Shown here: piece by piece, positions 1 to 64,000 of the stretch
How positions within the stretch are numbered: position 1 is the stretch's first letter
How the letters are laid out: each line of letters starts with the position of its first letter
DNA from: Candidatus Saccharibacteria bacterium UBA6572
GTDB lineage: Bacteria > Patescibacteriota > Saccharimonadia > Saccharimonadales > Saccharimonadaceae
Length of the DNA stretch: 64,000 nucleotides
Assembly (NCBI GenBank): GCA_002434045.1
Contig: DJJI01000003.1
Coordinates: forward strand, 997-64,996
Direction: 5' to 3'
Made by a program: the position numbers and the translations under genes
Notes under the pieces: generated by a model
What the model was told of the DNA's origin: nothing
Databases searched by the model: none
What the model saw: only the letters and a program-made list of their open reading frames with translations

Positions 1-1
1 T

Positions 2-208
2 GTACCGCTCAGCTCGGCGATTCTTTCAAACTACGCCGCGACCGTGCCAGGATTTGGTCAGTATCTCAGTGAAAAGATCGGCCTGAAGGCAGAACTAGGC
101 AACCCATGGCAGCAGATACGCGTTGGCGGCGCTGACCAGACCAATCTCCAGCCATATTCAGCGCAATTCGCCGTAGCAATCGGACTCGCCCAGAGGGGTA
201 ATCAATGA
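2..208 (+). CDS. pilM: Type IV pilus assembly protein PilM, C-terminal fragment (5' end lies outside the window)
   Basis: The frame is open from the window edge to TGA at 206-208. The translated tail ...PYSAQFAVAIGLAQRGNQ* resembles the conserved PilM C-terminus. It has an ATGA stop/start overlap with the next gene and heads a pilN-pilO-pilB-pilT-pilC locus. Confidence 0.7.
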   Translation, partial: VPLSSAILSNYAATVPGFGQYLSEKIGLKAELGNPWQQIRVGGADQTNLQPYSAQFAVAIGLAQRGNQ

Positions 209-918
209 TTACGCTCAACCTTCTTCCAGACGTAAAGCGTGAATATCTGCGGACTCGACGCTTGCAGGCAAAAGTTATGGCGATTGCGACGCTGGTTTCA
301 CTCGGTGCTATCGGTCTCGTCGTGTTGCTTGCGGTTTGGGTCTACGGTGGACAGACGGTCTACAAGAGTTTTTTGACTGGTGAGATAGAAAAGCACGGCA
401 AAGAACTCAAAGAGATCAAGGAGATTGATAAATACCTGACACTGCAAAACCAGCTGAACTACCTCACGGAGCTACATGACGGCAAGATGGACTTCTCTCG
501 GCTTATGACGTTCTTGCCGGCAATGAATCCAGCGGCACCAAATAACGTGAGACTTACAAAAGTAGAGGCAACCGCCGATGAAGCGCTGGACCAGAACACA
601 ATGATTCTCGAAGGGGAGGTAGTGAACTATACAGCCCTCAATACCTTCCGTGACACCCTGAAAAACGCAGAGTTTACCTATGAGGGGCAAAACGATCCGA
701 TCAAGCTATTTGACTCCATAGAGGTCGCAACAAGCTCGCTCGAACGCAGTCAGCTTGGTGGCACGATGGTCGTTTTCAAGATAGAAACTACCTATAATCC
801 TGAAGCTTTCCTATTCAGCACCGAGGAGCCAGTCGTTACGGTTCCAAAGATGAGCACAACACAGTCATTGCAAAACGCACCAAATGTCTTTGGTGGTAGT
901 ACAAGGGAGGAGGAGTGA
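205..918 (+). CDS. pilN: Type IV pilus assembly protein PilN
   Basis: The N-terminus MITLNLLPDVKREY followed by one TM helix (AIATLVSLGAIGLVVLLAVWV) is the PilN/fimbrial assembly signature. The gene is translationally coupled on both sides. Confidence 0.8.
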   Translation: MITLNLLPDVKREYLRTRRLQAKVMAIATLVSLGAIGLVVLLAVWVYGGQTVYKSFLTGEIEKHGKELKEIKEIDKYLTLQNQLNYLTELHDGKMDFSRLMTFLPAMNPAAPNNVRLTKVEATADEALDQNTMILEGEVVNYTALNTFRDTLKNAEFTYEGQNDPIKLFDSIEVATSSLERSQLGGTMVVFKIETTYNPEAFLFSTEEPVVTVPKMSTTQSLQNAPNVFGGSTREEE

Positions 919-1646
919 TGGACAAAGAAAAACAACCAGCACCAGCACCTCAGCAACCAACTCCAACTCCGTTGACGGGTCTGCGAAAGCGTCAGCAGAT
1001 CGAGATGACGAACAGGCGCATATTTATATGGGTTGCCGTCGCTTCCGTCGTCGTGTCCTTCAGTCTGATAGCTTTACAGTTCCTCGTCAAAGAATTTCTC
1101 TTCAATCAAAAGATTATTTCCGCGAAGAACCAGACAAACAACACGCTCATCAAGAACATTGATACTGCAGAGGAGCTGAAGGCGAATGTCAATAAACTGC
1201 TGGCAGATGAAAATCTAGGTTCGGTCCAAGGGCTCGATCAGAACGCAGAGACTTCCAACCTGAGTCTCATCCTGGATGCACTGCCAGTCGATGGTGATGC
1301 GACTGGATTTGCGAACTCGCTCCAAGCAGTTGTTCTGCAAAGGTCTGGCGTTGGCATCGACGAACTCTCAACGACCAATCAAGCCTATGACGCTTCGGGT
1401 ATGACGACGGACCAGACGAGCCTTGCCTCATCTCCGCAACCACTACCGTTCAGTGTCAAGTTCGGGGGTAATTTCCAGCAGACGAGTCAGACCCTCAGTG
1501 ATCTCGCGAAAGTCATTCGACCGATTTCGGTCAATAAGCTAGAGATCAGTGCTTCTGATAGCACGCTGACCCTGACACTCAACGGTGTGACATATTTCGT
1601 GCCTGCTAAAACGGTCAGTATTACCAAGGAGCAATTGAAGCCATGA
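918..1646 (+). CDS. PilO-like pilus alignment protein (bitopic membrane protein)
   Basis: It has a single N-terminal TM (IFIWVAVASVVVSFSLIALQFLV) followed by an extracytoplasmic domain, and it follows pilN. ATG 918 lies 7 nt after GGAGG; the ORF track starts at GTG 915. I recognise no diagnostic motif, so the call rests on position. Confidence 0.5.
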   Translation: MDKEKQPAPAPQQPTPTPLTGLRKRQQIEMTNRRIFIWVAVASVVVSFSLIALQFLVKEFLFNQKIISAKNQTNNTLIKNIDTAEELKANVNKLLADENLGSVQGLDQNAETSNLSLILDALPVDGDATGFANSLQAVVLQRSGVGIDELSTTNQAYDASGMTTDQTSLASSPQPLPFSVKFGGNFQQTSQTLSDLAKVIRPISVNKLEISASDSTLTLTLNGVTYFVPAKTVSITKEQLKP

Positions 1647-1885
1647 AGAAAAGCGATATCGCACTACTGATTCTTATCGTTTCCGTCAGCCTCGGAGTGG
1701 CATACTTTGTCGGTCAATCATTGCTCGGTTCAAGAACCCAACAGCCGGTGCCGGTGGAGAAAACCGAAGCCATCACTTCTGATGTAAAAGAACCTGACGC
1801 AAGAGTGTTTAACACGGATGCAATCAACCCCTCAGTACCTATCAACATAGGTAACTCAACAAACCAAGAACCATTCGGTAACTAG
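1643..1885 (+). CDS. Small membrane-anchored protein of the pilMNO module (PilP-position protein)
   Basis: 80 aa with an N-terminal TM (IALLILIVSVSLGVAYFV) and an ATGA overlap with the upstream gene. Function is inferred only from position. Confidence 0.4.
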   Translation: MKKSDIALLILIVSVSLGVAYFVGQSLLGSRTQQPVPVEKTEAITSDVKEPDARVFNTDAINPSVPINIGNSTNQEPFGN

Positions 1886-1897
1886 GAGGAGCCAAAG

Positions 1898-3685
1898 GTG
1901 GCACTCCTCACAGACGAGAATCAGCAAAAGGTCGTCGACCTGCTCATCGGCGAGAATACGCTCACCGCTGATCAGGTCGAGGGCTATCGTATTAATGCCA
2001 AGAGCAAAGGCACGCCGCTCCTGACGGAGCTAATTCAATCTGGTGCGGTGACTGAAGAGGACATCACACGTGGTCTTGCCTCAGTTAGCAACATTCCATA
2101 CGTCAACCTGAATAACGTCACTATCACCCAGGACGTGCTCGCGTTGCTGCCAAAAGATGTCGCAGAGTGGTATATGGCTGTACCTATCGGCATGCTCAAA
2201 GAAGGTAACGGCAAGTCCCGGCTTGCCGTCGCGATGCTCGATGCGAATAACGTGCAGGCCGTCGACTTTCTTGCGAACAAAATCCAACAACCGCTCAAAG
2301 TCTACATGGCCTCAGAAAAAGGCGTTCAGCACGTTCTCGATCAGTACCATGCCGATCTTGCGCAAGGCGTGAGTGCGGCAATCACCTCTGCGCAGCAAGA
2401 GGAGCAGGCAAAAGCAGAAGTTGCGGCTGCGGCTCCCGAAATCAAACAAGACTCACCGATTTCACGGGCACTCAGTACGATTCTTGAGTACGCTGTTCGC
2501 TCCCGCGCGTCCGATATACACATCGAACCTACCGAGACAGATCTGTTGATTCGCTGTCGAATTGACGGTGTGCTGCGGGAAATCATGAAGCTTCCGAAGC
2601 AGATTGAACCGGCACTGATCTCACGTATCAAGATTCTCAGTAACCTCAAGATTGATGAACACCGCGTGCCACAAGACGGTCAGTTCACGGTGAGCGCAGC
2701 TGGTAAGGAGGTTGACCTACGTATCGCGATCAGCCCCGTCGTTTGGGGTGAACAGGTTGTCATACGTCTGCTCGATAAGTCAGGGACAAGCTTCAAGCTC
2801 GAGGAGATGGGTTACGCGGGACGCGCCCTACGAACGATTCGAAAAGGCATCAAAAAGCCGAATGGCATGATTCTTACTTCTGGCCCGACCGGTTCTGGTA
2901 AGTCAACCAGTCTCTATGCTCTGGTCCAAGAGATCAAGAACGAGAGCATCAACATCGTGACGCTTGAAGACCCGGTTGAGTACAAGATGAACGGGGTGAA
3001 TCAGATTCAGGTGAATGCCGAGGTCGGTTTGACGTTCGCATCAGGCCTGAGGTCTATCCTTCGACAAGACCCAAACGTCGTTCTGGTTGGTGAGATTCGC
3101 GACAAAGAGACGGCGAACTTGGCGGTCCAGGCGGCTCTCACAGGGCACTTGGTCTTCAGTACGCTTCACACGAACTCGGCGGCAGGTGTCTTGCCGCGCC
3201 TCCTCGATATGGGTATCGAGCCTTTCCTGTTAGCTAGCACCGTTAACACGGTTATCGGTCAGCGTCTTGTTCGACGCTTGGCAGATACGAAAGAATCAGT
3301 CAATTCAACCGAGCTTGAAACCAAGAGTATCCAAGAGACAATAGGCTCATTATTACCAGGTACGAAAGAGGATGTTGCCAAGGTTTCCGAGGACCTCGGA
3401 TACAAAGACCTTCCGCTTAGAACACAAAGCGCTTATACTTTAGCCAGAGGCAAGGATAGCCAACAAACACCAGGAGGCTTTAAAGGTAGGGCAGGGGTGT
3501 ACGAGGTTATGGATGTCAGTGAAGCGATCCAAGGACTTATCGTGAAGAAGGCGACAAGCGCCGACATTCAGCGACAAGCGATTGCCGAGGGAATGCTGAC
3601 GATGCGTCAAGATGGATATCTCAAGGCGCTGCAGGGCATAACAACCTTAGACGAAGTAAACCGCGTGGCGGCTAACATGGCATAA
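1898..3685 (+). CDS. pilB: Type IV pilus extension ATPase PilB (GspE family)
   Basis: Walker A GPTGSGKST, Walker B NVVLVGEIRD and His box LTGHLVFSTLHTN are present, with a long N-terminal GspE-N type region. The GTG start lies 7 nt after AGGAGG. Confidence 0.95.
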   Translation: MALLTDENQQKVVDLLIGENTLTADQVEGYRINAKSKGTPLLTELIQSGAVTEEDITRGLASVSNIPYVNLNNVTITQDVLALLPKDVAEWYMAVPIGMLKEGNGKSRLAVAMLDANNVQAVDFLANKIQQPLKVYMASEKGVQHVLDQYHADLAQGVSAAITSAQQEEQAKAEVAAAAPEIKQDSPISRALSTILEYAVRSRASDIHIEPTETDLLIRCRIDGVLREIMKLPKQIEPALISRIKILSNLKIDEHRVPQDGQFTVSAAGKEVDLRIAISPVVWGEQVVIRLLDKSGTSFKLEEMGYAGRALRTIRKGIKKPNGMILTSGPTGSGKSTSLYALVQEIKNESINIVTLEDPVEYKMNGVNQIQVNAEVGLTFASGLRSILRQDPNVVLVGEIRDKETANLAVQAALTGHLVFSTLHTNSAAGVLPRLLDMGIEPFLLASTVNTVIGQRLVRRLADTKESVNSTELETKSIQETIGSLLPGTKEDVAKVSEDLGYKDLPLRTQSAYTLARGKDSQQTPGGFKGRAGVYEVMDVSEAIQGLIVKKATSADIQRQAIAEGMLTMRQDGYLKALQGITTLDEVNRVAANMA

Positions 3686-3704
3686 CAGAGTGGGGAACGA
3701 AGCG

Positions 3705-4775
3705 ATGCAACCAACAGATTTACGAATAGAGACACTGCTAGAGGACGTTATACGAAAACGTGCGTCAGACCTGCACCTGCAGGTTGGGCTACCGCCGATG
3801 CTCAGGATCGATGGGTCTCTGGTACCAGTTCCAGGATTAGAGCCGCTCGATATCGAAACGGTTGAAAAACTGGTTTTCGCCATTCTCGACCAGGATCAAC
3901 AGCAGATTCTGATGAAGGATAAGGAGTTCGATTTCAGCTTTGCTTTCGGTGACCTCGGTCGTTTCCGTGTTAACGCGTTCCACGAGCGAGGCAATCTCGC
4001 CGCTGCGCTACGTCTCATTCCGAATGAGATCAAGACGATCGCTGAGCTTGGTATGCCAAACGTGGTCAATACGTTCTCTAGCTATCCACGTGGTCTCGTC
4101 TTGGTGACCGGACCGACAGGTTCCGGTAAATCGACGACACTGGCAGCACTCATTGATCAAATCAACACCGACAAAGCGCACCACATCATCACCATCGAGG
4201 ATCCAATCGAGTTTACGCACAAGTCCAAAAAGTCGGTCGTAGTGCAGCGAGAAGTCCACTACGATACGTATTCATTCAGCGCCGCACTTCGCTCAAGCCT
4301 GCGTCAGGACCCTGATGTCGTTCTGATTGGTGAGATGCGTGACCTCGAGACCATCTCGGCGGCCATTACGATCGCTGAGACCGGGCACCTCGTCTTTGCG
4401 ACGCTTCACACCAACTCAGCCGCGCAGTCGATCGATCGTATGATCGATGTCTTCCCACCGCACCAACAGCCGCAAATCCGTGCCCAGCTGGCAAATATCC
4501 TGATGGGTATCTGTTCACAACGCCTCGTACCGGCGATCGGTGGTGGTAGGATCGTTGCGGCCGAGATCCTGACCGCTACGCCTGCGGTACGTAACATTAT
4601 CCGTGAAGGCAAGACGCACCAGCTTGATGCGGTTATCCAGACCGGTGGTGACCAGGGTATGCAGACCATGGACAAGACACTCGTCGGACTCGTCCAGGCC
4701 GGAACTGTTACCTACGAAGAAGCGCGAAACTTTGCCGTAGATATCACTGAATTCGATAGGATGATGCGAGGCTAA
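3705..4775 (+). CDS. pilT: Twitching-motility retraction ATPase PilT
   Basis: ASDLHL, GPTGSGKSTT, DVVLIGEMRD and ETGHLVFATLHTN motifs are present, and the size (about 356 aa) fits PilT. The ORF track start is GTG 3690; ATG 3705 is an equally plausible start. Confidence 0.93.
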   Translation: MQPTDLRIETLLEDVIRKRASDLHLQVGLPPMLRIDGSLVPVPGLEPLDIETVEKLVFAILDQDQQQILMKDKEFDFSFAFGDLGRFRVNAFHERGNLAAALRLIPNEIKTIAELGMPNVVNTFSSYPRGLVLVTGPTGSGKSTTLAALIDQINTDKAHHIITIEDPIEFTHKSKKSVVVQREVHYDTYSFSAALRSSLRQDPDVVLIGEMRDLETISAAITIAETGHLVFATLHTNSAAQSIDRMIDVFPPHQQPQIRAQLANILMGICSQRLVPAIGGGRIVAAEILTATPAVRNIIREGKTHQLDAVIQTGGDQGMQTMDKTLVGLVQAGTVTYEEARNFAVDITEFDRMMRG

Positions 4776-4777
4776 CC

Positions 4778-5983
4778 ATGTTAACGTTTAGTTACACAGC
4801 TAGGGATAGGGCGAACAACAAGATTGTGAAATCCACCCTGCAGGCTGAATCGGAGGCGGAAGCAGCTAAACTGTTGATGGCTCGTGATCTCATCCCGCAC
4901 GAGATCAAGCCAGAGTCGGCAGGTGGCGGACTGAACTTCCTCAAAAACCATGTCGGTACCAAGGACAAGGTCGTCTTTACGAGGCAGCTTGCAACACTGA
5001 TCAATGCAGGCCTACCGCTTGCTAAGAGCTTGCACACAGTCCAGGAGCAGACCGAGAACAAACGCCTCAAGACGATTGCGCAAGAAGTGATAGCAAGCGT
5101 CGAAGGCGGTAGTTCGCTGGCAGACGCATTCGCGAAGCACAAAGAGTTCGATGAGCTTTTTATCGCCCTTGTGGCTGCAGGTGAGGTGTCTGGTACGCTC
5201 GACAAAGCTCTGGAGCGCATAGCTAACCAGCAGGAAAAGGACGCGGAGATCGCCGGCAAGATCAAGGGCGCTATGCTCTATCCGGCAATCGTGCTTGTCG
5301 TTATCATCGGTGTTATCATCTTTATGCTCACGACTGTCGTGCCGCAGATCGAAACTCTTTACGCGAGCCTTAAACAGTCACTACCGTTCTTGACCGCCAT
5401 GATGGTGGCGATGGCTGACCTCTTGACGAATTTCTGGTGGCTCATCCTCATCGTGCTCGGTATCGGTGTCTACTACCTCCGCCACTACGTTGAAACGACC
5501 TCTGGTAAGCGACAACTTGATCTTTTCAAGCTCAATGTGCCGCTTTTTGGCACTATGTTTCGAAAGCTCTACATGGCGCGATTCACGCGGACCGGCCAAA
5601 CGCTTCTTATGAGCGGTGTGCCGATGCTCGAGATGCTCCGTATCGCAGGTCGCTCCTCAGGCAACAGCCACGTCACAGACGCGATTCTTCGAAGCGCCGA
5701 TAAGGTCAAGACCGGTAAAGCACTTTCGGAGTCGATCAAGAACGAAGAGTATGTCCTCCCGCTTGTACCTCAGATGATTAGCATCGGTGAACAGTCGGGA
5801 ACGATCGACGACATGATGGGCAAGGCTGCGACATTCTATGAAAATGAGCTGGATGCTGCGATCCGTTCTATCTCAACGGCTATCGAACCGCTTCTCATGG
5901 TCGTGCTTGCGATAGTCGCCGGTGGTATGGTTGGTGCTATCTTGCTACCTATCTACCAGCTGGTCGGTAACACCTCTCTCTAG
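4778..5983 (+). CDS. pilC: Type IV pilus platform protein PilC (GspF family)
   Basis: 401 aa with a duplicated GspF-type domain and three TM segments, placed directly after pilB and pilT. Confidence 0.93.
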   Translation: MLTFSYTARDRANNKIVKSTLQAESEAEAAKLLMARDLIPHEIKPESAGGGLNFLKNHVGTKDKVVFTRQLATLINAGLPLAKSLHTVQEQTENKRLKTIAQEVIASVEGGSSLADAFAKHKEFDELFIALVAAGEVSGTLDKALERIANQQEKDAEIAGKIKGAMLYPAIVLVVIIGVIIFMLTTVVPQIETLYASLKQSLPFLTAMMVAMADLLTNFWWLILIVLGIGVYYLRHYVETTSGKRQLDLFKLNVPLFGTMFRKLYMARFTRTGQTLLMSGVPMLEMLRIAGRSSGNSHVTDAILRSADKVKTGKALSESIKNEEYVLPLVPQMISIGEQSGTIDDMMGKAATFYENELDAAIRSISTAIEPLLMVVLAIVAGGMVGAILLPIYQLVGNTSL

Positions 5984-5994
5984 AAAAAAAGGGC

Positions 5995-6023
5995 TTGTCA
6001 GCCGTCCAAAGAAGATGTTAAAT
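5995..6023 (+). promoter_or_regulatory. Candidate sigma-70 promoter for the major pilin gene
   Basis: TTGTCA (5995-6000), a 17-nt spacer, then TTAAAT (6018-6023), located about 70 nt upstream of the pilin start codon. Confidence 0.35.
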
Positions 6024-6091
6024 TAACCATGAGTGTGATATAGTCACATCATATTAAGCAATCGTGCTAACAAATTAGGGGGTATATAACA

Positions 6092-6559
6092 GTGACTAAC
6101 AAACAAAAAGAAGGGTTCACAATCATCGAAGTTGTGCTGGTGCTTGCTATTGCCGGTCTGATCTTCTTGGTTGTTTTCCTGGCGCTTCCTGCGCTTCAGC
6201 GTAGCCAGCGTGACACACAACGTCGCAGCGATGTCGGTCGTCTTGCTACCTCGATCAGCAACTACCAGTCTAATAACCGTGGTGCAGTCCCAACAACGGC
6301 CGCGAACCTCACGACATTGTTGAATGACTATGTGAGGACTGCAGCTGCTGACCCATTCGCAGATCCAAATGGTACTGACTACACTTTGACACTTTCAACC
6401 GTTGGTGCTACCGGTGCTGGAACGGTCCCAGCGAACACCATGTACTACTACACCAACGCAACCTGTAACGGTGAAGCAGCCGTGGCATCAACCGGTGCGC
6501 GAAAAGTCGCCGTCAGGGTTGACCTAGAAGGTGGTGGTAGTTTCTGCCAGAACAACTAG
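6092..6559 (+). CDS. pilA: Major type IV pilin
   Basis: Class III signal peptide VTNKQKEG|FTIIEVVLVLAIAGLIF with G-1, F+1 and E+5. A C-terminal Cys pair is present (CNGEA...FCQNN). GGGGG precedes the GTG start, and a strong terminator follows the gene. Confidence 0.85.
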   Translation: MTNKQKEGFTIIEVVLVLAIAGLIFLVVFLALPALQRSQRDTQRRSDVGRLATSISNYQSNNRGAVPTTAANLTTLLNDYVRTAAADPFADPNGTDYTLTLSTVGATGAGTVPANTMYYYTNATCNGEAAVASTGARKVAVRVDLEGGGSFCQNN

Positions 6560-6586
6560 TTAGATAGCTGGTTAGGGCAATCTCAT

Positions 6587-6615
6587 AAATAACGCGCCGT
6601 TTCGGCGCGTTATTT
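6587..6615 (+). terminator. Rho-independent terminator after the pilin gene
   Basis: Perfect 12-bp stem aaataacgcgcc / ggcgcgttattt with a 5-nt loop and a T-rich tail. Confidence 0.85.
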
Positions 6616-6621
6616 GCTATC

Positions 6622-7449
6622 ATGGTGCTAATGTTCATCTACGAGGTATTCATCTGCGTGTTCTTGGCCATTCTGGGCGCAGCTATGGGTAGTTTCGCTG
6701 GCGCAGTCGTATGGCGGCTCAAACATAAGCGTGACATCGTTCGCGAGCGCTCAGAGTGTGAATATTGCCATCACAAGCTCGGTGTCCTCGATCTTATCCC
6801 AATCGTGAGTTGGGTTACTCTGGCTGGAAAATGTCGATATTGTCACAAACCGATAGGCAGGAGCGCGCTACTGCTTGAAGTGGCACTGGCAGTTTATTTC
6901 GTCATCTCATATCTTGCGTGGCCGTACGGACTCACGACGGGTCTTGAGTGGTTGGCGCTCGTGTTATGGCTCGTAATGGGAGTAGGACTCGCGATACTTT
7001 TCGTCTACGACCTGAGATGGTATTTGTTGCCGGACAAGGTCGTTTTCCCGTTGATCGCCGTATCGGGTGTGCTGTTTGTGCTACGGGCAGTCGCAGAAGG
7101 ATGGACGCCGGGCATTTTCATCGTTGAGCTTGCACTCGCGCTGCTTGCTGTCGCCGGCTTTTACGGCTTTATTTATACAGTTTCGAAGGGTGAATGGGTT
7201 GGATTTGGCGACGTCAAACTCGGCGTGGTCATCGGCTTGGCTCTTGGGTGGCAACTCGCGCTCCTGGCCGTTCTGATTGCGAACCTCGTCGGCGTCCTGG
7301 TCATCTTGCCCGGTCTGGCCTCTGGGAAGCTGCAACGTAGCTCACGGGTTCCATTCGGTCCGTTTCTTATCACTGGTCTTGTGCTATCAGGCCTTTTTGG
7401 TCAGCAGATACTGCTTTGGTACGCAAGCCTCATTACCCCTGGTTTCTAG
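6622..7449 (+). CDS. pilD: Prepilin peptidase / N-methyltransferase PilD (peptidase A24)
   Basis: Polytopic membrane protein with the N-terminal zinc motif CEYCHHK...CRYCHKP, and the catalytic Asp motifs in the contexts FGDVKLG and VPFGPFL. Confidence 0.9.
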   Translation: MVLMFIYEVFICVFLAILGAAMGSFAGAVVWRLKHKRDIVRERSECEYCHHKLGVLDLIPIVSWVTLAGKCRYCHKPIGRSALLLEVALAVYFVISYLAWPYGLTTGLEWLALVLWLVMGVGLAILFVYDLRWYLLPDKVVFPLIAVSGVLFVLRAVAEGWTPGIFIVELALALLAVAGFYGFIYTVSKGEWVGFGDVKLGVVIGLALGWQLALLAVLIANLVGVLVILPGLASGKLQRSSRVPFGPFLITGLVLSGLFGQQILLWYASLITPGF

Positions 7450-7478
7450 TTAAAACGGTTGTGCTATAATCAACTCAA

Positions 7479-8342
7479 ATGGTGCGACAGAGTGGGTTTA
7501 CGATCATCGAGGTGCTTTTATTCCTAGCGGTGAGTGGGCTACTCTTTATGATTGCAGCCAGTTCTCTGAACGCGACAATTCGTAACACTCGGCTTACTGA
7601 TGCGACTAATGGACTTGAGAACTTCGTCAGCCAACAGTATAGTGACGTCCGTTCTGGGGTATCGTTTCGCTCCGATGCTGCACAGACCTGTGGCGTTGGT
7701 GGTGCGGGCGCAGCAGAGCTGCCCGGTGCGTCAGATGACTGCATCGTCGTAGGCAGGCTCTTGGATTTCGTGGCGACCGGCGGGTCGGCAGATCCAAATG
7801 CTATCAATGTCTATTCAATCGTCGCAAACCGGTGCCCGCAGAACACCGTACAGCCAACCGAGAACGGTTGTCCGAATGCACCCGGTGTCTGCGCTAATAC
7901 CGACAGCAGCGACGCAGGCAAGATTGCCACGTATTGCCCAAGGGTTTTATGGGCCAACCAGCTGGATTCATACAATTTCCAGTGGGGCGTCTCGCTACCG
8001 CCAAACGTTGCCGGCGGAACGTTCCAAAATCCTCGAGTCGCACAGGTTGATAGTTCGCAACCTAGGATAAATCGCCTGGCTATCATCCATTCGCCAACAT
8101 CAGAGCGTATCTATACGTACGCATTCAATGATCCTGCCACTCCTACCAATACACAGGTAATCGATCGTACCAAGCTCGTGAGAAACACTGCTGATCGTAA
8201 CGTCATGATGTGTATCAGTGGCATGGAGTTCGGTGCTACGCTATCGCACTTCGTTTCGATTGAGGCTGGGCAGAGTTCGGATCTCGTGACGAGCGGCGCG
8301 GTCCGTCCTGTGGCTCAGATGCCTGGGGGGATGGCATGCTGA
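7479..8342 (+). CDS. Minor pilin (prepilin-type N-terminal cleavage/methylation domain)
   Basis: N-terminus MVRQSG|FTIIEVLLFLAVSGLLF with G-1 and E+5. 287 aa, within the pilus locus. Confidence 0.75.
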   Translation: MVRQSGFTIIEVLLFLAVSGLLFMIAASSLNATIRNTRLTDATNGLENFVSQQYSDVRSGVSFRSDAAQTCGVGGAGAAELPGASDDCIVVGRLLDFVATGGSADPNAINVYSIVANRCPQNTVQPTENGCPNAPGVCANTDSSDAGKIATYCPRVLWANQLDSYNFQWGVSLPPNVAGGTFQNPRVAQVDSSQPRINRLAIIHSPTSERIYTYAFNDPATPTNTQVIDRTKLVRNTADRNVMMCISGMEFGATLSHFVSIEAGQSSDLVTSGAVRPVAQMPGGMAC

Positions 8343-8926
8343 GAAAGAAGAGTGAACGAGGAGATACCCTTGTCGAGGTACTGCTTGCAACGGCAATACT
8401 GGCTTTTTTGGTGGCAGCCTGCGCGGTGATTATGAATAGTGGCCTGGCAAGTGTGCAGACCGCTCTCGAACGTACTCAAGTACAAGCTGCTATGCAAGGA
8501 CAGGCGTCGATTCTCAGGGCGCTTCGCGATGCTGCGCTAAAAGAGTTTTCCGAAGAAGCGAAGGTACAATGGAGCACTGTTATGAGTTACGCTACATCGA
8601 AAAACTCGACAGCCGAGACGGCCGTGTGTACTGTCGGAGGATACAGCGGTACGAGATTTCATTTCAGCGACAGCAGTACGACAGAGACGAGCTCTTGGCT
8701 GCGTCCACAGGCGCTCAGCGCCATCACCAACCCCGACCAAGCCGTGCCAAGCGGTAGTGAGATTTTGCCGACACCTGGTGACGGGCTGTGGATAGAGGCG
8801 TATCGTGGCATGGAAGGTGGCACGGTCCCGTACTATGACTTCTATATCAAGTCATGCTGGGAAAATATCGGTTCCGGTCCGAAACAGGAACTCAAAACGG
8901 TCGTGAGGTTATATGGCGATCTCTAG
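8336..8926 (+). CDS. Minor pilin (prepilin-type N-terminus)
   Basis: N-terminus MLRKKSERG|DTLVEVLLATAILAFLV with E+5. It overlaps both neighbouring genes, suggesting translational coupling. Confidence 0.7.
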   Translation: MLRKKSERGDTLVEVLLATAILAFLVAACAVIMNSGLASVQTALERTQVQAAMQGQASILRALRDAALKEFSEEAKVQWSTVMSYATSKNSTAETAVCTVGGYSGTRFHFSDSSTTETSSWLRPQALSAITNPDQAVPSGSEILPTPGDGLWIEAYRGMEGGTVPYYDFYIKSCWENIGSGPKQELKTVVRLYGDL

Positions 8927-9566
8927 TCGTACACGAAACCAGGGCTTCACACTCATCGAATTGATGCTTGCGATGGTATTTTTGAGCGCGATCATCTTGT
9001 TTGGTGTGCTTACGTTTGTCCAGGCGCTTGCCGTCTACAACAAGGGTATTTCAATCTCACAAATCAACGAAACTGGCCGAGCATTGACGAATGACCTCAA
9101 CCGATCGTCAAATAACGCCACATCCTTTATGGTCTCTGATCAAATCATGTGCATCGGCAAGACTGCCTACATGTGGAACACGGTTGCAACGCCAACTGGC
9201 CAGCAGTATCGCGTGAGTGGCCAACCGATAGGTATTGTGCGAACGGTCGACAGTATAGACGCGCGTAACACCTACTGCAACAGCGCTAGTCGGACGATTC
9301 AGCCAAACGACGTTACTAGTCTCATCGGCACGCAGGTTCGTGTCCTTGACGTTACGGTTGGGCAGCCAGATTCCGCAGCTGCCGAGGGGAGCTCTCTTGA
9401 GGCGCCGCTCCTGAAATTCGTTCTCACTATCGGTACGAGGAGTGAGGATGGGGCGGTTGACCCAGTCCAAAGTGGTACCTACTGGACGTGTCCTACCGGT
9501 ACATTCGGTACGTTTTGCGCGGTCGGCACCTACTCAACTACCATTTACGTGCAGAGTGGGTCATAA
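8913..9566 (+). CDS. Minor pilin (prepilin-type N-terminus)
   Basis: N-terminus ...RTRNQG|FTLIELMLAMVFLSAIILF. Confidence 0.75.
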   Translation: MAISSRTRNQGFTLIELMLAMVFLSAIILFGVLTFVQALAVYNKGISISQINETGRALTNDLNRSSNNATSFMVSDQIMCIGKTAYMWNTVATPTGQQYRVSGQPIGIVRTVDSIDARNTYCNSASRTIQPNDVTSLIGTQVRVLDVTVGQPDSAAAEGSSLEAPLLKFVLTIGTRSEDGAVDPVQSGTYWTCPTGTFGTFCAVGTYSTTIYVQSGS

Positions 9567-11104
9567 TGAAGGCAATCATGAGGGAAATGGGGAACAGAAA
9601 GACCGAGAACGGATTCGTTTCGATACTGACGGTCTTGATGTTCATGATCTTGACGACCATCGTGACCGTAAGTTTCGTGACCCTTACACTCGGAGAGCAG
9701 CGCCAGACACTTAACGATGACCTCGCAAAAGGCGCGTACGATGCTGCTCAGGCTGGGATAGAGGACGCGAAACGAGCTATTCGACATTGTCGCAACACTG
9801 GATGTGAAACGGCACTTTACAACCAATCATGTCCAGGTTTTTTTGAGACTAATCAGATGAAGACGGACCTTGGCCTGACGACCGTATCGCCGACGACCAA
9901 TGCCATCAGGGTTGGAGAGCCCTCTGCGAACCAGCGCTATACTTGCGTGACGGTGTCAAATGTCATCAACAAGTTCTGGGGTGAGCTTGATCCAAATTCT
10001 GCTGCCTCGCAGACCGTCTTTCTGCCGCTCAAGGGCGAAACTCCCTTTAACAGTGTGAAAATATCATGGTCGATGCGATCAGGCACTGCCGCGCTGCCAA
10101 GTGCAGCCCAGGTCCAAACAACTAATCCCTCGCTGCCGAACTGGAATGCGAACTGGCCTGCGGCCATGAGGACGATGATACTGAGTCACCCAACCGGTAA
10201 TGTTTCGGAGAGCTCCGTCACATCTCGATCAACCTTTTTCGTACCGGCTTCCGGAGGCGTGAACAACTATGGCCACGGTAGTACGAACGCCCGAATCGTC
10301 ACAAGGTGTAATACTGCCAACCAGGGTGGTGCGGAAAACGTCGATGGTGATTATCTATGTCAGATGACGATTACAGGGGTAGGTATAACAGGCCAAGATT
10401 GGTATCTTCAGCTCGCACCTTATTACCAAGCAGCCGCGTTCAAGGTGGAACTGTTCAATAACAGTACTCGGGTCAATATGGTGGACGCTGGTTATTTAGT
10501 AGACTCAACTGGCGCAGTTTCAGATGTCTATCGTCGGGTCCAAGTGATGCTCGGTCCTGATGATGTTGTTTCTCCGAGCAGCTCGATACAAAGTGGTGAA
10601 AAACTATGTAAGAACTTCAGAGTAACCGGCTTCTTTAATACTGTCTTGTCCCTTGGTGAAAACTGTGATCCGACCGTTTCGGTGACGCCGCCCGTGGGAG
10701 GTGGTGGCGGCGGCGGTGGTGGCAGTGCCCAGGCATTGCTCGGAGGTTATTGCTCAATTAATGTGTGTAACCCAGGTGATGACGATGATGGACCCGGGGG
10801 TGGTGGAGGCAACGGAAATGGTAACGGCAATGCGCCTCCAACCAACTATACGCAAAGAATCTTTAACGCGTCGAACAACCCCTCATCAGAAGTCGCAGGC
10901 TGTCGTTGGGCGATCAGTGACGGGACAGTGATAAATAACCAATACTGTAATTTCAATGACAGCTTTCTCCACACGTTCCCAACCACACCATACCCACCAA
11001 GAGTGAGATATGATGTTACCCTGACAGTTACACTGCGATCAGGTGAGCAGGCAACATATACGGGTGCGTTCTACGAGCCAAACTACACCAGCGCAGGCAA
11101 CTAG
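9566..11104 (+). CDS. PilX-like minor pilin with Gly-rich linkers and a C-terminal PKD-like domain
   Basis: ATG 9566 overlaps the upstream stop (TAATG). The N-terminus ...KTENGFVSILTVLMFMILTTIVTVSF is PilX-like, with no E+5. It has a poly-Gly tract (G9), a GGGGGNGNGNGN tract, and a C-terminal segment CRWAISDGTV...FLHTF...YDVTLTVTLRSG resembling the PKD signature. The ORF track extension to 9488 overlaps the previous gene and is not needed. Confidence 0.65.
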   Translation: MKAIMREMGNRKTENGFVSILTVLMFMILTTIVTVSFVTLTLGEQRQTLNDDLAKGAYDAAQAGIEDAKRAIRHCRNTGCETALYNQSCPGFFETNQMKTDLGLTTVSPTTNAIRVGEPSANQRYTCVTVSNVINKFWGELDPNSAASQTVFLPLKGETPFNSVKISWSMRSGTAALPSAAQVQTTNPSLPNWNANWPAAMRTMILSHPTGNVSESSVTSRSTFFVPASGGVNNYGHGSTNARIVTRCNTANQGGAENVDGDYLCQMTITGVGITGQDWYLQLAPYYQAAAFKVELFNNSTRVNMVDAGYLVDSTGAVSDVYRRVQVMLGPDDVVSPSSSIQSGEKLCKNFRVTGFFNTVLSLGENCDPTVSVTPPVGGGGGGGGGSAQALLGGYCSINVCNPGDDDDGPGGGGGNGNGNGNAPPTNYTQRIFNASNNPSSEVAGCRWAISDGTVINNQYCNFNDSFLHTFPTTPYPPRVRYDVTLTVTLRSGEQATYTGAFYEPNYTSAGN

Positions 11105-12021
11105 GCTGGTTTTTTAGTTCTATGGAACTTGCTGTGCACGTCGTGGAGATGCTGGTCAGTCACATGGGTGTAAATCTGGGTGGTCGCGATATTGCTATGA
11201 CCGAGCATACTCTGGACCGACCGGATGTCAGCACCGTTCATGAGCAGATCAGTCGCGAAACTGTGACGCAACGTATGTGGTGAGACATGCTTGGTGATGC
11301 CTGCCAGCTTTGCGTAGTGCGAGACGATGCGCTGGACGGAGCGAGGAGTGAGACGGAAGCTTTCCCCCTCGCTGTCTCCGTGTTTTGCGCCGCTGTAGCG
11401 GATAAAGAGTGGTTTGGCAGGGTCGCTACGAGTTTCGAGGTACGCGGCGAGGCACTCGGTAGCTTCGGGGCTGACAAAGACCGGCCGGTCCTTTTGTCCC
11501 TTACCACGCACCATGAACTCGCCGCGCTGCAGGTTGACGTGGTCGCGGTTCAGGTTACACAGCTCGCTGACGCGGAGCCCAGATGAGTAGAGCAGCTCCA
11601 GGATAGCTTTGTCACGTAGCCCCCCAGCCGATTGGCCGTCAATTGCCTCGAGGATACGCTCGGTCTCCTCCTGAGTTAGGAAACTAACCTGTTTGCGCTT
11701 TGTTTTCGGTAATTCCACCTTTTCCGGAGTCAGCGTCTCGATATCACGCTTCGAGCAGTAGCCAAGGAAGCTTCGAAGGGCGATCAGGTGGTAGCTCTGG
11801 GTAAGGGTACTGAGGCTATCGCCGGCTTCGTTTTCATAACGATTGAGCCATAGGCGCCATTTACGGACCATCTCGCTGGTAATCTTTTCGACTTCGATGT
11901 CGCCGGCAAATTCAACCAGCCGATCAAGGTAGAGGTGGTAGTTCTCGGCTGTGCGCTGTGAACGGCCGCGTTCAACCTCGACGTGCTCGATGAAGTCGAT
12001 GATGAGCTCTGAGAGGTACAT
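11101..12021 (-). CDS. xerC: Tyrosine recombinase, XerC/XerD family
   Basis: Catalytic contexts GLRVSEL, HTLRHSFAT and LGHSNIATTQIYTHV are present, with an N-terminal SAM-like core-binding domain. The start is taken at MYLSELIID (ATG 12021); the ORF track extends to 12171. Confidence 0.85.
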   Translation of the reverse strand: MYLSELIIDFIEHVEVERGRSQRTAENYHLYLDRLVEFAGDIEVEKITSEMVRKWRLWLNRYENEAGDSLSTLTQSYHLIALRSFLGYCSKRDIETLTPEKVELPKTKRKQVSFLTQEETERILEAIDGQSAGGLRDKAILELLYSSGLRVSELCNLNRDHVNLQRGEFMVRGKGQKDRPVFVSPEATECLAAYLETRSDPAKPLFIRYSGAKHGDSEGESFRLTPRSVQRIVSHYAKLAGITKHVSPHTLRHSFATDLLMNGADIRSVQSMLGHSNIATTQIYTHVTDQHLHDVHSKFHRTKKPA

Positions 12022-12085
12022 ACGCCTATCATACCGCTTACGTTCATATTTTGCGACACGGTGCCGTGCGGTACAATAAATTGCA

Positions 12086-12880
12086 ATGACTATCTTTGAA
12101 GCCATCGTCCTGGGTCTCGTCCAGGGTTTGACCGAGTTTATCCCGGTTTCGAGCTCAGGGCATCTACTCATCTTTCAGAATTTCTTGCTCGGAGAGGTTG
12201 ATCACCTATTTATTCAAGCGCTTGATTTCGGGACCTTAGCGGCGCTACTCATCTACTTCTGGCCAAAACTCAAAGACTTGTTTCTACAGGTAACGAAACA
12301 AGATGATTACCGTCTGGCACGTAATATTCTCATCACGAGTATTCCAGCGGGGCTTTTGGGGCTCTTACTGGCTGACTTCATCCAGACCAACCCGTTTATC
12401 CTCTCGCCGTACCTGACGGTAGCGATGCTGGCCAGTGTCGGTGTGCTGATGATACTATCCGATATGCTGCCTCAGAAAACTGCTCGTGAGAGCGGTAGTG
12501 ATCTTAGTGCACGCCGTTCATTGTTCATCGGTTTGGCACAGAGCCTCGCGCTGATACCGGGTGTATCTCGTTCTGGTTCAACGATACTGGCTAGCCGCGT
12601 TATGGGGCTCAACCCTAAGGCTGCCGCAGAATACAGCTTTATGGTTTCGATCCCGATCATGGTCGGTCTGGTCGGCAAGCTGCTCCTCAAGCCATCCGAC
12701 CGCCAATACCTCATCGACAACGCCGGAGTATTGTTAGTGGCTAACCTGACAGCCTTTGTCGCGGCGCTTCTCGCCATCCATTTCCTGCTGAGCTACTTGT
12801 CGAAACATGGCCTCAGTATATTTGGCTATTACCGCATAGCCCTTGCTACGGTCGTACTGTATCTACTTCTGTTACAATAG
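12086..12880 (+). CDS. uppP: Undecaprenyl-diphosphate phosphatase (BacA/UppP)
   Basis: Motifs EFIPVSSSGHL and PGVSRSGSTI in a polytopic membrane protein of 264 aa. Confidence 0.9.
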   Translation: MTIFEAIVLGLVQGLTEFIPVSSSGHLLIFQNFLLGEVDHLFIQALDFGTLAALLIYFWPKLKDLFLQVTKQDDYRLARNILITSIPAGLLGLLLADFIQTNPFILSPYLTVAMLASVGVLMILSDMLPQKTARESGSDLSARRSLFIGLAQSLALIPGVSRSGSTILASRVMGLNPKAAAEYSFMVSIPIMVGLVGKLLLKPSDRQYLIDNAGVLLVANLTAFVAALLAIHFLLSYLSKHGLSIFGYYRIALATVVLYLLLLQ

Positions 12881-12911
12881 GGACAAGATTGAACAACAAA
12901 AGGAGTCATTT

Positions 12912-13427
12912 GTGGAGCAAACGCTCGTCGTCTTAAAACCTGACACTGTGCAGCGAGGTATCGCTGGAGAGATTATTACTCGGTTCGAAAAAGCCGGCCT
13001 AAAGATCGTGGGCATGAAAATGGTCGCACCCGATGAAAAACATTTCCACGAACACTATGAGGGCATCAGTCAGCTCATCAGTAGGTGGGGAGAAGAGATT
13101 TACCGTATTACGCTCAGCCACATGACTGAAGGTCCGGTCGTCGCACTCGTGCTTGAAGGCGTCGAAGCGGTTGAACATGTTCGCAAGATGGTCGGCGCGA
13201 CCGACCCCAAAGATTCAGCACCCGGTACTATCAGGGGTGACTACACGCACGTGACCCGTAACTTCACCAACTCCCGTGGTGGGACCTTGCCGAACATCCT
13301 TCATGCATCGGGTGACAAAACAGAAGCTGAGAAGGAAATTGCCCTCTGGTTTGATAAGACGGATATCTATAGCTATACCACTGCCACCGAAAGTACGGTT
13401 CACGGCCGCGTCCCAGAGAAAAAATAG
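12912..13427 (+). CDS. ndk: Nucleoside diphosphate kinase
   Basis: TLVVLKPD, GATDP...PGTIRGD and NILHASGD (the N-x-x-H-x-S-D active-site context) are present. The GTG 12912 start lies 7 nt after AGGAG; the ORF track start at 12843 overlaps uppP. Confidence 0.85.
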   Translation: MEQTLVVLKPDTVQRGIAGEIITRFEKAGLKIVGMKMVAPDEKHFHEHYEGISQLISRWGEEIYRITLSHMTEGPVVALVLEGVEAVEHVRKMVGATDPKDSAPGTIRGDYTHVTRNFTNSRGGTLPNILHASGDKTEAEKEIALWFDKTDIYSYTTATESTVHGRVPEKK

Positions 13428-13441
13428 TATACTAGCTAGGC

Positions 13442-13516
13442 GCCCTGGTAGTTCAACGGATAGAATAATACCGTCCTAAGGTGGAGATGTTGGTTCGATT
13501 CCAGCCCGGGGTACCA
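13442..13516 (+). tRNA. tRNA-Arg (anticodon CCT)
   Basis: Hand-folded cloverleaf: acceptor gccctgg/ccggggt, D arm gttc-aacggata-gaat, anticodon loop gtCCTaa, T arm gttgg-ttcgatt-ccagc, and an encoded CCA. The anticodon stem has one mismatch. Confidence 0.75.
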
Positions 13517-13569
13517 CATAAGCGAATGAAATACCGGTAATTCACCGGTATTTTTAGTATCATAGTCCC

Positions 13570-14085
13570 ATGGAACCTGCATTTGATGGTCAGCGAGAGG
13601 GCGAAGAAGTCGTCCTGGTCTTTCGCCGTCATATCATCGCGCTTCGCAAAGGTTTTTACTCGATACTGGTACCATTCGCGTTGGCCAGCCTACCAACCCT
13701 TTTCTTTCCGGGAGAGTTGCTCTATCTCTACATTGCGTTCGGTGGTCTTGCGTTCGGTCTCGTCCTGTTCTTTTACCACTGGATTGGTTGGTACTTCACG
13801 ATATTCATCCTGACTGACCAGCGCCTTAGACAGAGCACGCAAAAGGGCTTTTTCGGCAAGAGCGTCATCGACCTACCGGTATCAAAGATCCAAAACATAA
13901 GCTATACTATTCCTGGATTGAGTGGTGAGTTGTTTGGCTTCGGAACCATCGTTATTCAGACGTATGTTGGCGACCTTATCCTCGATCTCATCCACCAACC
14001 GGGCGAAGTGTATAACAAGCTGCAAGATGTCGCGGCAACAGCCGCCCCTAATACCTCAGGAAATCATGAAGAAATTAACAGCTAA
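13570..14085 (+). CDS. Membrane protein with a bacterial PH (bPH_2/YdbT-like) domain
   Basis: Two TM helices followed by ILTDQRLRQ...VIDLPVSKIQNISY...GFGTIVIQT, which resembles the bPH_2 pattern. Confidence 0.55.
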   Translation: MEPAFDGQREGEEVVLVFRRHIIALRKGFYSILVPFALASLPTLFFPGELLYLYIAFGGLAFGLVLFFYHWIGWYFTIFILTDQRLRQSTQKGFFGKSVIDLPVSKIQNISYTIPGLSGELFGFGTIVIQTYVGDLILDLIHQPGEVYNKLQDVAATAAPNTSGNHEEINS

Positions 14086-15097
14086 GTTCAAAAAGGCTCA
14101 ACCGCCTGAAGAGAAGTCGAGCCGGATCACCAACGAGACGGTCGCAGAACATCGTGAACAGATTTTGGCCGGCGGACGCAAGTTCAAGTATCCGGTCCAA
14201 TACGCAAAGCACAAACTCGTGCTCAACAGCCTCCTGATTGCGTTCGGTGCCATAGTACTCTTGTTCGTCCTCTGTTGGTACCTGCTGTACTTCGCGCAAG
14301 TGAACACCAAATTTATGTATCGGCTTACGCAGCTCGTGCCAGTGCCAGTCGCGAACGTCGACGGTGAAGATGTCCGCTATAGTGAATACCTCAAGAAATA
14401 TCGCAGCGATATCTTCTCGCTGGTTCAACAGGAGCAGATCAATCTCAAGAGCGCCGACGGCAAGCGCCAGAGCGAGTACTACAAGCGTCGCGAGCTCGAT
14501 GCGGCCATCAAAGAGGCGTATGCAGCCAAGTTGGCACGTGAACTCAAGATTACCGTCAGCCGTGCCGAAGTGGACGAATTTATCACCAAGACGGTGAACA
14601 GCAAGTCGATCAGCCTCGAAGCTTACGAAAAGACGGTGCTCCGCAACTTTTATGACTGGTCGCTCGATGAGTACCGTGGTGTCGTCAAAGCACGCCTCAT
14701 CACGCAAAAGGTAAGCTTTGCTATCGACGATGCTGCTCTCGCTCGTACCAAGTCGCTTGCCGCGCAGGCCAAAGGTGGGGCGGACTTTGCAAAGCTAGCT
14801 GCCGAGAACTCTGACGACCTCGCAACCAAGGGCAATGGTGGTGATGTTGGTGGCTTGCCGCTGGACAACCAAGACCCAAATCGTCTGATCGTTGCTGCTC
14901 AAAAACTTGAAAAGGGTCAGGTAAGTGATCCAATTCAGGGAAGCGATGGTTACTATGTCATCAAACTTATCGAAAAGAGTGACACAGCAGTGCACTACGC
15001 ACAGATAAAGGTAAATCTGACTGAGTTTGACAAGCGATTTGAGGCCGTTAAGAACGACAAAAAGATCAAAGAACACATCAAGGTCGAGCAGCTGTAG
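14066..15097 (+). CDS. Membrane-anchored PpiC/parvulin-type peptidyl-prolyl isomerase (PrsA/SurA-like)
   Basis: N-terminal TM (LLIAFGAIVLLFVLCWYLLYF) and a C-terminal parvulin block GADFAKLAAENSDD...GGDVGGL...GQVSDPIQGSDGYYVIKL. The start is taken at ATG 14066 (MKKLTAKF); the ORF track start at 13922 lies inside the previous gene. Confidence 0.8.
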   Translation: MKKLTAKFKKAQPPEEKSSRITNETVAEHREQILAGGRKFKYPVQYAKHKLVLNSLLIAFGAIVLLFVLCWYLLYFAQVNTKFMYRLTQLVPVPVANVDGEDVRYSEYLKKYRSDIFSLVQQEQINLKSADGKRQSEYYKRRELDAAIKEAYAAKLARELKITVSRAEVDEFITKTVNSKSISLEAYEKTVLRNFYDWSLDEYRGVVKARLITQKVSFAIDDAALARTKSLAAQAKGGADFAKLAAENSDDLATKGNGGDVGGLPLDNQDPNRLIVAAQKLEKGQVSDPIQGSDGYYVIKLIEKSDTAVHYAQIKVNLTEFDKRFEAVKNDKKIKEHIKVEQL

Positions 15098-15101
15098 GAC
15101 C

Positions 15102-15129
15102 AAAAATCACCTCCTTCGAGGTGATTTTC
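15102..15129 (+). terminator. Rho-independent terminator
   Basis: Stem aaaatcacctc / gaggtgatttt with loop cttc and a T-run. Confidence 0.85.
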
Positions 15130-15251
15130 ATATGCTTTGTAGCGGGCCCTGGTGGATGAAGTTGGAACTTTAGATACTCTAAGAAATGAAAGCGCCCCTC
15201 AGGGCACCTTCACCTCGAAATGAGAGAGGTGCCCTTTAGGGCTGTTGTTGG

Positions 15252-15863
15252 TCACGCCGCCCGCATGAGGGGGTTGACTGTGAAGTAGGGCTCGCGTCCG
15301 TGGACTCCGCTGCCGACGATGCGCAGGAACTGCCGGTCGAAGTCGGCCTGTACCGGGAGGCTCTCGTGAGGTGTGAGGATCCCGATGCGGTGTACCTCGC
15401 CAGCCTGCATGAGAACAGCGTCCTCGTATGGATACAGGTCAGCCTGATTGCCGATGTCACCGTCGTACGAGGTGTCCTCGTGCTCGACGTCCCACAGGGC
15501 GCAGCTGCCGCTCAGGTTGTTCGCGAGCAGCACCCGGACATCGCGGTCAAGGAATACGTTGGTCGCCGATCCCCAGCCACTTCCGCCCCAGCCGAACTGG
15601 CCTGTGGGCCGGCGACCTGCTTCGGTGTGAAGCGCGCGGCCGAACGTGGCGCGGGCTCCGCGGTGCGGCACACCCTTGCGAACGGGTGACTCGTCGATGG
15701 TCAGGAACCCGACGTCGCCTCTCGTGAGGTACGTCGACTCGACGATGCTGCGGTACGCAGCGTAGTCGTCCGGAATCGAATCCGGATCGCCCTGGATGTA
15801 GGGCATCATGAGGCAACGAACTTCCGAATACTCGGGGAAGGTCACCGTTCCAACTTGTGTCAT
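15252..15863 (-). CDS. Hypothetical protein encoded by a high-GC (actinobacterial-like) gene
   Basis: 203-aa ORF with AAGGA 8 nt upstream of the ATG. Codon third positions are strongly G/C. Five other ORFs of 60 aa or more overlap it on both strands, which is typical of GC-rich DNA. I recognise no family motif. Confidence 0.6.
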   Translation of the reverse strand: MTQVGTVTFPEYSEVRCLMMPYIQGDPDSIPDDYAAYRSIVESTYLTRGDVGFLTIDESPVRKGVPHRGARATFGRALHTEAGRRPTGQFGWGGSGWGSATNVFLDRDVRVLLANNLSGSCALWDVEHEDTSYDGDIGNQADLYPYEDAVLMQAGEVHRIGILTPHESLPVQADFDRQFLRIVGSGVHGREPYFTVNPLMRAA

Positions 15864-15922
15864 TGGCGTTCCTTAATGTTCGAGGTATTCCTACACACAC
15901 CCGAATGGGCACGATAATAAAA

Positions 15923-15946
15923 TTAATACCACAAAAGTGGTATTAA
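15923..15946 (-). terminator. Hairpin with T-run (minus strand) between the tRNA-Asp repeat copy and the high-GC gene
   Basis: Perfect 10-bp stem ttaataccac / gtggtattaa with loop aaaa. On the minus strand it is followed by ttttatt. Confidence 0.5.
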
Positions 15947-15954
15947 TCAATACT

Positions 15955-15972
15955 TGGCGGGCCCGACCGGAT
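15955..15972 (-). repeat. Direct repeat: perfect 18-nt copy of the tRNA-Asp 3' end (att-like)
   Basis: tggcgggcccgaccggat at 15955-15972 is identical to 16126-16143, which is the 3' end of tRNA-Asp including CCA. A third, degenerate copy at 15141-15160 (agcgggccctggtggatgaa) shares the blocks gcgggccc and ggatgaa at the same spacing. Confidence 0.85.
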
Positions 15973-16125
15973 GAACGCACGATGATAGACTAGCTTCGCT
16001 ATTCCACCATCGGCTAAACCTTGTACAAATCAGAGATTTGACAAGCTTCTGAACCGTCTTCGCCGGTTCGTATCCGAAACGAGCAAACACGAAAAAAGTC
16101 CACCAGAGTAGGTGAACTTTTTTCG

Positions 16126-16203
16126 TGGCGGGCCCGACCGGATTCGAACCGGCGATCTCCTCCGTGACAGGGAGGCGTGATAGGCCAACTTCACTACGAG
16201 CCC
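16126..16203 (-). tRNA. tRNA-Asp (anticodon GTC)
   Basis: Hand-folded: acceptor gggctcg/cgggccc, D arm gtga...tcac, anticodon arm cctcc-ctGTCac-ggagg, T arm gccgg-ttcgaat-ccggt, and an encoded CCA. Confidence 0.9.
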
Positions 16204-16320
16204 GCGACGTCAGTCGCGCCCAGTCACAGGTTTCGGGCACGAATTCGACCAAGCAATCTTAGCAAATTTTCACCCCCTACGCAACAGGGGAGAGTTTGCT
16301 ATAATGGTCGGCGGACCTGT

Positions 16321-16396
16321 GCCACTTTAGCTCAGTTGGTAGAGCGACACATTCGTAACGTGTAGGTCAGCAGTTCGATCCTGCTAAGTGGCTCCA
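16321..16396 (+). tRNA. tRNA-Thr (anticodon CGT)
   Basis: gccactt acceptor, gctc-agttggta-gagc D arm, anticodon loop ttCGTaa, T arm cagca?gttcgatcctgct context, and an encoded CCA. Confidence 0.88.
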
Positions 16397-16415
16397 CGTC
16401 GGTATTCACTTCGGC

Positions 16416-16458
16416 GTCGCCAATCATTTTGCGATCAAGTAGCAAAATGATTGGCGAC
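16416..16458 (+). terminator. Perfect 17-bp hairpin after tRNA-Thr (terminator-like, no T-run)
   Basis: gtcgccaatcattttgc - gatcaagta - gcaaaatgattggcgac. Confidence 0.45.
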
Positions 16459-16554
16459 ACCTCCGTTATACCTCCTTTCGACTGAAAACAGGGTTTTCAC
16501 TCGGGAATCGCAGAGAATATGGGGCGCATTCGCGCTATACTAATGCATAGAGTT

Positions 16555-16920
16555 ATGAAGAAAACCTTTCAAAGTTCCATCCGAGATCGCAGCTATGTGA
16601 TACCACTGGCGCTCGGGGCACTGCTCGTCATCGTCCTGCTCATCATGGGTGCGGCTCAGATTCGCATCTCTGAGCTCCAGGTACCGGTGCGTTATACCAG
16701 TTTTGGTATCACGAACTTTTACCGTGAACAGTGGTTTTATCAGCTGACATTTCTGTTTTTTGGGCTTCTTGTCTATGTCATGCACACGCTCGTTGGGCTC
16801 AAGCTGTTCGAGAAAAAAGGACACGACTTCGCTGTTGCGTTCCAGTGGCTGACGGTCGGCTTACTACTTATGACCGTCATCACGGTAGCGGCAATCTTTC
16901 AGGTGGCGGACCTCGTCTAA
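16555..16920 (+). CDS. Small polytopic membrane protein (partner of the downstream GT2 synthase)
   Basis: Three or four TM helices, with its stop 1 nt before the next start. The start is taken at MKKTFQ (ATG 16555), downstream of a TATACT box; the ORF track starts at 16519. Confidence 0.5.
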   Translation: MKKTFQSSIRDRSYVIPLALGALLVIVLLIMGAAQIRISELQVPVRYTSFGITNFYREQWFYQLTFLFFGLLVYVMHTLVGLKLFEKKGHDFAVAFQWLTVGLLLMTVITVAAIFQVADLV

Positions 16921-16921
16921 C

Positions 16922-18553
16922 ATGACTGATCTCGAAATTCCTCTCGGTAAGCGCACGCGGTTCTACAGGTTTTTCGAGATGCTGCCCGCGATCCTCAGCT
17001 ATACGATGATACTGCTGCCAATCGTGCTCAGTTTCATCAATCCGATCTACGGCGCGGTGTTCATCATCGTGTTCATCATCGTGTTCTTCGTCAAAGCGAT
17101 CGGTATGTCATACCGCACGATACAGGGCTATAACACCCTCCAACGTGCTCAAAAGATTGATTGGAAGGGTCGTCTGGCTGATCTCGAGGATCCTGCAGCT
17201 GCGCTGCACTCTCGGCACTACTCAGACTCATGGCGCTCAGAGGTGCATCAGCATAATCTCGAACAGCTCGATGCGACGGTGCACGCCAGAAAGCCATCAG
17301 ATATCTATAATGCGGTCATCATTGCTACTTACAATGAGGCGCGTGAAGTACTGGAACCGACTATAAAAGCCGTTCTAGAGGGTGATTACGACGCGAGTCG
17401 TATCATCATGACTATTGCGTACGAAGGCCGTGGACCTGAAAGTACTGAGGCGGCAGTCAAGGCGCTGCAGAAGAAATACGCACATGCCTTCCATAGTTTC
17501 TATATCGTCAAACACCCGGCAAACATGCCGAACGAAGTCGTCGGCAAGGGCGGCAACATCACCTATGCCGGTAAGTACTTGGCTGGTGAGATTAAAAAGC
17601 TCGGTATCGACCCCGAGAACGTGCTCGTGACAACGCTTGATAGCGACAACCGGCCGCATGGCAGCTATTTCAGCTATGTGACTTACGAATTTATCGTTCA
17701 CCCCGAGCCGCGACACGTGGCGTTTCAGCCGCTAGCGCTGTTTCTCAACAATATTTGGGACGTGCCGGCACCGATGCGAGTGCTTGCCACCGGTAACTCG
17801 TTCTGGAACCTCGTGAACTCGCTGCGGCCACATATGCTGCGAAACTTCGCTGCTCATTCACAGAGCATGGCCGCGCTGATCGACATGGACTTTTGGAGCA
17901 CACGAACCATCGTCGAGGATGGCCACCAGTTCTGGCGCAGCTATTTCCGTTATGATGGTCACTACTCGGTGGTGCCGATCTATATTCCGATCTATCAGGA
18001 TGCCGTGCTCGCCGAAGGCTATCGCAAGACGCTCAAAGCTCAGTTCATACAACTTCGGCGCTGGGCGTATGGTGCCTCTGATGTACCATATGTCGCCGAA
18101 AAGGTATTCACACGCGAGCGTACCGTACCGTTTTGGGATGGCCTCACCAAGTTTGTTCGACTCCTCGAAGGTCACGTCAACTGGGCGAGTGCTAGCATCA
18201 TCTTGCTGGTTGGCGCCTGGGGGCCGTTGTTCATCAATCCAGAGAGCAACCGTAGCTTAGTCGCACACGAGCTACCAACGGTCGCGAGCAGCCTGCAGCA
18301 GTTTGCCATGGTCGGATTGTTTATCACGATATTCCTGTCATTTCGCATGTTGCCGCCACGCCCAGAGCGCTACAAGCGGCATCGTAACATCGGTATGCTA
18401 CTCCAGTGGGTGCTGATGCCGGTTACGAGCGTCATCTATGGTTCGGCCGCGGCGATATACGCCCAAACCCGACTCCTCATCGGTAAATATCTCGATCGGT
18501 TCGATGTAACCGAAAAAGCTGTCGTCAAAGAAGACGGCGAGACTGTTAGCTGA
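16922..18553 (+). CDS. Membrane-embedded family 2 glycosyltransferase, processive synthase type
   Basis: N- and C-terminal TM bundles flank a GT-A domain containing IIATYNE, TLDSDN (DxD), VEDGHQFW (ED) and QLRRWAYG (QxxRW). Confidence 0.8.
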   Translation: MTDLEIPLGKRTRFYRFFEMLPAILSYTMILLPIVLSFINPIYGAVFIIVFIIVFFVKAIGMSYRTIQGYNTLQRAQKIDWKGRLADLEDPAAALHSRHYSDSWRSEVHQHNLEQLDATVHARKPSDIYNAVIIATYNEAREVLEPTIKAVLEGDYDASRIIMTIAYEGRGPESTEAAVKALQKKYAHAFHSFYIVKHPANMPNEVVGKGGNITYAGKYLAGEIKKLGIDPENVLVTTLDSDNRPHGSYFSYVTYEFIVHPEPRHVAFQPLALFLNNIWDVPAPMRVLATGNSFWNLVNSLRPHMLRNFAAHSQSMAALIDMDFWSTRTIVEDGHQFWRSYFRYDGHYSVVPIYIPIYQDAVLAEGYRKTLKAQFIQLRRWAYGASDVPYVAEKVFTRERTVPFWDGLTKFVRLLEGHVNWASASIILLVGAWGPLFINPESNRSLVAHELPTVASSLQQFAMVGLFITIFLSFRMLPPRPERYKRHRNIGMLLQWVLMPVTSVIYGSAAAIYAQTRLLIGKYLDRFDVTEKAVVKEDGETVS

Positions 18554-19019
18554 TACCACGCCTTGTCGTGCGTGGACGACCACGGTTGGCTCTCTGAGAC
18601 GTGTTCTGGACCAATCCATGTCGGGCACCGTACTGGATACCAGCGGTCGCATCAAAGTTTGAGAGGGTGGCGTAGACTTCCTCGGCGATCGCGACAGTTG
18701 TTACCGTATCTGTCGCCGTCGCTTGGATGTTTTGGGCAACGGTCTGAGCGAGCCAGTAGCTGTCGTCTGGAACGCTGTCGCTCGCACGGTGCGACAGACT
18801 GCCAGCGATACTAAAGATCAACCGTGGCAAACTAAAGGACGAGAGCCTCCCAGATGCGTCTTTGACCGAAAAAACGTAACTGTCATCAGCGACAACTTCA
18901 GAGGTCGTAAAAACGGCCCCACACGCCTTACATTCTCGTCGACGCCATACACTGGGCGTTTTTTTGTGTGGCCGTGAGTTCATGACCCTGGTATCGTGGC
19001 TACATTTTATGCAAATCAT
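18546..19019 (-). CDS. nrdR: Transcriptional repressor NrdR
   Basis: N-terminal zinc ribbon MICIKCSHDTRVMNSR...RRRECKACGAVFTTSE followed by an ATP-cone-sized domain. Confidence 0.85.
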   Translation of the reverse strand: MICIKCSHDTRVMNSRPHKKTPSVWRRRECKACGAVFTTSEVVADDSYVFSVKDASGRLSSFSLPRLIFSIAGSLSHRASDSVPDDSYWLAQTVAQNIQATATDTVTTVAIAEEVYATLSNFDATAGIQYGARHGLVQNTSQRANRGRPRTTRRGIS

Positions 19020-19083
19020 GTCTATATATTGTCATAACGCTTGGGAAAACGCTAGTGGATAAACAGTTTGGGTGTGGGGATAA

Positions 19084-19118
19084 GAAAAACCGCAGATCTA
19101 TGAGGGGATAGATCTGCG
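19084..19118 (-). terminator. Rho-independent terminator (minus strand) after the small ORF
   Basis: 11-bp stem cgcagatctat / atagatctgcg with loop gagggg. The A-run at 19084-19089 is a T-run on the minus strand. Confidence 0.75.
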
Positions 19119-19150
19119 ACCGGCGAGGGTAATATCTGTGGTAGACGGCG

Positions 19151-19288
19151 TTATTTTGCCGAGATGCGTGATCGCTTTATACGACCTGAGTCTTTGGAGA
19201 CGGGCACCATCTCGTAGAAGAGTTGAAACTTTTCTAATTCTGAGCTGATGTGGCCACGGCGGGCCTGGGTGGATGTGGTGGTATCCAT
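19151..19288 (-). CDS. Unannotated small basic protein (45 aa), possibly bS21-like
   Basis: ATG 19288 to TAA 19151 encodes MDTTTSTQARRGHISSELEKFQLFYEMVPVSKDSGRIKRSRISAK. It lies below the 60-aa cutoff of the ORF track. It is flanked by an extended -10-like box (tgcTAGTAT) ending 7 nt before the ATG and by a strong terminator. The segment FYE..P..K....KR loosely recalls the ribosomal protein S21 C-terminus. Confidence 0.35.
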   Translation of the reverse strand: MDTTTSTQARRGHISSELEKFQLFYEMVPVSKDSGRIKRSRISAK

Positions 19289-19502
19289 AGTTATTATACT
19301 AGCACATAAGCGTTTTAATGTCAATAGTGCTCATGCTTGCTGCCTATATCACCAGGTGCATAAACACCATGATTTTTTGACGTATCTACCGGTGGAAAAG
19401 TCCCTGAATTCGTGTGGAAAGCGTTAAAACATCGGTAAACTGGCAGTTTTGCGGTACACTAGTAGATAGATAACAGGGGTAAGAAGGGCGGAAGGATCCA
19501 GC

Positions 19503-20210
19503 ATGATTACGCTGCGCGGTATCAACAAGACCTATGGCAAGAAAAAGCAGCGTTTTCAGGCGCTCAAGGATATCGATCTCGAGATACCTGACGGTGCCTC
19601 GGTTGCTATCGTCGGTAAGTCTGGTTCTGGCAAATCTACCCTGATGCATGTCATGTCTGGACTCGATCGGCCTCAGAGCGGTGAAGTAGTCGTCGACGGT
19701 CAGGATATCTTGAAACTAAAGGCCAAAGCGGTTGATAGGTTTCGCTCTGAAAAGATGGGCTTTATCTTTCAGGCGTTCTTTGTACAGGGGAACGAGAGCA
19801 GTTTTCATAACGTATCCCTACCGCTAGAGATCGCCAAAGTGTCGCGTGGCAAGCGCAAAAAGATGATTCTTGAGGCACTTGAGCGCGTCGAGATGACTGA
19901 CAAAGCCCAGGAACGGGCTCGTAACCTTTCAGGCGGTCAAAAGCAGCGCCTGGCTATCGCACGGGCTATCGTTGCGAAACCAAGCATCCTGTTCGCCGAC
20001 GAGCCGACCGGCAATCTCGACTCTACCACTGGCGAGCACATCGAAGAATTGCTGTTTGACCTCAATAAACAACAAGGCGTAACGCTGGTTATTGTGACGC
20101 ATGACAGAGATCTCGCCTCTCGCTGCGATATTCGGGTAAACATTAAGGATGGTGCGATCCAGAGTATCGAGACTCCCAAGCGGCCGAAGGCAAAAGGAGG
20201 CAAGTCATGA
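19503..20210 (+). CDS. ABC transporter ATP-binding protein (MacB/LolD-type)
   Basis: Walker A GKSGSGKST, signature LSGGQKQR, Walker B ILFADEPTGNLD and H-loop VTHD. Confidence 0.92.
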   Translation: MITLRGINKTYGKKKQRFQALKDIDLEIPDGASVAIVGKSGSGKSTLMHVMSGLDRPQSGEVVVDGQDILKLKAKAVDRFRSEKMGFIFQAFFVQGNESSFHNVSLPLEIAKVSRGKRKKMILEALERVEMTDKAQERARNLSGGQKQRLAIARAIVAKPSILFADEPTGNLDSTTGEHIEELLFDLNKQQGVTLVIVTHDRDLASRCDIRVNIKDGAIQSIETPKRPKAKGGKS

Positions 20211-21598
20211 ATGCGTTCGATTTGATTCAACGTGCCGGTCGCTCTCTAGGGAATGCCAAGGTTCGTACGGTTCTGACCTCACTTGCTATCGGTGTTGGTG
20301 CCTTTACATTGACGGCTACTTTGGCGGCCGGTAACGGTATACGTGACTACACTGACCGACTTATCAGCAATAACTTCGATCCGGCAGAGTTAATCGTCGG
20401 GCGAGACGCTGAGATAGAGAACAATGGAGCACCTAACAGCTCACCGAAGGAGTACGATGAGTCAGTTTCTAGTCTGACGGTCGGCGGTGATGGCAGTAGT
20501 CTCCAGGTAAAGCAGGTGACAAGTGAGGATGTTGAGGAGCTCAAGAAATACGACTTCGTCGAACAGGTTAGGCCGAACTATCAAGTCCAGGCGCGCTACG
20601 TGACTACACCTGGCAACGACAAGCGTTACACACTGACGCTTCAGGCGTACAATCCTGGCCAAAAGCCAGAGCTCGAGGCCGGTAAACTGCCAGAGCGGGG
20701 TGATATCAAGAACGGTACGCTGTTGCTCCCGATGAGCTACGTGCAGTTGCTTGGCTTTAAGAACGCTGCTGATGCTATCGGCAAAGAGGTGAGTATCGCG
20801 ACTGCGCAACCTTTTACTGAGGAGGCGCTCCAGGAGTATTTCATGAATCTTCAGATGGGTACGATGTCCGGTGAAGAGTCGGCCACACCGGAGCCGACCG
20901 AACAACTGACGACGTACAAGGTTGCTGCGGTGACCAAACAAGGTGCCGCTTCACTCAGCTTTGCGGGACTGCCTATCATGCTTTCGAACGAAGATACCGG
21001 TGCGCTCTATGACTTCACGACCGAAGGTACTCAGAACCACGGGAAATACGTCTACGTCTACGTTCGAGTCAAAGGCGGTGAGGACGAACAGAAAGCGCTT
21101 GATGCCAAGGCTGAGCTCAAAGAAGACGGTTATTACGTCCAAACGAGCCAAGACATCCAAAAGACCATCACCCAGTTCGTTGACGTGCTCCAGATACTCG
21201 TCGGTGTGTTCGGTGTGATTACGGTTGTAGCAAGCGTATTCGGTATCATTAACACGATGTACATCTCTGTTCTCGAACGCACCCGCGAGATCGGCCTGAT
21301 GAAAGCGCTCGGTATGCGTGGTCGTGACGTGGCATGGCTCTTTAGGATTGAGGCGGCTTGGATAGGCTTCCTTGGTGGTGTCATCGGTGCTGGTATAGCC
21401 TATGGTGTCGGTACGGCACTCAATCCGTGGCTGACTGAAACGCTCGGTCTCGGTGAAGGTAACTCGATCCTCATCTTTGACTTCGGCCAGATCGCCATCT
21501 TGATACTCAGCCTTATACTGGTTGCTATCATTGCAGGTTGGTTCCCAGCCCGCAAGGCGGCCAAGCTCGATCCGATCGAGGCGCTCAGAACAGAGTAG
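20207..21598 (+). CDS. ABC transporter permease, FtsX/MacB family with a large extracytoplasmic domain
   Basis: TM1, then a loop of about 300 aa, then three C-terminal TMs carrying the FtsX-like motif (ERTREIGLMKALGMRG). ATGA overlap with the ATPase gene. Confidence 0.85.
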   Translation: MNAFDLIQRAGRSLGNAKVRTVLTSLAIGVGAFTLTATLAAGNGIRDYTDRLISNNFDPAELIVGRDAEIENNGAPNSSPKEYDESVSSLTVGGDGSSLQVKQVTSEDVEELKKYDFVEQVRPNYQVQARYVTTPGNDKRYTLTLQAYNPGQKPELEAGKLPERGDIKNGTLLLPMSYVQLLGFKNAADAIGKEVSIATAQPFTEEALQEYFMNLQMGTMSGEESATPEPTEQLTTYKVAAVTKQGAASLSFAGLPIMLSNEDTGALYDFTTEGTQNHGKYVYVYVRVKGGEDEQKALDAKAELKEDGYYVQTSQDIQKTITQFVDVLQILVGVFGVITVVASVFGIINTMYISVLERTREIGLMKALGMRGRDVAWLFRIEAAWIGFLGGVIGAGIAYGVGTALNPWLTETLGLGEGNSILIFDFGQIAILILSLILVAIIAGWFPARKAAKLDPIEALRTE

Positions 21599-21610
21599 CT
21601 CATACAAACA

Positions 21611-21640
21611 AAAAGCCGGTCATATTAGGACCGGTTCTTT
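21611..21640 (+). terminator. Rho-independent terminator
   Basis: aaaagccggtc-atattag-gaccggttcttt. Confidence 0.7.
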
Positions 21641-21643
21641 GAT

Positions 21644-21720
21644 TGGTGGGCGATAGAGGATTCGAACCTCTCACCTCCACAACGTCAATGTGGCGCTCTA
21701 GCCAAATGAGCTAATCGCCC
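21644..21720 (-). tRNA. tRNA-Val (anticodon GAC)
   Basis: Reverse complement: gggcgat-ta-gctc-atttggcta-gagc-g-ccaca-ttGACgt-tgtgg-aggtg-agagg-ttcgaat-cctct-atcgccc-a-cca. Confidence 0.9.
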
Positions 21721-21763
21721 TGATTGAGGGGGGCGCAAGGCCATAAAGGTGCGTGACGTACTG

Positions 21764-21843
21764 AGCTGTCATTTGGCTAGAGCGCTGGCGCTGATATTTC
21801 GCTGAAGGCTCCCCAAATGAGCTAATCGCTCGTAAAGGACAGA
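21764..21843. repeat. tRNA-Val-derived fragments (one inverted D-arm copy, one direct acceptor+D-arm copy)
   Basis: ccaaatgagctaatcgc at 21826-21842 repeats 21704-21720, the 5' end of tRNA-Val. gtcatttggctagagcgc at about 21768-21785 is the same D-arm segment in inverted orientation. The fragments do not fold into a cloverleaf. Confidence 0.7.
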
Positions 21844-21894
21844 TAAAAGCATACCAAAAACAGGGGCGGGAAGCAACTGTGGTATTATTGATAC

Positions 21895-22055
21895 CAAGTG
21901 GTGACACGGTCTAACCAGCCGTCGAGCTTCGCCGGGAGCGGTCGCAGACAGGCGTCATATGAATGCGACAAGAGTAAAGCCAAGGTGGAACCTCCGGGCA
22001 ACCGGACCGAGGCACGCTAAGAGAAAACTTCTCAAGTAGCGTGTTTTTTATTTTT
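21895..22055 (+). promoter_or_regulatory. Candidate T-box leader (Thr) with intrinsic terminator upstream of thrS
   Basis: GGTGGAACC at 21984-21992 matches the core of the T-box sequence. A terminator hairpin cacgcta...tagcgtg (22013-22043) is followed by ttttttattttt. A candidate specifier ACC followed by A lies at 21914-21917. The position is immediately 5' of thrS. Stem I was not convincingly folded by hand. Confidence 0.5.
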
Positions 22056-22085
22056 CTAAGAGGCGAAAGCGCCAAGGAGATGAGT

Positions 22086-23927
22086 ATGAGTGACGACCAA
22101 CTTTACGCTATGCGACATAGCCTGGCGCATATCACGGCGCAGGCGGTGCAGCACCTGTGGCCAGAGGCAAAGTTCGGTGTCGGTCCGGTGGTGGAAAACG
22201 GGTTTTATTATGATATAGACCTCGGAGAGACGAAGATATCTGAGAGTGATTTCGAGCGTATCGAAAAAGAAATGCAAGCCATCATCAAAGCGGGTTACCG
22301 GTTTGAACGTAGCGAAAAAAGCATCGATGAGGCGCTGACATGGGCCGAGCAAGCGAATCAACCGTACAAGGTTGAGCTTCTGAACGATTTGAAGCGTGCT
22401 GGTACGACGGTCGCGAGCGACTTAGATGCCGAGACTCTCGGGGTAGAAGCGTCAGGTGAAGGCGTTGTTGAAAATGTATCATTTTACACGGACGGTGACT
22501 TCACCGATCTCTGCCGCGGTCCGCACGTCGAAGATACGAGCAAAGTCGGTGCGTTCAAACTGATGCGTGTAGCCGGGGCTTATTGGCGGGGCAATGAGAA
22601 GAACGCTCAGATGCAGCGTCTCTATGGGGTGGCATTTGCGACCAAAGAGGAGCTCGATACGCATCTTGAAATGCTCGAAGAAGCTAAAAAACGTGATCAC
22701 CGCAAGCTCGGTCAAGAACTCGACCTATTCGTGACATCTCCACTTGTTGGCGCTGGTTTGCCGCTGTTTACACCTCGCGGAACCGTGCTCCGAGAAGAGA
22801 TTAGCCGGCTCTCAAACGAAGTGCGCGAGAGTCGTGGCTTTCAGAAAGTCTGGGTGCCGCACATCACCAAGAAGGAGTTATATGAGACTTCTGGGCACTG
22901 GTCAAAATTCGGTGACGAACTCTTTCTCGTAACGTCCCAAGAGACAAGCGATAACTTTGTGATGAAACCGATGAATTGTCCGCACCACACGCAGCTCTAT
23001 GCAAGTCAGGCTCGAAGTTACCGTGATCTACCAATCCGCTACCTCGAGACCACAACCGTTTACCGTGATGAAAAGAGTGGTGAGCTTGGTGGACTCAGCC
23101 GAGTTCGATCGATCACGCAAGATGACAGTCATGCGTTCGTGCGTCCCGATCAGATCGAAGAGCAAGTTGACCAACTGCTCACCGCTGCCCATGAGCTCTA
23201 TAGTGCGGTTGATATGGAGCTGCATGTCCGTCTTAGTTATCGTGATGACAGTGATGCCTATCTCGGCGACCCCGGACTTTGGGAGAGCGCACAAGCCCAA
23301 CTCAAGCAGGCCATTGAAAGGGGTGGGCTCGAGTTCTACGAAGAGACTGGTGAAGCAGCCTTTTATGGTCCGAAGGTCGACTTCATGGCGACAGATGCCA
23401 TCGGCCGTGAGCATCAGGTTGCAACCGTACAGCTAGACTTCGTACAGCCGGAACGCTTCAAGCTTGAGTACACGAACGCCGAAGGTGCAAAACAGCGTCC
23501 AGTCATGATCCACTGCGCCCTCCTTGGCTCAATTGAGCGGTTCCTCAGTGTCTATATCGAACACACTGCTGGCCGTTTTCCGCTGTGGCTTGCGCCCGAA
23601 CAACTCCGCGTTATCCAGGTCAACGATGATGAAAAAGTGGTGTCATTCGTGCAACAACTTAAGTACATCGCCTCTGATAAGGGTATCCGTATGACGGTTG
23701 ACGACAGCAACGACTCGGTTGGCAAGAAAATTCGCGCCGCCGCGACGCTCAAGGTTCCATACTCACTGGTCGTTGGTGACAAGGAAGTCGAACAGGGCAA
23801 GGTAACGCCTCGAGTTCGCGGTGATCTAGCGGTCGAGGGTCGTGAAGATAAGGCCTACGAGGTTGAACAGTTCTTTACGAGCATTGCCCACGAGGCAAAA
23901 GCTCGCGCTAGCAAATCGTCTATTTAA
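22086..23927 (+). CDS. thrS: Threonine--tRNA ligase (lacks the N-terminal TGS domain)
   Basis: It begins directly in the editing/second-additional domain (MRHSLAHITAQAVQHLWPEAKFGVGPVVENGFYYD), then has a class II core (FVMKPMNCPHH, RVRSITQDDSH, GPKVDF) and an anticodon-binding domain. ATG 22086 lies 6 nt after AAGGAG. The ORF track start at 22041 sits inside the leader terminator. Confidence 0.95.
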   Translation: MSDDQLYAMRHSLAHITAQAVQHLWPEAKFGVGPVVENGFYYDIDLGETKISESDFERIEKEMQAIIKAGYRFERSEKSIDEALTWAEQANQPYKVELLNDLKRAGTTVASDLDAETLGVEASGEGVVENVSFYTDGDFTDLCRGPHVEDTSKVGAFKLMRVAGAYWRGNEKNAQMQRLYGVAFATKEELDTHLEMLEEAKKRDHRKLGQELDLFVTSPLVGAGLPLFTPRGTVLREEISRLSNEVRESRGFQKVWVPHITKKELYETSGHWSKFGDELFLVTSQETSDNFVMKPMNCPHHTQLYASQARSYRDLPIRYLETTTVYRDEKSGELGGLSRVRSITQDDSHAFVRPDQIEEQVDQLLTAAHELYSAVDMELHVRLSYRDDSDAYLGDPGLWESAQAQLKQAIERGGLEFYEETGEAAFYGPKVDFMATDAIGREHQVATVQLDFVQPERFKLEYTNAEGAKQRPVMIHCALLGSIERFLSVYIEHTAGRFPLWLAPEQLRVIQVNDDEKVVSFVQQLKYIASDKGIRMTVDDSNDSVGKKIRAAATLKVPYSLVVGDKEVEQGKVTPRVRGDLAVEGREDKAYEVEQFFTSIAHEAKARASKSSI

Positions 23928-23931
23928 ACCC

Positions 23932-24237
23932 ATGAGTGAGCTTAGTTTTCGAGACACCGTTTATGAGCTAGTCGCTTCTATACCAGAGGGTCGACTGATG
24001 ACCTATGGCGATATTGCAGCGATTGCTGGACATCCGTATGCGGCACGACAGGTCGGCGGACTTGCGCACTTCGGTCCAACCGAACTGCCGTGGCATCGGG
24101 TCGTGAACCGACTTGGTGAGTGCGCCAGTGGCTATTATGGTGGAAAGGCAGGCCATCAAGCGGCTCTCGAAGCCGAGGGCTTCACAGTGGTTGATTTTCG
24201 GGTGGTTGATTTTGAGGAGCGTCGATGGCGCCCTTGA
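23932..24237 (+). CDS. Alkyltransferase-like protein (ATL; MGMT DNA-binding domain without the active-site Cys)
   Basis: 101 aa. IPEGRLMTYGDIA...ARQVG...LPWHRVVN carries PWHRV where O6-alkylguanine transferases have PCHRV. Confidence 0.8.
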   Translation: MSELSFRDTVYELVASIPEGRLMTYGDIAAIAGHPYAARQVGGLAHFGPTELPWHRVVNRLGECASGYYGGKAGHQAALEAEGFTVVDFRVVDFEERRWRP

Positions 24238-25070
24238 TCGTTATCACCGGGCCGACAGCGAGTGGCAAGACTGGTCTAGCGCTTAATCTGGCCGAGAAGT
24301 ACGGCGGCGAAATTATCTGTGCCGATTCGCGGACTATCTATCGAGGCATGGATATCGGTACTGCCAAGCCAACGGTTGACGAGCAGGCCAGGGTTCCACA
24401 TCATCTACTCGGAATCGTGGAACCTGGCGAGCGTTACACTGCACGTGATTTCCAGCGTGATGCAAATACGGCTATTACCGAGATTCGAAGTCGCGGCAAG
24501 GTACCATTCTTAGTTGGAGGTACCGGGCTCTATATCGATGCGGTGACACTTGATTTTGAATGGCCAGAGCAGATGGATGATGTGAGGTATGACGAGAAGG
24601 ATATAGATGAATTACAAGAGTTGATAAAAATGCAACACATTGATTTGCCCGAGAATCCACAGAACAAACGACACCTTATAAGTACTCTCAAGCGTGCAGG
24701 TCAACGGGGCACTTCTCGAGATAAACCTGCGGATGATACCGTAGTTGTTTCAATTGCAACGGATAGAAGTATCCTGAGTAAGCGTATACGGGCAAGGGCT
24801 GAGGTGATGTTCAGAACAGGAGTCGTCGACGAGACGATGCGTCTCGCAGATCGGTATGGTTGGGATAGTGAAGCGATGAAGAGTAACATTTACCCGATCG
24901 TGCGACGGGTGATTGACGGGGAGCTGACTGAGCATCAGGCAATCGATCTCTTTGTTGCAAAAGATATGGGTCTTGCCAAGCGCCAAGTGACCTGGCTGAA
25001 ACGTCACGAGTATGTTCAATGGCTATCGCTGGATGAGGCTGGGCCCTATATAGAGACGGTACTAGCGTAA
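24225..25070 (+). CDS. miaA: tRNA dimethylallyltransferase
   Basis: P-loop ITGPTASGKT plus ADSRTIYRGMDIGTAKP. Confidence 0.9.
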   Translation: MAPLIVITGPTASGKTGLALNLAEKYGGEIICADSRTIYRGMDIGTAKPTVDEQARVPHHLLGIVEPGERYTARDFQRDANTAITEIRSRGKVPFLVGGTGLYIDAVTLDFEWPEQMDDVRYDEKDIDELQELIKMQHIDLPENPQNKRHLISTLKRAGQRGTSRDKPADDTVVVSIATDRSILSKRIRARAEVMFRTGVVDETMRLADRYGWDSEAMKSNIYPIVRRVIDGELTEHQAIDLFVAKDMGLAKRQVTWLKRHEYVQWLSLDEAGPYIETVLA

Positions 25071-25111
25071 GTGTGCTAGTATAGTACTCGATATGAGTGA
25101 GGGATTCCGCC

Positions 25112-25702
25112 ATGATTGACGCACTATTTGGTTCAAAGACACGAGTGAAGCTGTTACATCTGTTCCTGAATAATCCTGGTCGAGCATTTTATGTGCGCGA
25201 AATCACAAGAAAGATTGACGAACAGATTAACTCAGTCCGCCGTGAGCTCGCTAATATGCTCAGTATCGGTATTATCAAGAGTGAAAACAGCAACAATCGC
25301 CTCTATTACGAAATCAACCAAGAGTACCCTCACTTCGGCCCGCTTCACCAGATCTTTGCCGATAGCGGTGTCTCAGATGCCGTCGGCGTCGCAGATGCGA
25401 ACGACTGGACAAAGCGCCTCAAGCCACTTGGCGATATCCGTGTCGTGATTTTCGGTGGTAAGCTGGTGCACGGCAGTACTAGTGATGTCGACCTACTCAT
25501 CGCCGGTACGGTTAACAAGACGCAGCTCAAGAAGTTCATCAAGGAGCTCGAAGAGGAAGAGAACAAGGCGCTCAACTACTCAGTCATGGACTACGAGGAC
25601 TTCTACTACCGTCTCAGCATCAAAGATCGCTTCGTGACGACGCTGCTTGCAACTAAACATACTGTCATCACCGACTCCGAAGGTGTGTTGACCGACTCAT
25701 AG
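25112..25702 (+). CDS. Winged-helix (ArsR-like) DNA-binding domain fused to a nucleotidyltransferase-like domain
   Basis: N-terminal KTRVKLLHLFLNNPGRAFYVREITRKIDEQINSVRRELANM (wHTH), and C-terminal GSTSDVDLLIAG resembling the pol-beta NTase G-S...D-x-D motif. Confidence 0.55.
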   Translation: MIDALFGSKTRVKLLHLFLNNPGRAFYVREITRKIDEQINSVRRELANMLSIGIIKSENSNNRLYYEINQEYPHFGPLHQIFADSGVSDAVGVADANDWTKRLKPLGDIRVVIFGGKLVHGSTSDVDLLIAGTVNKTQLKKFIKELEEEENKALNYSVMDYEDFYYRLSIKDRFVTTLLATKHTVITDSEGVLTDS

Positions 25703-25718
25703 GAAATAGGAGAGAGAT

Positions 25719-26345
25719 ATGGATATTGAATACAAAGGCGCCAACTGCCTCACTATCAGCACTAAAAAGACAACCGTCACTATTGATCCGAAGCTATCCA
25801 ATGTCGGTCTCAAGGACCAGGCAGCTAAGAACTCTGTTGTCCTCGCTACCCAAGCTGACTTTTTGTTCGCTGGTGACGACGCTGTCGTTATCGATCGGCC
25901 GGGTGAGTACGAAGTCCGTGATGTTTCAATCACAGGCGTGAGTGCTGAGCGAATGATTGACCACGACAAGAGTCAGCAATCGACTATCTATCGCATGACG
26001 GTTGGCGATGTGACGTTTGCGGTCGTTGGTCACGTAGCCGCTCCACTCACCGAGGAGCAGCTCGAGGCACTTGGGGTTGTCGATGTTGCGATCGTACCAG
26101 TTGGCGGGAGTGGTTACACACTAGATGCTCACCAGGCTGTTGCTGTCGTGCGCCAGATTGACCCGAAGGTTGTCATTCCGACACATTACGCTGACAAGGC
26201 CGTCAAATACGAAGTCCCACAGATGGAGCTTGAGCCGTTCGTAAAAGAACTAGGTGCCCCTCAACACGAAAAGACTCCTAGGTGGAAAGTGAAGGGTGCA
26301 CTGCCAGAGATCCTGACGCTCGTTGAGTTTGAACGCACTGCCTAG
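25719..26345 (+). CDS. MBL-fold (Lactamase_B_3/UPF0173-like) protein with degenerate metal motif
   Basis: The overall pattern (ITIDP...; PVGG.YT...A......P..VIPTHY) resembles UPF0173-type MBL-fold proteins, but the HxHxDH motif is absent (ATQADF is in its place). Confidence 0.45.
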   Translation: MDIEYKGANCLTISTKKTTVTIDPKLSNVGLKDQAAKNSVVLATQADFLFAGDDAVVIDRPGEYEVRDVSITGVSAERMIDHDKSQQSTIYRMTVGDVTFAVVGHVAAPLTEEQLEALGVVDVAIVPVGGSGYTLDAHQAVAVVRQIDPKVVIPTHYADKAVKYEVPQMELEPFVKELGAPQHEKTPRWKVKGALPEILTLVEFERTA

Positions 26346-26366
26346 GTTACCTACGTAAACCGATAC

Positions 26367-26395
26367 TAAAAAACCTCCCGAGCGGGAGGTTTTTT
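26367..26395. terminator. Bidirectional rho-independent terminator
   Basis: aaaaaaa-cctccc-gagc-gggagg-tttttt, located between convergent genes. Confidence 0.85.
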
Positions 26396-26411
26396 AGTAC
26401 AGTCCGGTTAT

Positions 26412-26603
26412 CTAGAGAACACCCTTTTTCTTGAGAGTGCGAATCGCTTGGGTAGAGAGGGTCATAGTGACCTTCTGGCCGTCGACGACAAACGTCTTTT
26501 TCTGCAGGTTAGGCTTGAAGACGCGCTTGGTGCGGCGCAGCGAAAAGCTCACGTTGTTGCCGTGCATCTTGCCTTTACCGGTGAGTTCACATTGTGCTGC
26601 CAT
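26412..26603 (-). CDS. rpmB: 50S ribosomal protein L28
   Basis: MAAQCELTGKGKMHGNNVSFSLRRTKRVFKPNLQKK... is the typical bL28 sequence. Confidence 0.92.
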   Translation of the reverse strand: MAAQCELTGKGKMHGNNVSFSLRRTKRVFKPNLQKKTFVVDGQKVTMTLSTQAIRTLKKKGVL

Positions 26604-26697
26604 TAGATTTGTTCCTTTACAACCGTTCTATACTACTGTTTTTTCGCGTTCACGTCAAGAGGTAGGTGGAAGAAAATCTACGCTATACTAATAAGCG

Positions 26698-27351
26698 ATG
26701 ACGTTTGATGTTGCTTATATCGCTTTAGTGATCGCTACTGTGCTGGCGAGCATGACGCTGCACGAAGCGATGCACGCCTATACTGGCCATTGGCTAGGGG
26801 ACGACACGGCCAAAATTCACGGCAGGCTGACACTAAATCCGATCGCACATATCGATCCCTTCCTGACGTTACTGCTACCAGTAATGCTCGCAGTTCTCGG
26901 ACTCCCCATCTTTGGTGGTGCTAAACCAGTGCCGTTTAACCCGATGCGAGTACGCTACGGAGAGCTTGGGGCTGCGCTTGTCGGATTGGCTGGTCCGCTG
27001 ACGAACCTGGTGATCGCATTCTTTGCCTTCGGAATCGCAGCCATCCTTGGTATCAACGCTGGTGACTTCCTGGCGTACAGCTTCGCTGACCTGGCGTTTA
27101 CGACGGTCGTCTTCGTGAATCTCGGTTTCTTTATCTTTAACATGCTACCTATCCCACCACTCGATGGCTCACGACTCCTGTACGCAGTCGCACCAGATGG
27201 CTTCCGAAGCGTCATGGAGGTTATCGAGCGTAACGGCATCATCCTCGTCTTTGCGCTGGTTCTGCTTTTCAGCCAACAGATTGGGCAGTTTATCATTGGT
27301 GCACGCGACGTTATTTTGGCAGTTTTCTCGGTCATTTTTGGTGTCAGCTGA
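26698..27351 (+). CDS. Site-2 protease family zinc metalloprotease (peptidase M50)
   Basis: HEAMHA (HExxH) in TM1, a later NMLPIPPLDG motif, and a polytopic membrane topology. Confidence 0.8.
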   Translation: MTFDVAYIALVIATVLASMTLHEAMHAYTGHWLGDDTAKIHGRLTLNPIAHIDPFLTLLLPVMLAVLGLPIFGGAKPVPFNPMRVRYGELGAALVGLAGPLTNLVIAFFAFGIAAILGINAGDFLAYSFADLAFTTVVFVNLGFFIFNMLPIPPLDGSRLLYAVAPDGFRSVMEVIERNGIILVFALVLLFSQQIGQFIIGARDVILAVFSVIFGVS

Positions 27352-27519
27352 GCTATACTATAAGTAGCCTTCGAGACAGCACCGGGGGTAATGTTTTCCT
27401 AACATGTAGATGACAGGGAGCTTTATATGACCGACGTCCGTGGACGGCAGTTGCGAGCACCCACCTTGCGCGTACGCGGGGAACTCATCTCCCTCGGTGT
27501 CTCGGAGGTTTTCCATTTC

Positions 27520-27595
27520 CAGGGTGTGGCGCAGTTGGTAGCGCGTACGGCTGGGGGCCGTGAGGTCGCTGGTTCAAGTCCAGTCACCCTGACCA
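27520..27595 (+). tRNA. tRNA-Pro (anticodon GGG)
   Basis: cagggtg-tg-gcgc-agttggta-gcgc-g-tacgg-ctGGGgg-ccgtg-aggtc-gctgg-ttcaagt-ccagt-caccctg-a-cca. Confidence 0.88.
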
Positions 27596-27610
27596 AGAGA
27601 GTATACGTAA

Positions 27611-28219
27611 TTACCCAAAGATACGTTCGGGCGTGATCACCATCGTGACACGTCCTTCTTCGTCTCTTGATACTTCCTCGAAACCGACTTTTTTATAGAG
27701 AGGGATTGAACGGGGATTATCAGCATCTGTTTCTAAGTGGATCCCATTGAATGTAGCGATTTCGCCTGATCTAATAAGCCCCTCAACATAGTCGTGCATT
27801 GTTTCAATCATGAATGGACGGGCAAGCCCACGTCCTTCGGTGCCTTCATACATACGAATTGCAAATGTGTGGTTTGGGTCTGTAGCGGGGTTGAGGATAT
27901 CAGTACCTGTGAATGGCTGAGGTCCGTACCAGATCAGCCCTGCGAGATCACCTGACCCATCAGTAAGCGGATACGGGTTTCGTCCACCTTTGCTCGTTCT
28001 CCATGCCTCAAAACTTTCAGGACTAGCGAATCGCTCTTCGGCGTCTCTGTGGCAATACCGCCTGATATGAGACTGCTTTGATTTCTTGATTAACTGATCG
28101 ATAAGCGCCGGATTCAGTCCTCGGCCGATCATGAACCGGTCTCCGGTACCACTCTCACGAATAATACCGATCTCTGTCACAGTAAGCTCATGTTGCGAAG
28201 GTTTTTCAGGATGTGTCAT
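27611..28219 (-). CDS. GNAT family N-acetyltransferase
   Basis: C-terminal acetyl-CoA binding pattern ...GRGLARPFMIETM...ADNPRSIPLYKKVGFEEV. Confidence 0.7.
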   Translation of the reverse strand: MTHPEKPSQHELTVTEIGIIRESGTGDRFMIGRGLNPALIDQLIKKSKQSHIRRYCHRDAEERFASPESFEAWRTSKGGRNPYPLTDGSGDLAGLIWYGPQPFTGTDILNPATDPNHTFAIRMYEGTEGRGLARPFMIETMHDYVEGLIRSGEIATFNGIHLETDADNPRSIPLYKKVGFEEVSRDEEGRVTMVITPERIFG

Positions 28220-28305
28220 AGTGACAGTATGACAGGTGGAATCGTGAAAATGAACGCGAATATTGTAATTATATCGTTCTTATGCTATAATTAAGGAGTA
28301 AACCT

Positions 28306-29175
28306 ATGAAACAAAAAGTTTCCACCAGAGCAATCATCAAGCAGGACGGCAAGGTCCTGCTTTTGCGCCGTAAGGGCGGCCGACCAAGTATCCGAGGTAT
28401 GTTCGAACTCCCGGGGGGTAGGGTGCACATGAACCAACAGCCCGAGGACGCCATACGACATGCGCTCAGAATCCATGCTGGTGTGTCTGCAGAAACGGTT
28501 CAACTGTCCGATGTCTTGTCGTTTGTCGACCCAGATGATCGTGAGCTGCAATACGTCTTCGTCGTGTACGAAGCGACGCTCAAGCCGACCGACAAAACGG
28601 TTGCGCTGAGCAATGAGTATGACAAATACGTTTGGAAAAAGTTGTCAGATGCACAGCGGAATGAACTCACACAATCGACTCTGCAGATACTTGGCTTACA
28701 GGAGATACCGTACGCAACAAGTACTCCCCAAGAGGTAGATATGACGAGCGATGTCAAAAATTCTACTATTTCATCAGCGATCATCTACTCGGATGGTGGT
28801 TCCCGAGGCAACCCTGGTCCATCAGCAAGCGGTTTCGTCATTATGAACGAAACCGGCGAAGTTGTAATGGAAGGCGGTGCCTACCTAGGTGTTACGACCA
28901 ACAATGTGGCTGAATATCAGGCAGTTTATCTCGGACTTGAACGAGCACAAGAGCTCGGAGTACGAGTGGTAGACTTTCGTATGGACTCACAACTCGTTGC
29001 GAACCAGATGAACGGTATCTACAAGATAAAACACCCGGATCTTGCGATCATCAATAACCGAATCAAGGAACTCACTCAGCAGTTTGAGCGAGTTACGTTC
29101 TCGCATGTACGCCGTGAATACAACAAGTTAGCTGACGGTGTCGTCAACAAGATTCTCGATCAGCACCAAGCATAA
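28306..29175 (+). CDS. Fusion protein: Nudix-fold domain (degenerate Nudix box) + RNase HI
   Basis: The N-terminal half is ELPGGRVHMNQQPEDAIRHALRIHAGV; the Nudix box position is retained, but the RE..EE glutamates are replaced. The C-terminal half has the RNase H DEDD contexts YSDGGSRGNPGPSA, NNVAEYQAV, MDSQLV and NKLADGV. Confidence 0.8.
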   Translation: MKQKVSTRAIIKQDGKVLLLRRKGGRPSIRGMFELPGGRVHMNQQPEDAIRHALRIHAGVSAETVQLSDVLSFVDPDDRELQYVFVVYEATLKPTDKTVALSNEYDKYVWKKLSDAQRNELTQSTLQILGLQEIPYATSTPQEVDMTSDVKNSTISSAIIYSDGGSRGNPGPSASGFVIMNETGEVVMEGGAYLGVTTNNVAEYQAVYLGLERAQELGVRVVDFRMDSQLVANQMNGIYKIKHPDLAIINNRIKELTQQFERVTFSHVRREYNKLADGVVNKILDQHQA

Positions 29176-29190
29176 GGTATAATAGTTCTC

Positions 29191-29551
29191 GGCCAGATGA
29201 TTAGACGATCGCGTGCTTCACGGCACGAGGAAAGTCCGGGCAGCACAGAACAACGACAGTTGCTAACGGCAACCGGGGGTGACCCTAGGGAAAGTGCCAC
29301 AGAAACGATACCGCCAACGTATCCCTAAAGGATGCACGGTAAGGGCGAAAAGAGTGAGGTAAGAGCTCACAGCGACGTATGGTGACATGCGGAGGAGGTA
29401 AACCCTGTCGGCTGCAAGGAGATTTGCTACTGCCACCTAGTGTGGTGACTGTTCGTCAGCAAATCGCTATACCCCGCTTGAACTGATGAGCAATCATCAG
29501 TCTAGATAGATGATCGTCCACGACAGAACCCGGCTTATATGTCATCTGGCC
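29191..29551 (+). ncRNA. rnpB: RNase P RNA, bacterial type A
   Basis: P4 strands gaggaaagtccgggc (29227) and acagaacccggctta (29523), terminal pairing ggccagatga.../...tcatctggcc, a TATAAT box at 29178-29183, and a terminator directly after. Confidence 0.9.
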
Positions 29552-29554
29552 ACT

Positions 29555-29581
29555 AAAAAACTCCCATATCGGGAGTTTTTT
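29555..29581. terminator. Bidirectional rho-independent terminator
   Basis: aaaaaa-ctccc-atatc-gggag-tttttt, between rnpB (+) and rplT (-). Confidence 0.85.
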
Positions 29582-29595
29582 AGATTGTCATAGGT

Positions 29596-29937
29596 TTACT
29601 TGGCTGCTTTGACGATAGCAGCGAAGGCTGCTGGCTCACGGACTGCCATGTCGGCGAGCGTCTTGCGGTCCAGCTCGATACCAGCCTGCTTGAGGCCGTG
29701 CATCAGTTTACCGTAGGTCGTGCCGTTTTCACGAGCCGCGGCGTTGATGCGGGTAATCCACAGAGAACGCAGGTCGCGCTTTTTGTTGCGGCGATCGCGG
29801 TAGGCGTACTGCAGGGCACGGATGACCGCTTGCTTAGCAAGGCGGTAGCTACGCGTGCGGTTGTGCTGCATACCCTTGGCTTGCTTTAGTACCTTCTTGT
29901 GTTTGGCGCGCTGGGTAGTTCCTCGTTTGACTCGCAT
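29596..29937 (-). CDS. rplT: 50S ribosomal protein L20
   Basis: [22 protein letters not shown]... is the typical bL20 sequence. Confidence 0.95.
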
Positions 29938-29939
29938 GC

Positions 29940-30134
29940 TTAGACTCCTAGAGCTCGCTTAACGTTTTTAGAAATCTTGCCAGTGATCTCGGCACTGGAA
30001 CCGATAACGCGCTTGCGACGGTTGCTCTTTTTCGCGAGCAGGTGACCACCAGATGCGCGACGACGGGTGACTTTGCCACTGGCGGTCAACTTGACACGCT
30101 TGGCCGTCCCCTTGTGGGTCTTTAGTTTAGGCAT
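29940..30134 (-). CDS. rpmI: 50S ribosomal protein L35
   Basis: [22 protein letters not shown]... is the typical bL35 sequence. Confidence 0.95.
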
Positions 30135-30640
30135 TACTTACTCCTTACCGTGATGCTCAGATTGCGACCAGCCATCTGAGGCTTCTGTTCGACGATAGCG
30201 TCTTCTTCGAGCGCCGCTATAATGCGGTTCATCAGTTCGTATCCCAGCTCCTGGTGGGCCATTTCACGTCCTCGGAAGAATATTTGGATTCGTACCTTGT
30301 CGCCATCACTCAAAAAAGAACGGATCTTTTTGAGTTTGATGTCGAGGTCGTGCTGGCCAATCTTGAGACCAAGGCGCATTTGCTTGAGCTCGCTTTGCTT
30401 CGCATTCTTTCGGTTCCGCTGCTGCTCCTTCATCTTCTGGTACTGGTACTTGCCCCAGTCAATGATTTTCGCGACAGGCGGAGATGCGGCAGGAGATATC
30501 TCAACCAAATCGAGTCCGGCTTTTTCGGCCGCTGCTATAGCATCAGTACGCGACATGATACCTAACTGCTCACCGCTTTCGCCGATAACTCGCAGTTCCG
30601 AAGCACGGATAGCTTCGTTTATTCGAACTGACTTGTTAAT
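30134..30640 (-). CDS. infC: Translation initiation factor IF-3 (ATT start codon)
   Basis: The ORF track shows only the part from an internal Met. The frame stays open upstream and reads INKSVRINEAIRASELRVIGESGEQLGIMSRTD, the conserved IF-3 N-domain. It starts at ATT (30640), 9 nt after GAGGAG. A non-canonical AUU start is the classical infC feature. Confidence 0.88.
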   Translation of the reverse strand: MNKSVRINEAIRASELRVIGESGEQLGIMSRTDAIAAAEKAGLDLVEISPAASPPVAKIIDWGKYQYQKMKEQQRNRKNAKQSELKQMRLGLKIGQHDLDIKLKKIRSFLSDGDKVRIQIFFRGREMAHQELGYELMNRIIAALEEDAIVEQKPQMAGRNLSITVRSK

Positions 30641-30716
30641 ACCGAAGGACTCCTCGTCTTACAGTTTGTGTTAATACCAGGGGCCATTTTAGCAAATAAC
30701 AGAGAAAGAGGCAAGG

Positions 30717-32228
30717 CTAGTTGATATTGTCGCGCTTGCGGTACTGAAGAGCCTCTGCCATATGTGTCGGGGTTATCGTATCACTGTCTTCGAGATCGGC
30801 GATAGTACGGGCGACTTTGATGAGTTTGAAGTAGCTGCGGGCGGATAATTTCAAGCGGTCAGTGGCCTGGTTGAGCAGCACGGTTGCCTCTTGCGAGAGG
30901 TTGGTGAGGTCGGCGATATTTTTGCTCGGCAGTTCGGCGTTCGAGCGACGCTTGCCGTGACGGTCGGCTTGTCGCTGACGAGCTTTCTCGACCCGGGCGC
31001 GTACAGCAGGGCTCTCGCCGGGGCCATCGTGGGTGGCGAGCAAATCTTTTTCAGGAACGCGAGCCACGCTCAGCACCATATCGATACGGTCCATCAGCGG
31101 TCCCGAGACGCGCTTTTGGTAGTTCAATATCTGAGGGATAGCGCAGCTACACTCATGATCGGGGTCCCCGTAGTAACCGCAAGGACAGGGGTTTTTGGTA
31201 GCGACCAGCATAAAACTAGCCGGGTAGGTGATGCGGCTGGCGGCGCGCGATACATGAACCTTGCGGTCCTCGAGCGGTTGGCGGAGTGCTTCGAGAACCG
31301 ACCGTGGGTACTCAGGCAGCTCGTCGAGAAACAGAACTCCATGATGGGCTAGGCTGACTTCACCTGGAAGTGGGCGTGTACCGCCACCGATCAGGGCAAT
31401 ACTGCTCGTGGTGTGATGTGGTGATCGGAAGGGGCGAGAGGTAACAATACCGTCGACATCCTCACCAACCAAGCTGTGCAACTTGGTGATTGCAATCTGT
31501 TCAGCGTAGGTTGGCTGTGGCAATATCGACATCAGTGCACGAGCCAGCATCGTTTTTCCAGCCCCAGGCGGTCCATCCAGGAGTAGATTGTGGCCACCAG
31601 CCGCAGCGATCAGAAGTGCCCGCTTAGCCTGCTCCTGGCCTTTAATGTCAGCGATATCAACAGGGTAGGATGGTGATATTGTTGATTTTTTCGCATCGAA
31701 AGGAGGTAGGTTTTTCTCCCCAATGAGATGAAGGAATAGGTTTGCAAGTGTATCTGCACCAATAACGGTTACGCCGTCGACGAGAGCGGCTTGGTGTTGG
31801 TTAGCCTTTGGGATGATCACCGTAGTGAAACCATGTTCTCGAGCCGTCTCAACAATATTGATAACCCCTTTGATCGGACGTAGCTCACCGCTGAGCGCTA
31901 GCTCACCAGCACAGAGTATGCCTTTGACACTCTCCTGACGGAGCTGTCCCGCGACGATGAGGATAGCAAGTGCTATCGGTAGGTCAAAGTGCGAGCCATC
32001 TTTAGGTAGATCGGCCGGCGCAAGGTTTATGGTTACTTTCTGATTCGGAAAGTCGAGCATGGAGTTTTTGATAGCGCTCCGTACTCGTTCCTTAGACTCA
32101 TCGATGGCTTTGTTGCCGAGACCGACGATCGACAGTGTAGGCAGGCCCCTGGACGTATCGCACTCGATATCAATCAGGCGTCCTTCGAAGCCATAGGCCG
32201 TGGCAGATATAACCCTCGCAGTAGCCAT
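30717..32228 (-). CDS. comM: Mg-chelatase-like ATPase YifB/ComM
   Basis: N-terminal Lon-protease-like domain, Walker A GPPGAGKT, Walker B VLFLDELPE, a zinc-ribbon-like CPCGYYGDPDHECSC, and the C-terminal Mg_chelatase_C region. The start is taken at MATARV (32228). Confidence 0.9.
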   Translation of the reverse strand: MATARVISATAYGFEGRLIDIECDTSRGLPTLSIVGLGNKAIDESKERVRSAIKNSMLDFPNQKVTINLAPADLPKDGSHFDLPIALAILIVAGQLRQESVKGILCAGELALSGELRPIKGVINIVETAREHGFTTVIIPKANQHQAALVDGVTVIGADTLANLFLHLIGEKNLPPFDAKKSTISPSYPVDIADIKGQEQAKRALLIAAAGGHNLLLDGPPGAGKTMLARALMSILPQPTYAEQIAITKLHSLVGEDVDGIVTSRPFRSPHHTTSSIALIGGGTRPLPGEVSLAHHGVLFLDELPEYPRSVLEALRQPLEDRKVHVSRAASRITYPASFMLVATKNPCPCGYYGDPDHECSCAIPQILNYQKRVSGPLMDRIDMVLSVARVPEKDLLATHDGPGESPAVRARVEKARQRQADRHGKRRSNAELPSKNIADLTNLSQEATVLLNQATDRLKLSARSYFKLIKVARTIADLEDSDTITPTHMAEALQYRKRDNIN

Positions 32229-32457
32229 AACTGTTTTAGAGTATACATGGGTCTTTATTTCTGACAACGCTTTTGGTAAAATAAGGGTGTCGAACCGTAG
32301 GAATAGGCACCTGCGAGTCGGTTCGACCATCTGCGACCCTGCAGTTCTACGGCTAAAGATCGTTTAACGATGTTTAGCCGAGAGGAAGAGGGAGTGCTAT
32401 AAAACGATGCTCTGCGAGCTTGCTCGTCAGAGCGAGTCCAAGGCATCACTCTGACGA

Positions 32458-32847
32458 GGGGCTGACACAGCTTTCGACGATTGGACCTTAACAGATCATT
32501 TTGCAAGTCGATTTACTGACGCAATCAGTTATTTAACTGCAAACACATTTGCATCAGCATGGGCGAAAGTAAAGAACGCTTTCAGCGTTCCTAGCTACGC
32601 CTTTGCGCCAGCCGTAGCCTAAGTGCTCGCGGCCGCGCCTACCGTGACGTCATATAGCGGCCAGGCGTGTCATACCATATGACTTGACGTCTCCGTAGCT
32701 GTGAAGCGAATACGTGACACTTATTCATAGACCGTCCTTACTTTTTTGTCAGTTCTCTATGTAGGGCCGCACTAAAAACTGACTATGCTTGTAGAAGAAT
32801 GATCCGTTACCGATCGGACCGGGGGGCAGTACCCCGCAGCTCCACCA
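32458..32847 (+). ncRNA. ssrA: tmRNA (SsrA)
   Basis: The 5' ggggctg pairs with the 3' cagctcc-a-cca, including a G3:U pair. The T arm is cgggg-ggcagta-ccccg. The internal tag frame from GCG 32563 to TAA 32620-32622 encodes AKVKNAFSVPSYAFAPAVA*. A terminator follows. Confidence 0.85.
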
Positions 32848-32855
32848 ATGTAAGC

Positions 32856-32878
32856 GCCCGTCCTCGTGACGGGCTTTT
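32856..32878 (+). terminator. Rho-independent terminator after ssrA
   Basis: gcccgtc-ctcgt-gacgggc-tttt. Confidence 0.8.
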
Positions 32879-32901
32879 ACATAGGTCGTTATACTGGTGA
32901 T

Positions 32902-33885
32902 ATGACGAAAGCACTGAGAGGGCTGAACCTTGGCGGGTGGCTGGTAGCGGAACGCTGGATGACGCCGTCGTTGTTTGAGGGTGTCGTTGCGAGCGGGGAG
33001 GCGGCTCTGGTTCGAGAGCTGGGGGTCGAAGAGGCTAGGAGGCGTCTCACGGCTCATCGCGGTACCTTTATTACCAAGAAGGACTTCAAATGGATCGCCG
33101 AGGCTGGCTTTGATTTCGTGCGGTTGCCAGTCGGCTACTGGCTATTCGCCGAGACAGATGATTTTATTGACGGCGAGATATATCTACGCCAGGCTTTCGA
33201 TTGGGCCAAAGAACATGACCTACAGGTTATTCTCGACTTCCATGGGTTGCAAGGTTCGCAGAACGGGCAGGACCATAGCGGACAGGTGGGCAAGATAAAG
33301 TTTTACCGGCGCGGGAATCGTGGCGATGCACTGCAAACACTGGAGTATATGGCAAAAATGTATGGCCGTCACCCGGCGTTACTCGGCATTGAGATTATCA
33401 ACGAGCCGAAGGTTCGCTGGTTTTTGTGGCGACTCCTTCGCTATTATGACCGAGCAATACCCCTTATAAAGCCGAATCTGGCATCGAACGTAAAAATTAT
33501 TGTCAGTGATGCGTTCAAGCCTCTCAAAATGGCACGAGTGCTCTCACAACGGTCGTACGCACAGCATATCGTCATGGATATTCACCTATACCAAGTGTTT
33601 GGCAAACAGGAACAAAGCATGTCAGTCGACCAACACCTACGTGTTGTCCGTCATGACTGGTCCCAGCTACTCACCGAAATAGGCTCTTACATGCCGGTCA
33701 TCGTGGGCGAGTGGAGCGCGGGTCTGCCCGAAGCAGCTGACCGTGAAGGTCGAGCTGATGAGTATTTTCAGGCTCAGCACGATACCTTTTCGGCTGAGGT
33801 TTGGGCGCAGTGCTACTGGTCGTATAAAGCACCGGGTGCCGGAGTTTGGGACTACCGCTCAGGCGTCCATTCGTGGATGAAATAG
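32902..33885 (+). CDS. Glycoside hydrolase family 5 exo-1,3-beta-glucanase-like enzyme
   Basis: LRGLNLGGWLVAERWMTPSLFEG, FDFVRLPVGYW, ILDFHGLQGSQNGQDHSG, IEIINEP (acid/base Glu) and VGEWSAG (nucleophile Glu) closely follow the Exg-type GH5 pattern. There is no signal peptide. ATG 32902 was chosen because the GTG 32866 start overlaps the ssrA terminator. Confidence 0.85.
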   Translation: MTKALRGLNLGGWLVAERWMTPSLFEGVVASGEAALVRELGVEEARRRLTAHRGTFITKKDFKWIAEAGFDFVRLPVGYWLFAETDDFIDGEIYLRQAFDWAKEHDLQVILDFHGLQGSQNGQDHSGQVGKIKFYRRGNRGDALQTLEYMAKMYGRHPALLGIEIINEPKVRWFLWRLLRYYDRAIPLIKPNLASNVKIIVSDAFKPLKMARVLSQRSYAQHIVMDIHLYQVFGKQEQSMSVDQHLRVVRHDWSQLLTEIGSYMPVIVGEWSAGLPEAADREGRADEYFQAQHDTFSAEVWAQCYWSYKAPGAGVWDYRSGVHSWMK

Positions 33886-33898
33886 GGAAGTTAACACT

Positions 33899-33932
33899 AA
33901 AAAAACAGCCGTCTGCGAGTAACGGCTGTTTT
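33899..33932 (+). terminator. Rho-independent terminator
   Basis: aaaaaa-acagccgt-ctgcgagta-acggctgt-ttt. Confidence 0.85.
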
Positions 33933-34160
33933 AGAGTTTGTTTTCTTTTGGTCTTTTGGTTTTGGGTTCCTGAGTAAGTTTTGTATTCAGGAACTACCTC
34001 TAATATAATGCGCCAAAACGCTCATGTCAACAGTAATTTTGACCTTTACAAAACTGTGGAAAACTTCCCGTATTTATGGCATATATAGTGTTCGTTGTTA
34101 TTTTCGGGCGCTATGGGGTTTTATAATGACTGCAATATGTAAAAGAATCTGCAAAATGCA

Positions 34161-34652
34161 GTGAATACTATTTGGGATTACATGCAGCTGCATGATAAGC
34201 CTGAGTCTGCAGAGTGCATGATCGTGCTTGGGAGCCGTGACGATCGGGTTGCGCTACTTGCCACGGAACTTTTAACCAAACATACATATGAGCATGTGCT
34301 GATTACGGGTGGAGTTGCTCACACCCAGGATATGCTACACGCAATGTGGGGCGAGGTAGCTGAAGCAGAGCACTTTGCCAGCGTTATGCGCCAAAATGGC
34401 TACCAAGGCGAGCTACTACTGGAGAAAGAAGCTCGTAACACCGGTGAGAACGCAGCATTTTCCTATAAACTACTCGAGTCAAAGGGTATCCGACCGAGAA
34501 GTCTGCTACTGGTAACCAAGCCCTACATGGAGAGGCGGGCAAAAGCGACGTTCGAGAAGCAGTGGCCGGATCAAGGTGTGACGCTTCATGTCACGTCCCA
34601 AGCAACGTCGTTCAACGACTATTTAGCCATGAACAACCAGCTGATACAGTGA
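34161..34652 (+). CDS. DUF218/YdcF-family protein (apparently interrupted; see the 34161-34795 finding)
   Basis: CMIVLGSRDDRVA...ITGGVAHT...EARNTGENA...LLVTKPYMERRA follows the YdcF/ElyC pattern. GTG start. Confidence 0.7.
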   Translation: MNTIWDYMQLHDKPESAECMIVLGSRDDRVALLATELLTKHTYEHVLITGGVAHTQDMLHAMWGEVAEAEHFASVMRQNGYQGELLLEKEARNTGENAAFSYKLLESKGIRPRSLLLVTKPYMERRAKATFEKQWPDQGVTLHVTSQATSFNDYLAMNNQLIQ

Positions 34653-34654
34653 TC

Positions 34655-34795
34655 GATATCATGGTTGGCGACCTATGGCGTGTCATCGAATACCCAAGGC
34701 TCGGCCACCAATCGCACCAAGCTGTTCCGGGCGATGTCGGTGCCGCACTGAAGATACTTATTGGTGCAGGCTACGACAAACATTTGCCTAAATAG
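34655..34795 (+). pseudogene. Out-of-frame C-terminal continuation of the DUF218/YdcF gene
   Basis: The reading frame of ORF 34562-34795 encodes ...DTVIDIMVGDLWRVIEYPRLGHQSHQAVPGDVGAALKIL, which looks like the usual YdcF C-terminal extension. It is offset by one nucleotide relative to 34161-34652. Confidence 0.4.
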
Positions 34796-34905
34796 GTCAT
34801 AATAGCTACGTTGTCTATAAGTCTACAGTAATATGTTAACAGATATAAACTATCAAAATTATCTAATCATTGAAAATATAACAATATAAATTTTTACCAC
34901 GAGCG

Positions 34906-34934
34906 TTGACAGCAAAGCATAAGCATGCTAGTGT
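34906..34934 (+). promoter_or_regulatory. Candidate strong promoter driving a ~370-nt leader or ncRNA
   Basis: TTGACA (34906-34911), a 17-nt spacer containing TGc, then TAGTGT (34929-34934), i.e. an extended -10. It sits in an AT-rich intergenic region. Confidence 0.4.
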
Positions 34935-35003
34935 ACGAGTAAGCTTTTTAAAACAAAAACGATACTAGTTTTATGAAGCTTTGCACCTTTCATTCATCTC
35001 ACC

Positions 35004-35084
35004 GTTTGGTGATGGCCTGGTAACACTTCGATAGTGTGTCCAAAACACAAAAGCGTTACCAACACATCACCAAACTATACGTCG
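35004..35084 (+). other. Long imperfect hairpin in the 34.8-35.3 kb intergenic region (structured RNA candidate)
   Basis: gtttggtgatg-gcc-tggtaac ... gttacca-aca-catcaccaaac, i.e. 11 + 7 bp arms. These enclose two small hairpins, acact-tcgat-agtgt and gtgt-ccaaa-acac. Confidence 0.4.
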
Positions 35085-35312
35085 AGCGTTGATCTGCTTG
35101 GGTTACCTTAAGCAAGAAGCTCCGTAGAGATATAAGCTCGGAGACCTCCTTACGGAAGTCAAAGAGCGGTCAGTCGCCTCGAGCGACAGACCGTCTGGAA
35201 CGCACGCGCCCTAATTAAACCAGTGGCGGATGTCGCATTCTCAGACATATAGGTTTGTCGCTCAGGCATTTTTTCTTCTTTTACAGTTCGTAGAGTGGGG
35301 TAGGATAAGAGT

Positions 35313-35714
35313 ATGAATAAGTCGCTAAAAGCCTTGGTGTACACCGCGTGGTTTTGGCTCCTTTTAATCCTCTTGTTCGTTATGAATCAGATCGATCCAG
35401 TGTCGGCTGGTCCGGGGGGTATATTGCTGGTATTTGTACTTGTTTACGCTATCGTTGCAAGTCTGCTGTTTACAGTGTTTCACTGGGGAGTTCGGGTCGT
35501 GAGTGATATTATCGTGCGCCGCGGGAGGAGGGTGACTGCTCGGTCATACAGAGTTGGGGTACGCAAAGCCTACTATATCGCGAGCGCTTTGGCGTTCGGC
35601 CCGGTTCTGCTGCTCGCTCTAAGTTCTGTGAGACAGCTTCGGTGGACCGACATTCTTCTGGTCGTTATCTTTTTAGCGCTCGCGATTTTCTACATCACTA
35701 AGCGTGAAAAATAG
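35313..35714 (+). CDS. Hypothetical polytopic membrane protein
   Basis: 133 aa with four predicted TM helices and a central Arg-rich loop (RRGRRVTARSYRVGVRK). Confidence 0.5.
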   Translation: MNKSLKALVYTAWFWLLLILLFVMNQIDPVSAGPGGILLVFVLVYAIVASLLFTVFHWGVRVVSDIIVRRGRRVTARSYRVGVRKAYYIASALAFGPVLLLALSSVRQLRWTDILLVVIFLALAIFYITKREK

Positions 35715-35764
35715 TCGATTCGCACCTCGCTGACGCGAGAATCCTTGTGCTATACTTACCTCAT

Positions 35765-36202
35765 ATGGAGCCTCAGTTACCGTCACCATCTCATTCACCA
35801 GAGAACGGTCCGGCTCACTTCCCGGGGGGTGAGGTTTTTTCTGGTGCGAACCAGCAAGAAAAAGCACCCCAGCAACCGGAAAAACAGGAGACCAAAGAAA
35901 CTCACGTCGGTGGACCGAGCGGTGATCCAGTCGCGGCTCAACCAGTAGCGCCGGCACTACCACCGCTTCCGACGATAACGCCGACGCCAAAGAGTACCCT
36001 GCCAGTCGTTGATGACACCAATCCAGCTTCGGCAGGTGACGATGATCTAATCGAGAAGGAATGGGTTGAAAAAGCTAAGAAAGTTGTTGCCGAAACAAAG
36101 CACGATCCATACCTCCAAGGACAAGAAGTCAGTAAATTGCAAGCAGATTACCTCAAGAAACGTTACGGCAAGACGGTTAATTTGCCGACGGATGGGGCAT
36201 AA
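35765..36202 (+). CDS. Hypothetical protein with a Pro-rich N-terminus and conserved-looking C-terminal helical domain
   Basis: ATG 35765 lies 8 nt after an extended -10-like box tgcTATACT and has no SD; the ORF track starts at GTG 35747. The C-terminus reads DDLIEKEWVEKAKKVVAETKHDPYLQGQEVSKLQADYLKKRYG. Confidence 0.5.
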   Translation: MEPQLPSPSHSPENGPAHFPGGEVFSGANQQEKAPQQPEKQETKETHVGGPSGDPVAAQPVAPALPPLPTITPTPKSTLPVVDDTNPASAGDDDLIEKEWVEKAKKVVAETKHDPYLQGQEVSKLQADYLKKRYGKTVNLPTDGA

Positions 36203-36211
36203 GGGGGCACC

Positions 36212-39124
36212 GTGCTCAACGTCGTCATCGTCATACTTGTCGTCCTGGTAGCGGCCGGTGGCATCGTCGGCTTCTTTTACTGGCAATACCAACGAGTTCT
36301 TCGTGAGGCAAAGAACTACGAGCGCGGCCTCAAGATGGTACCGCTTCTTATTCATATACCACCGGCGAGCGATGATATCGAAGCAGGCGGACGTGATGAA
36401 CGTGATATTACCGAGGAGACAATATCCCAGGCACAGGTGATGTACAACATCATTGCCAGCACGGTTACGAAAGGGTTCAAGAGCAAGCTGTATGGACAGC
36501 GGCACTTAGCCTTCGAAATCATCGGTAGTAAAGGGCTGATCCATTACTACGTTGTTGTACCGATGGCACTTCTCGATGTCGTGAGGCAAGCGGTCGCGGC
36601 AGCGTACCCAGCAGCACGGCTGGAGGAGGTTGAAGAACACAACATCTTTAGTAAGGTCGGTAAGATCAGCGCAACTATTGGTGGTGAGCTGACCCTCAAG
36701 ACCAAGTATGCCTATCCGATTGCGACCTTCCAGGAGAGTAAACGTGATGCGATGCGTGCTATCCTTAACGCGCTTGCGGTCGCAGGGCGCGAAGACGGTG
36801 TCGGTATCCAGATGCTACTCCGGCCCGCTCCAGAGGGCTGGACAAAGAACGTTATGGGCGCTGCTGCGAAGATCCGCAAAGACAAGGGCGTCAAGACCGG
36901 TGTTGGCGGCGCACTCGCGCCAAAAGACCTCCTGGAGGCTCTCTGGAAGGCGCCAGAACAAAAGGAAGTAAAGCCAGAGGACAAGCAGCTAAGTAGTTTA
37001 GAGCAAGCCACAGTGGACGCTCTCGAGGACAAGACACGTCATCCAGGGTACGAAGTACTTATCAGAGTAGTGGCCAGCAGTAATACGTCTGCCCGTTCAC
37101 AGGTGCTGCTCAAGAACGTCGTAGCAGCTTTTGCATTGTTCGATAGCCCTGGTAAAAATGGATTTAAGTTCTCACTTGCTAAGGATATCGAGTCATTCGT
37201 GACGTCGTTCATCTTCCGATTTTTCCCTCAGGACATCAAGCAGAATATCCTCAACAGCGTTGAGCTCGCAACCATATTTCACCTTCCAGACCAGCGGAAT
37301 ATTCCGACGTCACAATTACAACGTCAAGCAAGCAAGCAAGTTGATGGTCCGCACCAGTTACTCACAGAAGGCTTCCTGATGGGTTACAACGTTTACAGGG
37401 GTGTCAAGAAAGAAATCCGTCTTAGTACTAACGATCGTCGCCGTCATACTTACATCATTGGTCAGACTGGTACCGGTAAGTCGAAACTGCTTGAGAACCT
37501 AGCATTGCAGGATATGCTCGACGGGAAAGGCTTTGCATTCATCGATCCACATGGTGACTCTGCCGAGGCACTGCTCGGCATGGTGCCTAAGGAGCGGGTT
37601 GAGGATGTCATCTACTTTAACCCTGGCGACATGGATAACCCGCTTGGTCTTAATCTGTTCGAGTTCGAGACGCCTGATCAACGTGACTTCCTCGTGCAGG
37701 AGGCAATCGCGATGTTGTATCGCCTGTATGACCCCGGTCACACAGGCATTATAGGTCCTCGCTACGAACACTGGTTCCGAAATGCCGCACTGACCATCAT
37801 GAGCGACCCAGCTGGGAGCAGTTTCATCGACATCCCGCAGGTATTTAACGACGATGCGTTTGCGAAGGAGAAGATAAAGCATGTCACCGACCAGACCGTA
37901 CTCGACTTCTGGAACAAAGAGATGGCACAAACTAGTGATTATCATAAATCGGAGGTGCTCGGCTGGTTCGTGAGCAAGTTCGGCGCCTTCCTGAGTAATG
38001 AGATGATGCGGAACATCATCGGTCAGACCAAGAGCGGCTTTGACCTGCGTGACATCATGGATAACAAAAAGATCTTGCTCGTGAACCTTAGTAAAGGCCG
38101 CACCGGTGAACTCAACTCGCAGCTGCTCGGTATGATTTTTGTCATGAAGTTCCAAGCAGCCGCAATGGGGCGGGCTGACATCCCAGAGGAGCAGCGAGAA
38201 GATTTCGCGCTCTACGTCGACGAGTTCCAGAACTTTGCAACCGATAGTTTCGAGAGTATCTTGTCCGAGGCTCGTAAGTATCGTCTCAACCTCATCCTTG
38301 CGAACCAGTTCGTTTCCCAGTTGACCGACAAAATACGTGAAGCCATCATCGGTAACGTTGGTACGGTGATTTCGGGTCGTATCGGTACGACGGATGCAGA
38401 GTTGATGGCAAAAAAGTTCGTGCCGGTATTTGACGCTGAAGATCTCACGAAGCTACCAAACTACGAAGGTGTTGCGGTCATGCAGATCAGTGGTGTCCCA
38501 TCAGCGCCGTTCAGCATGATCTTCCCACCGATTCTGGGTCATCCGAACCCTCAGCTTGCAGGAGCACTCAAGAAGCTCTCAGCGGCAAAATACGGCAAGC
38601 CGCGTTCAGATGTCGAGCGTGAAATATTCGCGCGCCTGAGGGCCGGAGATGCGGCCAAGGAAGCAAAGAAGAAGGCATTCGAAGAGCGTATGAAGAGCGG
38701 TGGTCAGCAACAAGGTAGTGGTTCTGGTTCATCGTTCCTCGATGAATGGCTCGCCAAGCGTAAACAGATACAAGCAACAAAGTCACCAACCTCAAAACCA
38801 GCACCAGCGCCTAAGCCAGCTGAGCCAGAGCCAAAGTCAGAAGCGCCGACGTCGGAACCAATACAGGTATCATTACCGCCAAAACCTACTAAGCCTGAGG
38901 CGGTTTCAAAGCCCGCTCCAGAAAAACTAAAGGCAACTATCTCTGCACCAGCGCTTGCCACGGAACAAGAACCAGAGAAGCCCAAAGAAGAACTTGTCGT
39001 GCGTGAGCAGGAAACTGACGCGATGGATGACGAAATATTCATCGATCTACGAGGCAATCTTCACCACAAGAGCGACCAGGATACAACTGCATCCGACGAA
39101 CCAAAAAAACCGGCCGCTTCCTAG
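36212..39124 (+). CDS. VirD4/TraG/TraD-like type IV coupling-protein family ATPase with N-terminal TM and low-complexity C-terminal tail
   Basis: N-terminal TM (VVIVILVVLVAAGGIVGFFYW), Walker A GQTGTGKS, FIDPHGD, Walker B ALYVDEFQNFAT and KYRLNLILANQ, matching the TraG-D_C/TraM-recognition-type ATPase pattern. The last ~170 aa form a Pro/Lys/Glu/Ala-rich tail. Confidence 0.75.
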   Translation: MLNVVIVILVVLVAAGGIVGFFYWQYQRVLREAKNYERGLKMVPLLIHIPPASDDIEAGGRDERDITEETISQAQVMYNIIASTVTKGFKSKLYGQRHLAFEIIGSKGLIHYYVVVPMALLDVVRQAVAAAYPAARLEEVEEHNIFSKVGKISATIGGELTLKTKYAYPIATFQESKRDAMRAILNALAVAGREDGVGIQMLLRPAPEGWTKNVMGAAAKIRKDKGVKTGVGGALAPKDLLEALWKAPEQKEVKPEDKQLSSLEQATVDALEDKTRHPGYEVLIRVVASSNTSARSQVLLKNVVAAFALFDSPGKNGFKFSLAKDIESFVTSFIFRFFPQDIKQNILNSVELATIFHLPDQRNIPTSQLQRQASKQVDGPHQLLTEGFLMGYNVYRGVKKEIRLSTNDRRRHTYIIGQTGTGKSKLLENLALQDMLDGKGFAFIDPHGDSAEALLGMVPKERVEDVIYFNPGDMDNPLGLNLFEFETPDQRDFLVQEAIAMLYRLYDPGHTGIIGPRYEHWFRNAALTIMSDPAGSSFIDIPQVFNDDAFAKEKIKHVTDQTVLDFWNKEMAQTSDYHKSEVLGWFVSKFGAFLSNEMMRNIIGQTKSGFDLRDIMDNKKILLVNLSKGRTGELNSQLLGMIFVMKFQAAAMGRADIPEEQREDFALYVDEFQNFATDSFESILSEARKYRLNLILANQFVSQLTDKIREAIIGNVGTVISGRIGTTDAELMAKKFVPVFDAEDLTKLPNYEGVAVMQISGVPSAPFSMIFPPILGHPNPQLAGALKKLSAAKYGKPRSDVEREIFARLRAGDAAKEAKKKAFEERMKSGGQQQGSGSGSSFLDEWLAKRKQIQATKSPTSKPAPAPKPAEPEPKSEAPTSEPIQVSLPPKPTKPEAVSKPAPEKLKATISAPALATEQEPEKPKEELVVREQETDAMDDEIFIDLRGNLHHKSDQDTTASDEPKKPAAS

Positions 39125-39149
39125 CCGGTTTCATAAACTTACGCTGCTG

Positions 39150-39722
39150 CTAACGCTTTGTTGGTAGCATCAATCGAGCATAGTCATAAATAAGACCGAG
39201 TGCCCATCCAAGCAGGAACGTCGCGATGGTTTCGAAACCAGATAACCTATAGCCATATTGTTTTGCTATCAAGAATACGGTGAGCGTCAGGAAAGTCGCT
39301 GCCATACTGCCAGCAAGCACAGCGTTTGGCCGGGCAGCACTGGAGCCGATGGCGTCACTTAATTTCTCGACCGTTGGATTGTGGATGACTTTACTAAAAG
39401 TACGTGAGGAACGGTTCATTTCGGACTGAATCTGGCGCATCGTCGCAGCGTAGCTGTCAGCTCGCTGTTTCTTCGTCGCGTGGGGCAGGGATGGTGCGCG
39501 GTCGCTGCTGGCACGCCGTTTTTCGGCACCCCCTGACTCACGACCCATGAGCGCCTCTTTGGTTTCTGTGCGTGCTTCAGCGACTCGCTCAGCTTTTTCT
39601 TCGGGCGAGGTCTCAACCGATCGCTCAGCGCTTTTCAGCAACTCATTTGAGCGCTCAGCGGCGGCGTTCTGACTTTCGATACCGCGTTCAGCGCTGTTTG
39701 GTAAGTGTTCAGGATTTACCAT
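39150..39722 (-). CDS. Hypothetical membrane protein (charged N-terminal region with SAER/AAER repeats, two C-terminal TMs)
   Basis: 190-aa ORF. Four (S/A)AER-type motifs lie in the first 50 aa, and the C-terminus is hydrophobic (AVLAGSMAATFLTLTVFLIA; IATFLLGWALGLIY). Confidence 0.5.
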   Translation of the reverse strand: MVNPEHLPNSAERGIESQNAAAERSNELLKSAERSVETSPEEKAERVAEARTETKEALMGRESGGAEKRRASSDRAPSLPHATKKQRADSYAATMRQIQSEMNRSSRTFSKVIHNPTVEKLSDAIGSSAARPNAVLAGSMAATFLTLTVFLIAKQYGYRLSGFETIATFLLGWALGLIYDYARLMLPTKR

Positions 39723-39731
39723 ACTCGTTCC

Positions 39732-42035
39732 TTAGATTGTCCCCATGTTGAAGTCTTTACGAATCAATTTTACCTCACGCTTTAGTTGGCGAGAACGAGC
39801 CCAGAAGAAGGTGACGATCGTGCCGATTACACCAGCGAACAGGAGGTTTTCACCCGGACCGGTTTTTGGCAGCTCAGACACTGCTGATTCCACCAGTTTC
39901 GGTGTCTCGCACGCTACAGGTATATTAACGGTGTTACCAAACGAGTTAGTCATGATGCAGTCGTAGCTGCTTGGTTCCGATGCACCACGTGCTGTTGTCG
40001 GGATGGTATGGAGTAACTGGATAACAAAGCTGCGGCTCGTCTTCTCACCAGGTTGAAGCGTGATGTCGCCCCAAGCGAGCACTTTGTTAGCCTCATCGAA
40101 GGTTCCACCACCATTTTGGATCAGCTTAGCGTATTCGAGGACGTCACTCAACTCCTCTGACACCGTACGTGTCATCGGTAATTGACCAACGTTCTCAAGG
40201 TAAACAGTGTATTCGATACGGTCACTCGCTTGCGCCTTCATGGTTGTGGCGTCAACGCCCTGCGTGAGGTTGCGGCCAGTCTTTGACTCGGTTACCTGGA
40301 TACATGCAGGGTTGTTGTTCTCGCATGGGTTTTTACAGTCATCGAGGTTCTTCGAGTGTTTTGAAGCATCAAACTCAGTTTCCTTGATGGAGATAATAGT
40401 CTTTGAGGCCAGCTCACAAACCTGTATCACTGCGACGGGTGGGTTAACTGTGACCGTTGCGTCATCGCAGTCATCGGTCTGAGTTGGCTGAGATGGGCTC
40501 ACTTCGGCTGCGTTGACGCAAGCCGTGTTCACGAGCGAGCCTGCAATATATTTCGCCACCTTTGCGGTGATGGTGATAGTCAGACTTTCACCCATCTTAA
40601 GCGTTGGGATCGTATATGACCATTTATTGTTCTTGATATTGCCAACGCTTGCGCTCTGCATTGTGACACCATTTGGCGCAGGATCCGTAACCGCGACGTT
40701 CTTGAGGTTAACTTCCCCAGTATTCGTAACGGTTAACTGGTAGGTGAAAGGGGCGTTGACTTCGACAGCTTTGAGATCAACACCATCTACCTTCTTATCT
40801 ATATCAACAGCTGGTGTTGTCGGGGCATTGACTTTGAATGAGGCGACACAGTTTTCATTTGTCTTATCTCCCTCAGAGGTCTTAACCGTAACCCGAGCGG
40901 TATAAGTGCCTGGTTCGCTGATATTAAGGCGACCACTACTTGCCTTTAGCGACGTCGTAGAGACGTCTTTGGTCAGTACGACAGATTTACCTGAGTCAAT
41001 TACAGTGAAACGATAACTCTTTATCTTGGCACCATTTTCAGCTAGAGCCTTACCCTCGAGGCTAAAGTCAGTGCGACTGATGCGGTTAAAGATTAATTGC
41101 TCGCACTTTGCGACCGGTTCAGGCTTGATGCAGCCGCCTGGAATTGTAGCTGTTTTGTCGAACTGGACAGTCGAATCACCCCAACCAGCGAGTGGCACCA
41201 TGACTCCCCACACTTTGGTCGACTCCTCAGATTTTTTATATTTTTCAGGAACCTTAACACTGAATTTATTTTCCTTGTCGGTCATGATCGGACCAACTTT
41301 CTCACCTTTTCCTGGAGGACCGTCAAAGTATAGGAAAACCTTGATACGTGCGTCTTTATCGCGGCTATCAACCGCCTTACCACGCACCATTTCACAGCTG
41401 GCGGCGATGAAGTGGGCACCAACATCAGGCTTTGGCGTGTTGCGAGTAACCAGGTTGCCACAGTCTTTCATGATGGCGAACATACCGCGTTTTGCGGAGT
41501 GACCAACGAAAGCTCCGTAGGTCGACCCGTTGGCAATCGTATAAGAGGTGCTGTCAAATAACCAAAGAGGACGAGAGTAGATAGTTGTGGCGCCACCGGT
41601 ATCAAGTGGCACTGAATGCTTCACTTCACCTTGGCCAGGGCTGAATCGCTTAGCTCGTCCCCAAGTCTTCCAAGCGTCATTGTCGGTGCCGTGCCCCTTG
41701 CTATTGATCGTTCCTTCACGCATATTTGCGAGCTCGGCACGGGTAATACCGTTGTAATCCATGATGTCTTTGAAATCGCTACGAAGTTTGTCATATTCAG
41801 CCAGGACGGCTTTCTTTGATTGCACACCACCGTAGATCATGTCCGAGCCGTTTGCCGCGTTTGCAGATTCAGGGGGGGTGAACACTGTCAATGACTGCAC
41901 AACAAGTGCTAGTGCAGTAAATACCAGCCCAAGCCGTCGGGTTGCCTCCTCTTTCTTTAGGCGCTTTGCATAAAAACCAAGTTGGCCCACCAAAGCCGGG
42001 GAAAAAGCGAGATTCGATACAATCTTGCGAAACAT
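39732..42035 (-). CDS. LPXTG-anchored surface protein with DUF11-type repeat domains
   Basis: C-terminal sorting signal LPKTGPGENLLFAGVIGTIVTFFWARSRQLKRE. Ig-like repeats of DUF11 type (TYQLTVTNTGEVNLKNVAVTDPAP; EYTVYLENVGQLPM) are present, along with an N-terminal TM/signal anchor. The start is taken at MFRKIV (42035). Confidence 0.8.
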   Translation of the reverse strand: MFRKIVSNLAFSPALVGQLGFYAKRLKKEEATRRLGLVFTALALVVQSLTVFTPPESANAANGSDMIYGGVQSKKAVLAEYDKLRSDFKDIMDYNGITRAELANMREGTINSKGHGTDNDAWKTWGRAKRFSPGQGEVKHSVPLDTGGATTIYSRPLWLFDSTSYTIANGSTYGAFVGHSAKRGMFAIMKDCGNLVTRNTPKPDVGAHFIAASCEMVRGKAVDSRDKDARIKVFLYFDGPPGKGEKVGPIMTDKENKFSVKVPEKYKKSEESTKVWGVMVPLAGWGDSTVQFDKTATIPGGCIKPEPVAKCEQLIFNRISRTDFSLEGKALAENGAKIKSYRFTVIDSGKSVVLTKDVSTTSLKASSGRLNISEPGTYTARVTVKTSEGDKTNENCVASFKVNAPTTPAVDIDKKVDGVDLKAVEVNAPFTYQLTVTNTGEVNLKNVAVTDPAPNGVTMQSASVGNIKNNKWSYTIPTLKMGESLTITITAKVAKYIAGSLVNTACVNAAEVSPSQPTQTDDCDDATVTVNPPVAVIQVCELASKTIISIKETEFDASKHSKNLDDCKNPCENNNPACIQVTESKTGRNLTQGVDATTMKAQASDRIEYTVYLENVGQLPMTRTVSEELSDVLEYAKLIQNGGGTFDEANKVLAWGDITLQPGEKTSRSFVIQLLHTIPTTARGASEPSSYDCIMTNSFGNTVNIPVACETPKLVESAVSELPKTGPGENLLFAGVIGTIVTFFWARSRQLKREVKLIRKDFNMGTI

Positions 42036-42117
42036 TTTTCCTGTTTGTTTTATTTTTGTCTCCTTAAGAGAAACATTAGCATAATAAATATGTTCAATGC
42101 AATAGATTTCCAGTTGG

Positions 42118-42146
42118 TTGCCTGAGTACAATTTGCCAGGTATAAT
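42118..42146 (+). promoter_or_regulatory. Candidate gyrB promoter
   Basis: TTGCCT, a 17-nt spacer, then TATAAT (42141-42146), located 35 nt upstream of the gyrB ATG. Confidence 0.45.
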
Positions 42147-42174
42147 GTGAGTATTGTAAATAGCGTGTAAGTGA

Positions 42175-44157
<1,983 letters not shown>

Positions 44158-44160
44158 ATT

Positions 44161-46695
44161 ATGGACGATGAAACAACCACACCACTTGAGGGCGAAGTTT
44201 TGCCACAGACTCACTCAAAGACACTTGAGCTAAGAACTGTCGAGAACATTATGGAAGATAGCTTCCTGAAATATTCGATGTCAGTTATTGTTGAACGCGC
44301 CCTTCCTGACGTACGAGACGGTCTGAAGCCGGTTCATCGCCGCATCCTGTACTCTATGAACCAAAACGGCAACCGTAGTAACGCGAAGTTTGTGAAGTCG
44401 GCACGTATCATCGGTGACGTCATGGGTAAGTATCACCCGCACGGTGACACAGCGATTTATGACTCAATGGTGCGACTCGCTCAAGAGTGGAGCATGCGCT
44501 ACATGTTGGTGCAAGGTCAGGGAAACTTCGGTTCTATGGATGGTGATCCACCAGCTGCACACCGATATACCGAAGCTCGCATGAACAAGCATGCCGAAGA
44601 GCTTCTCGTCGATATCGACAAAGAAACTGTCGATTTTCGCGATAACTTCGATGGCTCTGAGCAGGAACCTATCGTGTTGCCTGCTAAGTTACCGAACCTT
44701 CTTCTGAACGGTCAGATTGGTATTGCAGTTGGTATGGCAACAAACATTCCACCACATAATCTATCCGAACTGGTCGACGCTACCATCGAAATGATCGACA
44801 AGGGCGAAGATGTTACGCTTGACGACCTTCTGAAGCATGTGAAGGGGCCAGATTTCCCAACCGGCGGTGTTGTGTACGGCGGGGTACCTATGCGACAAGC
44901 ATACGCAACCGGACGAGGTAGTGTTGTTATCCGTGCAGTTGCTGACATCGAAGAGTCCAAGAAAGGTCGTCACCAGATTGTCGTAACAGAGATGCCTTAC
45001 GCCGTAAATAAAGCAACGTTAATTGAACGAATAGCTGATCTTGTCAAAGAGAAGAAGCTTACGTCGATTTCTGACCTCCGTGACGAATCAGCCCGAGGCA
45101 AAGTTCGGGTCGTCATCGAGCTTAAGAAAGACGCTTACCCGAAGAAGGTACTCAACCAGCTCTATAAGATGACCTCTCTTCAGACAAGCCTCCACTATAA
45201 TATGCTCGCGCTTGTCGACGGTCTTCAGCCGAGAGTACTTGGCTTACAGGACATCTTGAGTGAGTACGTTAAGCATCGACAAACCGTTGTTAGACGCCGT
45301 ACTGAATTCGAGCTACGCAAAGCTCAGGAACGAGCTCATATCCTCGAGGGGTACAAGATTGCGCTTGATAATATCGATGAAGTCATACGTATTATTCGTG
45401 CCAGCAAAACAAGTGATGAGGCCGAGAAGAATCTCGTCAAATCATTCAAGCTGAGCGAGATTCAAGCCAAAGCTATTCTAGCTATGCAGCTCCGCCGGCT
45501 TACAGGCCTCGAACGACAGGCGATTGAGGACGAGCTCAAAGAACTTCTTGCGCTCATTGCGAAGCTTGAAGGTATCCTTTCAAGTGAACTTGAGATACTC
45601 AAGATTATCAAAACCGAGCTTCTCGAGATGAAAGAGAAGTATGGTGATGAACGACGAAGCCAAATCATGAACCATGAGCTAGGCAAGATCAGTGAAGAGG
45701 AAATGATCGCTGATGAAAATGTAGTAGTTCTTTTGACAACAGAAAACTACGTTAAACGTACCTTAGCCACTGATTACCGTCGTCAGCATCGCGGCGGTAA
45801 GGGTAAGCGAGGCATGACGACTAAGGAAATGGACGTCATTGACCAGCTCGTTACCTGTTCGACCCATGACTGGCTGCTGTTCTTTACTAACCGGGGCCGC
45901 GTCTTCCGCCTCAAGGCCTATGAAGTACCGGCTGCTAGCCTCCAGGCTAAAGGTGTTGCGGTTGTGAATCTACTCCAACTCCAGCCTGAAGAGAAAATCA
46001 CCTCGATGATTAAGATCGGCAAGGAAGAAAGTGACGAAGGTTACCTCTTTATGAGTACTACGCACGGTACCGTCAAAAAGACACCGCTCAAGGATTATGC
46101 TAATATTCGTCAAACAGGTCTGATCGCTATCAAGCTTGATGATGGCGATGAGCTGCGCTGGATCCGTAGAAGTTCAGGTGACGATGAGATTATCATCAGC
46201 ACCAATTTCGGTCAGGCTATCCGTTTCAAAGAGTCTGATGCTCGTCCGATGGGTCGTGCGGCCCGTGGTGTTCGCGGTATCCGCCTTCGTCCTGGAGACA
46301 GCGTTGTTGGTATGGATCTCGCCAATGAAGACCGTAAACTACTTGTCATGAGCGAGAATGGCTACGGTAAGTTGACTAAGGTTGAGCACTTCGCAACGCA
46401 CAAGCGCGGCGGCGTCGGCATAAAGGCGGGTGTAGTTAACAAAAAGACCGGTAATATCGTGACGGTAACGTCACTTGATCCAGCATCGTCAGAGGTGTTG
46501 ATGATTTCGGTCAAGGGTCAAACGATTCGCGTTTCACTTGAGGACATACCGACACTTGGTCGCACGACACAGGGCGTGCGTGTGATGCGTCTTAATGATG
46601 ATGATAGCGTGACTTCGATCGGCTTCATCCCCGAGCAGCAGCGAGAACTCGTTGGTGATGCAGATGAAGCAGAAGCTAACAGAGCAGAGGATTAG
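44161..46695 (+). CDS. gyrA: DNA gyrase subunit A
   Basis: [19 protein letters not shown], the active-site region [10 protein letters not shown], the QRDR context [10 protein letters not shown], and a C-terminal beta-pinwheel. Confidence 0.97.
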
Positions 46696-46698
46696 GAC

Positions 46699-47136
46699 AT
46701 GCTACCTGACGTCTCGGCCTACTTCATCGCAACAGGACTTGCGTTTGCACTTGCGCAGGGTATCAAGTACTTCCTAAATCGTCACTCAAAGGGCGGGGGT
46801 AACTGGCGACAGCTTTATATGTCGGGGCGTATGCCAAGCGCCCACACGGCCACGATGGTAGCGCTGGCGACCGTGGTTGGCGTTCGCGACGGTGTAGAGT
46901 CTGGGCTATTCGCCGTGACGGCTGTTATTGCACTTATAACCGCATACGACTCTATGATGTCGCGTCGCTCTGCTGGTGAGCAGGGGGTAGCGCTACGCAA
47001 GCTTCTTGAGAAATCACCGTTCGCAAAAGATCCACTGCCGTACGTGGCGCTCGGTCATAAGCCTCTCGAGGTAGCAGCCGGTGCATTACTTGGATTTCTC
47101 ATCGGTTTAAGCGTTGCATTTTTAATAACGAAATAA
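46699..47136 (+). CDS. Divergent PAP2 family membrane protein (DUF212)
   Basis: GRMPSAHTATMVALATVVG and a later SRRSAGE...GHKPLEV pattern; 145 aa with 3-4 TMs. Confidence 0.7.
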   Translation: MLPDVSAYFIATGLAFALAQGIKYFLNRHSKGGGNWRQLYMSGRMPSAHTATMVALATVVGVRDGVESGLFAVTAVIALITAYDSMMSRRSAGEQGVALRKLLEKSPFAKDPLPYVALGHKPLEVAAGALLGFLIGLSVAFLITK

Positions 47137-47148
47137 GCCAGTTTACCC

Positions 47149-47177
47149 CTTGACGTAGCTGTGCTATCAGAGTATGA
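47149..47177 (+). promoter_or_regulatory. Candidate 16S rRNA promoter
   Basis: TTGACG (47149-47154), a 17-nt spacer, then TATGAT (47172-47177), about 105 nt upstream of the mature 16S 5' end. Confidence 0.5.
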
Positions 47178-47282
47178 TGGATATCAGTCTGAGCGCTCAA
47201 GGGAGTAGTAACAGATATGAACGTTCACAATTTGGCAGTGCAAGTCAATTTCGTCAGCGCACTGTAGCGATACAGTGCATCT

Positions 47283-48801
<1,519 letters not shown>

Positions 48802-48980
48802 TAGGGAGAAACTATGCCTGCTTATCGAGAAATCATAAGTAGAGCTAGGTCGGTCTTGTTGTTATGCTGAGCTTACATAACAACCTATCCCTTCGGGGAA
48901 AGACAAAGTTCACCTTTTACTTGTCAGTAATGATAAGAACCCTGACGAATGACGCTTGCACTGCTAAGTTGTGAAACACT

Positions 48981-49010
48981 AAAAATACCGCCTTATAGGG
49001 CGGTATTTTT
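48981..49010 (+). terminator. Rho-independent terminator directly downstream of the 16S processing stem
   Basis: aaaataccgcc-ttatag-ggcggtatttt followed by t. Confidence 0.65.
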
Positions 49011-49021
49011 ATGTTAAAACC

Positions 49022-49051
49022 TTGCATTCACCTCTGTTTTTCTGGTACAAT
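49022..49051 (+). promoter_or_regulatory. Candidate promoter for the tRNA-Ala/tRNA-Ile unit
   Basis: TTGCAT (49022-49027), an 18-nt spacer containing TGg, then TACAAT (49046-49051). Confidence 0.45.
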
Positions 49052-49085
49052 GTCCTCTGACCTTCACGGTCGATCTTTTCTACTT

Positions 49086-49162
49086 GGGGCGTTAGCTCAG
49101 TTGGCTAGAGCACCTGCTTTGCAAGCAGGGGGTCCGGGGTTCGAGTCCCCGACGCTCCACCA
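49086..49162 (+). tRNA. tRNA-Ala (anticodon TGC)
   Basis: ggggcgt acceptor with G3:T70, anticodon loop ttTGCaa, T arm ccggggttcgagtccccg, and an encoded CCA. Confidence 0.95.
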
Positions 49163-49196
49163 AGTTTATTTTGAAAACACCACGTATTTGGTGTGT

Positions 49197-49231
49197 GGGC
49201 GATTAGCTCAGTTGGTTAGAGCGCGTCACTG
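49197..49231 (+). pseudogene. Truncated tRNA-Ile copy (5' half only: acceptor strand, D arm, 5' anticodon stem)
   Basis: gggcgattagctcagttggttagagcgcgtcactg is identical to 49269-49303 of the intact gene. With the preceding tgt, the perfect direct repeat is 38 nt (49194-49231 and 49266-49303). Identity breaks off exactly at the anticodon loop. Confidence 0.85.
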
Positions 49232-49268
49232 CTGTTTAACAATCGATATTATGCGTATTCTCACTTGT

Positions 49269-49345
49269 GGGCGATTAGCTCAGTTGGTTAGAGCGCGTCA
49301 CTGATAATGACGAGGTCGGAGGTTCAAATCCCTCATCGCCCACCA
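49269..49345 (+). tRNA. tRNA-Ile (anticodon GAT)
   Basis: gggcgat-ta-gctc-agttggtta-gagc-g-cgtca-ctGATaa-tgacg-aggtc-ggagg-ttcaaat-ccctc-atcgccc-a-cca. It is flanked by complementary segments attctcac / gtgagaat. Confidence 0.95.
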
Positions 49346-49816
49346 GTGAGAATGCACATCAATCGTTAACACACACGCCTGAAAGGCGCAGTGTAATGAC
49401 TCGGCCGAAGCACGACTGTGTCGCGCGCCAGAGGCGAACAGATCCCATGCCTTCGGCGCGTTTCACGAACATCACCCACCAGATATGTGGTGTTTTATTT
49501 TGTTTTGTGCAAAATAAATGAAGTAGAATAATCAACACTTTAGTCAAAATCATAGATCTGTTTACGTGCGAGCATTTCAGTATGTATGTGTAGCTCAATA
49601 CACTACAAATAAACGATCCTCTTGAGACAAAAACCAATCATAAGAATAAAATAAAAATGTAATATTAACATCGAAATTAGGCAAATCATTACATTCCACA
49701 AAGCGCAAACTGGCACAGATTGTCCACCACTGTTTTGAGTGAGTGAAAAGACTACTTTTTTTATTCAGCAAAGCGTATACTAAACCCAAGCCACAAAACA
49801 GAAAAAACCTAAAAAA

Positions 49817-52800
49817 ATGGAAAACAAAGATTATTCAACGACAGGTTCGTCGTTGGGGGACCTAAATGGTAACCCAGGGGTTTCTGTTGCTCAACAACCT
49901 GTCACTTCAGCGGGTACGACGTCAGTTTCTGGTGGCGCTACGCAGCCAGGCCTATCTGTGAAGGTTGGCAAAGGACTGCCAAGTTCATGGAAGTTGATCG
50001 TTGTTAGCCTTCTTTTCATTGCGGGTCTTGCACTCGTAGGTTTTCTCGGATATCGACAGTACCAACAGGGACAGCTGAGTAATCCGGCGCAGAGCGCCGC
50101 CCCGGCGGATACCTATGCTATTCAAGATATTAACCTGGATGACCTTGTAGCATCTGGCGGTCTTGACCTTGCAACCTCGCAAGCACTGAGCGTGAATGGC
50201 CAGCTACGCACGAATAATTCACTCATTTTGACACCGACAGAACGTCCGAGCGACGGTAGTGCCGGACAACTCTACTATGACCAAGGTGAGAACGGACTGG
50301 CGTTCTTTAACGGTACAGAGTTCGTCAGTGTTGCGTCAGAACAGGATCTGACAGAGCTTCGCACCCAACTACAGGGTGTCCAGGCAAGCATACCGACGAT
50401 TCCAAACATCCCAACTATCCCATCAGATTTGGCAACTCTCGGATCGCAAAACGTTTTCCAAGGATTAAACTCGTTCAATGGTGGGCTCAATACTGCCAAC
50501 CTCACAGTTAGCGGTAGCGCTGCCCTGCAGGGCAGCCTGACAGTAAATGGTCCAGCTACTCTCGGCGCGACAACGATGTCGAGTCTACTGCTTTCATCTC
50601 CACTCAGTGTGAGCTCTGGAGGGACAGGTACTACAAACCTTACAAACAACGGTGTCTTGATCGGTCAGGGAACGAGCCCGATTTCGGCTGTAACAGCAGG
50701 AGGCGCTGGACTCTGTCTGTTATCAACAGCCGGGGCGCCAGCGTTCTCAGCGTGTCCGGGTGGGGGTGGTTCAGGCGTTAACTCGCTTAACGCCTTGATA
50801 GGTGACCTGACTATCGCGAACAGTAGTGCTGCAGGCACGGTTATCACGATCAATGACGCATCGACGAGCGCCAAGGGCATAGCGAGCTTTAACGCTGGTA
50901 ATTTCATCGTCACAAGTGGCGCGGTCAATACTGTGCAAGATATCAGTGTCACCGCATCACCGACATTTGCGAATGTAACAGCTACAACACTCTCCGGTAG
51001 CGGTAGCGGGGTCACGAATCTGAACGCGAGTAACGTGAGCAGTGGAACTCTTGGTGACGGGCGTCTTAGCGTGAATGTGCCGCTGCTCGGCGCGGCGACA
51101 AACAACTTCACTGGCACGCTCCAGCAAGCGGGCAATACCGTCTGTGACAACTCAAATAACTGTGGATATTTGACTGGCTCGGCAGCTGATGGTTCATACG
51201 TACAACTTCAGGTCGGTACCCCTGGAACGGCACAGACCGGACATTTTAATATCACTGGTACTGGTATCGCCAATGCCTTAACCGCCGTGACACTAGCTGG
51301 TAACGGAGCTGCTGTGACAAACGTGAACGCTGCTCAGCTGAATAGTCAAGCGCCGAGCTATTACCTCAACGCGACTAACTTGTCTGCTGGTACGCTTAAT
51401 GACGCACGCTTGAGTGCAAATGTCGCCCTCCTGAACGCGGCAACAAACAACTTCACCGGCACGCTCCAGCGAGCTGGGAACGATGTCTGTGACAACTCAA
51501 ACAACTGTAATTATCTAACAGGGAGCGCCGCTAACGGTGCCTACGTTCAGCTGCAGGTTAGTACCCCTGGAACGGCACAGACCGGACATTTTAATATCAC
51601 TGGTACGGGACGCGCTGCTGCTCTTTACCAAAACGGAAACCAAGTCTGTGACACGACCGGTAACTGTGCAGGCCTCGGTGGTAGTTTGACGGGTTCGGGC
51701 ACGACAGGAACTATTGCAAAATTTACAGCTAGTGGAAACCTCGGTGACTCACTGCTCACGGAGAGCGGAAGCGTGATAACCGTTAACGGTGATCTGTTCG
51801 CTGATAGTTTCGATGGAGATGGTTCAGCTGTTACAAACGTAAATGCAGCCCAACTTGGTGGACAAGTTGCTGGCTACTACCTCAATGCAACAAATATTAG
51901 TTCAGGTACGTTGTCGGACTCGCGACTTAGTGCGAATGTTACGATACAAGGTAATACCTTTAACGGTGCGAACCAGTTGGTTCAGCTCAATGCCTCAAGT
52001 CAGTTACCGGCTTTGTCAGGTGCGTTACTTACGAATCTAAATGGTAGCGCAATCACGAGCGGTACCGTCGCAGACGCGCGTCTCAGCGCAAATATCCCAC
52101 TACTCAACGCCGCTACGAACAACTTCACCGGCGCGCTCCAGCAAGGTGGCAATGACGTGTGTGACGACTCGAATAACTGTAATTACCTAACAGGATCGGC
52201 AGCCAATGGCGCATATATCCAGCTACAGGGCACAACTCCGGGATCGGCACAGACAGGAAATATTAATATCACAGGCACCGCAATCGCCGGTAACTTCAGC
52301 GGCAATGGATCAGCGCTATCCAATCTCAACGCCAGTAACCTGGCTTCGGGATCGGTCGCGGATGTCCGTCTCAGTGCGAATGTTCCTCTGCTAAATGCCG
52401 CTACGAACAACTTCACGGGTACGATACAACAAGGCGGTAACGATGTCTGTGATGACTCCAATAACTGTAACTATCTCACCGGTAGTGCAGCAAACGGGCT
52501 GTACGTGCAATTACAGGGAGCAACTCCTGGCAGTGCTCAGACAGGTCACTTAAACATTACTGGCACCGCGATCGCCGCAAACTTTAGTGGTAATGGCTCC
52601 GCCCTAACAAGCTTGAACGGTACTAATATCAGTTCTGGCACCGTTGCTGACGCACGACTTACGAGTAATGTGACACTCCAAGGCAATACGTTTAACGGTG
52701 TGAGCCAGTTGGTTCAAACCGACGGCTCAGGGCAATTACCAGCTCTTTCCGGGGTACTGCTCACGAGTCTCAATGGTAGTAATATCGCGTCTGGCACCGT

Positions 52801-54616
52801 TGCTGACGCACGTCTCAGTGCAAACGTCGCGCTCCTCAACGCAGCGACCGTGAACTTCACCGGCACCCTCCAACGGGCTGGTAGCAACGTGTGTACCGCA
52901 AGCGGTAACTGTACGAGCGTGACAGCTATTGGCGCACTCGATGGGGGAACGGCAAATGCGACAGGCGCAACCTTATCAAGTAATACATTATATCTACAGA
53001 GTGCGAGCGCGACATACGCTGGATTGGTCAACACTTCTTCTCAGAGTTTTGCAGGTGTGAAGACGTTTACGAACGGGGCCGTACTCTCAGCTGATCAGTC
53101 GCTGACACTATCGAGCTCAACTGGTAACAGCGCTCTACTGTCGGTCGGTGGTCTCAACAGCGCAGCCCTTACCGTCGATACATCTGCCTCAACTGGCTCA
53201 CTACGCGTGGCGATCGGCGTGCCGGGAACCTGTGGAACGGGCCGGTTCTGCGTGAACCAGGGCGTTACTTCATCGTCGGGTGGCGGACCGTTCACGAATT
53301 CACAGAACATCCTAGATATAAACAGAACATCCGCATCAGCGATCACATTTACCGGGCAACGCGTGAGGGTTAACGATGTGACAACCGGTGGAGTAGCAAA
53401 TAATATACAGGGCTTCATCGTTGATTCACGTGCGGGTACGACCAATAACTCAGCGACGATCAACAGCTACATGGCAGATATCTCGAGTAGCCATGGTGGC
53501 AACTTCCTTTGGCTGCAGCACAATGGCTCGACGAACGTCTTTACGGTGACGAACGCTGGCAACCTGACGACGAACGGCACAGGAGCCTTCACTGGCAATC
53601 TGACAACGAGTGGGAATCTCGGCGCTAACAATGCGTCACCTAACTTCCGCCTGACGGTAAATTCCCAAGGTACAGGTACGCATAACTCAGCAGCTTATAT
53701 TAATACTGGTTCAGCGAGTGACACTGGACTTATTATCCAAGGGGTTTCAGGCCAATCTGGTAATTATCTCACAGTGAAGTCATCCTCGGGTGGTGTGGTT
53801 GCGAGCATTAGCGCCTCAGCAGGGAGCTTCTATAATGCTGGTAGTTACTCAGCGGGAAATGGCCAGTTTATTTCTGAGGACGGTGTCGGATCGAGCAGCA
53901 CGAGCGTTATCGTGCGAAGTGGTGGTGCGACTGGCGGCAGCTCAACGACCGGTGACGTCACAATACGGAGTGGAAACGGTACTAGTGGCGCTTCGTCCGG
54001 TAATATCATCATCGATAGCGGTAATGCTGCAGGAACAACCGGGGCGGTTAGTATCGCGGCTAGCAACGCTAGCGCGCTAGCGTTAGGACGTTCAGGGATC
54101 ACGACAACCTTTGCTGGTAATACTCTCTATAATGGCTCGAACAATACAATCAGCGTCAACTCGGCAACTGCACTGTTGATACAGAACACGAGCGCAACCG
54201 CGCTGTTTACCGCCAACACCAGTACGATGACAGTCACGGTTAGATCGCTCGACGTAACACTGAACCTAACGGTCAATGGACATCTCATCAGCGGTGGTAC
54301 GGCGCCAGGTATCTCAGCTGGGACGGCAGCGTGTACGAGTCCAACGGTATCAGTTTCAGGAACTGATACATCCGGTCGCATCACCGTTAAGACTGGTACC
54401 GGATGTGCTTCTGGAGGAAGGCTGGCAACGATAACTTTCGCAACTGCGTTCGGCGCAGCTCCAAGAGTGACACTCACCCCGGCAAGTCAAAATGCGGCAG
54501 GTCTCACGACGTATATCGACGATTCAACGATCAGCACAACGGCATTTGACCTCTCGACGACCACAACCGCGGCGAACAGCACGACATACCGTTGGTACTA
54601 CCACGTCATTCAGTAA
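49817..54616 (+). CDS. Giant N-terminally anchored surface protein with tail-fibre-like repeats and a lectin-like C-terminal domain
   Basis: 1599-aa ORF with a single TM near the N-terminus (WKLIVVSLLFIAGLALVGFLGY). It carries five copies of a ~65-aa module RLSANV.LLNAATNNFTG.LQ..GNDVCD.SNNCNYLTGSAANG.YVQLQ..TPG.AQTGH.NITGT, interspersed SGT(L/V).D.RLS motifs, a Ser/Thr/Gly/Asn-rich beta-type sequence, and a C-terminus ITFATAFGAAPRVTLTP...TAFDLS...YRWYYHVIQ. Confidence 0.85.
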   Translation: MENKDYSTTGSSLGDLNGNPGVSVAQQPVTSAGTTSVSGGATQPGLSVKVGKGLPSSWKLIVVSLLFIAGLALVGFLGYRQYQQGQLSNPAQSAAPADTYAIQDINLDDLVASGGLDLATSQALSVNGQLRTNNSLILTPTERPSDGSAGQLYYDQGENGLAFFNGTEFVSVASEQDLTELRTQLQGVQASIPTIPNIPTIPSDLATLGSQNVFQGLNSFNGGLNTANLTVSGSAALQGSLTVNGPATLGATTMSSLLLSSPLSVSSGGTGTTNLTNNGVLIGQGTSPISAVTAGGAGLCLLSTAGAPAFSACPGGGGSGVNSLNALIGDLTIANSSAAGTVITINDASTSAKGIASFNAGNFIVTSGAVNTVQDISVTASPTFANVTATTLSGSGSGVTNLNASNVSSGTLGDGRLSVNVPLLGAATNNFTGTLQQAGNTVCDNSNNCGYLTGSAADGSYVQLQVGTPGTAQTGHFNITGTGIANALTAVTLAGNGAAVTNVNAAQLNSQAPSYYLNATNLSAGTLNDARLSANVALLNAATNNFTGTLQRAGNDVCDNSNNCNYLTGSAANGAYVQLQVSTPGTAQTGHFNITGTGRAAALYQNGNQVCDTTGNCAGLGGSLTGSGTTGTIAKFTASGNLGDSLLTESGSVITVNGDLFADSFDGDGSAVTNVNAAQLGGQVAGYYLNATNISSGTLSDSRLSANVTIQGNTFNGANQLVQLNASSQLPALSGALLTNLNGSAITSGTVADARLSANIPLLNAATNNFTGALQQGGNDVCDDSNNCNYLTGSAANGAYIQLQGTTPGSAQTGNINITGTAIAGNFSGNGSALSNLNASNLASGSVADVRLSANVPLLNAATNNFTGTIQQGGNDVCDDSNNCNYLTGSAANGLYVQLQGATPGSAQTGHLNITGTAIAANFSGNGSALTSLNGTNISSGTVADARLTSNVTLQGNTFNGVSQLVQTDGSGQLPALSGVLLTSLNGSNIASGTVADARLSANVALLNAATVNFTGTLQRAGSNVCTASGNCTSVTAIGALDGGTANATGATLSSNTLYLQSASATYAGLVNTSSQSFAGVKTFTNGAVLSADQSLTLSSSTGNSALLSVGGLNSAALTVDTSASTGSLRVAIGVPGTCGTGRFCVNQGVTSSSGGGPFTNSQNILDINRTSASAITFTGQRVRVNDVTTGGVANNIQGFIVDSRAGTTNNSATINSYMADISSSHGGNFLWLQHNGSTNVFTVTNAGNLTTNGTGAFTGNLTTSGNLGANNASPNFRLTVNSQGTGTHNSAAYINTGSASDTGLIIQGVSGQSGNYLTVKSSSGGVVASISASAGSFYNAGSYSAGNGQFISEDGVGSSSTSVIVRSGGATGGSSTTGDVTIRSGNGTSGASSGNIIIDSGNAAGTTGAVSIAASNASALALGRSGITTTFAGNTLYNGSNNTISVNSATALLIQNTSATALFTANTSTMTVTVRSLDVTLNLTVNGHLISGGTAPGISAGTAACTSPTVSVSGTDTSGRITVKTGTGCASGGRLATITFATAFGAAPRVTLTPASQNAAGLTTYIDDSTISTTAFDLSTTTTAANSTTYRWYYHVIQ
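51062..52910 (+). repeat. Intragenic repeat array of the giant surface protein (5 module copies, irregular spacing)
   Basis: Module cores start near 51062, 51416, 52078, 52367 and 52811. A perfect 46-nt repeat gtacccctggaacggcacagaccggacattttaatatcactggtac occurs at 51216-51261 and 51561-51606. Confidence 0.85.
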
Positions 54617-54662
54617 AACAGAGGTAATCAGCAAGGGTGGCTATGCTACAATCATTAGCAGT

Positions 54663-55478
54663 ATGAGTAGAAAATACATCGTAAAACGAAACCTTTGGGT
54701 GGCACTGGCGATGGCAGTATCTGCAGTCCCCGCTCTCGTGAGTGCAGAAGCAGCCATCTCGCAAGGGTTTACGTCTGATGAATCAATTCGGACAGGGGCG
54801 CTTGTCAGTTCTGTCAACGATGAAAAACGCATTGAGCCGGCATCGACCGATAACGGCGATAAACTACTTGGTGTGGCCGGCAAGGATTCACTGGTTGAAT
54901 TATCTAATACCTCAACGCAGGTTCAGGTAGTGACGAGCGGTCTGACACAAACATTCGTTAGCGACATAAACGGTGAAGTCGAGGTCGGTGATCCGATCAC
55001 AGTCTCGCCACTAGTTGGTGTCGGCATGAAGGCGACCGAGAGCGGCTATGTTGTCGGGACGGCACGGGCAAATTTCTCAGAAATCTCAGATAAACAGCAG
55101 CATATCGTCAAGGACAAGAGTGGTAATGATAAACAAGTAAATGTTGCGTTGCTACCAATACAGGTAAACGTCATCTACTTCAGCAAAATGGATGACGAGA
55201 AATCAATCCTGCCCCAGTTCCTCATCAATATCGCCCAATCCGTGGCAGGCAAGGATGTTTCAGTTGCACGTATCCTGATCGCCATGCTAGTCCTGATGGC
55301 GGGAATCGGCTCGATCGGTGTCGTGCTTTATTCATCAGTACGGTCGAGTATTCTATCGATCGGTCGCAACCCGTTGGCAGCATCGGCGGTACACAAAAGC
55401 TTGCTCGAAGTATCTCTCCTTTCACTCGGCATCTTGCTTGTCATGCTCGGAGCGGTTTACTTGATTCTTGTCGTTTAG
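54663..55478 (+). CDS. Secreted/membrane protein: signal peptide, ~190-aa extracytoplasmic domain, and a C-terminal two-helix hairpin resembling an ATP synthase c subunit
   Basis: The start is at MSRKYIVKRNLWVALAMAVSAVPALVSAEA (signal peptide). The C-terminal 73 aa read ...LVLMAGIGSIGVVLYSSV-RSSILSIGRNPLAASAVHKS-LLEVSLLSLGILLVMLGAVYLILVV. The ORF track extension to 54492 overlaps the giant gene. Confidence 0.6.
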   Translation: MSRKYIVKRNLWVALAMAVSAVPALVSAEAAISQGFTSDESIRTGALVSSVNDEKRIEPASTDNGDKLLGVAGKDSLVELSNTSTQVQVVTSGLTQTFVSDINGEVEVGDPITVSPLVGVGMKATESGYVVGTARANFSEISDKQQHIVKDKSGNDKQVNVALLPIQVNVIYFSKMDDEKSILPQFLINIAQSVAGKDVSVARILIAMLVLMAGIGSIGVVLYSSVRSSILSIGRNPLAASAVHKSLLEVSLLSLGILLVMLGAVYLILVV

Positions 55479-55489
55479 TATCTGGCTGC

Positions 55490-56170
55490 GTGACAACGTT
55501 TACTCCTTATGGTTATTGGGGTATAGTAAGTCGTAGAGAAAAAAGGGGAAATAAAGGGGTGGATACACTACAAATCGTAATGTTGGCTGGGCTTATCCTG
55601 ATGGCCTGTATCAGCTTTGCGAGCCTTGCATGGGCTTCTTTCTTAGACGGTAAGTACCGTAATCGGCCGTCACCCAAGCACTACGCTGTTCATGTCGAGG
55701 GTGTGAATGTTTTCTCCGAAGAAGATATTGCAGCCGCCAAAGAAGAAGCACAGGCTGGTTTCCGCAAAGCGGTGACTGATTCCGTTGGCGCGATCGAGCC
55801 AGCATTGACATCGTCCATCAGCACTATCAGTGAGAAGGCCGAAGAGATGGCCAAGATCACATTGAGCCAAGAGTTTGAAAAGTATCAGAGCAGCTTTGCT
55901 GCCCTTCGTGAAGAGACGATAAAAGAGTTCGGCGAGCTCCAAAAACAAATCGATGCTCGACGCGATCAGCTCGTTATCGACATGGAAGCTCAGTTCAAGA
56001 AACAGCAAGCCGAACGGATGGACGCGTTCAATACTCGGATTGCAGATGTCGTATCAAGTTATCTGGTTGAAGCACTCGATAAAGGTGTCGACCTTGGCGC
56101 ACAGTCGAAATATATCATCCACACACTTGAGGCACACAAAGAAGACATCAAGAAAGATGTATTGTCGTGA
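55490..56170 (+). CDS. atpF: ATP synthase subunit b-like protein (single TM + long charged helix); start uncertain
   Basis: TM MLAGLILMACISFASLAWASF followed by about 170 aa of Glu/Lys/Ala/Gln-rich predicted helix. The stop overlaps the delta start (GTGA). Alternative starts are GTG 55559 (10 nt after AAAAGGGG) and ATG 55580. The call rests on architecture and position. Confidence 0.5.
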   Translation: MTTFTPYGYWGIVSRREKRGNKGVDTLQIVMLAGLILMACISFASLAWASFLDGKYRNRPSPKHYAVHVEGVNVFSEEDIAAAKEEAQAGFRKAVTDSVGAIEPALTSSISTISEKAEEMAKITLSQEFEKYQSSFAALREETIKEFGELQKQIDARRDQLVIDMEAQFKKQQAERMDAFNTRIADVVSSYLVEALDKGVDLGAQSKYIIHTLEAHKEDIKKDVLS

Positions 56171-56655
56171 GTGCTCGTCTGCCTGTCGATGTTTACTCCC
56201 CCGATCAGATCGGGATTGTGCTTTGGGAGCTCGATAAGCTAATAAGCGCTCTGAGGGATACAAACACGAGAAGTGTGGTGACGGGAAGCGAGTCTGTAGC
56301 TGCTGAGCATCATGTGTCAGCGTTGCTACTTGGTGTCCTGCGGACATCTGGTATCTCTGAACGTGACCAGGTGGCGCTTGAGTCGCTCCAAGCGGAACTC
56401 CAAACGGTCCGCAGCTCGGCTCCTGTAGCCCATTTTTTACTATCAGCGCTCCCAAACCGTAATTTCAAACGAGAGCTTGTGGCGTGGTGTCGTCAGAATT
56501 TGCACGAGAACCTGCTCGTAACATTCGCGACCAGAGGTGATCTCGGTGGTGGGTTTGTGCTCAGGGTTGGCTCAAAGCAATATGATTTCACCTATCGGGC
56601 ACAGCTGTTAAATGATAAGAAACGGCTCGTGGAGATCTTTGACAATGTACGATAA
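56167..56655 (+). CDS. atpH: ATP synthase subunit delta (OSCP)
   Basis: 162 aa with the C-terminal pattern ...LLVTFATRGDLGGGFVLRVGSKQYDFTYRAQL typical of OSCP/delta, and a position between the b-like gene and alpha. Confidence 0.7.
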   Translation: MSARLPVDVYSPDQIGIVLWELDKLISALRDTNTRSVVTGSESVAAEHHVSALLLGVLRTSGISERDQVALESLQAELQTVRSSAPVAHFLLSALPNRNFKRELVAWCRQNLHENLLVTFATRGDLGGGFVLRVGSKQYDFTYRAQLLNDKKRLVEIFDNVR

Positions 56656-58065
56656 CAGCGCCTTTGAGCAGATGATCTCTGTCGGTAATCCGACCGGTGA
56701 AGTCATCGGTGTCGAGCGCTTTCTGATCAAAATCAAAGGCCTTGATGGAGCACCGGTTGGGGCGTTAGCGATGCTGCAAACCGGCCAACACTGCGTGATT
56801 CGTGAGATTCGTGATGGCTATGTTTTAGCACTCAACCTCGATACTGAGACGACTTCGATTGGTACACTTGTTGTACTCGAGGAGCTTGAACTAACAACCC
56901 CTGTTGGTGAGGCGATGATTGGTCGCGTTGTAAATCCACTCGGCCAGCCGTTAGATGCCAAAGGCGAGCTGACATTGACTGAAAGTCGACATGTTTTTGC
57001 TGAGGCGCCAGGTATCCACGAACGCAGTATCTTAAAGGACCAGTTATTTAGTGGTGTCACAATGGTTGATATGCTTTTTCCAGTAGTACTAGGCCAGCGC
57101 ATCGCCGTGCTCGGTGATACGAAATCAGGCAAATCAAGCTTTTTGATGCAGCTCGGCGTTAATCAAACAGGCAGTGATCGCATCGTTGTCTATGTCCTCA
57201 TCGGCAAGCGACGTGTTGAAATCGATCAAACGATTAGCCAGCTTAACGAGACAGGAGCGATACAGAATAGTATCGTTGTCGTTGCCAACATCTTTGACTC
57301 ACTTGCGCAGTCGTATATCGCACCATATGTCGGCTGTGCGATCGCCGAACACCTATGGCATGGAGGACGTGATGTCGTCATCGTTTACGATGACCTATCT
57401 TCGCACGCCAAGATTCACCGGGAAGTCTCGCTCCTCGCCAAGGTCAACCCTGGTCGTGACAGCTACCCGGGTGATATGTTCTACTCACATTCATCGCTAC
57501 TTGAGCGTGCTGGAAAGCTTGCGAGTAACGAGAAGACACTCACAGCCCTGCCAGTTGTCGTGACTCCAGGGGATGACATCACAGCCTACTTACCGACAAG
57601 TATTATGTCTATCACGGATGGACAAATCATCTTTGACCTCGCAACATTCCGTCGCAACATACGACCGGCCGTCAAAACCGGTCTATCGGTCTCACGTGTT
57701 GGTGGTCGAGCGCAGACAACGTCACAAAAACGTCTTTCGACGGCGCTTATGCAACGACTTGCGGCATATCAACAAGCGCAAGAGTTCGCCCACTTCGGCT
57801 CGGATATGTCGGCTGAGTCAAAACAGACGCTCGAACTTGGTAAACAGATCTATGAGGCCTTGCGCCAGACACCAACGGAGCGACTATCGATCGTCGAGCA
57901 AGAAATAATGTTGCGCGCTATCGTGCTTGGTGATGGCAAGCGATCCCTGAACGTCATGCAACTCAAACAGCAAGCCCACGTGGTCGCAGAGACGGTGCAG
58001 AATGAGGCGGATATCGAGAGACTATCCCAAGAAGTTCTCGAACAGTCAGTCGTGGAGGCAGCGAC

Positions 58066-58069
<4 letters not shown>
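56645..58069 (+). CDS. atpA: ATP synthase subunit alpha (divergent)
   Basis: P-loop GDTKSGKS, Walker B VVIVYDDLS, Arg-finger context GLSVSRVGGRAQ and PGDDITAYLPTSIMSITDGQI. The start is at MYDNSAF (ATG 56645). Confidence 0.9.
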
Positions 58070-60508
<2,439 letters not shown>

Positions 60509-60591
60509 GTTTTCACGGTTGTGTAATAGGGAGTCAATCAGGTACAATGATGACCATAAGCAATATAAGGGTGGAGAGATAATCTATTACT

Positions 60592-61146
60592 ATGGATTTT
60601 AAAGCTCAAACAAATCAGCAACCACAGCCTCAACCATCGGCTCCGCAACCTGCTGCACCTCGATCAGAGGCTATCTCACAAGTTGCTCCAACAGGTAGCG
60701 GCGGATCTGGTGGTCGCAAGCTCATAGCACTCGTCGTCGGCCTTGTCGTCGTTGCTATCATCGCCGTTGTCGGTGTGCTTTTATGGCAGGGCAGCCAAAG
60801 TGGTGAGACAACAGAAACCACGAGTGTCGACACGAGCAAATATCAAGCTGTTTTCATGACAAACGGTCAGGTTTATTTCGGTAAACTCTCAAATCTCGAC
60901 AGCAAGTACAGTGAGTTGACAGATGTCTACTATCTCCAGGTTCAACAGCAGAACATCCAGCCTGGTACCGGTGGCAACACCACCAACAGTGAACAACCAC
61001 AGGTCTCACTGACAAAGCTTGGTCAGGAGCTACATGGTCCAACTGACAAGATGCACATCGCTAGCGAGCAGATTCTCTTCTGGGAAGATCTCAAAGACGA
61101 TAGCACCGTCGTAAAGGCCATCAAGGACTACCAGGCTAAACAGTAG
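60592..61146 (+). CDS. Hypothetical bitopic membrane protein (Pro/Gln-rich cytoplasmic N-terminus, TM, ~110-aa external domain)
   Basis: 184-aa ORF with TM LIALVVGLVVVAIIAVVGVLLW. I recognise no motif. Confidence 0.5.
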   Translation: MDFKAQTNQQPQPQPSAPQPAAPRSEAISQVAPTGSGGSGGRKLIALVVGLVVVAIIAVVGVLLWQGSQSGETTETTSVDTSKYQAVFMTNGQVYFGKLSNLDSKYSELTDVYYLQVQQQNIQPGTGGNTTNSEQPQVSLTKLGQELHGPTDKMHIASEQILFWEDLKDDSTVVKAIKDYQAKQ

Positions 61147-61170
61147 TTTACCCACTATAATAAGCACTCC

Positions 61171-61196
61171 AAATCACCCCAACATCGGGGTGATTT
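61171..61196. terminator. Bidirectional terminator between convergent genes
   Basis: aaatcacccc-aacatc-ggggtgattt. Confidence 0.8.
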
Positions 61197-61199
61197 CCT

Positions 61200-63293
61200 T
61201 TAATCCTGGTTTGTACGTCGACTCAAGTAGCGCTCAGTACCGAGTAATGAAAGTCCAAGTGAGAGCGTGATTGCCGTGAATAACCAGTCGGTCTGAGAAA
61301 GCTTGTTCTGTTCCACCTGTTGGTTCACGGCCATACCCGAGCCAGTTGGTACGGATGGGCTAAGGATATCTGCGCTTGCCAGCGTGGCGACGCCGTCGTC
61401 CGAGGCCTCAAGGGTATAGCTTCCGTCGTTTTGCGGGACGAATCGGAAGGCGCGGACAGTGTTTGCCGTGAGCTGCGGGCCAACATTTGTCGTACTGTGC
61501 GTTGAAGGATTACTACTAGACGGTATTGTTCCAGCAGCCGTGTTAACGCCAAAGCTACCGTGCCAACTTCCGAAGACGTTGATAAACAAGATACCGAACC
61601 AGTCACTGAGTGCAAACTGACTATTATTGAGGTTAAGAATGTTAACTGCGGCATAGGCATCACCAGATGTAGCATCACCAGCCTTCGTGTTATTGGCGAC
61701 CGTCGCATCACCTGAACTTGCAGTGAGATTGATATCATTGACGATCGCTTGATCGGTCACGGCATCGATATCAAACGTCGAGTTTTCCGTTATACCGCCA
61801 CCGAGAGCGGCAGACGTCGTGCCGGCCGGCGCATCAACGATGACACCGACCCATGTCCCCATTACATTGATGAATACGAGAAGAGCGTTCTTGCCGACGA
61901 CTTGTTTACCTGTCAGATTGAGGAGGGTGATATTCGTATCGGCGTTACCCGAACTAGCGTTACCGGCTTCAGTGTTGTTGGTGACATTTGCCGAGCCGCT
62001 TGATGCCGTGGCATTCACGTTATTGGTTGTCGAGGCGGTGTTGTTGAATTCCCCGAGCACGGACGCGTTATTGATATTGCTAGTATCAAGCGTACCGAGA
62101 GTATTCGATGCGAGCAGGGTACTGATCAGTTCTTGGGGCAATAAAATATCGCCATCAAGGTTGCCGTAGATGTTGAGCATGCCGAGTAACGAATTACCAC
62201 TGATGATAGATGAGTTGATTGCGTTGATGATGTTGGCGATGACCGTTGCGGTGCCGGTCGTGGCATTCCCCGCCTCAGTATTGTTCGTAACACCGGCGTC
62301 ACCAGAAGCGGCCTCGAGGCTTATGGTGTTATGAATAGCTGCGTCACTTGATACATTCACGTCGATGTCGCCGCTCGTTTGCGGGTTGCTAGACCGAGAT
62401 GGGTCTGGTGGTTGCAACCATAGGTCACCAAGTATGTTACCGAAGAGATTTTGAGTAAATATGTTGAACGCATTGCCAGTGACGCCCATATTCCAGACGC
62501 TCTGGAGGAGATTGAAGACCGTTGCGATCGATGAAGCATTACCACTGAGCGCGCTACCCGCAAGGGTATTCATAGCAACGAGCGCATCGCCAGTGATTGC
62601 TGAAGAATCAATATTATTGCTGATAATTGCGTTATAAAACAGGTCAAAGATGCCTTCAGACTTTGCACCAGACGAGTCGACGCCGTTTGGCGCGAGTCCG
62701 AGTAGGCTTAGAAGTGGTGAACTGGCTCCCGCGCTCTTAGCGCTTGCTGCCTGTTTTGAATCCGTATCAGTTGTCTCGGGTGATCCCTTGCTCGTGTCCA
62801 GCTCAGCGCCTTGTGGAGGAACGGCTATTGAGATGACGTTAGGCTTGTACGTTCCGGATGGTGCATCAAAAACCCACTCAGTCGTGTCCCACATACCGGT
62901 TTGTGGGTTGTAGCTATAGGTAGGTGTTTGCTTTGGAGTTGTTTGATTTGTTGCGGGATTCCAGATGTACTGATCGTTCTCCCACATACCAGTACTATCG
63001 TTGTACGTATAGGTTGTACTGGCGGCACCAGTTGGCTGTGATGGACCCTGGTGCTCTGCTTCTGGTTCAGGTGCGGGCTGTTGTGGCTCTGGTTCAGGTG
63101 CGGGCTGTTGCGGCTCTGGCTCAGGTGGTTGCTCAGCAGGCGCAGGTTCCTGGGTTGTCGTCTCCTCGACTGGTGTCGTTGAGCCGTTTTCGGCCCGAAC
63201 GATATGCGGAAAAGAGAGCGTTGCAACAGAAAGCGCAAGGGCTAGGTATATAATGCGTCGAGATGTGCTGGTTATGGAATAGTTGAGAGTCAT
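61200..63293 (-). CDS. Secreted, C-terminally membrane-anchored repeat protein (Pro-rich tandem repeat, TG(M)W repeats, three Asn/Ser/Gly-rich solenoid-like modules)
   Basis: Signal peptide (IIYLALALSVATLSFPHIVRAEN). It has the tandem repeat EPEPQQPAP x2, the motif TY.YN..TGMW......W twice, and three modules containing A(A/S)SG(D/S)A.VTNNT(E/K)AG(N/D)A(T/S)(T/S)G.A plus ...N..G.W.G. The C-terminal TM is WLFTAITLSLGLSLLG. Confidence 0.7.
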   Translation of the reverse strand: MTLNYSITSTSRRIIYLALALSVATLSFPHIVRAENGSTTPVEETTTQEPAPAEQPPEPEPQQPAPEPEPQQPAPEPEAEHQGPSQPTGAASTTYTYNDSTGMWENDQYIWNPATNQTTPKQTPTYSYNPQTGMWDTTEWVFDAPSGTYKPNVISIAVPPQGAELDTSKGSPETTDTDSKQAASAKSAGASSPLLSLLGLAPNGVDSSGAKSEGIFDLFYNAIISNNIDSSAITGDALVAMNTLAGSALSGNASSIATVFNLLQSVWNMGVTGNAFNIFTQNLFGNILGDLWLQPPDPSRSSNPQTSGDIDVNVSSDAAIHNTISLEAASGDAGVTNNTEAGNATTGTATVIANIINAINSSIISGNSLLGMLNIYGNLDGDILLPQELISTLLASNTLGTLDTSNINNASVLGEFNNTASTTNNVNATASSGSANVTNNTEAGNASSGNADTNITLLNLTGKQVVGKNALLVFINVMGTWVGVIVDAPAGTTSAALGGGITENSTFDIDAVTDQAIVNDINLTASSGDATVANNTKAGDATSGDAYAAVNILNLNNSQFALSDWFGILFINVFGSWHGSFGVNTAAGTIPSSSNPSTHSTTNVGPQLTANTVRAFRFVPQNDGSYTLEASDDGVATLASADILSPSVPTGSGMAVNQQVEQNKLSQTDWLFTAITLSLGLSLLGTERYLSRRTNQD
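63063..63119 (-). repeat. Tandem 30-nt coding repeat (Pro/Glu/Gln-rich linker)
   Basis: tggttcaggtgcgggctgttg(t/c)ggctc occurs twice in tandem (63063-63089 and 63093-63119) and encodes PEPEPQQPAPEPEPQQPAP. Confidence 0.8.
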
Positions 63294-63404
63294 GGCCGCC
63301 CTTTCTTTCTGAAGTAATAATCACGAAGAATAAAGTTATGGAGCAGGGGATGAGTCGCATCCTACACCCCCTGCGGGAGTTACATATAACTAGTCCGTAG
63401 CAGG

Positions 63405-63992
63405 CTAGTTACTGACCGTTACGATGGTCTCAGACGTGTTTACATTACTTGCGTCACCGCTCGATGCACTACCGCCTGTGGTGTTGCCAGAGACGTTCGC
63501 CGATCCAGATGAGGCACTTTGCGAATTGGAGTTCGTAACGTTTACCTCATTGTGGTTGTGAACGTGAACCTTAGTGTGGCCATTGAACGTGACTTGGTTG
63601 TTCGAGTTAGGTCCGGTTGCTCCGGTGATGGCTCCGCTCATGTTACCAGCACCAGCACCAGTTGTAGCGTCACTACTATTTGTGAGACTAACACTCGTGC
63701 CCGCGTAGTTGTCATTCATCGCATCGCCACTGCTGGCTGAGCCACCGGTCGTGTTGCCGGATACATTGGCTGAGCCGGTGCTTGCACCTTGGCCGTTTGA
63801 GTTACTGACGTTAACCTTATTGCGGTTGTGAACAGATCGCCAGTCCGATCCGTTGAACGTCACTTGGTTATTTGAGCTTGGTCCTGTTGGGCCAGTGATC
63901 GTTCCCGTGGTTGCTGCTGATGCGACACCTGCACTAAAGCCGACGCCCAGCACAGTTGCAGCAGTGACACGTAGAAGTTTCAATTTTTTCAT
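63405..63992 (-). CDS. Small secreted protein made of two ~80-aa Asn/Ser/Gly/Thr-rich repeats (curlin-like composition)
   Basis: Signal peptide MKKLKLLRVTAATVLGVGFSAGVASA. The unit ITG.TGP.SNNQVTFNG....VHN.N.VNV.NSN.Q.AS.GSANVSGNTTGGSASSGDA occurs twice. It shares the SG.A.V..NT..G.A.SG.A motif with the neighbouring 697-aa protein. Confidence 0.7.
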   Translation of the reverse strand: MKKLKLLRVTAATVLGVGFSAGVASAATTGTITGPTGPSSNNQVTFNGSDWRSVHNRNKVNVSNSNGQGASTGSANVSGNTTGGSASSGDAMNDNYAGTSVSLTNSSDATTGAGAGNMSGAITGATGPNSNNQVTFNGHTKVHVHNHNEVNVTNSNSQSASSGSANVSGNTTGGSASSGDASNVNTSETIVTVSN

Positions 63993-64000
63993 CGTGTTTG

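Follow-up and report, generated by a model that had tools for sequence, protein, structure and literature searches.

A PilX1-type minor pilin from a Saccharibacterial pilus locus with a C-terminal linker-CX4C-linker-PKD module

Recognising a specific host bacterium and keeping hold of it is a necessity for Saccharibacteria and other CPR bacteria, and the best-supported devices for the task at present are their type IV pili. In TM7x, the minor pilins PilX1 and PilX2 are candidate tip adhesins (PMC11623550), and the PilX1 domain, when purified, binds to peptidoglycan and to host cells (bioRxiv 10.64898/2026.10.06.756255). The window analysed here, 64,000 nucleotides of contig DJJI01000003.1 from Candidatus Saccharibacteria bacterium UBA6572, contains a pilus locus whose last pilin gene continues past a large pilin body into low-complexity linkers and a further domain. 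What is this extension, and would it give the pilus an additional means of binding?

The pilus locus and its last pilin

The interval 9566-11104 on the plus strand is a genuine open reading frame of 512 residues plus stop. It is the final gene of an operon running pilB-pilT-pilC-pilA-pilD and then through three further minor pilins. Features of the locus, with the evidence for each, are as follows.

About 1898-3685, plus strand: pilB (Pfam on gene calls of contig L016, position transferred by offset)
About 3705-4775, plus strand: pilT (Pfam on gene calls of contig L016, position transferred by offset)
4778-5983, plus strand: pilC (Pfam families on gene calls of L016, a near-identical contig)
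6092-6559, plus strand: major pilin, pilA (Pfam families, same gene calls)
6622-7449, plus strand: prepilin peptidase, pilD (Pfam families, same gene calls)
7479-8342, plus strand: Glu5-bearing minor pilin 1, GspH/I/J-like (N_methyl; weak GspJ/GspH/PilV matches across the set)
8336-8926, plus strand: Glu5-bearing minor pilin 2, GspH/I/J-like (same evidence)
8913-9566, plus strand: Glu5-bearing minor pilin 3, GspH/I/J-like (same evidence)
9566-11104, plus strand: PilX1-type, Glu5-less minor pilin with a C-terminal linker-CX4C-linker-PKD module (open reading frame, homologues, synteny)
11101-12171, minus strand: convergent xerC/D-like gene, its 3' end sharing 4 nt with the stop of the PilX-like gene

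The start ATG of the PilX-like gene shares TAATG with the stop of the minor pilin gene upstream, and the three Glu5 minor pilin genes and the PilX-like gene are translationally coupled (7479-11104). These four consecutive genes adjoin the machinery genes, the final one being both the largest and Glu5-less, and synteny comparison shows an identical minor pilin gene order in relatives. Within the protein, the following regions are distinguished.

9566-9613, plus strand: leader peptide, residues 1-16, with the conserved Gly16 as its last residue and a putative prepilin-peptidase site G/FVSIL (sequence, conservation)
9614-9799, plus strand: hydrophobic/amphipathic alpha-1 helix, residues 17-78 (AF2 pLDDT about 90)
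9800-10570, plus strand: beta-rich globular body, residues 79-335 (AF2 strands 123-329, pLDDT 86-96; family-wide)
10571-10666, plus strand: family C-terminus, residues 336-367, with a D-region-like disulfide loop, Cys348 and Cys367 (conservation, alignment)
10667-10726, plus strand: linker 1, residues 368-387, DPTVSVTPPV-G9-S (pLDDT below 50)
10727-10774, plus strand: spacer with CX4C mini-loop, residues 388-403, AQALLGGYCSINVCNP, Cys396 and Cys401 (conservation)
10775-10834, plus strand: linker 2, residues 404-423, G-D4-GP-G5-(NG)4-A (sequence)
10835-11080, plus strand: predicted PKD-fold Ig-like domain, residues 424-505 (AF2, Foldseek, profiles, purifying selection)
11081-11104, plus strand: unstructured C-terminal tail NYTSAGN and TAG stop, overlapping the 3' end of the xerC/D-like gene (sequence, AF2)

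The N-terminus has a short leader followed by a hydrophobic helix, reading ...TENG and then FVSILTVLMFMILTTIVTVSFV (mature start FVSILTVLMF). Gly16, Val18 and Ser19 are each at least 90% conserved among 67 homologues, and PilD would be the enzyme that cleaves the prepilin. A first-pass annotation, made from the sequence alone, had called this a PilX-type N-terminus without Glu at +5, and the assignment holds. Mature position +5 is Leu; the other four pilin genes of the locus encode Glu5 and match the N_methyl motif (PF07963, TIGR02532), for which a search of the window protein found nothing. A missing Glu5 is typical of the GspK/PilX class. The match to PilX_N (PF14341) is weak, covering residues 22-66 at 21.6 bits (E=2.2e-4), below the gathering threshold of 25.5, and only 7 of 67 close family members match that model at E<=0.01. 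Comparison by hhalign nevertheless joins the family to a PilX_N-passing group (probability 100%, E=5e-73, 464 columns), a member of which, P0098, scores 38.8 bits, above threshold. In the alpha-1 region, amino acid identity with the L020 orthologue reaches 98%. NCBIfam yielded no family for the window protein; homologue clusters carry the JGI names 'Tfp pilus assembly protein PilX' and 'pseudopilin PulG'.

Residues 1-367 constitute a minor pilin body of the PilX1 type, without Glu5, which 39 of 41 related genomes encode; its length is close to the 370 residues estimated in the first-pass annotation. Missing from that annotation was that the body itself corresponds to the published PilX1 class of jelly-roll adhesins, so that the PKD domain is a third module and not the sole candidate binding head. 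The body corresponds by position to the 'jelly-roll-like' domain of TM7x PilX1, a label taken from the TM7x papers; a Foldseek search of the PDB with the full-length model returned no significant match for it, neither GspK nor any other pilin. Residues 336-367 have low pLDDT in the AF2 model and a pN of only 0.066 against L020, and Cys348, Lys349 and Cys367 are at least 90% conserved among the 67 homologues. In the alignment most family members stop a few residues past the second Cys, and the closest relatives without the module terminate just past Cys367.

Synteny and family spread suggest that the window protein is the positional equivalent of TM7x PilX1, a component of T4P-1, the 'thick' retractile pilus of Nanosynbacter lyticus, which belongs to the same phylum. 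The two loci are of a common type, with pilM/N/O, pilB, pilT, pilC, pilA, pilD and four minor pilins. Each protein is the largest and last pilin of its locus, with a Glu5-less N-terminus and a beta-rich accessory body, and the proposed role of PilX1 as a host- and peptidoglycan-binding adhesin is partly demonstrated for TM7x. PilX1 as described has the jelly-roll-like domain only, whereas the window protein adds the linker-CX4C-linker-PKD region behind it.

Fold, conservation and spread of the C-terminal module

Structure models and profile searches support a PKD-fold Ig-like beta-sandwich at the C-terminus. AF2 modelled the domain alone as a sandwich of 6-7 strands (pLDDT 85.5); in the full-length model the sandwich spans residues 427-503, the domain has pLDDT 84-93, and the segment 336-423 is disordered. 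The best Foldseek matches, 4jgu, 4l9d, 6aem, 2y72 and 4u6t, are all PKD domains (ColH PKD2b, PrtV PKD1, Epp PKD1 and ColG PKD), with probability 0.99-1.0, TM 0.5-0.6 and E-values that, for a small domain, are modest at 0.02-0.09. Against PDB sequences, the top matches of the family profile were PKD only, with E=1.9e-4 for ColH, 7.9e-4 for Epp, and values up to 1e-2. The clade profile, searched against 1.8 billion representatives, found multi-PKD proteins at E=1.4e-10 to 1e-8. Scores of the window protein against PKD_4 (PF18911), 13.7 bits at full length and 18.5 bits for the domain alone, are below the gathering threshold of 27; P0084, a member of the module family, passes both PKD_4 (32.7 bits) and PKD PF00801 (24.1 bits; gathering 23.5). 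A word-index protein search with residues 424-512 recovered only the protein's own cluster, within the sensitivity limits of a word index. The terminal segment of about 75 residues that had been picked out earlier by its PKD-like pattern is thus borne out in sequence, pattern and fold, the folded domain being slightly larger at 82 residues.

The domain carries a conserved Cys446/Cys461 pair and the motif W-x-(I/F)-(S/G)-D-G-T. It has in common with the PKD domains of ColG/ColH, PrtV and Epp the fold and the signature W-x-F-G-D-G-T ... H-x-Y ... Y-x-V-x-L-x-V, yet identity to these PKDs of secreted enzymes (Clostridium ColG/ColH, Vibrio PrtV/Epp) is only 15-21%. Two features set the pilin-associated subfamily apart from them, a further conserved Cys pair (C-x-W ... 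A-C) and a first strand of the form N-x-S-x-N, and the window clade shows a W-A-I-S-D-G-T variant of the signature in place of the enzymes' W-D-F-G-D-G-T. The enzyme PKDs are internal tandem spacers, while the PKD of the window protein is single and C-terminal.

The linker region agrees closely with the first description. The G9 tract lies exactly at 10697-10723, and the Gly/Asn string DDDDGPGGGGGNGNGNGN is present at 10778-10831; the span 10790-10831 first assigned to it holds only GPGGGGGNGNGNGN, a trivial offset. Cys396 and Cys401 of the mini-loop are invariant within the clade, and a C-x4-6-C motif precedes the PKD domain in distant module-bearing homologues as well.

The C-terminal extension is conserved across three species-level clades, with 63-64% amino acid identity in the domain. 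Because synonymous sites are saturated, pN and pS are given in place of dN/dS. In the PKD domain pN is 0.20-0.25, similar to that of the body (0.22-0.29), and both are far below the saturated pS of about 0.75; the linkers diverge faster than either. The Cys pairs and the PKD signature residues are invariant. Retention in three clades, with non-synonymous divergence so far below synonymous, marks the extension as real and beyond chance.

Residues 425-512 found no match in any of 40 relatives; most family members lack the module, so pilus function does not depend on it. In other Saccharibacteria MAGs the cassette is present on syntenic PilX genes (L028, L030), and Glu5 minor pilins carry it too, whether at the same locus or at others (L031-L033). 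Homology within the module family reaches across deep Saccharibacterial lineages. In one homologue from the family of the window protein, the position of the PKD domain is taken by a bona fide VWA domain (E=3e-19). Related loci in genome contigs were found with an alignment of the canonical motif; a search of those contigs with the clade alignment found none. Only 2 of 27 branches are supported in the tree of PKD modules. In the tree of bodies, well-supported branches force at least five module gains or losses, a count from a sample chosen partly by the module trait, which therefore gives no frequency and leaves gains and losses unordered.

Proposed role and competing explanations

The reading we favour is that this is a tip-class core minor pilin whose grafted PKD cassette probably acts as an additional binding head. 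The protein would be the GspK/PilX-class core minor pilin of a retractile T4P-1-type pilus of a Saccharibacterium, priming filament assembly together with the three Glu5 minor pilins encoded upstream and finally capping the pilus tip. A cassette of roughly 145 residues appears to have been grafted on immediately after the family's C-terminal disulfide loop; in order, it comprises a flexible Pro/Gly linker, a small disulfide knot (CX4C), an acidic Gly/Asn linker and a disulfide-stabilised PKD-fold domain. The PKD domain would then lie farthest out on the pilus, held by a tether of about 56 residues whose contour length is up to about 20 nm. Nothing lies distal to it, so it cannot merely space another module. 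Most likely it would serve as an extra head that binds a polymer or protein on the surface of the host bacterium, and would so add to the jelly-roll body's reach, avidity or specificity. The earlier proposal of a modular pilin with a tethered Ig-like module is upheld in architecture and fold, and its tip location and adhesin role are the predicted part.

Bacterial PKD domains are often passive stalks or spacers and, where they do bind, bind weakly and to polymers rather than to a specific receptor; those of collagenases and proteases such as ColG and ColH are mostly linkers or swelling modules. Structures of these two enzymes are among those matched here. The domain might instead be a structural accessory rather than a ligand-binding head: a protective cap, a steric stopper against retraction of the tip complex across the platform or cell wall, or a site at which a pilus-associated or secreted protein docks. 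The absence of the module from most orthologues, which places it outside the core adhesin, fits such a role, for which the CofB adapter for CofJ offers a precedent (PMC8179133). A terminal PKD on so long a disordered tether would, however, make a strange buttress or stopper. VWA, which is unambiguously an adhesion module, takes the same position in a homologue, and distribution over several pilin scaffolds is typical of exchangeable binding heads. On balance we consider the accessory role unlikely.

Two further accounts concern the extension itself. The first-pass annotation had suggested that the Gly/Asn tracts could change length by slippage, which would make them contingency loci through which the tip module rapidly varies in linker length or phase. 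Strains do differ in tract length, as that suggestion implied: the hexanucleotide GGTAAC at 10820-10825 occurs once here and twice in a sister haplotype, among contigs at least 97% identical, and its copy number combines with two linked amino-acid SNPs in all four ways. It is, however, the only tract to vary, by a single unit that is always in frame. The G9 tract is invariant in all strain contigs read, codon usage splits the Gly/Asn tracts into repeats of at most three copies, and TRF found no tandem repeat at the DNA level in the tracts. Recurrent slippage was rejected as the source of the four-gamete pattern, since over the entire gene the strain contigs form mosaics of two haplotypes, and recombination or chimeric metagenome assembly is then enough to account for the four combinations. 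What is left of the suggestion is one in-frame polymorphism, and a contingency locus is improbable. Least credible, to the point that we give it hardly any weight, is the view that the extension has no function and is a read-through appendage, decaying or neutral. Most orthologues do lack the extension, another Saccharibacterial genome has an in-frame TGA between body and module, and one contig has an 18-nt deletion that removes the DGT motif. Yet three species-level clades keep the extension with pN far below pS, as in the pilin body; the fold is confidently predicted; the Cys pairs and signature residues do not change; and the module is homologous across deep lineages.

Related pilins and significance

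Among the closest parallels are modular pilins, which display grafted modules at pilus tips (PMC8179133). The window protein has the same plan of an N-terminal pilin, a linker and a C-terminal domain that is not pilus-specific. PilB (pilin plus vWA) and PilC (pilin plus lectin) of Streptococcus sanguinis likewise carry a module grafted C-terminally on a pilin, probably at the tip (PMC8179133). They differ in that the carrier here is of the Glu5-less PilX/GspK class with a large body, making the protein trimodular, and in that the linker is long and disordered with a CX4C knot where theirs is a short loop. The module here is a PKD domain, a term with no occurrence in the main text of PMC8179133, whose operational definition of a modular pilin requires IPR012902; the Glu5-less window protein is without it.

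GspK caps the tip complex of its system (PMC7248040; Korotkov and Hol 2008 cited therein). Like GspK, PilX and PilK, the window protein is the Glu5-less product and largest subunit of the last gene in a four-gene minor pilin set, and it would be expected to sit atop I-J-like subunits. No sequence or fold match to GspK was detected, and the extra domain of GspK is an alpha-domain inserted in the pilin fold, whereas that of the window protein is a tethered C-terminal module. The type IVb pilins CofB and TcpB resemble it in having a pilin module, a flexible linker and beta-sandwich domains, and they initiate assembly from the tip (PMC8179133), as predicted for the window protein; they are trimeric proteins of Proteobacteria, with no sequence relationship to the window protein found.

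PilX1/PilX2 adhesins and modular pilins are already published. The protein adds a new variation to the modular pilin theme without amounting to a new kind of machine. It presents the PilX1-class tip pilin as a modular scaffold in environmental lineages from bioreactor sludge, in which a phylum-restricted PKD cassette, or in one homologue a vWA domain, is added after a conserved body, with the cassette also carried by other minor pilins. A more speculative proposal, which we hold to be rather doubtful, is that linker-CX4C-linker-PKD is a Saccharibacteria-specific, exchangeable host-recognition cassette that has moved repeatedly among PilX-type, Glu5-type and small TM-anchored proteins near pilus loci. 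If so, its presence and sequence would help to set which host bacteria an episymbiont grips, the C-terminus of the tip pilin would be a general dock for swappable heads (PKD, vWA, Cys-rich domains), and the exchange of heads would be analogous to the swapping of receptor-binding proteins in phages. Should the cassette bind the host surface, differences in host range would be readable in genomes from its patchy distribution, and its compact, soluble form of about 90 residues could serve as a probe for the host receptors of uncultivated episymbionts.

The PilX1-type carrier pilin and its locus

The gene at 9566-11104 (plus strand) is a single ORF of 512 codons. The stop codon of the gene before it runs into its ATG (TAATG), and its TAG has a 4-base overlap with the end of a convergent recombinase gene. 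Gene calls on a near-identical contig place pilB (MshEN+T2SSE) and pilT just upstream of the following features.

4778-5983, plus strand: pilC, upstream of the pilX-like gene
6092-6559, plus strand: major pilin, 155 aa, upstream of the pilX-like gene
6622-7449, plus strand: prepilin peptidase pilD, upstream of the pilX-like gene
7479-8342, 8336-8926 and 8913-9566, plus strand: three minor pilins, upstream of the pilX-like gene
11101-12171, minus strand: xerC/D-type tyrosine recombinase, convergent on the pilX-like gene

The junction of pilX with xerC/D is kept in distant Saccharibacteria (contigs L028-L030 and L032).

All four upstream pilins, major and minor, have an N-methylation motif with Glu5. 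The N-terminus of the window protein reads ...TENG followed by FVSILTVLMF, and at least 90% of 67 homologues keep the Gly at the end of the putative leader. Position +5 is hydrophobic across the whole PilX-like family, and the window protein is therefore the sole pilin of the locus without Glu5. Pfam model PilX_N matches residues 22-66 below its gathering score (E=2.2e-4) and finds just 7 of the 67 family members. Profile-profile comparison joins the family to a second protein group over 464 columns (probability 100%, E=5e-73), several members of which exceed the PilX_N threshold. The family comprises 69 protein clusters with the JGI name 'Tfp pilus assembly protein PilX', L336_0665 of Ca. Saccharimonas aalborgensis among them. 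Of 41 related genomes, 39 have homologues of residues 1 to ~370 (23 of 24 within the same family, 15 of 16 elsewhere in the order). This body is a phylum-wide PilX1-type minor pilin, and from synteny and family spread we infer its orthology to PilX1 of TM7x (Nanosynbacter lyticus).

Most family members are 350-420 aa long and end a few residues past a conserved second Cys (C348...C367), which closes a D-region-like loop. An AlphaFold2 model built from 67 sequences has a long helix (17-78), a confident beta-rich body (123-329, pLDDT 86-96), a low-confidence stretch (336-423) and a confident beta-sandwich at the C-terminus (427-503). The canonical C-terminal segment of the family (SPSSSIQSGEKLCKNF.VTG...C; residues 336-367, window 10571-10666) ranks with the best-conserved stretches of the protein, with a pN of 0.066 against an orthologue from L020. 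Despite this conservation its pLDDT is below 50; the segment may fold solely within the minor-pilin complex.

The C-terminal PKD-fold domain and its tether

Beyond the second Cys, the window protein continues with linker 1 (PPV-G9), a conserved AxALxGxYCxxxxC segment, linker 2 (poly-Asp, Gly, Asn) and a domain of ~82 aa. The first-pass annotation had located the G9 tract correctly at 10697-10723; the second tract, D4-GP-G5-(NG)4, lies where it had been placed but spans 10778-10831, since a start at 10790 omits four Asp codons. By word-index search, just three species-level clades close to the window carry the extension: the cluster of the window protein itself (99% identity), P0003/P0075/P0076 (about 67-71%) and P0004 (64%). 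Closer-than-average relatives at 49-59% identity (such as P0005-P0008) terminate at the second Cys, without the extension.

Modeled alone from three sequences, the domain forms six to seven strands (pLDDT 85.5, pTM 0.75). Within the PDB, Foldseek matches it best to ColH PKD2b (4jgu), PrtV PKD1 (4l9d), Epp PKD1 (6aem), ColG PKD (2y72, 4aqo) and ColH PKD2a (4u6t), with probability 0.99-1.0 and TM 0.5-0.58; the domain is small, and E-values are just 0.02-0.09. The full-length model returns identical PKD matches. The sole Pfam domain match of the extension is PKD_4, sub-threshold, with E-values of 0.069 for the full protein, 0.0022 for the domain and 3.7e-4 for the best of three orthologues. When a three-sequence profile was run against 1.84 billion representative proteins, 48 were found. 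About half are 450-520-aa proteins with a single match at the C-terminal end, several of them PilX_N-positive, and the remainder are large and contain 5-12 canonical PKD repeats each (PKD_4 E=1e-122 to 1e-204). A 13-sequence profile of the module against PDB sequences places exclusively PKD chains at the top of the list (ColH 1.9e-4, Epp 7.9e-4, PrtV 1.3e-3), and P0084, a module-bearing relative, scores above Pfam gathering for both PKD models. In the window clade the signature diverges: it reads C-R-W-A-I-S-D-G-T, against C-x-W-(D/N)-(F/W)-G-D-G-T in most relatives. The extension at the C-terminus is a domain of PKD fold, carried on a tether of two parts.

Non-synonymous differences per site (pN) between the window and two sister clades are 0.20-0.25 for the PKD domain, 0.22-0.29 for the body and 0.25-0.50 for the linkers. 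The pN of the PKD domain is low against saturated synonymous sites (about 0.72-0.85), so the domain is under selection and kept as a functional unit of coding sequence. In the linkers, composition (Gly, Asp, Asn, Pro) and approximate length are preserved, whereas sequence is not conserved.

Other carriers and other modules

Scanning a canonical-motif alignment against one genome per species recovers generic PKD proteins from many phyla; Saccharibacteria/Saccharimonadia MAGs supply the best six hits and 10 of 80 overall. L028 and L030 carry the cassette on the syntenic PilX-like gene (pilB-pilT-pilC-pilA-pilD-minor pilins-pilX-xerC/D). At L030:6750-9981 the minor pilins and the xerC/D-like gene flank a tandem pair of PilX-like paralogues (512 and 525 aa), each ending in a CX4C-PKD cassette. 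At L029:6765-8303 (Ca. Saccharibacteria MAG CAZOUW010000004.1), a single in-frame TGA splits the syntenic gene exactly between body and linker+PKD (...DMTPT*SPTTTPNPSGPG...), leaving an ORF of 362 aa for the body and one of 95 aa for the PKD alone (P0089). In L032 the carrier is a Glu5 minor pilin (317 aa) from the same locus, whose PilX-like gene lacks the cassette, and in L031 and L033 the cassette sits on orphan Glu5 pilins. Three further Saccharibacteria MAGs (L058, L074, L105; about 7250-8330 in each) have it on ~350-aa proteins anchored by an N-terminal TM helix, with the prepilin motif absent, several kb upstream of pilN/pilO/pilB. Well-supported branches of the body tree require at least five cassette gains or losses, a count that gives no frequencies, as the sample was picked partly by cassette trait; the module tree is too weakly resolved for telling transfers from losses.

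Other modules occur at the same attachment point. A 585-aa PilX-like homologue from G006, a genome of the same family (L002:817-2574, minus strand), continues after the body into a bona fide VWA domain (Pfam VWA, E=3e-19) that has a DxSxS MIDAS motif. Its architecture matches that of S. sanguinis PilB, here on a PilX-type carrier. A 756-aa homologue from G027, of the same order (L023:994-3261, plus strand), ends in a Cys-rich extension of ~380 aa that matches no Pfam model and is another module at the attachment point of the cassette.

Function of the domain and variation of the linkers

The findings are read most economically as a modular pilin, as Raynaud et al. (PMC8179133) use the term, with an exchangeable head. 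Following GspK/PilX logic (PMC7248040), the carrier would be expected at the filament tip, with the exchangeable head on it. Because the PKD domain is terminal and follows ~56 disordered tether residues, an outward-facing interaction module is favoured over a spacer. The domain is probably a tip-displayed binding head, as the VWA at the same site in a relative, the shuffling of the cassette among pilins and the documented adhesin activity of TM7x PilX1 all suggest. The purified PilX1 domain of TM7x binds host cells and peptidoglycan (preprint 10.64898/2026.10.06.756255), and by analogy a cell-wall glycan would be the obvious candidate ligand. Absence of the module from most orthologues weakens the binding-head reading. 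PKD domains are frequently passive, which also counts against it; a structural or docking accessory seems rather unlikely.

That the linker tracts act as contingency loci is very improbable. The first-pass annotation had proposed that they could change length by slippage, and length does vary in part: among six variants of the protein, at least 99% identical and present in public assemblies (the names of several records and samples point to bioreactor sludge), the second linker has two alleles, (NG)4 and (NG)5, which differ at the DNA level by one tandem copy of GGTAAC. The G9 tract does not vary in length and shows one synonymous GGC/GGA change, and TRF found no tandem repeats over 10500-11104. 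Every length change keeps the reading frame and therefore does not switch the gene on or off. The indel and two linked amino-acid SNPs occur in all four combinations. Recurrent slippage was rejected as the source of this pattern, because the strain contigs are clear mosaics of two haplotypes (37 differing sites), for which recombination or chimeric assembly suffices.

Modular pilins, and Saccharibacterial PilX adhesins with accessory domains, are known already. In the literature searched, no related work joins a PKD domain with a type IV minor pilin, and the term PKD occurs in neither of the two TM7x papers. The linker-CX4C-linker-PKD cassette, a Saccharibacteria-restricted, pilin-associated PKD subfamily on a T4P-1 tip pilin, is apparently undescribed in the searchable literature.

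In one strain contig, L110:3001-4527 (JGI contig Ga0074422_105294), 18 nt equivalent to window 10918-10935 are deleted in frame. The deletion takes out DGTVIN and with it the D-G-T conserved in the PKD signature; this is a genuine loss-of-function variant or else an artefact of assembly. Compared with the near-identical sister haplotype L016, ~540 bp (window 10715-11250) spanning linker 2, the PKD domain and the 3' end of the convergent xerC/D-like gene have zero SNPs, against an average of about 5-6 SNPs per 250 bp in the remaining locus. Recent recombination or a sweep may have produced this tract.

Follow-up and report, generated by a model that had tools for sequence, protein, structure and literature searches.

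The sharpest compositional anomaly in the window (the whole 64,000-nucleotide stretch of Saccharibacteria DNA analysed here) is a single, complete gene unit, about 0.8 kb long, that runs from a promoter-like region to a terminator-like stem-loop and lies in an insertion hot spot beside a tRNA-Asp gene. The reading we favour, with fair rather than high confidence, is that this unit is of phage-like origin, circulates in Saccharibacteria, and encodes a predicted enzyme built on a double-stranded beta-helix (DSBH). Four other explanations are weighed below, beside the evidence that bears on each.

The gene of the unit is a 203-aa ORF on the minus strand (15252–15863), with 64.1% GC compared with 51.2% for the window. 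In 600-nt sliding windows (mean GC 0.512, sd 0.027) the peak of 0.647 falls on this ORF (z = 4.8); this is the highest GC of the entire window, and the sole such maximum. The gene stood out from the 45 other ORFs that are at least 150 aa long, both in GC (z = 7.3) and in GC3 (0.788 versus 0.553±0.046, z = 5.1), GC3 exceeding 0.65 in no other gene of the window. GC1 (z = 1.7) and GC2 (z = 0.75) were both unremarkable, and the anomaly is therefore synonymous, rather than a product of amino-acid composition. Elevated GC runs from approximately 15175 to 15800, which corresponds to the ORF plus the 3′ stem-loop, and the promoter/leader side (15800–15950) has 39–49% GC. A sharp high-GC island encoding one protein had been proposed in a sequence-only reading of this DNA, and both the sliding GC profile and the GC3 comparison bear it out; the counts of G+C per 60-nt line on which it relied (41, 39 and 46 in the gene, 24 in the flank) were exact. 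The same reading held third codon positions to be almost all G or C, which overstates a GC3 of approximately 0.79. It also took a pile-up of six overlapping ORFs of ≥60 aa to be found at this density nowhere else in the window: the six ORFs are present, but the density is not unique to the stretch, as 631-nt windows contain 4.0±1.5 ORFs on average (maximum 9) and 6–8 are reached in many of them. A second compositional outlier, at about 30.2–31.0 kb, was rejected as an artefact of an antisense ORF over infC, beside a comM/YifB-like gene. The gene of the GC island is out of compositional equilibrium with its genome, and it sits beside a tRNA in a position that varies among strains, as acquired DNA typically does.

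The slot occupied by the unit has conserved flanks. To the left lies a gene for a SurA-like PPIase (14066–15097, plus strand; Pfam SurA_N_3/Rotamase), the synteny of which is maintained in about 80 Saccharibacteria-type metagenome loci. To the right, the slot is anchored on the 3′ end of tRNA-Asp (GTC anticodon; 16126–16203, minus strand; detected by ARAGORN, and by Rfam with a tRNA score of 62.5 bits), beyond which a tRNA-Thr (CGT; 16321–16396, plus strand), identified by ARAGORN, Rfam and synteny, forms the conserved right flank. An Rfam scan of 14800–16600 found nothing beyond these two tRNAs. The terminator hairpin of the SurA-like gene (15103–15128, plus strand), in which a perfect 11-bp inverted repeat precedes a run of T, is the last sequence common to the window and to strain L031, which is ~95% identical, before a breakpoint is reached. 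Comparison of the two by blastn delimited a strain-variable segment of 979 nt (15141–16119), the sole gene content of which is the 203-aa ORF; at the same place L031 has an unrelated insert of 1.6 kb and 40% GC, between flanks that are 94–96% identical and with breakpoints at 15140 and 16120. L031 also carries three copies of the tRNA end and a truncated second tRNA-Asp.

Variation of the slot is not confined to this pair. Slot length ranged from 70 to 3604 nt across 44 syntenic Saccharibacteria loci, being empty (70–95 nt) in some relatives and holding other cargo of up to 3.6 kb elsewhere. Checking related loci for the gene, as had been suggested, found it in 0/44 of these slots, and it is likewise absent from L031. 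The gene occupies the tRNA-Asp slot in four diverged lineages: that of the window, L011, L157 and L158. The interval between the SurA-like gene and tRNA-Asp is an insertion hot spot, as these comparisons show, and the strain polymorphism could represent gain in the lineage of the window or loss in L031.

Metagenome assemblies can mis-join at conserved tRNA genes, and it might be argued that GC-rich DNA of another organism had been mis-joined into this contig, through chimerism or contamination. We give this explanation practically no credence. The protein is carried by 18 contigs and the same junctions, on both sides, are found in eight independent fetched contigs from different samples (JGI, ENA and Logan); because these contigs share its junctions, the locus is not an assembly artefact. 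Moreover, the unit is present in Saccharibacteria-type contexts of many other assemblies. An observation in keeping with chimerism comes from L002, in which identity to the window drops abruptly from 100% to 80% just beyond tRNA-Thr. L002 had been considered as a case of cassette-specific transfer, which was rejected: its block of 100% identity (13877–16400) includes core genes and therefore points to events at the tRNA cluster, either recombination or a chimeric assembly.

The unit itself can be followed in the direction of its transcription. An AT-rich, promoter-like region (15864–15954, minus strand) includes an RBS (AAGGAA) and a short leader hairpin, as judged by alignment with clade members, although the leader hairpin is weakly supported. 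The arrangement TTGATT-17-ATTAAT in this region, and the alignment of the −35/−10 elements and leader with six clade members and with the junction in L158, suggest that the region acts as a promoter; a strict sigma-70 scan of it returned no match, and a palindrome within it (15921–15948) scores as terminator-like. At the other end of the gene, an inverted repeat (15182–15251, minus strand; arms 15194–15209 and 15227–15242) forms a terminator-like 3′ stem-loop, with a consensus stem of ~20 bp, −25.9 kcal/mol, and three compensated pairs across seven clade members. The conserved unit ends with this stem-loop, homology to L009, L010, L111 and L113 stopping at approximately 15182–15190.

Copies of the tRNA end lie to either side of the unit. 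DR1 (15955–15972) reproduces 18 nt of the tRNA-Asp 3′ end without a mismatch (100% identity to 16126–16143), and DR2 (15142–15160), a degenerate copy matching at 15/19 positions and recovered by repeat search, marks the distal edge. DR2 overlaps the motif GGATGAAGTTGGAAC (15154–15168), which among 155 loci was seen in the window lineage only, plus twice between cassettes in L011; as a general feature of the slot, the boundary motif AACTTCATCC was rejected, as it is limited to the window lineage and L011. DR1 is probably what is left of the tRNA end onto which the gene unit was joined. In L158, the junction homologous to that at DR1 is made between the promoter and the real tRNA-Asp 3′ end, in a locus whose core proteins are only 37–58% identical to those of the window. 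Between DR1 and the present tRNA-Asp is a 153-nt spacer (15973–16125), in which inverted-repeat analysis revealed an inverted T-arm fragment (16060–16076) and a hairpin (16088–16127), and which a later event at this site probably left behind; copies of the tRNA end 24–165 nt past tRNA-Asp are found also in L011, L041, L103 and L031. Under the favoured reading, site-specific recombination supplied in trans, or recombination for which the conserved tRNA served as anchor, would have joined the unit to the tRNA-Asp 3′ end, and a later event at the same site would have regenerated tRNA-Asp, leaving behind the exact 18-nt relic and the 153-nt spacer.

In several respects the locus resembles tRNA-linked genomic islands: it has a tRNA 3′-end position with tRNA-derived direct repeats (18/18 and 15/19), its composition is deviant, its presence is polymorphic among close relatives, and its cargo differs from lineage to lineage. 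Unlike such islands, the islet in the window is only ~0.8–1 kb long and holds a single gene, with no integrase or mobility gene found within it; what is conserved amounts to exactly one transcription unit, and the same unit is found away from tRNA-Asp without repeats. The nearest recombinase gene (11101–12171, ~3 kb off) encodes a tyrosine recombinase that is a housekeeping enzyme of Xer type (XerC/D/XerA, 241 bits, over the XerA cut-off); as an integron integrase it scores 147 bits, far short of the 265-bit cut-off.

Outside this slot, at least ten other Saccharibacteria-type contexts contain the promoter-to-terminator unit, flanked there by unrelated sequence. With L009, L010, L111 and L113, for example, nucleotide homology is limited to 15936–15182. 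A tRNA lies within 700 nt of the gene at 8/24 CPR-type loci (3.9 expected), and no conserved neighbour gene was found across 64 loci. The DSBH protein is 70–75% identical where adjoining core proteins are 30–60% identical. The leader pattern was observed almost exclusively upstream of homologs of the 203-aa gene; a general ‘cassette chassis’ (−10 element plus ATCG-hairpin leader) was accordingly rejected, the pattern being nearly gene-specific rather than slot-wide.

Synonymous sites between slot-sharing copies are near saturation and no younger than those of the core gene p543; the comparison thus gives no sign of recent transfer between the slot-sharing lineages, and the gene may have resided in the slot for long. 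An explanation built on this point, which we regard as unlikely, holds that the gene has been an accessory resident beside tRNA-Asp since the ancestor of several Saccharibacteria lineages, mostly inherited vertically with frequent loss and occasional relocation, and that its high GC is an equilibrium set by a gene-specific force (GC-biased gene conversion at a recombination hot spot, or selection acting on codons or on the mRNA) rather than a trace of recent import. Besides the saturation shared with p543, it draws on the identity of the tRNA-Asp/promoter junction in the window and L158 despite the divergence of their core proteins, on the occupation of the slot in four diverged lineages, on the elevation of GC in 25/25 CPR copies whatever the GC of the host, and on the frequent GC enrichment of other slot cargo (L045, L051, the L011 cassettes and L157). 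It sits less easily with the lack of the gene in 44 syntenic slots and in a strain as close as L031, and the closest relatives of the window copy by synonymous sites (L156, L113 and L009/L111) occupy non-syntenic contexts. The low GC of phage copies, detailed below, and the failure of any other window gene to exceed a GC3 of 0.65 also count against it.

A further explanation arises from tandem arrangements in some slots. That of L011 holds three consecutive small, GC-rich, single-ORF units (encoding 115 aa, 127 aa and the DSBH protein), set apart by a 33-nt repeat (...AAGTTCTAACTTCATCCGCTACGGC) related to DR2 of the window, and L050 has two further tRNA-end-like repeats, with spacings of 746 nt and 1443 nt. 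A motif, GGATGAAGTTRGAAC, containing a small palindrome (5-2-5 nt), is confined to these boundaries. The slot might accordingly be an integron-like platform without its own integrase, in which a trans-acting recombinase of the host inserts tandem promoter-to-terminator cassettes at degenerate copies of the tRNA end, with GGATGAAGTTRGAAC as core, a GC-rich mobile pool as the source, and the DSBH oxygenase as the most widespread cassette; we consider this improbable. The L011 and L050 slots do resemble integron cassettes or CALIN arrays, being tandem single-gene units in one orientation with a repeated boundary motif, and the three tRNA-end copies and truncated tRNA-Asp of L031 would fit. Unlike in integrons, no IntI integrase is present, the boundary motif is tRNA-derived, and each slot unit has its own promoter-like region. 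Arrays occur in few genomes (only 2–3 of about 50 slots), the DSBH unit is found without the motif in L009, L010 and L111–113, and in place of a dedicated integrase there is merely the Xer-type enzyme 3 kb off. The companion ORFs of L011 and the ORFs of the L031 insert had no relatives in curated libraries or in the scanned viral contigs, and a common pool is thus not demonstrated. Moreover, serial decay of ordinary tRNA-integrating elements would give similar scars.

Returning to the favoured reading, the gene product belongs to a large family. Homologs of the 203-aa protein formed 1,259 clusters at 90% identity, the closest 120 of which show 63–81% identity, and it matches PHROG 8970 (E = 3e-17). 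Assignment by eye had failed, and the curated collections fare no better: neither the query nor any of 47 family members matched Pfam at E≤0.1, and there was no match in NCBIfam, nor in PADLOC for this protein or the other slot ORFs. Profile searches of the PDB gave only local, WD40-like noise at a LLANNLxxSCAxWD stretch, and a literature search found nothing on the family or on the tRNA-Asp slot.

Structure prediction was more informative. The AF2 model (pLDDT 91, pTM 0.88) has a DSBH core, most of the top 50 PDB matches in Foldseek being 2OG oxygenases (probability 0.95–0.99) and the remainder mostly other cupin-fold proteins; the global match to 2OG oxygenases is weak (TM 0.28–0.36, E ~2e-3). 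Fold neighbours include FtmOx1, EvdMO1, AndA, OkaE, KanJ, PtlH and proline hydroxylase. In BFVD, family members from Catovirus (TM 0.73) and from jumbo phages ranked first, and proteins annotated as PhyH, 2OG-Fe(II) and JmjC came next. Residues H79 and H166, which the model places on a short strand and on strand 166–168, respectively, do not vary among 47 sequences that reach down to 28% identity; nor do R177 (H166+11) and R181, on strand 175–183. E81 is constant within the close subfamily; across the wide alignment it is the majority residue but not strictly invariant. H79/E81/H166 thus provide, at the level of sequence, an HxD/E...H triad for Fe(II), and R177/R181 provide the basic residue for the 2OG C5 carboxylate.

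On this evidence, the protein is probably an Fe(II)/2-oxoglutarate-dependent oxygenase. In the predicted enzyme, H79/E81/H166 would bind Fe(II), R177 (and R181) would bind 2-oxoglutarate, and some substrate would be oxidised. It resembles Fe(II)/2OG dioxygenases of the PhyH/TauD class in its DSBH core, with HxE on an early strand, the distal His on a late one and an invariant Arg on the strand after that; the distance of 11 residues from distal His to Arg is also that of TauD and PhyH. Unlike that class, it goes unrecognised by curated 2OG-oxygenase sequence models and lacks membership in Pfam, NCBIfam or PDB profiles, is short (203 aa versus 250–400), reaches a global TM of only ~0.3–0.36, and has conserved motifs of its own (RCLMMPYIQG, GFLTIDES, WGGGGWG and DGDIG).

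Members of the family are found in CPR bacteria, in jumbo phages and giant viruses, and in some eukaryote-like multidomain proteins; Pfam searches of ten longer multidomain relatives found only eukaryote-type partners (villin headpiece, ankyrin, LRR-kinase-TIR), which offered no hint of function. Viral members include those of Catovirus (A0A1V0S8Z7), Pseudomonas phage Noxifer (A0A1Y0T0W9), Ralstonia phage RPSC1, Erwinia phages pEa_SNUABM_47/_9, Salicola phage SCTP-2 and Orpheovirus. With PHROG 8970 and these viral proteins, the window copy shares family by profile, fold (TM 0.56–0.73), length and single-domain organisation. Unlike it, these viral copies are only 12–30% identical to it and are compositionally native to their genomes, whereas the window copy belongs to a tight CPR subfamily (63–81% identity), the members of which are GC-richer than every host.

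The sequence-only reading had favoured a donor among Actinobacteria or their phages. A scan of 185,579 GTDB species representatives with two conserved peptide patterns, which detects close relatives only and so bears on a recent donor, as such a donor would be a close relative, returned 22 homolog loci. Of these, 18 were in Saccharibacteria or other CPR and 0/22 in Actinobacteria, the non-CPR homologs comprising one each from Alphaproteobacteria, Elusimicrobiota, Planctomycetaceae, Bacteroidota and Acidiferrales. Searches of 50,697 phage records with tblastn recovered two weak matches (26–28% identity), in jumbo phages of Erwinia and Salicola, and none in actinophages; 0/72,556 plasmids matched the protein. 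The nearest relatives are Saccharibacteria or CPR-type copies (72–81% amino acid identity, gene GC 56–66%), and no GC-rich donor with >81% identity was found among the sampled homologs. The proposed donor was therefore not borne out, and the closest matches lie essentially where that reading itself had said they would tell against it, within Saccharibacteria and CPR at similar GC.

High-GC viruses are, in part, a different matter. Uncultured viral contigs of 61–70% GC carry the gene natively, and in a neighbour-joining tree they form the sister group of the Saccharibacteria clade within which the window copy falls, making a high-GC phage reservoir a possible source. Their copies are ≤68% identical to the window protein, below the CPR copies. 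These contigs had no nucleotide match to cultured phages, their helicase and exonuclease showed ≤34% identity to proteins of Bordetella, Salmonella and Acinetobacter phages, and their replication genes were no closer to those of actinophages than to those of other phages. The AT-rich promoter/leader is common to CPR copies only.

That the Saccharibacteria epibiont recently received the gene from its actinobacterial host, or from a phage of that host, is thus very unlikely, and the model is already largely refuted. It has some appeal: cultivated Saccharibacteria are epibionts of Actinobacteria, the 64% GC of the gene is within the actinobacterial range, and the high-GC viral contigs of the sister clade carry the gene natively. 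Yet no actinobacterial locus, actinophage or plasmid match was recovered in the searches above, the viral contigs in question are less similar than CPR copies and have no nucleotide match to cultured phages, and the promoter/leader is seen in CPR copies alone. These points suggest that the gene unit was not a gift from an actinobacterial host.

Composition separates CPR copies from viral ones. All of the CPR copies (25/25) are GC-richer than their hosts, by a mean of 10.5 points, whereas viral copies match their contigs (offset +0.5 points, 39 contigs). Phage copies sharing 61–64% amino acid identity are encoded at 39–43% GC, and the protein therefore needs no GC-rich codons. The GC excess in CPR points to one of two things: CPR genomes are supplied from a GC-rich reservoir that has escaped sampling, or some gene-specific process raises GC. 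The family appears at home in the composition of phages and giant viruses and a guest in that of CPR, and the unit is therefore best read as accessory DNA, ultimately of phage-like, GC-rich origin.

The locus carries a caution, in that high GC in an epibiont should not be taken to indicate transfer from a high-GC host. It also reveals a large and highly conserved protein family that is named in no curated library, and the predicted Fe(II)/2OG active site makes that family directly testable. If the proposed cassette platform were real, ultra-small CPR bacteria would possess a system resembling integrons. The genomes of Saccharibacteria are tiny and the cells depend on host bacteria, and the locus, a concrete and recurrent insertion hot spot at tRNA-Asp with cargo that differs among strains of one species, bears on how such bacteria gain accessory functions.

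GC content in the window was 51.2% (600-nt windows: mean 0.512, sd 0.027), and its single maximum, 0.647 in 600-nt windows, fell on the minus-strand 203-aa ORF at 15252–15863. The GC content of this ORF (64.1%) gave a z of 7.3 against the 45 other window ORFs of ≥150 aa, and GC3 was 0.788 versus 0.553±0.046 (z 5.1), but neither GC1 nor GC2 was an outlier in the same comparison, which places the anomaly at synonymous sites. The rise (~15175–15800) corresponds to the ORF and its 3′ stem-loop; the promoter/leader (5′) side has 39–49% GC. Recounting returned the figures of the sequence-only reading for G+C per 60 nt (41, 39 and 46 within the gene, 24 in the flank), and the six overlapping ORFs of ≥60 aa it listed are present, but their density is not special (window mean 4.0, maximum 9), and its description of third positions as almost all G or C, although GC3 is indeed high, overstated a value of 78%. 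An assembly artefact was ruled out, since the protein and its junctions recur unchanged in eight independent fetched contigs (JGI, ENA, Logan) of the 18 carrying the protein. Elsewhere in the window, the second-highest GC stretch (~30700–31050, 59%) corresponds to the terminal (3′) part of a comM/YifB-like gene, and the lowest (49086–49500, ~40%) lies at and just after adjacent tRNA-Ala(TGC) and tRNA-Ile(GAT) genes, with the layout of an rRNA-operon spacer. The top codon-usage deviant, an ORF at 30222–30674 (+), was rejected as an antisense artefact over infC (IF-3, 30134–30556, −).

The gene stands between a SurA-like PPIase gene (14066–15097, +; terminator at 15103–15128) and tRNA-Asp(GTC) (16126–16203, −), beyond which lies tRNA-Thr(CGT) (16321–16396, +), and the tRNA-Asp 3′ end recurs on either side of it, as DR1, an exact 18-mer (15955–15972), and as DR2, a 15/19 copy (15142–15160). 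The 153-nt spacer between DR1 and tRNA-Asp holds a hairpin (16088–16127) and an inverted T-arm fragment (16060–16076; 17 nt, 94% complementary to the tRNA-Asp T-arm at 16139–16155), which suggests that DNA here was once inverted or rearranged. The island contains neither a second ORF nor an integrase. The sole recombinase near the slot (the interval between the SurA-like gene and the tRNA-Asp 3′ end), a Xer-type tyrosine recombinase at 11101–12171 (−; XerA_Arch model 241 bits, cut-off 220), lies 3 kb away, is syntenic in related contigs and is probably a housekeeping enzyme.

Comparison with 80 related metagenome loci, fetched with the SurA-like protein as query, revealed a conserved order (tRNA-Arg / bPH / SurA-like / [slot] / tRNA-Asp(−) / tRNA-Thr(+) / p133 / p543). 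Slot contents were scored in the 44 loci with tRNA-Asp inside the fetched 4-kb flank; the 203-aa gene was in none of these 44, and its absence is not established for the other loci, whose slots exceeded the flank or met a contig end. Scored slots ranged from 70–95 nt, effectively empty (L046, L048, L099, L101), to 3.6 kb, and several were GC-enriched relative to their own genomes. L031 is a strain with 94–96% DNA identity to the window in its flanks (98–99% for the SurA, p133 and p543 proteins), in which an unrelated 1.6-kb, 40%-GC segment replaces window 15141–16119, with breakpoints at DR2 and the tRNA 3′ end. Its low-GC insert region (L031:5075–6966) holds ORFs of 107, 62 and 287 aa, none matching Pfam, NCBIfam or PADLOC, together with three tRNA-end copies (CCCGACCGGAT...), a complete tRNA-Asp (6714–6791) and a second, 3′-truncated one (6908–6966). 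Two other slots, in further Saccharibacteria-type genomes (L045:5074–7507, with 58% GC against 48% in its genome, and L158:5841–10065), carry an Fe/Mn superoxide dismutase and large unassigned ORFs. There is good support for reading the island as accessory DNA at a hot spot that is anchored on tRNA-Asp and varies between strains.

The island is likewise well supported as a complete gene unit that recurs in unrelated contexts. Nucleotide similarity to the closest copies (~77%; L009, L010, L111, L113) was confined to ~15936→~15182, and the flanks outside this interval were unrelated. Shared parts comprise a −35/−10 region, a leader whose small hairpin shows weak covariation, the RBS and ORF, and a 3′ stem-loop of ~20 bp, with a consensus energy of −25.9 kcal/mol and three compensated pairs. 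As the window's −35/−10 region is not recognised by a strict sigma-70 scan, we infer its promoter function from the alignment; the pattern of −10, ATCG-hairpin and RBS was almost exclusive, in 1.4 Mb of fetched loci, to sequence upstream of this gene (one match in a shuffled control). Four diverged lineages (the window, L011, L157, L158) have the gene in their tRNA-Asp slot, and it was found in at least six other contexts (L009/L111, L010, L112, L113, L156, L159), the latter often amid R-M, Abi, RT or HNH genes. Among CPR-type (Patescibacteria) loci, 8/24 had a tRNA ≤700 nt from the gene, versus 3.9 expected. In L158 the unit abuts a genuine tRNA-Asp 3′ end (...CCGGTCGGGCCCGCCA / AGAATTGATTTAATACC..., the slash marking the junction), and this junction is homologous to that at DR1, on which basis DR1 would be what is left of the tRNA end that received the unit, while today's tRNA-Asp and the spacer would stem from a subsequent event there.

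Two routes of insertion are plausible. Site-specific recombination in trans is favoured by the fact that tRNA ends are duplicated in the window, L031, L011, L041, L103 and L050, the last with two further tRNA-end-like repeats. DNA uptake and subsequent homologous recombination, with the conserved tRNA genes as anchor, is consistent with L002 (ERZ761581 NODE_89), whose identity to the window is 100% between 13877 and ~16400, just beyond tRNA-Thr, and then falls abruptly to ~80% over the next 5 kb (compared over 13877–21598), although this switch could also be a metagenome assembly chimera. The island works like tRNA-linked genomic islets but lacks the integrase that defines tRNA-linked genomic islands. 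Downstream of tRNA-Asp, the L011 slot (L011:1–2700) contains three small GC-rich units in a row, each with a single ORF (115 aa, 127 aa and the homologous double-stranded beta-helix protein, DSBH), parted by a 33-nt repeat (737–769, 1318–1350) related to DR2; the promoter/leader of the 115-aa unit resembles that of the DSBH unit, and the core common to DR2-type repeats, GGATGAAGTTRGAAC, is confined to these unit boundaries. That the slot is an integron-like cassette platform, a reading resting on two or three such arrays, seems improbable. After the L011 units comes a 57–70% GC stretch (2200–2500) without a clear gene.

The proposal of an actinobacterial or actinophage donor fails direct tests. 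Among GTDB species representatives, close homologs were found at 22 loci, 9 in Saccharibacteria, 9 in other CPR (Peribacteria, Paceibacterota, Parcubacteria, Niyogibacteria, unclassified Patescibacteria), one each in Alphaproteobacteria, Elusimicrobiota, Planctomycetaceae, Bacteroidota and Acidiferrales, and none in Actinobacteria. Searches by tblastn matched only two jumbo phages among 50,697 phage records (26–28% identity), and no plasmid among 72,556 matched; forty IMG/VR contigs carried homologs (38–68% identity). In an NJ tree the window clustered with the L009, L010, L011, L111, L112 and L113 copies (L156–L159, fetched later, are equally close at 72–79% aa identity), with Peribacteria copies and uncultured 61–69% GC viral contigs as sister groups.

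The protein matched no family in Pfam, NCBIfam, PADLOC or PDB sequences, and matched PHROG 8970, of unknown function, at E=3e-17. Its family comprises 1,259 clusters at 90% identity (E≤1e-3), the best 120 of which are 63–81% identical and ~200 aa long, and 494 at 50% identity, among which are longer proteins of several domains, in some cases paired with eukaryote-type ones. In distant relatives (P0170, P0199, P0251, P0152) the domain, at 30–37% identity, lies within long proteins alongside eukaryote-type partners (villin headpiece, ankyrin repeats, LRR with protein kinase and TIR, or a ubiquitin-like domain), which indicates that the family reaches eukaryotes or giant viruses. An AlphaFold2 model (51 homologs; pLDDT 91, pTM 0.88) retrieved mostly Fe(II)/2-oxoglutarate (2OG) dioxygenases among its top Foldseek matches in PDB (8zyb, EvdMO1, FtmOx1, OkaE, AndA, SptF, KanJ, PtlH, HygX, proline hydroxylase), with probabilities of 0.95–0.99 but TM of only 0.28–0.36 and E of ~2e-3. 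Its best BFVD relatives were uncharacterized proteins of Catovirus (TM 0.73, E 6e-14), Pseudomonas phage Noxifer, Ralstonia RPSC1, Erwinia pEa_SNUABM_47 and Orpheovirus, followed by annotated PhyH, 2OG-Fe(II), JmjC and P4H proteins (TM 0.3–0.4). Invariants of the close subfamily are H67, R68, H79, T80, E81, D134, G135, D136, H166, E167, S168, R177, Q178 and F179; only H79, H166, R177 and R181 persist down to 28% identity, with E81 the majority residue. Since H79-x-E81 lies on an early strand, H166 on strand 166–168 and R177 on the next, the arrangement is HxE...H-x10-R, with the H-to-R spacing of TauD and PhyH. Together with the fold matches, this leads us to predict, with slightly better than even confidence, an Fe(II)/2OG-dependent oxygenase, the main alternative being another metal-dependent cupin activity; the protein resembles the Fe(II)/2OG dioxygenase superfamily and probably belongs to it as a remote member, but is included in no curated family. 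No neighbour gene was conserved across 64 loci, so the enzyme appears to act alone. Weak repeated local matches of the conserved stretch LLANNLxxSCAxWD (residues 103–130, 15474–15557) to WD40 repeats (WDR5, G-beta) in PDB profile searches were judged motif-level noise rather than homology.

Composition gave the main contrast: gene GC tracked contig GC over 28–68% in 39 IMG/VR contigs where gene and flank were compared (slope 0.84, r 0.94, mean offset +0.5 points), whereas it exceeded host GC in 25/25 CPR-type loci (mean +10.5 points, slope 0.26; Mann–Whitney p=4e-8). The protein does not itself force GC-rich codons, since viral copies of 61–64% aa identity are encoded at 39–43% GC. Across eleven loci (the window, L009–L011, L111–L113, L156–L159) the gene had 56–66.5% GC against 40–53.5% in the host, and there is good support for a compositional disequilibrium between the island and its host. 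All CPR copies stay GC-rich although their synonymous sites have turned over: they may have diverged in a GC-rich reservoir that has escaped sampling, perhaps phages, with a separate import for each, or GC may be kept up inside CPR genomes by a force specific to this gene (gBGC or selection). Where core genes were comparable, the DSBH protein was 70–75% identical versus 30–60% for neighbours. Fourfold-degenerate sites between slot-sharing copies were near saturation (excess identity 0.10–0.13), and these copies are no younger than p543 (0.07–0.28); the window's nearest synonymous relatives, L156 (0.35) and L113 (0.32), are both non-syntenic. The interest of the island lies mainly in a very widespread, unnamed enzyme family and in its systematic GC disequilibrium in CPR hosts.

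Follow-up and report, generated by a model that had tools for sequence, protein, structure and literature searches.

A tRNA-Asp flank built from short, tRNA-tagged segments

In the 64-kb window studied here (the whole stretch of DNA that was analysed), the 3′ flank of a tRNA-Asp gene carries three copies of the tRNA end, together with a structured module and a foreign, high-GC gene, in a slot whose content changes from species to species. Our preferred explanation, to which we give about an even chance, is that this flank is a stack of short insertions tagged with ~18 tRNA bases, one of them being the foreign gene. We hold it evenly balanced that the flank is a recombination hot spot in this Saccharimonadales clade, and place half our confidence in a series of insertions, made by a trans-acting recombinase at att-like sites formed by tRNA-Asp ends. 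In Saccharibacteria, as in other CPR bacteria, genomes are tiny and recognisable mobile elements are few, and how genes are gained there is poorly understood. A conserved tRNA-Asp insertion hot spot whose mini-modules bear tRNA-end tags but no integrase, and which has captured one foreign gene or more, would be a concrete place to test gene gain in Saccharibacteria.

Read in the tRNA direction, the layout is tRNA-Asp, a terminator (T1), the module (module B), repeat copy 2, a second hairpin (T2), a single-gene cassette, repeat copy 3 and a third terminator (T3) that is shared with a SurA-like gene. The tRNA-Asp(GTC) gene (16126–16203, minus strand) is intact and encodes its CCA, as ARAGORN and Rfam (tRNA, 62.5 bits) agree. 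Its last 18 nt (copy 1, 16126–16143 in plus-strand coordinates) comprise, from the sequence, the 2 final T-loop nucleotides, the 3′ strands of the T-stem and the acceptor, G73 and CCA, and they recur perfectly on the minus strand at 15955–15972 (copy 2), beyond an interval of 153 bp (15973–16125), just as the initial annotation had reported. These are the only two sites of the 18-mer (TGGCGGGCCCGACCGGAT) in the window, even with 3 mismatches allowed; shuffles gave a chance expectation of 0.05 matches, and two matches arose in 0/100 of them.

Copy 3 (TAGCGGGCCCTGGTGGATGAA, 15140–15160, minus strand) had likewise been proposed, as a degenerate repeat at 15141–15160. Its segment GCGGGCCCTGGTGGATGAA (15142–15160) is identical to copy 2 at 15/19 positions, in register, and a direct count gives 13/18 against the tRNA 18-mer; no other further match of at least 15/19 exists on either strand of the window. 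The significance test suggested with that proposal favours it: 15/19 was reached in 0/20,000 shuffles of the 93-nt interval, so that copy 3 stands above chance. Copy 3 is closer to copy 2 (GGATGAA) than to the tRNA (GGATTCG), the derived GGATGAA being common to copies 2 and 3 where the tRNA has GGATTCGAA. A single 4-nt block (GACC to TGGT) and one further position account for its mismatches (P = 0.012 under random placement), a pattern expected of a hybrid att site and not of random decay. It is very improbable that the repeats are chance matches or that the high-GC gene stems from a chimeric assembly; all that speaks for either is how short copy 3 is, while the shuffles reproduced neither copy 2 nor copy 3, and an arrangement 99.8–100% identical over the overlapping parts occurs in 11 independently assembled contigs (at least 8 samples, several assemblers), which argues against an assembly artefact. 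No presence/absence polymorphism of the insert was found among these 11 same-species contigs, and at this level of identity the insert looks fixed in the species.

The copies start in the T-loop and run to the CCA, which is the extent expected of a crossover within the tRNA 3′ end. The tRNA-proximal copy is better kept than the distal one both in the window (18 vs 13 of 18) and in the related locus L024 (18 vs 16), with a similar, weak trend in L017 and L179. A terminator hairpin follows every tRNA-end copy, as it follows the tRNA itself. T1 (16088–16127, bidirectional; recognised from its inverted repeat, folds and relatives' sequences) adjoins the tRNA 3′ end, and hairpins of its type also adjoin tRNA-Asp in L019, L015, L177 and L182. 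T2 (15921–15948, minus strand; terminator-like by terminator scan and sequence) lies just past copy 2 in the tRNA-sense direction and overlaps what is, by inspection, the probable −35/−10 region of the cargo gene; a candidate homology between T2 and the terminator of module X in L174 was dropped as not significant (p = 0.27). T3 (15103–15128, bidirectional; terminator scan and junction comparison) is common to a SurA/parvulin-like peptidyl-prolyl isomerase gene (14066–15097, plus strand; assigned by Pfam families), which is the conserved left border of the hot spot and our synteny anchor.

The cargo gene is foreign

The cassette (15172–15920, minus strand; 0.75 kb) consists of a promoter region, a 5′-UTR hairpin, an ORF and a long 3′ hairpin (15194–15242), and thus has promoter-like and terminator elements of its own. 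The ORF (15252–15863, minus strand, 203 aa) lies between copies 2 and 3; that these flank a high-GC gene, as first described, is borne out by its 64.1% GC against 51.2% for the window, which makes it the strongest GC outlier there (~+4.2 sd). It is the only plausible gene and the only ORF with homologues between the repeats, the remaining ORFs listed there overlapping it in other frames, and it has no integrase domain.

Homology to the cassette at the DNA level extends over window positions 15184/15190–15915/15936 in five other metagenomic contexts (L011, L092, L094, L095 and L098), four of which are unrelated loci; gene, promoter region and 3′ hairpin are there 75–78% identical to ours. The cargo gene is foreign, and its being an insertion is supported, because it has ~60% GC within flanks of 41–53% GC in all five contexts and because it is missing from the SurA/tRNA-Asp slot of nine other species (L177, L012, L182, L178, L179, L014, L015, L017 and L019; SurA 56–83% identical to the window's). 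Around the cassette, tRNA-end repeats are absent in all five other contexts, including L098, which is also downstream of tRNA-Asp.

The encoded protein found no Pfam or NCBIfam match and a PDB sequence search was negative, while phrog_8970 was matched at 2.9e-17; its only phage homologues are two jumbo-phage hypothetical proteins (26–28% identity). An AlphaFold2 model (pLDDT 91) gave weak Foldseek matches to 2OG/Fe(II) oxygenases, and only weak similarity to DSBH/cupin folds (TM 0.3–0.38), which would suggest a cupin/DSBH-like fold.

In L011 the cargo homologue adjoins an RVT_1 gene. That neighbour prompted a primer-binding-site (retroelement) reading of the tRNA-end tag, which was dropped: the tag is 7–8 nt long in other modules, and there is no reverse transcriptase here.

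A structured module next to the tRNA

What had been described as a 153-bp spacer left by integration proved to be a conserved module. Module B has a structured body of 115 nt (15973–16087, minus strand), recognised by nhmmer homology, folds and compensatory changes, and copy 2 forms the module's own, tRNA-distal end, as it does in relatives. The body holds three hairpins (15980–16012, 16020–16045 and 16051–16069 in plus-strand coordinates), and 16072–16084 is predicted to pair with copy 2 on the tRNA-sense strand, closing a four-way junction. Homologues were found by nhmmer in L024 (E = 1.6e-15), L017 (6e-10) and L174, in each case without cargo, and in L024 and L174 they stand in tandem arrays. 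Since module B carries copy 2 as its own end and occurs cargo-free in these three loci, copy 2 is not simply a cargo scar. The initial annotation had named, as evidence against itself, relatives with the same spacer and repeats and no cargo polymorphism; module B is cargo-less in these relatives, and the content of the slot varies by species.

Module ends match the tRNA 3′ end perfectly over 18 nt in L024 and over 17 nt in L174, and over only 12 nt in L017; that the 18-mer is perfect in three B modules which have otherwise diverged suggests constraint or very recent events and counts against the insertion reading. Module B of the window and that of L024 share 75% identity, whereas the adjacent SurA gene reaches just 58% at the DNA level. 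The same module type is found in distant genomes and different types in close ones, a distribution that suggests that modules move horizontally. Profiles of modules A and B, run with nhmmer, hit nothing outside the tRNA-Asp flank, whether in the window or in any of the loci; the dispersed copies that a MITE would have, along with terminal inverted repeats and target-site duplications, were not found. A metagenome scan for the module gave 8 matches, one of which (L174) is a true module, and scans of IMG/VR for the module B motifs (CAAATCANNAGATTTGAC; CCCGACCGGATGN{0,1}AACG) and for copy 3, checked by nhmmer profile, gave chance matches or none.

This structure invites the main alternative, possible if not the likeliest account, in which each module is either a gene for a structured, tRNA-like RNA or a cis-acting element of a transcript, descends from tRNA-Asp and is transcribed in the tRNA direction, and the repeats are not att scars. 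The tRNA-end copy would then be a functional 3′ end with a terminator behind it; by making an acceptor/T-like helix with the 5′ strand of the module, it would complete a cloverleaf-like four-way junction. The cassette would have landed among the modules by illegitimate or homology-facilitated recombination. Several observations agree with such RNAs. The window module folds better on the minus strand (−80.3 kcal/mol, z = −8.9) than on the plus strand (−58.7, z = −4.7), and the tRNA-sense fold is better by 5.6 to 16.9 kcal/mol in all three B-type bodies. Six base pairs show double compensatory changes among the four module B sequences and one G·U pair is conserved in 4/4, although four B-type sequences are too few to give this covariation any statistical weight. 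The 18-mer could form a closing stem in the window, L024-B, L177 and L012; it is perfect, over 18, 18 and 17 nt, in three B modules with diverged bodies (~75% identical where measured), which suggests constraint; a terminator follows each copy; and the cassette occurs elsewhere without such repeats. The covarying hairpins and the better tRNA-sense fold of B-type modules are, moreover, not needed by a pure recombination scar and so count against the insertion reading.

Against an RNA function, T1 is a strong terminator and no promoter was found between it and the module body. No Rfam family corresponds either: with Rfam 15 over 14900–16600, only the two real tRNAs reach the gathering score and module matches fall far below threshold. 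Strand asymmetry was weighed as a proof that the modules are RNAs and given up, being confined to B-type modules and lost in A- and C-type bodies. In L012, L177 and L179 the tRNA-end tag is worn down to 7–8 nt while the module persists, so the 3′ end is not universally constrained; modules are also patchy, being missing from L014, L178, L019 and every distant relative. Nor would RNA genes explain the proximal-to-distal decay gradient and the block-wise, hybrid copy 3.

The SurA/tRNA-Asp slot is hypervariable

Across 12 other sampled species (SurA 56–83%), the content of the slot between SurA and tRNA-Asp differs in nearly every one while its flanks remain syntenic. Module C stands alone in L177 and with a partial copy in L179; module A fills the slot of L012 and L015 and is accompanied by a 102-aa ORFan in L182; L178 has a 48-aa ORF; L017 has module B and a partial copy; and L014 and L019 have nothing, their gaps measuring 56 and 67 bp. 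The region is rearranged in L184, and in L013 (SurA 75%) an inverted tRNA gene at the contig end makes the locus uninformative. The tandem array of L024 comprises A + B + tRNA with three tRNA-end copies in all, its displaced copies matching at 16/18 and 18/18, while L174 has X + B in tandem and, within its truncated contig, just one 18-mer copy. Arrays of two or three tRNA-end copies exist without the cargo, as L012, L017, L024 and L179 show. By an estimate from counts, the core ACCGGAT is ~60–100-fold enriched within 250 nt of the tRNA in near relatives.

The search for an empty site in relatives, which had been proposed as a check, was answered in part: the gene is absent in the nine species named above, but an exact empty site, with copies 2 and 3 merged into one, was not found among the relatives examined. 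L017 was considered as such a site and set aside, its spacer not being significantly similar to the sequence after copy 3 (p = 0.37). Large gaps in distant relatives were also considered as islands and dropped, much of their length being a syntenic sodA gene.

A variable slot between fixed borders might also be a hypervariable intergenic region turned over by natural transformation and homologous recombination, anchored by the conserved tRNA-Asp/tRNA-Thr and SurA, with tRNA-end copies that arose by local duplication, slippage or short-tract gene conversion and had no part in cargo insertion. We consider this unlikely. Saccharibacteria are naturally transformable, slot content differs in almost all species between syntenic flanks, nine lineages have the tRNA gene itself inverted, the search for a dedicated recombinase was negative and the cassette sits at unrelated loci without repeats, all of which would be in keeping with such turnover. 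It leaves unexplained, however, the exact start of the copies in the T-loop and their run to the CCA, the terminator after each copy, the tandem modules of L024 and L174 with related yet non-identical bodies, and the homology of the window to the L024 junction.

Recombinases within reach of the locus

The initial annotation had stated that no integrase remains, and this holds for a dedicated integrase: neither the window nor the SurA/tRNA-Asp gaps of ~68 related loci, where a sample of the larger ORFs was scanned with Pfam, yielded one. In distant relatives, the sampled gap ORFs encode a methyltransferase, a HAD hydrolase, a cytidylyltransferase and unannotated proteins, and several more, judged by eye only, appear to be MFS-like or surface proteins. 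Only L024 departs from this, with an rve fragment. An Xer-like tyrosine recombinase gene (11101–12171, minus strand; Pfam Phage_integrase, 5.7e-46) does lie 3 kb away, outside the island, and is given here as context only. It is present and syntenic, at 57–88% identity, in 66/66 relatives whose sequence reaches that position, which indicates housekeeping synteny and not an island-specific gene, and neither a second tyrosine recombinase nor a paralogue of it was found in the window. The tRNA-end repeat is presumably unlike a dif site, which speaks against a dif/Xer (IMEX) reading. As no integrase-bearing element of the same att specificity appeared in the gaps of the ~68 loci or in exact-pattern scans of IMG/VR, mobilisation in trans is something that we infer.

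A model for growth of the array

The mechanism and order of events that we infer for the insertion reading are as follows. The array would grow through conservative site-specific recombination, either in the 3′ end of tRNA-Asp or in displaced copies of that end, with the T-loop to CCA region as the att core and the recombinase supplied in trans. For the cassette, the most probable point of entry is the distal tag of a module B already in place, a tag that would have been duplicated in the process; this would make copy 3 a hybrid, native on its left and then element-derived (TGGTGGATGAAGTTGG), and copy 2 the reciprocal hybrid, and the putative attP would carry …CAATACTTGGCGGGCCCTGGTGGATGAAGTTGG…, the array having afterwards become fixed in the species. 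It counts against this route that the intermediate for module B would be a double-stranded circle of 171 bp, which is physically awkward.

The junction in L024 bears on this order. There, the terminator of module A leads directly into the start of module B, and T3 with copy 3 is homologous to this uninterrupted junction, the two having in common AAAAATCACC..GGTGATTTTCATAT, 6 nt and T(G/A)GCGGGCCC; it is the only such match in ~1 Mb of loci. On sequence comparison, the uninterrupted junction fits an insertion at an existing tRNA-end-like site with site duplication. The integration scar first proposed for this locus is thus retained in part: the gene is foreign, the slot is variable, the repeat runs from T-loop to CCA, the proximal copies are better kept and the L024 junction agrees, but the spacer is a module, and elsewhere the cassette lacks repeats.

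A bolder version, quite doubtful in our estimate, makes the 130–190-nt modules a so far undescribed, tRNA-Asp-derived, cloverleaf-like family, as RNA or folded ssDNA, that serves as portable att copies capturing single-gene cassettes. With similarly little confidence, we picture them as stackable “landing pads” for integrase-poor, naturally competent Saccharibacteria, with a recombinase encoded elsewhere, conceivably the Xer-like enzyme 3 kb away. Should the modules prove to carry functional att sites or to be tRNA-like RNAs, they would constitute a new class of small element; if they are neither, the locus would be an ordinary tRNA-linked islet in an unusual host.

Comparison with known systems

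The closest counterparts are elements that accumulate beside tRNA-like genes. In Dehalococcoides, islands lie in tandem downstream of ssrA (tmRNA), every one delimited by a ~20-bp direct repeat of the 3′ end of that gene, with an insertion point inferred in the T-loop (McMurdie et al., 2011; PMC3146451). Fifteen of these islands have no integration module and are proposed to be cis-mobilizable, while 16 encode the serine recombinase DsiB; all carry genes, are far larger than the modules here and are distributed across as much as 100 kb (PMC3146451). Our locus shares with them the tandem units beyond a tRNA-like gene, the direct repeats of its 3′ end, the T-loop start and a short motif by each repeat that is unlike the gene itself (here GGATGAACG vs GGATTCGAACC). 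Unlike them, its modules measure 0.15–0.8 kb, the smallest are gene-free with covarying hairpins, and no dedicated recombinase was found in any relative examined.

Integron cassettes offer a more distant likeness, in that a small (~0.8 kb), single-gene unit without a recombinase in the cassette stands in tandem beside a structured, site-like element. Unlike an integron, the locus shows no IntI gene or attI site, its cassette brings a promoter and a terminator of its own, its repeats come from a tRNA and the R''/L''-L'/R' signature of attC was not seen by eye; the resemblance is one of logic only.

Islander marks the endpoints of islands in tRNA and tmRNA genes by the regenerated target gene and a displaced fragment (PMC4383910). 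The intact tRNA-Asp, the displaced 3′-end fragments (18/18 and 13/18) and the cargo of foreign composition match islands of this kind; the definition requires a tyrosine integrase gene inside, whereas our locus has a single non-integrase ORF (PMC4383910). The presence/absence comparison typical of Islander finds the cargo absent in nine species, with the L024 junction behaving as uninterrupted and L017 as the non-significant candidate described above.

In streptococcal CIMEs, at the att sites of ICEs and IMEs, integration and transfer genes are lost and attL and attR are kept; they derive by decay from ICEs or IMEs and have known cognate relatives that still bear an integrase (PMC5704250). As in a CIME array, att-like copies here surround, in tandem, a segment without recombination or transfer genes (in the window and L024; L174 has tandem modules). 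Unlike CIMEs, no cognate integrase-bearing relative was found in the gaps of the ~68 loci or in the exact-pattern scans of IMG/VR, and excision of the segment is hypothetical. To our knowledge, CIME-like elements have not been described in CPR bacteria, and a full-text literature search for such elements in this group found none. The array seems to correspond, by analogy, to the accretion of cis-mobilizable elements known from streptococcal ICEs and IMEs and from Dehalococcoides ssrA, scaled down to 0.15–0.8 kb, and the locus is in this sense a miniature, integrase-less form of the familiar tRNA-linked genomic island.

Displaced Copies of the tRNA-Asp 3' End

The tRNA-Asp(GTC) gene, with an encoded CCA, lies on the minus strand at 16126–16203, where ARAGORN and Rfam agree with the initial annotation. 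Its last 18 nt (TGGCGGGCCCGACCGGAT, written as the plus strand) span the last two T-loop nucleotides, the 3' strands of the T-stem and acceptor stem, G73 and CCA, and a sequence search of the window bears out the perfect repeat claimed at 15955–15972 (copy 2). Even with up to three mismatches permitted, the 18-mer has only these two matches in 64 kb, against 0.05 expected from shuffles. The degenerate third copy (15141–15160) also held up: sequence comparison matches it to copy 2 at 15 of 19 positions, it is the sole further match when both strands of the window are searched at ≥15/19, and shuffling the local 93-nt interval 20,000 times never produced such a score. These figures argue against chance, and the same layout, at 99.8–100% identity in the stretches where 11 same-species contigs (at least eight samples, several assemblers) overlap, argues against an assembly artefact; either origin is effectively excluded.

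Every tRNA-end copy, copies 2 and 3 included, is followed in the tRNA direction by a terminator-like hairpin (T1 at the tRNA, T2 after copy 2, T3 at the SurA-like gene), and in the window and a related locus, L024, the tRNA-proximal copy is better kept than the distal one. A comparison of T2 with a module terminator, of which it might be a relic, was not significant (p = 0.27). T1 also sits at the center of an imperfect 96-nt palindrome (16060–16155, ~71% self-complementary), in which a sense-oriented T-arm-like sequence (16060–16076) mirrors the true tRNA-Asp T-arm (16139–16155); similar elements occur in L098, L015, and L182. Immediately downstream of tRNA-Thr, a 20-nt inverted repeat (16413–16461, 95% complementary) is probably the terminator of that gene.

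A Structured Module Between tRNA and Repeat

The 153-bp spacer had been read as an integration scar, a reading that fails because a homologous module exists elsewhere: window positions 15955–16125 (module B, a structured body plus copy 2) match L024 (E = 1.6e-15), L017 (6e-10), and L174. Related module types, A and C, occur in L012, L015, L182, L024, L177, and L179, and modules stand in tandem pairs in L024 and L174. At the tRNA-distal end of each module lies a copy of the tRNA-Asp 3' end (its tag); the tRNA-proximal end adjoins a terminator hairpin. The tags of the window, L024-B, and L174 are free of mismatches (18, 18, and 17 nt); that of L024-A matches at 16 of 18 positions, and the tag shrinks to 12 nt in L017 and just 7–8 nt in L012, L177, and L179. 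Module B of the window shares 75% identity with that of L024, versus 58% for the DNA of the neighboring SurA gene.

In the main alternative, which we regard as possible, if doubtful, the modules would be genes for structured, tRNA-like RNAs and the repeats their functional 3' ends. Consistent with it, two hairpins shared by the four B modules show compensatory changes (six pairs altered on both sides), and one G.U pair is kept in 4/4 cases; on the tRNA-sense strand, pairing of the 18-mer with the opposite module end closes a predicted four-way junction, and the predicted fold of the window module is stronger on that strand (−80.3 kcal/mol, z = −8.9) than on the other (−58.7, z = −4.7). This bias holds for B-type bodies and is inconsistent for types A and C; the modules match no Rfam family, and no dispersed copies were found.

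A Foreign Cassette at the Copy 3 Junction

Copies 2 and 3 do flank a high-GC gene, as the initial annotation had it: a 203-aa minus-strand ORF (15252–15863), called as an ORF and by its GC content, which at 64% versus 51% for the window makes it the window's top compositional outlier. Its protein has no sequence match in Pfam, NCBIfam, or PDB, though its family is large and tightly conserved (1259 homologues, of which the best 120 are 63–81% identical) and phrog_8970 is matched as well; an AlphaFold2 model (pLDDT 91) bears weak similarity to DSBH/cupin 2OG-Fe(II) oxygenases. The conserved unit comprises the ORF, ~55–70 bp upstream (promoter region and 5'-UTR hairpin), and a ~55-nt 3' hairpin. 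Comparing the window with five further metagenomic contexts (L011, L092, L094, L095, and L098; 75–78% DNA identity), four of them unrelated loci, we found the gene at ~60% GC in each of the five, with flanks at 41–53%, and no tRNA-end repeats around the other five cassettes. The cargo gene is thus a foreign, self-contained unit. Both hairpins (5'-UTR, 15864–15920, with apparently compensatory changes; 3', 15194–15242) are kept in the six contexts, and cassette GC stays at 60–64% whatever the host GC. In L098 the cassette again lies downstream of tRNA-Asp, behind a CHAP-domain gene; in L011 (4443–5309), about 700 bp separate the closest non-identical homologue (81% aa) from an RVT_1 reverse-transcriptase gene of 288 aa.

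At the window junction, T3 and copy 3 read AAAAATCACC…GGTGATTTTCATAT, 6 nt, then TAGCGGGCCC…GGATGAA. In ~1 Mb of related loci, this stretch is homologous to a single place, the L024 junction, where TGGCGGGCCCGACCGGATGGAA comes after the module A terminator and runs directly on into module B. Given this homology, the window looks like the L024 junction plus a ~0.8 kb insert flanked on either side by a duplicate of the ~20-nt tag. Both copy 2 and copy 3 have GGATGAA where the tRNA has GGATTCGAA, and the copy 3 mismatches form one 4-nt block (P = 0.012 under random placement), a pattern that, on sequence grounds, looks like hybrid attL/attR sites left by crossing over within the shared GCGGGCCC. 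Together with the better preservation of the proximal copy, these features favor site-specific insertion at tRNA-end-like sites (i.e., accretion). L017, tried as an exact empty site, gave no significant similarity (p = 0.37).

The proposed tRNA-end integration islet survives in part: the layout, foreign cargo, and hybrid-like repeats stand, but the spacer is a module and no exact empty site was found. Our preferred reading, in which our confidence is evenly balanced, is an array of mini-modules that carry tRNA-Asp-end tags but no integrase: successive site-specific insertions, acting in trans, would have built the array, a foreign single-gene cassette would have been captured between two tags, and the result would now be fixed in the species.

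A Variable Interval in Relatives

Using the SurA-like gene next to tRNA-Asp as anchor, we retrieved 80 Saccharibacteria loci plus closer metagenome relatives. The order SurA, tRNA-Asp(−), tRNA-Thr(+) is widely kept and the SurA/tRNA-Asp interval is variable. Across 12 other species (SurA 56–83% identical), in none of which the interval was seen to carry the cargo gene, it holds a module alone (L177), a module differing from that one (L012, L015), a 102-aa ORFan plus module (L182), a 48-aa ORF (L178), a module plus partial copy (L179; module B in L017), nothing (L014 and L019; gaps of 56 and 67 bp), an inverted tRNA (L013), or a rearranged region (L184). In more distant relatives the interval is occupied by sodA, often alongside further genes unrelated to one another. 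Overall, this is a hot-spot locus. Such variability would suit turnover through homologous recombination following transformation, the repeats arising by local duplication; we consider this rather unlikely, the junction features pointing to site-specific insertion.

The ORFs in this slot (L182, 4035–4343, on the tRNA's strand; L178, 4647–4793) match no Pfam family above curated threshold. An Fe/Mn superoxide dismutase gene (~200 aa) directly follows SurA in 23 more distant relatives (L026, L030, L032–L035, L039–L041, L043–L045, L047, L048, L050–L052, L054, L057, L058, L060, L066, and L086); in the window's clade the slot lacks it, and no homologue turned up across the 64-kb window. In at least nine scattered lineages (L013, L018, L020, L027, L028, L031, L047, L052, and L089), tRNA-Asp is reversed with respect to SurA and tRNA-Thr, which suggests recurrent small inversions. 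In L024, a DDE (rve) transposase fragment (9201–9560) lies within the gap, upstream of two modules.

Recombinases and Comparison with Known Systems

The earlier statement that no integrase remains holds for the island, which encodes no recombinase genes; the window's only tyrosine recombinase, Xer-like and without a paralogue there, lies at 11101–12171 (Pfam Phage_integrase, 5.7e-46). As this gene is syntenic (57–88% identical) in 66/66 relatives reaching it, modules present or not, we take it to be a housekeeping Xer-type gene; across Saccharibacteria it is more conserved than its SurA-like neighbor (35–83%). No integrase was seen beside tRNA-Asp in relatives (Pfam on sampled inserted ORFs, others by eye), and IMG/VR pattern scans gave no real match.

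Among described systems, the nearest are tandem ssrA islands in Dehalococcoides, with 20-bp 3'-end repeats and a T-loop insertion point, some of which have no integrase and have been put forward as cis-mobilizable (PMC3146451); the accretion of CIMEs in streptococci (PMC5704250); and, more generally, Islander-type tDNA islands (PMC4383910). The window differs from tRNA-linked islands in having no integrase inside the island, and from these three systems in scale (0.15–0.8 kb), in its structured gene-less modules, and in host phylum, but it shows the structural hallmarks: the tRNA is regenerated, a fragment of it is displaced, the layout is tandem, and the cargo is foreign.

What the first reader, a model, noticed from the sequence alone, without database searches (positions are those of the whole stretch)
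49817..54616. 1599-aa membrane-anchored tail-fibre-like protein with a Cys-pair repeat module and an H-type-lectin-like C-terminus
The architecture runs as follows. First is a short cytoplasmic N-terminus, then a single TM (residues ~57-79). A ~1500-aa extracellular region follows, rich in Gly, Ser, Thr, Asn and Ala. That region contains repeated S-G-T-(L/V)-x-D-x-R-L-S-x-N-V motifs of the kind seen in phage tail fibres. It also holds five copies of a ~65-aa module with an invariant C-D-x-S-N-N-C pair. The C-terminal ~110 aa (GRITVKTGTGCASGGRLATITFATAFGAAPRVTLTPASQ...STTAFDLST...YRWYYHVIQ) resemble the H-type lectin pattern (V/I-x-F-x-x-x-F-x-x-x-P-x-V ... F ... W). A fibre ending in a carbohydrate-binding knob, anchored by its N-terminus, is a plausible host-cell-wall adhesin for an epibiont. 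It lies on a very AT-rich upstream region next to the rRNA breakpoint.
Basis: inference. Interest (0 to 1): 0.7.

Follow-up and report, generated by a model that had tools for sequence, protein, structure and literature searches.

The report
Membrane-anchored phage-tail-fibre-like surface fibre
A soil Saccharibacteria genome encodes a 1599-residue protein, anchored in the membrane by its front end, whose outer part is built from phage tail-fibre sequence motifs and ends in a small domain that some phages also carry at the end of a tail gene; it belongs to a large undescribed family and is a candidate for how these tiny parasitic bacteria hold on to other cells.

Summary
There are two corrections. 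The Cys-pair module is about 96 aa, not about 65. Four copies, not five, carry the strict C-D-x-S-N-N-C motif.

It is a single-pass, N-terminally anchored giant surface protein of a Saccharimonadia bacterium. It sits between the 16S/tRNA-Ala/tRNA-Ile cluster and the ATP synthase operon, not in a prophage, and a related strain has the same arrangement.

Residues 255-400 are a family hallmark domain with no Pfam model. It is found almost only in Saccharimonadia MAGs. Its first half matches phage tail-fibre proteins.

The last 117 residues fold confidently into a beta-sandwich (pLDDT 93.8). This "cap" always ends the protein. It occurs in at least 7,500 protein clusters. Homologues sit in two phage contigs directly after the tape-measure and tail genes. 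The H-type lectin model is matched below threshold by this protein and more strongly by relatives.

"Tail-fibre-like, lectin-like tip" is therefore supported. Sugar binding and host adhesion remain inference. The cap is as conserved as the base while the middle varies, so it may be a trimerisation or common-ligand module rather than the specificity determinant. I rate it a new variant of a known kind, of moderate interest.

The parts
49477..49652 (+). Terminator-like hairpin with a T-run (49477-49492) that would close the rRNA/tRNA unit, then a sigma-70-like promoter match (49624-49652), inside the AT-rich leader (49491-49816, 31% GC).
   Evidence: These are consensus matches only, and their number is no higher than in shuffled sequence.
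49817..54616 (+). Complete ORF of 1599 aa, the giant surface protein.
   Evidence: An identical protein (P0001) and an 83%-identical orthologue (P0002) exist in public metagenomes. The orthologue has the same gene neighbours.
49817..49984 (+). Residues 1-56: N-terminal tail, predicted to be cytoplasmic. It is the least conserved part (61% identity to the orthologue).
   Evidence: The topology is inferred from the lysines that precede the hydrophobic segment.
49985..50053 (+). Residues 57-79: the only hydrophobic segment, taken to be a signal-anchor or transmembrane helix.
   Evidence: Hydropathy. An equivalent segment is present in 98 of 104 full-length homologues.
50054..50578 (+). Residues 80-254: proximal stalk. 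It contains a GQLYYD..NG..F motif and a Pro-rich IPTIPNIPTIP hinge, which varies by indel in the orthologue.
   Evidence: It is conserved at 40-59% identity in a subset of paralogues.
50579..51016 (+). Residues 255-400: hallmark domain of the family (alignment A2). Motifs are PLxVxxGGTG, NGVLIGQGT, GLCLxSTAGxPxFxxCPG and DASTxxKGIAxFN. C300 and C313 are invariant.
   Evidence: Mean column identity is 72% over 20 paralogues. No Pfam family matches. 114 hits in GTDB genomes, nearly all Saccharimonadia. The first half matches 117 stretches of viral contigs, and the five proteins with PHROG matches among those examined hit tail-fibre families.
51002..52987 (+). Residues 396-1057: shaft of about 96-aa Cys-loop modules. 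Each module reads SGTLxDARLSxNV ... NFTG ... C-D-x-S-N-N-C ... YVQLQxxTPGTAQTGxxNIxGT. Full copies are at 51002-51289, 51356-51643, 52022-52309 and 52310-52597, and a truncated copy at 52754-52987.
   Evidence: The module occurs in 28 of about 190 family proteins, with 1-7 full copies. Its C-terminal half occurs in fibre-like proteins on 3 viral contigs. A monomer AlphaFold2 model failed (pLDDT 36.8).
52988..54226 (+). Residues 1058-1470: lineage-specific region rich in G, S, T and N. It includes the C1139-x5-C1145 loop and the stretch GDVTIRSGNGTSGASSGNIIIDSG. It may be a beta-solenoid.
   Evidence: Only the orthologue aligns along its whole length. Other proteins share 45-125-aa pieces. No Pfam, NCBIfam or PHROG family matches.
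54263..54613 (+). Residues 1483-1599: C-terminal beta-sandwich cap, from NGH...GTDTxG...ATITFxxAFGAAPRVTLTP...YRWYYHVIQ to the end. C1506 and C1530 probably form a disulfide.
   Evidence: AlphaFold2 pLDDT 93.8. 7,524 protein clusters match, and the domain ends the protein in all of the best 150. H_lectin is matched by 21 of 38 members. BFVD phage proteins match at E 6e-10 with TM-score 0.74. Homologues sit in phage tail modules. The two Cys are either both present or both absent (23 versus 15 sequences, none with only one).

Best explanation
This is a cell-surface fibre of a Saccharimonadia (Saccharibacteria, CPR) bacterium.

Proposed layout, from the membrane outwards:
- A short cytoplasmic tail and one transmembrane helix (residues 57-79) hold it in the membrane.
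- The remaining 1500 or so residues project through the wall as a disulfide-stabilised fibre. By analogy with phage fibres and H-type lectins it is probably a homotrimer.
- The exposed part has the order of a phage tail fibre: a proximal stalk, then a conserved domain made of tail-fibre motifs (255-400), then a shaft of about 96-aa Cys-loop modules (396-1057), then a lineage-specific region (1058-1470).
- It ends in a 117-residue beta-sandwich cap. The cap is homologous to the C-terminal end of proteins encoded in the tail-tip gene cluster of siphovirus-like phages, and is distantly related to H-type lectins.

Proposed function: the fibre attaches the epibiont to another cell or surface. The cap nucleates the trimer and binds a common glycan, while the variable middle of each paralogue supplies the specific binding or enzymatic activity.

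Shown here: the gene, its conservation, the single N-terminal hydrophobic segment, the repeat anatomy, the homology to phage fibre proteins at two places, the confident fold of the cap, and the size and taxonomic range of the family.

Inferred: membrane topology, trimer formation, disulfides, glycan binding, and a role in host attachment.
For: Real, conserved gene:
- An identical protein and an 83%-identical orthologue exist, the latter with the same neighbours (tRNA-Ala, tRNA-Ile upstream; ATP synthase operon downstream).
- The flanking genes are gyrB, gyrA, 16S rRNA and the ATP synthase genes, so this is not a prophage.

Surface location:
- One N-terminal hydrophobic segment is present here and in 98 of 104 homologues, with no other such segment.
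- All 18 Cys are paired by spacing, and the two Cys of the cap co-occur perfectly across relatives. Both fit an extracellular, disulfide-bonded protein.

Tail-fibre kinship:
- Residues 259-336 align with a viral-contig protein that matches PHROG tail-fibre families (42% identity, E 9e-12). 117 stretches of viral contigs carry the same motif block.
- The C-terminal half of the module recurs in fibre-like proteins on three viral contigs.

The cap:
- AlphaFold2 gives pLDDT 93.8.
- BFVD hits to proteins of uncultured tailed phages: E 6e-10, TM-score 0.74, 34-38% identity.
- In contigs L168 and L169 the homologue is the gene that follows the tape-measure, minor-tail and tail-protein genes. L168 ends ...YKWFYHVIQ, against ...YRWYYHVIQ here.
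- H_lectin is matched by 21 of 38 members (best E 6.9e-7) and is precomputed for homologue P0051.
- H-type lectins and phage fibre tips are among the best PDB fold matches.

Family:
- 178 giant homologues were found. The hallmark domain gave 114 hits, almost all in Saccharimonadia MAGs, and several genomes carry tandem paralogues.

Literature:
- Giant membrane proteins of CPR bacteria are thought to make a fibrous, host-binding surface (PMC8080830).
- Several surface adhesins are essential for epibiotic growth of a cultured Saccharibacterium (PMC10633639).
Against: - There is no experimental or structural evidence for trimer formation. The one module model, a monomer, failed (pLDDT 36.8), which says nothing either way.
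- The query's own H_lectin score is below Pfam's threshold (18.8 against 24 bits). No PDB fold match reaches E 0.001, and TM-scores to H-type lectins are only 0.29-0.44. Sugar-binding residues could not be compared.
- The cap is conserved rather than variable, which is unlike typical receptor-binding tips.
- tblastn against 50,697 GenBank phage genomes found only one weak hit, so kinship with characterised phages is remote.
- The organism is uncultivated. Its lifestyle as an epibiont is assumed from its phylum.
Confidence: 0.55

Rival explanations
1. The C-terminal cap is a generic assembly or anchoring module, not the host-binding tip. In this reading it acts as a C-terminal folding and trimerisation nucleus, as in phage fibres. 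Alternatively it binds the bacterium's own wall polymer, so that both ends of the protein are fixed and the variable middle is displayed. Recognition of the target lies elsewhere in the protein.
For: - The cap occurs at the very end of at least 7,524 protein clusters.
- Its partners have different middles: beta-helix, Kelch, CBM_4_9, LVIVD, FG-GAP/dockerin.
- Only 11 of 78 full-looking carriers have the KGIA motif of the hallmark domain.
- It is 45-76% identical between paralogues whose middles cannot be aligned.
- It is more conserved than the protein as a whole in the orthologue (88% against 83%).
- The last residue is Q or E in 133 of 134 representatives.
Against: - In phages the homologous domain ends a protein encoded in the receptor-binding position of the tail module.
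- H-type lectins are trimers and sugar binders at the same time, so the two roles do not exclude each other.
- There is no evidence that the cap binds the cell's own wall.
Confidence: 0.3
2. It is a structural component of a fibrous coat, like an S-layer or glycocalyx. It would space, protect or stiffen the envelope and have no specific partner.
For: - The sequence is very rich in G, S, T, A and N, is repetitive and has no enzymatic domain.
- It sits among housekeeping genes and has its own promoter-like site.
- Fibrous surfaces have been seen on CPR cells (PMC8080830).
Against: - Each genome carries several divergent paralogues with binding or enzyme domains in the middle. That fits interaction with varied targets better than a uniform coat.
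- The protein shares homology with phage adsorption proteins.
Confidence: 0.1
3. It is a phage gene: a tail fibre of a prophage, a prophage remnant or a tailocin, misread as a cellular surface protein.
For: Tail-fibre motifs and a cap shared with phage tail-module proteins.
Against: - An N-terminal transmembrane anchor is conserved across the family.
- The ORFs scanned on either side of the gene are housekeeping genes or have no family match, with no phage family among them, and the orthologous locus is likewise housekeeping.
- The gene order between the rRNA/tRNA genes and the ATP synthase operon is the same in another strain.
- The hallmark domain hits are in genomic contigs of hundreds of kilobases.
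Confidence: 0.03

Closest known systems
Tail fibre and receptor-binding proteins of tailed phages (PHROG tail-fibre families such as phrog_5481, phrog_11393 and phrog_4549; proteins encoded after the tape-measure and distal-tail genes of siphoviruses)
   Same: - It shares the GGTG / NGVLIGQGT motif block, at up to 74% identity over short stretches.
- It shares the YxQLQ..TPGTAQTGN.NI.GT motif.
- It shares a homologous C-terminal beta-sandwich (47% identity to the L168 protein).
- The overall order matches: proximal part, repetitive shaft, C-terminal knob.
   Different: - It is not encoded in a phage.
- It carries an N-terminal transmembrane anchor in place of a baseplate-attachment domain.
- The Cys-loop part of the module was not found in viral contigs.
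- The tip is conserved rather than hypervariable.
- It has no intramolecular chaperone domain (Peptidase_S74).
H-type lectins (Pfam PF09458; Helix pomatia agglutinin, discoidin II C-terminal domain)
   Same: - The sequence pattern (xTFxxxFxxxPxVxLT ... F ... YxW) gives the only recurrent Pfam hit for the cap.
- The size is similar and the fold is all-beta.
- These lectins appear among the best PDB fold matches.
   Different: - The query scores below the Pfam threshold.
- Foldseek E-values are 0.28-0.8 and TM-scores at most 0.44.
- The cap has an extra N-terminal part (NGH...GTDTxG) and a disulfide.
- Sugar-binding residues and the trimer were not assessed.
Giant membrane-anchored surface proteins of CPR bacteria (Vampirococcus lugosii, PMC8080830) and the essential adhesins of Southlakia epibionticum (PMC10633639)
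   Same: They are very large, membrane-anchored, extracellular proteins of ultrasmall epibionts. They are proposed to mediate recognition of and attachment to the host.
   Different: Those proteins are described with other domains (DUF11, integrin, fibronectin, PKD, VCBS, dockerin). In the passages of those papers that I searched for adhesin, lectin, giant and tail-fibre terms, none of the tail-fibre motifs, the 255-400 hallmark domain or the C-terminal cap is mentioned.
Fibrillar adhesins of monoderm bacteria and trimeric autotransporter adhesins
   Same: The logic is the same: an anchor, a long repetitive stalk and a terminal binding domain. Trimeric autotransporters are also trimeric beta-rich fibres.
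   Different: - The anchor is an N-terminal transmembrane helix. It is neither a C-terminal LPXTG sortase signal nor a C-terminal beta-barrel.
- The stalk repeats are not Ig-like Pfam stalk domains.
- No Pfam stalk or adhesin family is matched.

Membership tests
H-type lectin (Pfam PF09458) | Sequence match to the family profile at or above its gathering score (24 bits) | tested here: not met
   The query scores 14.2 bits as a whole protein and 18.8 bits as the isolated domain. Relatives do better: 21 of 38 match at E up to 1, the best at E 6.9e-7, and P0051 carries a precomputed PF09458 hit. The cap family is therefore linked to H_lectin through some members, not through this protein.
H-type lectin (Pfam PF09458) | Six-stranded antiparallel beta-sandwich fold that superposes on HPA or discoidin II | tested here: inconclusive
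   The model is confident and all-beta. Foldseek lists 2vm9, 2vme, 2cgy, 2ce6, 2ccv and 4q56 at E 0.28-0.8, probability 0.57-0.66 and TM-score 0.29-0.44. The query model also carried about 35 extra stalk residues.
H-type lectin (Pfam PF09458) | Homotrimer with a GalNAc or Gal binding site between subunits, and conserved binding residues | not testable with these tools
   No multimer prediction was available and no residue-level alignment to a solved H-type lectin could be obtained. A profile search of PDB sequences found no lectin.
Phage tail fibre / receptor-binding protein | Encoded in a phage tail gene module and part of the virion | tested here: not met
   The neighbours are gyrB, gyrA, 16S rRNA, two tRNAs and the ATP synthase operon, and this order is conserved in another strain.
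Phage tail fibre / receptor-binding protein | Significant sequence similarity to proteins classed as tail fibres | tested here: met
   - Residues 259-336 align with L084 at E 9e-12, and L084 matches phrog_5481, 2631, 7032, 454 and 11393, all annotated as tail fibre.
- 117 viral stretches match the hallmark domain.
- Cap homologues lie in the tail modules of L168 and L169.
- phrog_4549 and phrog_11338 (tail fibre) are matched by 7 of 38 cap sequences.
- The query itself has no significant PHROG hit.
Phage tail fibre / receptor-binding protein | Trimeric fibrous beta-structure | not testable with these tools
   Only monomer AlphaFold2 was available. The module model failed with pLDDT 36.8.
Saccharimonadia giant surface-protein family (defined here by the 255-400 hallmark domain) | N-terminal transmembrane segment, hallmark domain with two invariant Cys, and a variable middle | tested here: met
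   The query is 58-82% identical to 19 paralogues over the domain, and C300 and C313 are invariant. A transmembrane segment is present in 98 of 104 homologues.
Sortase-anchored (LPXTG) fibrillar adhesins and trimeric autotransporters | C-terminal LPXTG sorting signal, or C-terminal YadA-type beta-barrel anchor | tested here: not met
   The protein ends ...YRWYYHVIQ with no C-terminal hydrophobic segment. No Pfam anchor family is matched.

The most novel reading that the evidence does not exclude
Saccharimonadia may have taken over the whole design of a phage adsorption fibre (proximal motifs, shaft and C-terminal knob), fused it to a membrane anchor, and expanded it into a large family of paralogues that serve as their host-recognition organs. 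The 117-residue cap would then be an undescribed glycan-binding and trimerising domain superfamily of at least 7,500 clusters. It would be exchanged between epibionts and phages because both must dock onto the same kinds of cell envelope.
Probability: 0.25. Interest if true: 0.75.

Novelty: new variant of a known kind. Interest (0 to 1): 0.55.

Why it matters
How ultrasmall CPR epibionts find and hold their hosts is largely unknown beyond type IV pili and a few adhesins in two oral strains.

This gene represents a large, unannotated family that appears nearly restricted to Saccharimonadia. Its members share an anchored base and a terminal cap but differ in the middle, and they reuse phage adsorption-protein parts.

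If the family mediates attachment, it gives concrete candidates for host-range determinants. It also gives a defined small domain (the cap, confidently modelled) that could be expressed and tested on glycan arrays or on host cells. Finally, it suggests that receptor-binding modules move between phages and epibiotic bacteria.

If the cap is only an assembly module, it is still a widespread undescribed domain that deserves a family entry.

Tried and rejected
- Sequence search of the whole protein against PDB chains gave only a chance hit at E 0.47. NCBIfam gave nothing. PHROGs on the whole protein gave one insignificant hit. A Pfam 'Gallidermin' hit (E 0.008, below threshold) was dismissed as a compositional match.
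- tblastn of the protein against 50,697 GenBank phage genomes gave one weak hit of 111 aa. BLAST's low-complexity filter probably hides much of this sequence.
- A profile of the cap against PDB sequences gave only E 0.05 (a capsid protein) and E 7.2 (LKA1 tailspike gp49). Neither is usable.
- AlphaFold2 on one 96-aa module with 20 aligned copies gave pLDDT 36.8, so no fold search was possible.
The single-sequence cap scan of viral contigs found nothing. A narrower 11-sequence alignment worked.
- Word-indexed protein searches with the middle region and with the cap alone returned only 4 and 6 hits. The exhaustive HMM search was needed to see the size of the cap family.
- I tried to infer the host of the phage contigs that carry the cap. 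GC is 51.5% for L168 and 62% for L169. L168's tail protein resembles those of phages of Bacillus, Microbacterium, Streptomyces and Arthrobacter at 28-35% identity. L169's gave no match. The question stays open.
- A prophage origin was considered and rejected on context. A cleaved signal peptide was considered less likely than an anchor, because the hydrophobic stretch is 20 residues long, follows a 56-residue N-terminal region and has no A-x-A site. No dedicated predictor was available.
- No other paralogue lies in this 64-kb window.
- A diversity-generating retroelement acting on this gene was considered but was not specifically tested.
Full report
**1. The observation**

Hydropathy shows a single strongly hydrophobic stretch around residues 57-79, preceded by K49, K52 and K59. 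No other such stretch exists. Gly, Thr, Ser, Ala and Asn make up 60% of the protein.

The motif [SA]G[TS][LV]xDxRL[ST]xN[VI] occurs seven times. The 18 cysteines all fall into pairs: seven C-x5-C loops, plus 300/313 and 1506/1530.

Two details need correcting.
- The strict C-D-x-S-N-N-C motif is present four times. Three further loops are variants.
- The repeat unit is about 96 aa, not about 65. Full copies lie at 396-491, 514-609, 736-831 and 832-927. There is a truncated copy at 980-1057 and there are isolated half-modules. The DNA copies are only 65-72% identical, so these are not recent duplications.

The upstream leader is AT-rich (31% GC over 49491-49816). The gene follows 16S rRNA, tRNA-Ala and tRNA-Ile, and there is no 23S in the window.

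**2. A real, conserved, cellular gene**

Public metagenomes hold an identical protein and an 83%-identical orthologue of 1621 aa. The orthologue has the same neighbours: tRNA-Ala and tRNA-Ile upstream, the ATP synthase operon downstream.

In the window the flanks are gyrB, gyrA, a DUF212 gene and the rRNA/tRNA cluster on one side. ATP synthase subunits lie on the other. Neither the ORFs scanned on either side of the gene nor the orthologous locus showed any phage family.

The orthologue differs only by 1-14-aa indels and has the same four full modules. Its 82.6% identity is lower than that of the ATP synthase alpha, beta and gamma subunits (91-93%) and similar to that of the less constrained neighbours.

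A 98%-identical C-terminal fragment is deposited as a hypothetical protein of 'Candidatus Saccharibacteria bacterium'.

**3. The family**

The whole-protein search returned 178 proteins, mostly 1000-2800 aa. Where they are named, they come from Saccharibacteria or Saccharimonadales. They share three things.

- **An N-terminal hydrophobic segment.** It is present in 98 of 104 full-length members, starts at a median of residue 66, and is almost always the only one.
- **A hallmark domain matching residues 255-400.** It is 58-82% identical to the query in 19 paralogues. 42 columns are invariant, including both cysteines. No Pfam family matches it. A scan of one genome per GTDB species found 114 relatives. 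Nearly all are in Saccharimonadia MAGs, many from soil, and one is in the complete genome CP025011. Several contigs carry two copies 9-13 kb apart.
- **In about 45 of the 120 listed, the C-terminal domain.** It always sits at the very end of the protein.

Between these conserved ends the middle differs from paralogue to paralogue. Precomputed Pfam hits include Beta_helix/NosD/Pectate_lyase_3, Kelch, CBM_4_9, LVIVD, Peptidase_S74 and H_lectin.

In the query the middle consists of the Cys-loop modules and a 430-residue region (1040-1470) that aligns fully only with the orthologue. The module itself occurs in 28 of about 190 family proteins examined, with one to seven full copies.

**4. Kinship with phage tail fibres**

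It holds up, but only through uncultured viral sequences.

- tblastn against GenBank phage genomes gave one weak hit. PHROGs gave nothing significant for the whole protein.
- Scanning IMG/VR with the hallmark-domain alignment found 117 stretches that match its first 35-70 residues at 41-74% identity (PLxVxxGGTGxxxLxxNGVLIGQGTSxI...).
- The proteins that carry these stretches are long and repetitive. Two end in a sequence that I recognise, from memory and without testing, as the chaperone domain typical of fibres. Five of the eight scanned (six of which came from that scan) match PHROG families annotated as tail fibre.
- A direct comparison of query residues 259-336 with one of them gives 42% identity and E 9e-12. 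A collinear GQLYYD/GQLWYN motif further upstream is not significant on its own (E 0.24).
- The C-terminal half of the Cys-loop module (YxQLQ..TPGTAQTGN.NI.GT) recurs in fibre-like proteins on three viral contigs. The Cys loop itself was not found there.

**5. The C-terminal cap**

With a 38-sequence alignment, AlphaFold2 models the last 150 residues with mean pLDDT 93.8 as an all-beta domain.

- *Pfam.* H_lectin is the only recurrent match: 21 of 38 members, best E 6.9e-7. The query itself scores E 0.0017 and 18.8 bits, below the gathering score of 24.
- *PDB fold search.* No match is significant (best E 0.05). The list is nevertheless dominated by C-terminal domains of phage tailspikes and fibres (phi297 gp61, AP22 gp54 and gp53, R-type pyocin fibres) and by H-type lectins (discoidin II, Helix agglutinins). 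TM-scores are 0.29-0.44.
- *Predicted viral structures.* The result here is clear. Two proteins of uncultured tailed phages match at E 6e-10 and 2.8e-9, TM-score 0.74 and 0.68, 34-38% identity. Weaker hits include proteins annotated as H-type lectin domain or tail fibre.
- *Viral contigs.* A narrower alignment found the cap in three IMG/VR contigs. In two of them the carrier gene comes directly after genes that PHROGs identifies as tape measure, minor tail or virion structural protein, and tail protein. That is the position of the receptor-binding protein or tail fibre.
- *Family size.* An exhaustive profile search of 1.84 billion representative proteins found 7,524 clusters at E up to 0.001 and 3,527 at E up to 1e-10. 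In all of the best 150 the domain runs to the last residue. That residue is Q in 124 and E in 9 of 134.
- *Disulfide.* The two cysteines of the cap are either both present (23 sequences) or both absent (15), and never single. This supports a disulfide.

**6. What the conservation pattern says**

Of 78 full-looking carriers of the cap, 67 have an N-terminal hydrophobic segment, but only 11 have the KGIA motif of the hallmark domain. Sampled carriers contain LVIVD, CBM_4_9 or FG-GAP/dockerin middles. One 638-aa carrier lies in an ordinary cellular neighbourhood of a Saccharimonadales MAG.

The cap is therefore a general C-terminal ending for anchored surface proteins in this group. It is about as conserved among paralogues (45-76% identity to the query) as the hallmark domain, whereas the middles cannot be aligned.

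Receptor-binding tips of phage fibres are normally the most variable part. I therefore read the cap as a module with a common job: trimer nucleation, binding of a common glycan, or both (as in H-type lectins). I regard the variable middle as the more likely seat of specificity.

An alternative is that the cap binds the cell's own wall. I could not tell which hosts the phages that carry the cap infect, and knowing this would help to decide.

**7. Mechanism proposed**

*Shown:* an N-terminal anchor, an extracellular Cys-paired repetitive body, homology to phage adsorption proteins at two places, and a compact terminal beta-sandwich.

*Inferred:* N-in topology; a homotrimeric fibre some tens of nanometres long; disulfide-stabilised loops; and attachment to a glycan-bearing surface, most plausibly that of a host bacterium. 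The last point rests on two published observations. CPR epibionts carry giant membrane proteins thought to form a fibrous adhesive surface (PMC8080830). Several surface adhesins are essential for epibiotic growth of a cultured Saccharibacterium (PMC10633639).

In those papers and in a 2024 perspective (PMC11665869), term searches of the text found no mention of this family, of tail-fibre-like modules or of the cap. A full-text search for 'Candidate Phyla Radiation' together with 'tail fiber' found only papers on unrelated topics.

**8. Verdict**

Carbohydrate binding and host adhesion remain untested, and the cap is probably not the specificity determinant.

This is a new variant of a known kind: giant surface adhesins of epibiotic CPR bacteria and bacterial fibrillar adhesins. 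It is distinguished by an N-terminal membrane anchor, phage-fibre building blocks, a hallmark domain largely confined to Saccharimonadia, and a very widespread undescribed C-terminal cap.

Noticed in passing
window 49197-49231 (and 49269-49345): A perfect 35-nt copy of the 5' half of tRNA-Ile(GAT), up to the anticodon loop, lies 72 nt upstream of the intact tRNA-Ile gene. The flanking sequences look partly inverted-complementary. It could be a scar of recombination or integration, or a processing structure.
   Followed up: partly
window 47283-49345: 16S rRNA, tRNA-Ala(TGC) and tRNA-Ile(GAT) are not followed by 23S or 5S anywhere in the 64-kb window, so the rRNA operon is unlinked. The same two tRNAs precede the orthologous giant gene in a related strain (L001 517-821), so the break is conserved.
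   Followed up: partly
window 36212-39124 (+) and 39732-42131 (-): A 970-aa VirD4/TraG-like coupling ATPase (T4SS-DNA_transf, TraG-D_C) lies next to a 799-aa DUF11-domain protein. These are other envelope or secretion genes of the kind reported as important in Saccharibacteria.
   Followed up: no
window 54492-55478 (+): The mechanical ORF overlaps the end of the giant gene by 125 nt. The orthologue in L001 is 271 aa and starts 49 nt after the stop, so the true start here is probably near 54660. It has no Pfam hit. From its position at the head of the ATP synthase operon it is probably subunit a.
   Followed up: partly
L014/L015, L016/L030, L036/L037, L020/L048, L021/L056 (GTDB loci): Several Saccharimonadia MAGs carry two paralogues of the giant family 9-13 kb apart on one contig, that is, tandem arrays of genes of about 2000-3000 codons.
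   Followed up: no
L021, L023, L031, L045, L081 (GTDB loci): MAGs titled Bacillota, Pristimantibacillus, Woesebacteria, Magnetospirillaceae or Gammaproteobacteria carry the hallmark domain at 52-68% identity. These are probably mislabelled or contaminated bins rather than real spread outside Saccharimonadia.
   Followed up: no
P0051 residues about 1560-1700; L089 and L151 C-termini: One paralogue (P0051) carries an extra conserved block (..DLAEAY..GDVV..AIGVIST.PG..) just before the cap. Two viral fibre proteins that share the hallmark motif end in what looks like a Peptidase_S74-type chaperone domain. Fibre-end modules thus seem to be interchangeable in this family.
   Followed up: no
window 29193-29553 and 32458-32847: RNase P RNA (class A) and tmRNA are both present and complete, as expected for a bacterial chromosome segment.
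   Followed up: no
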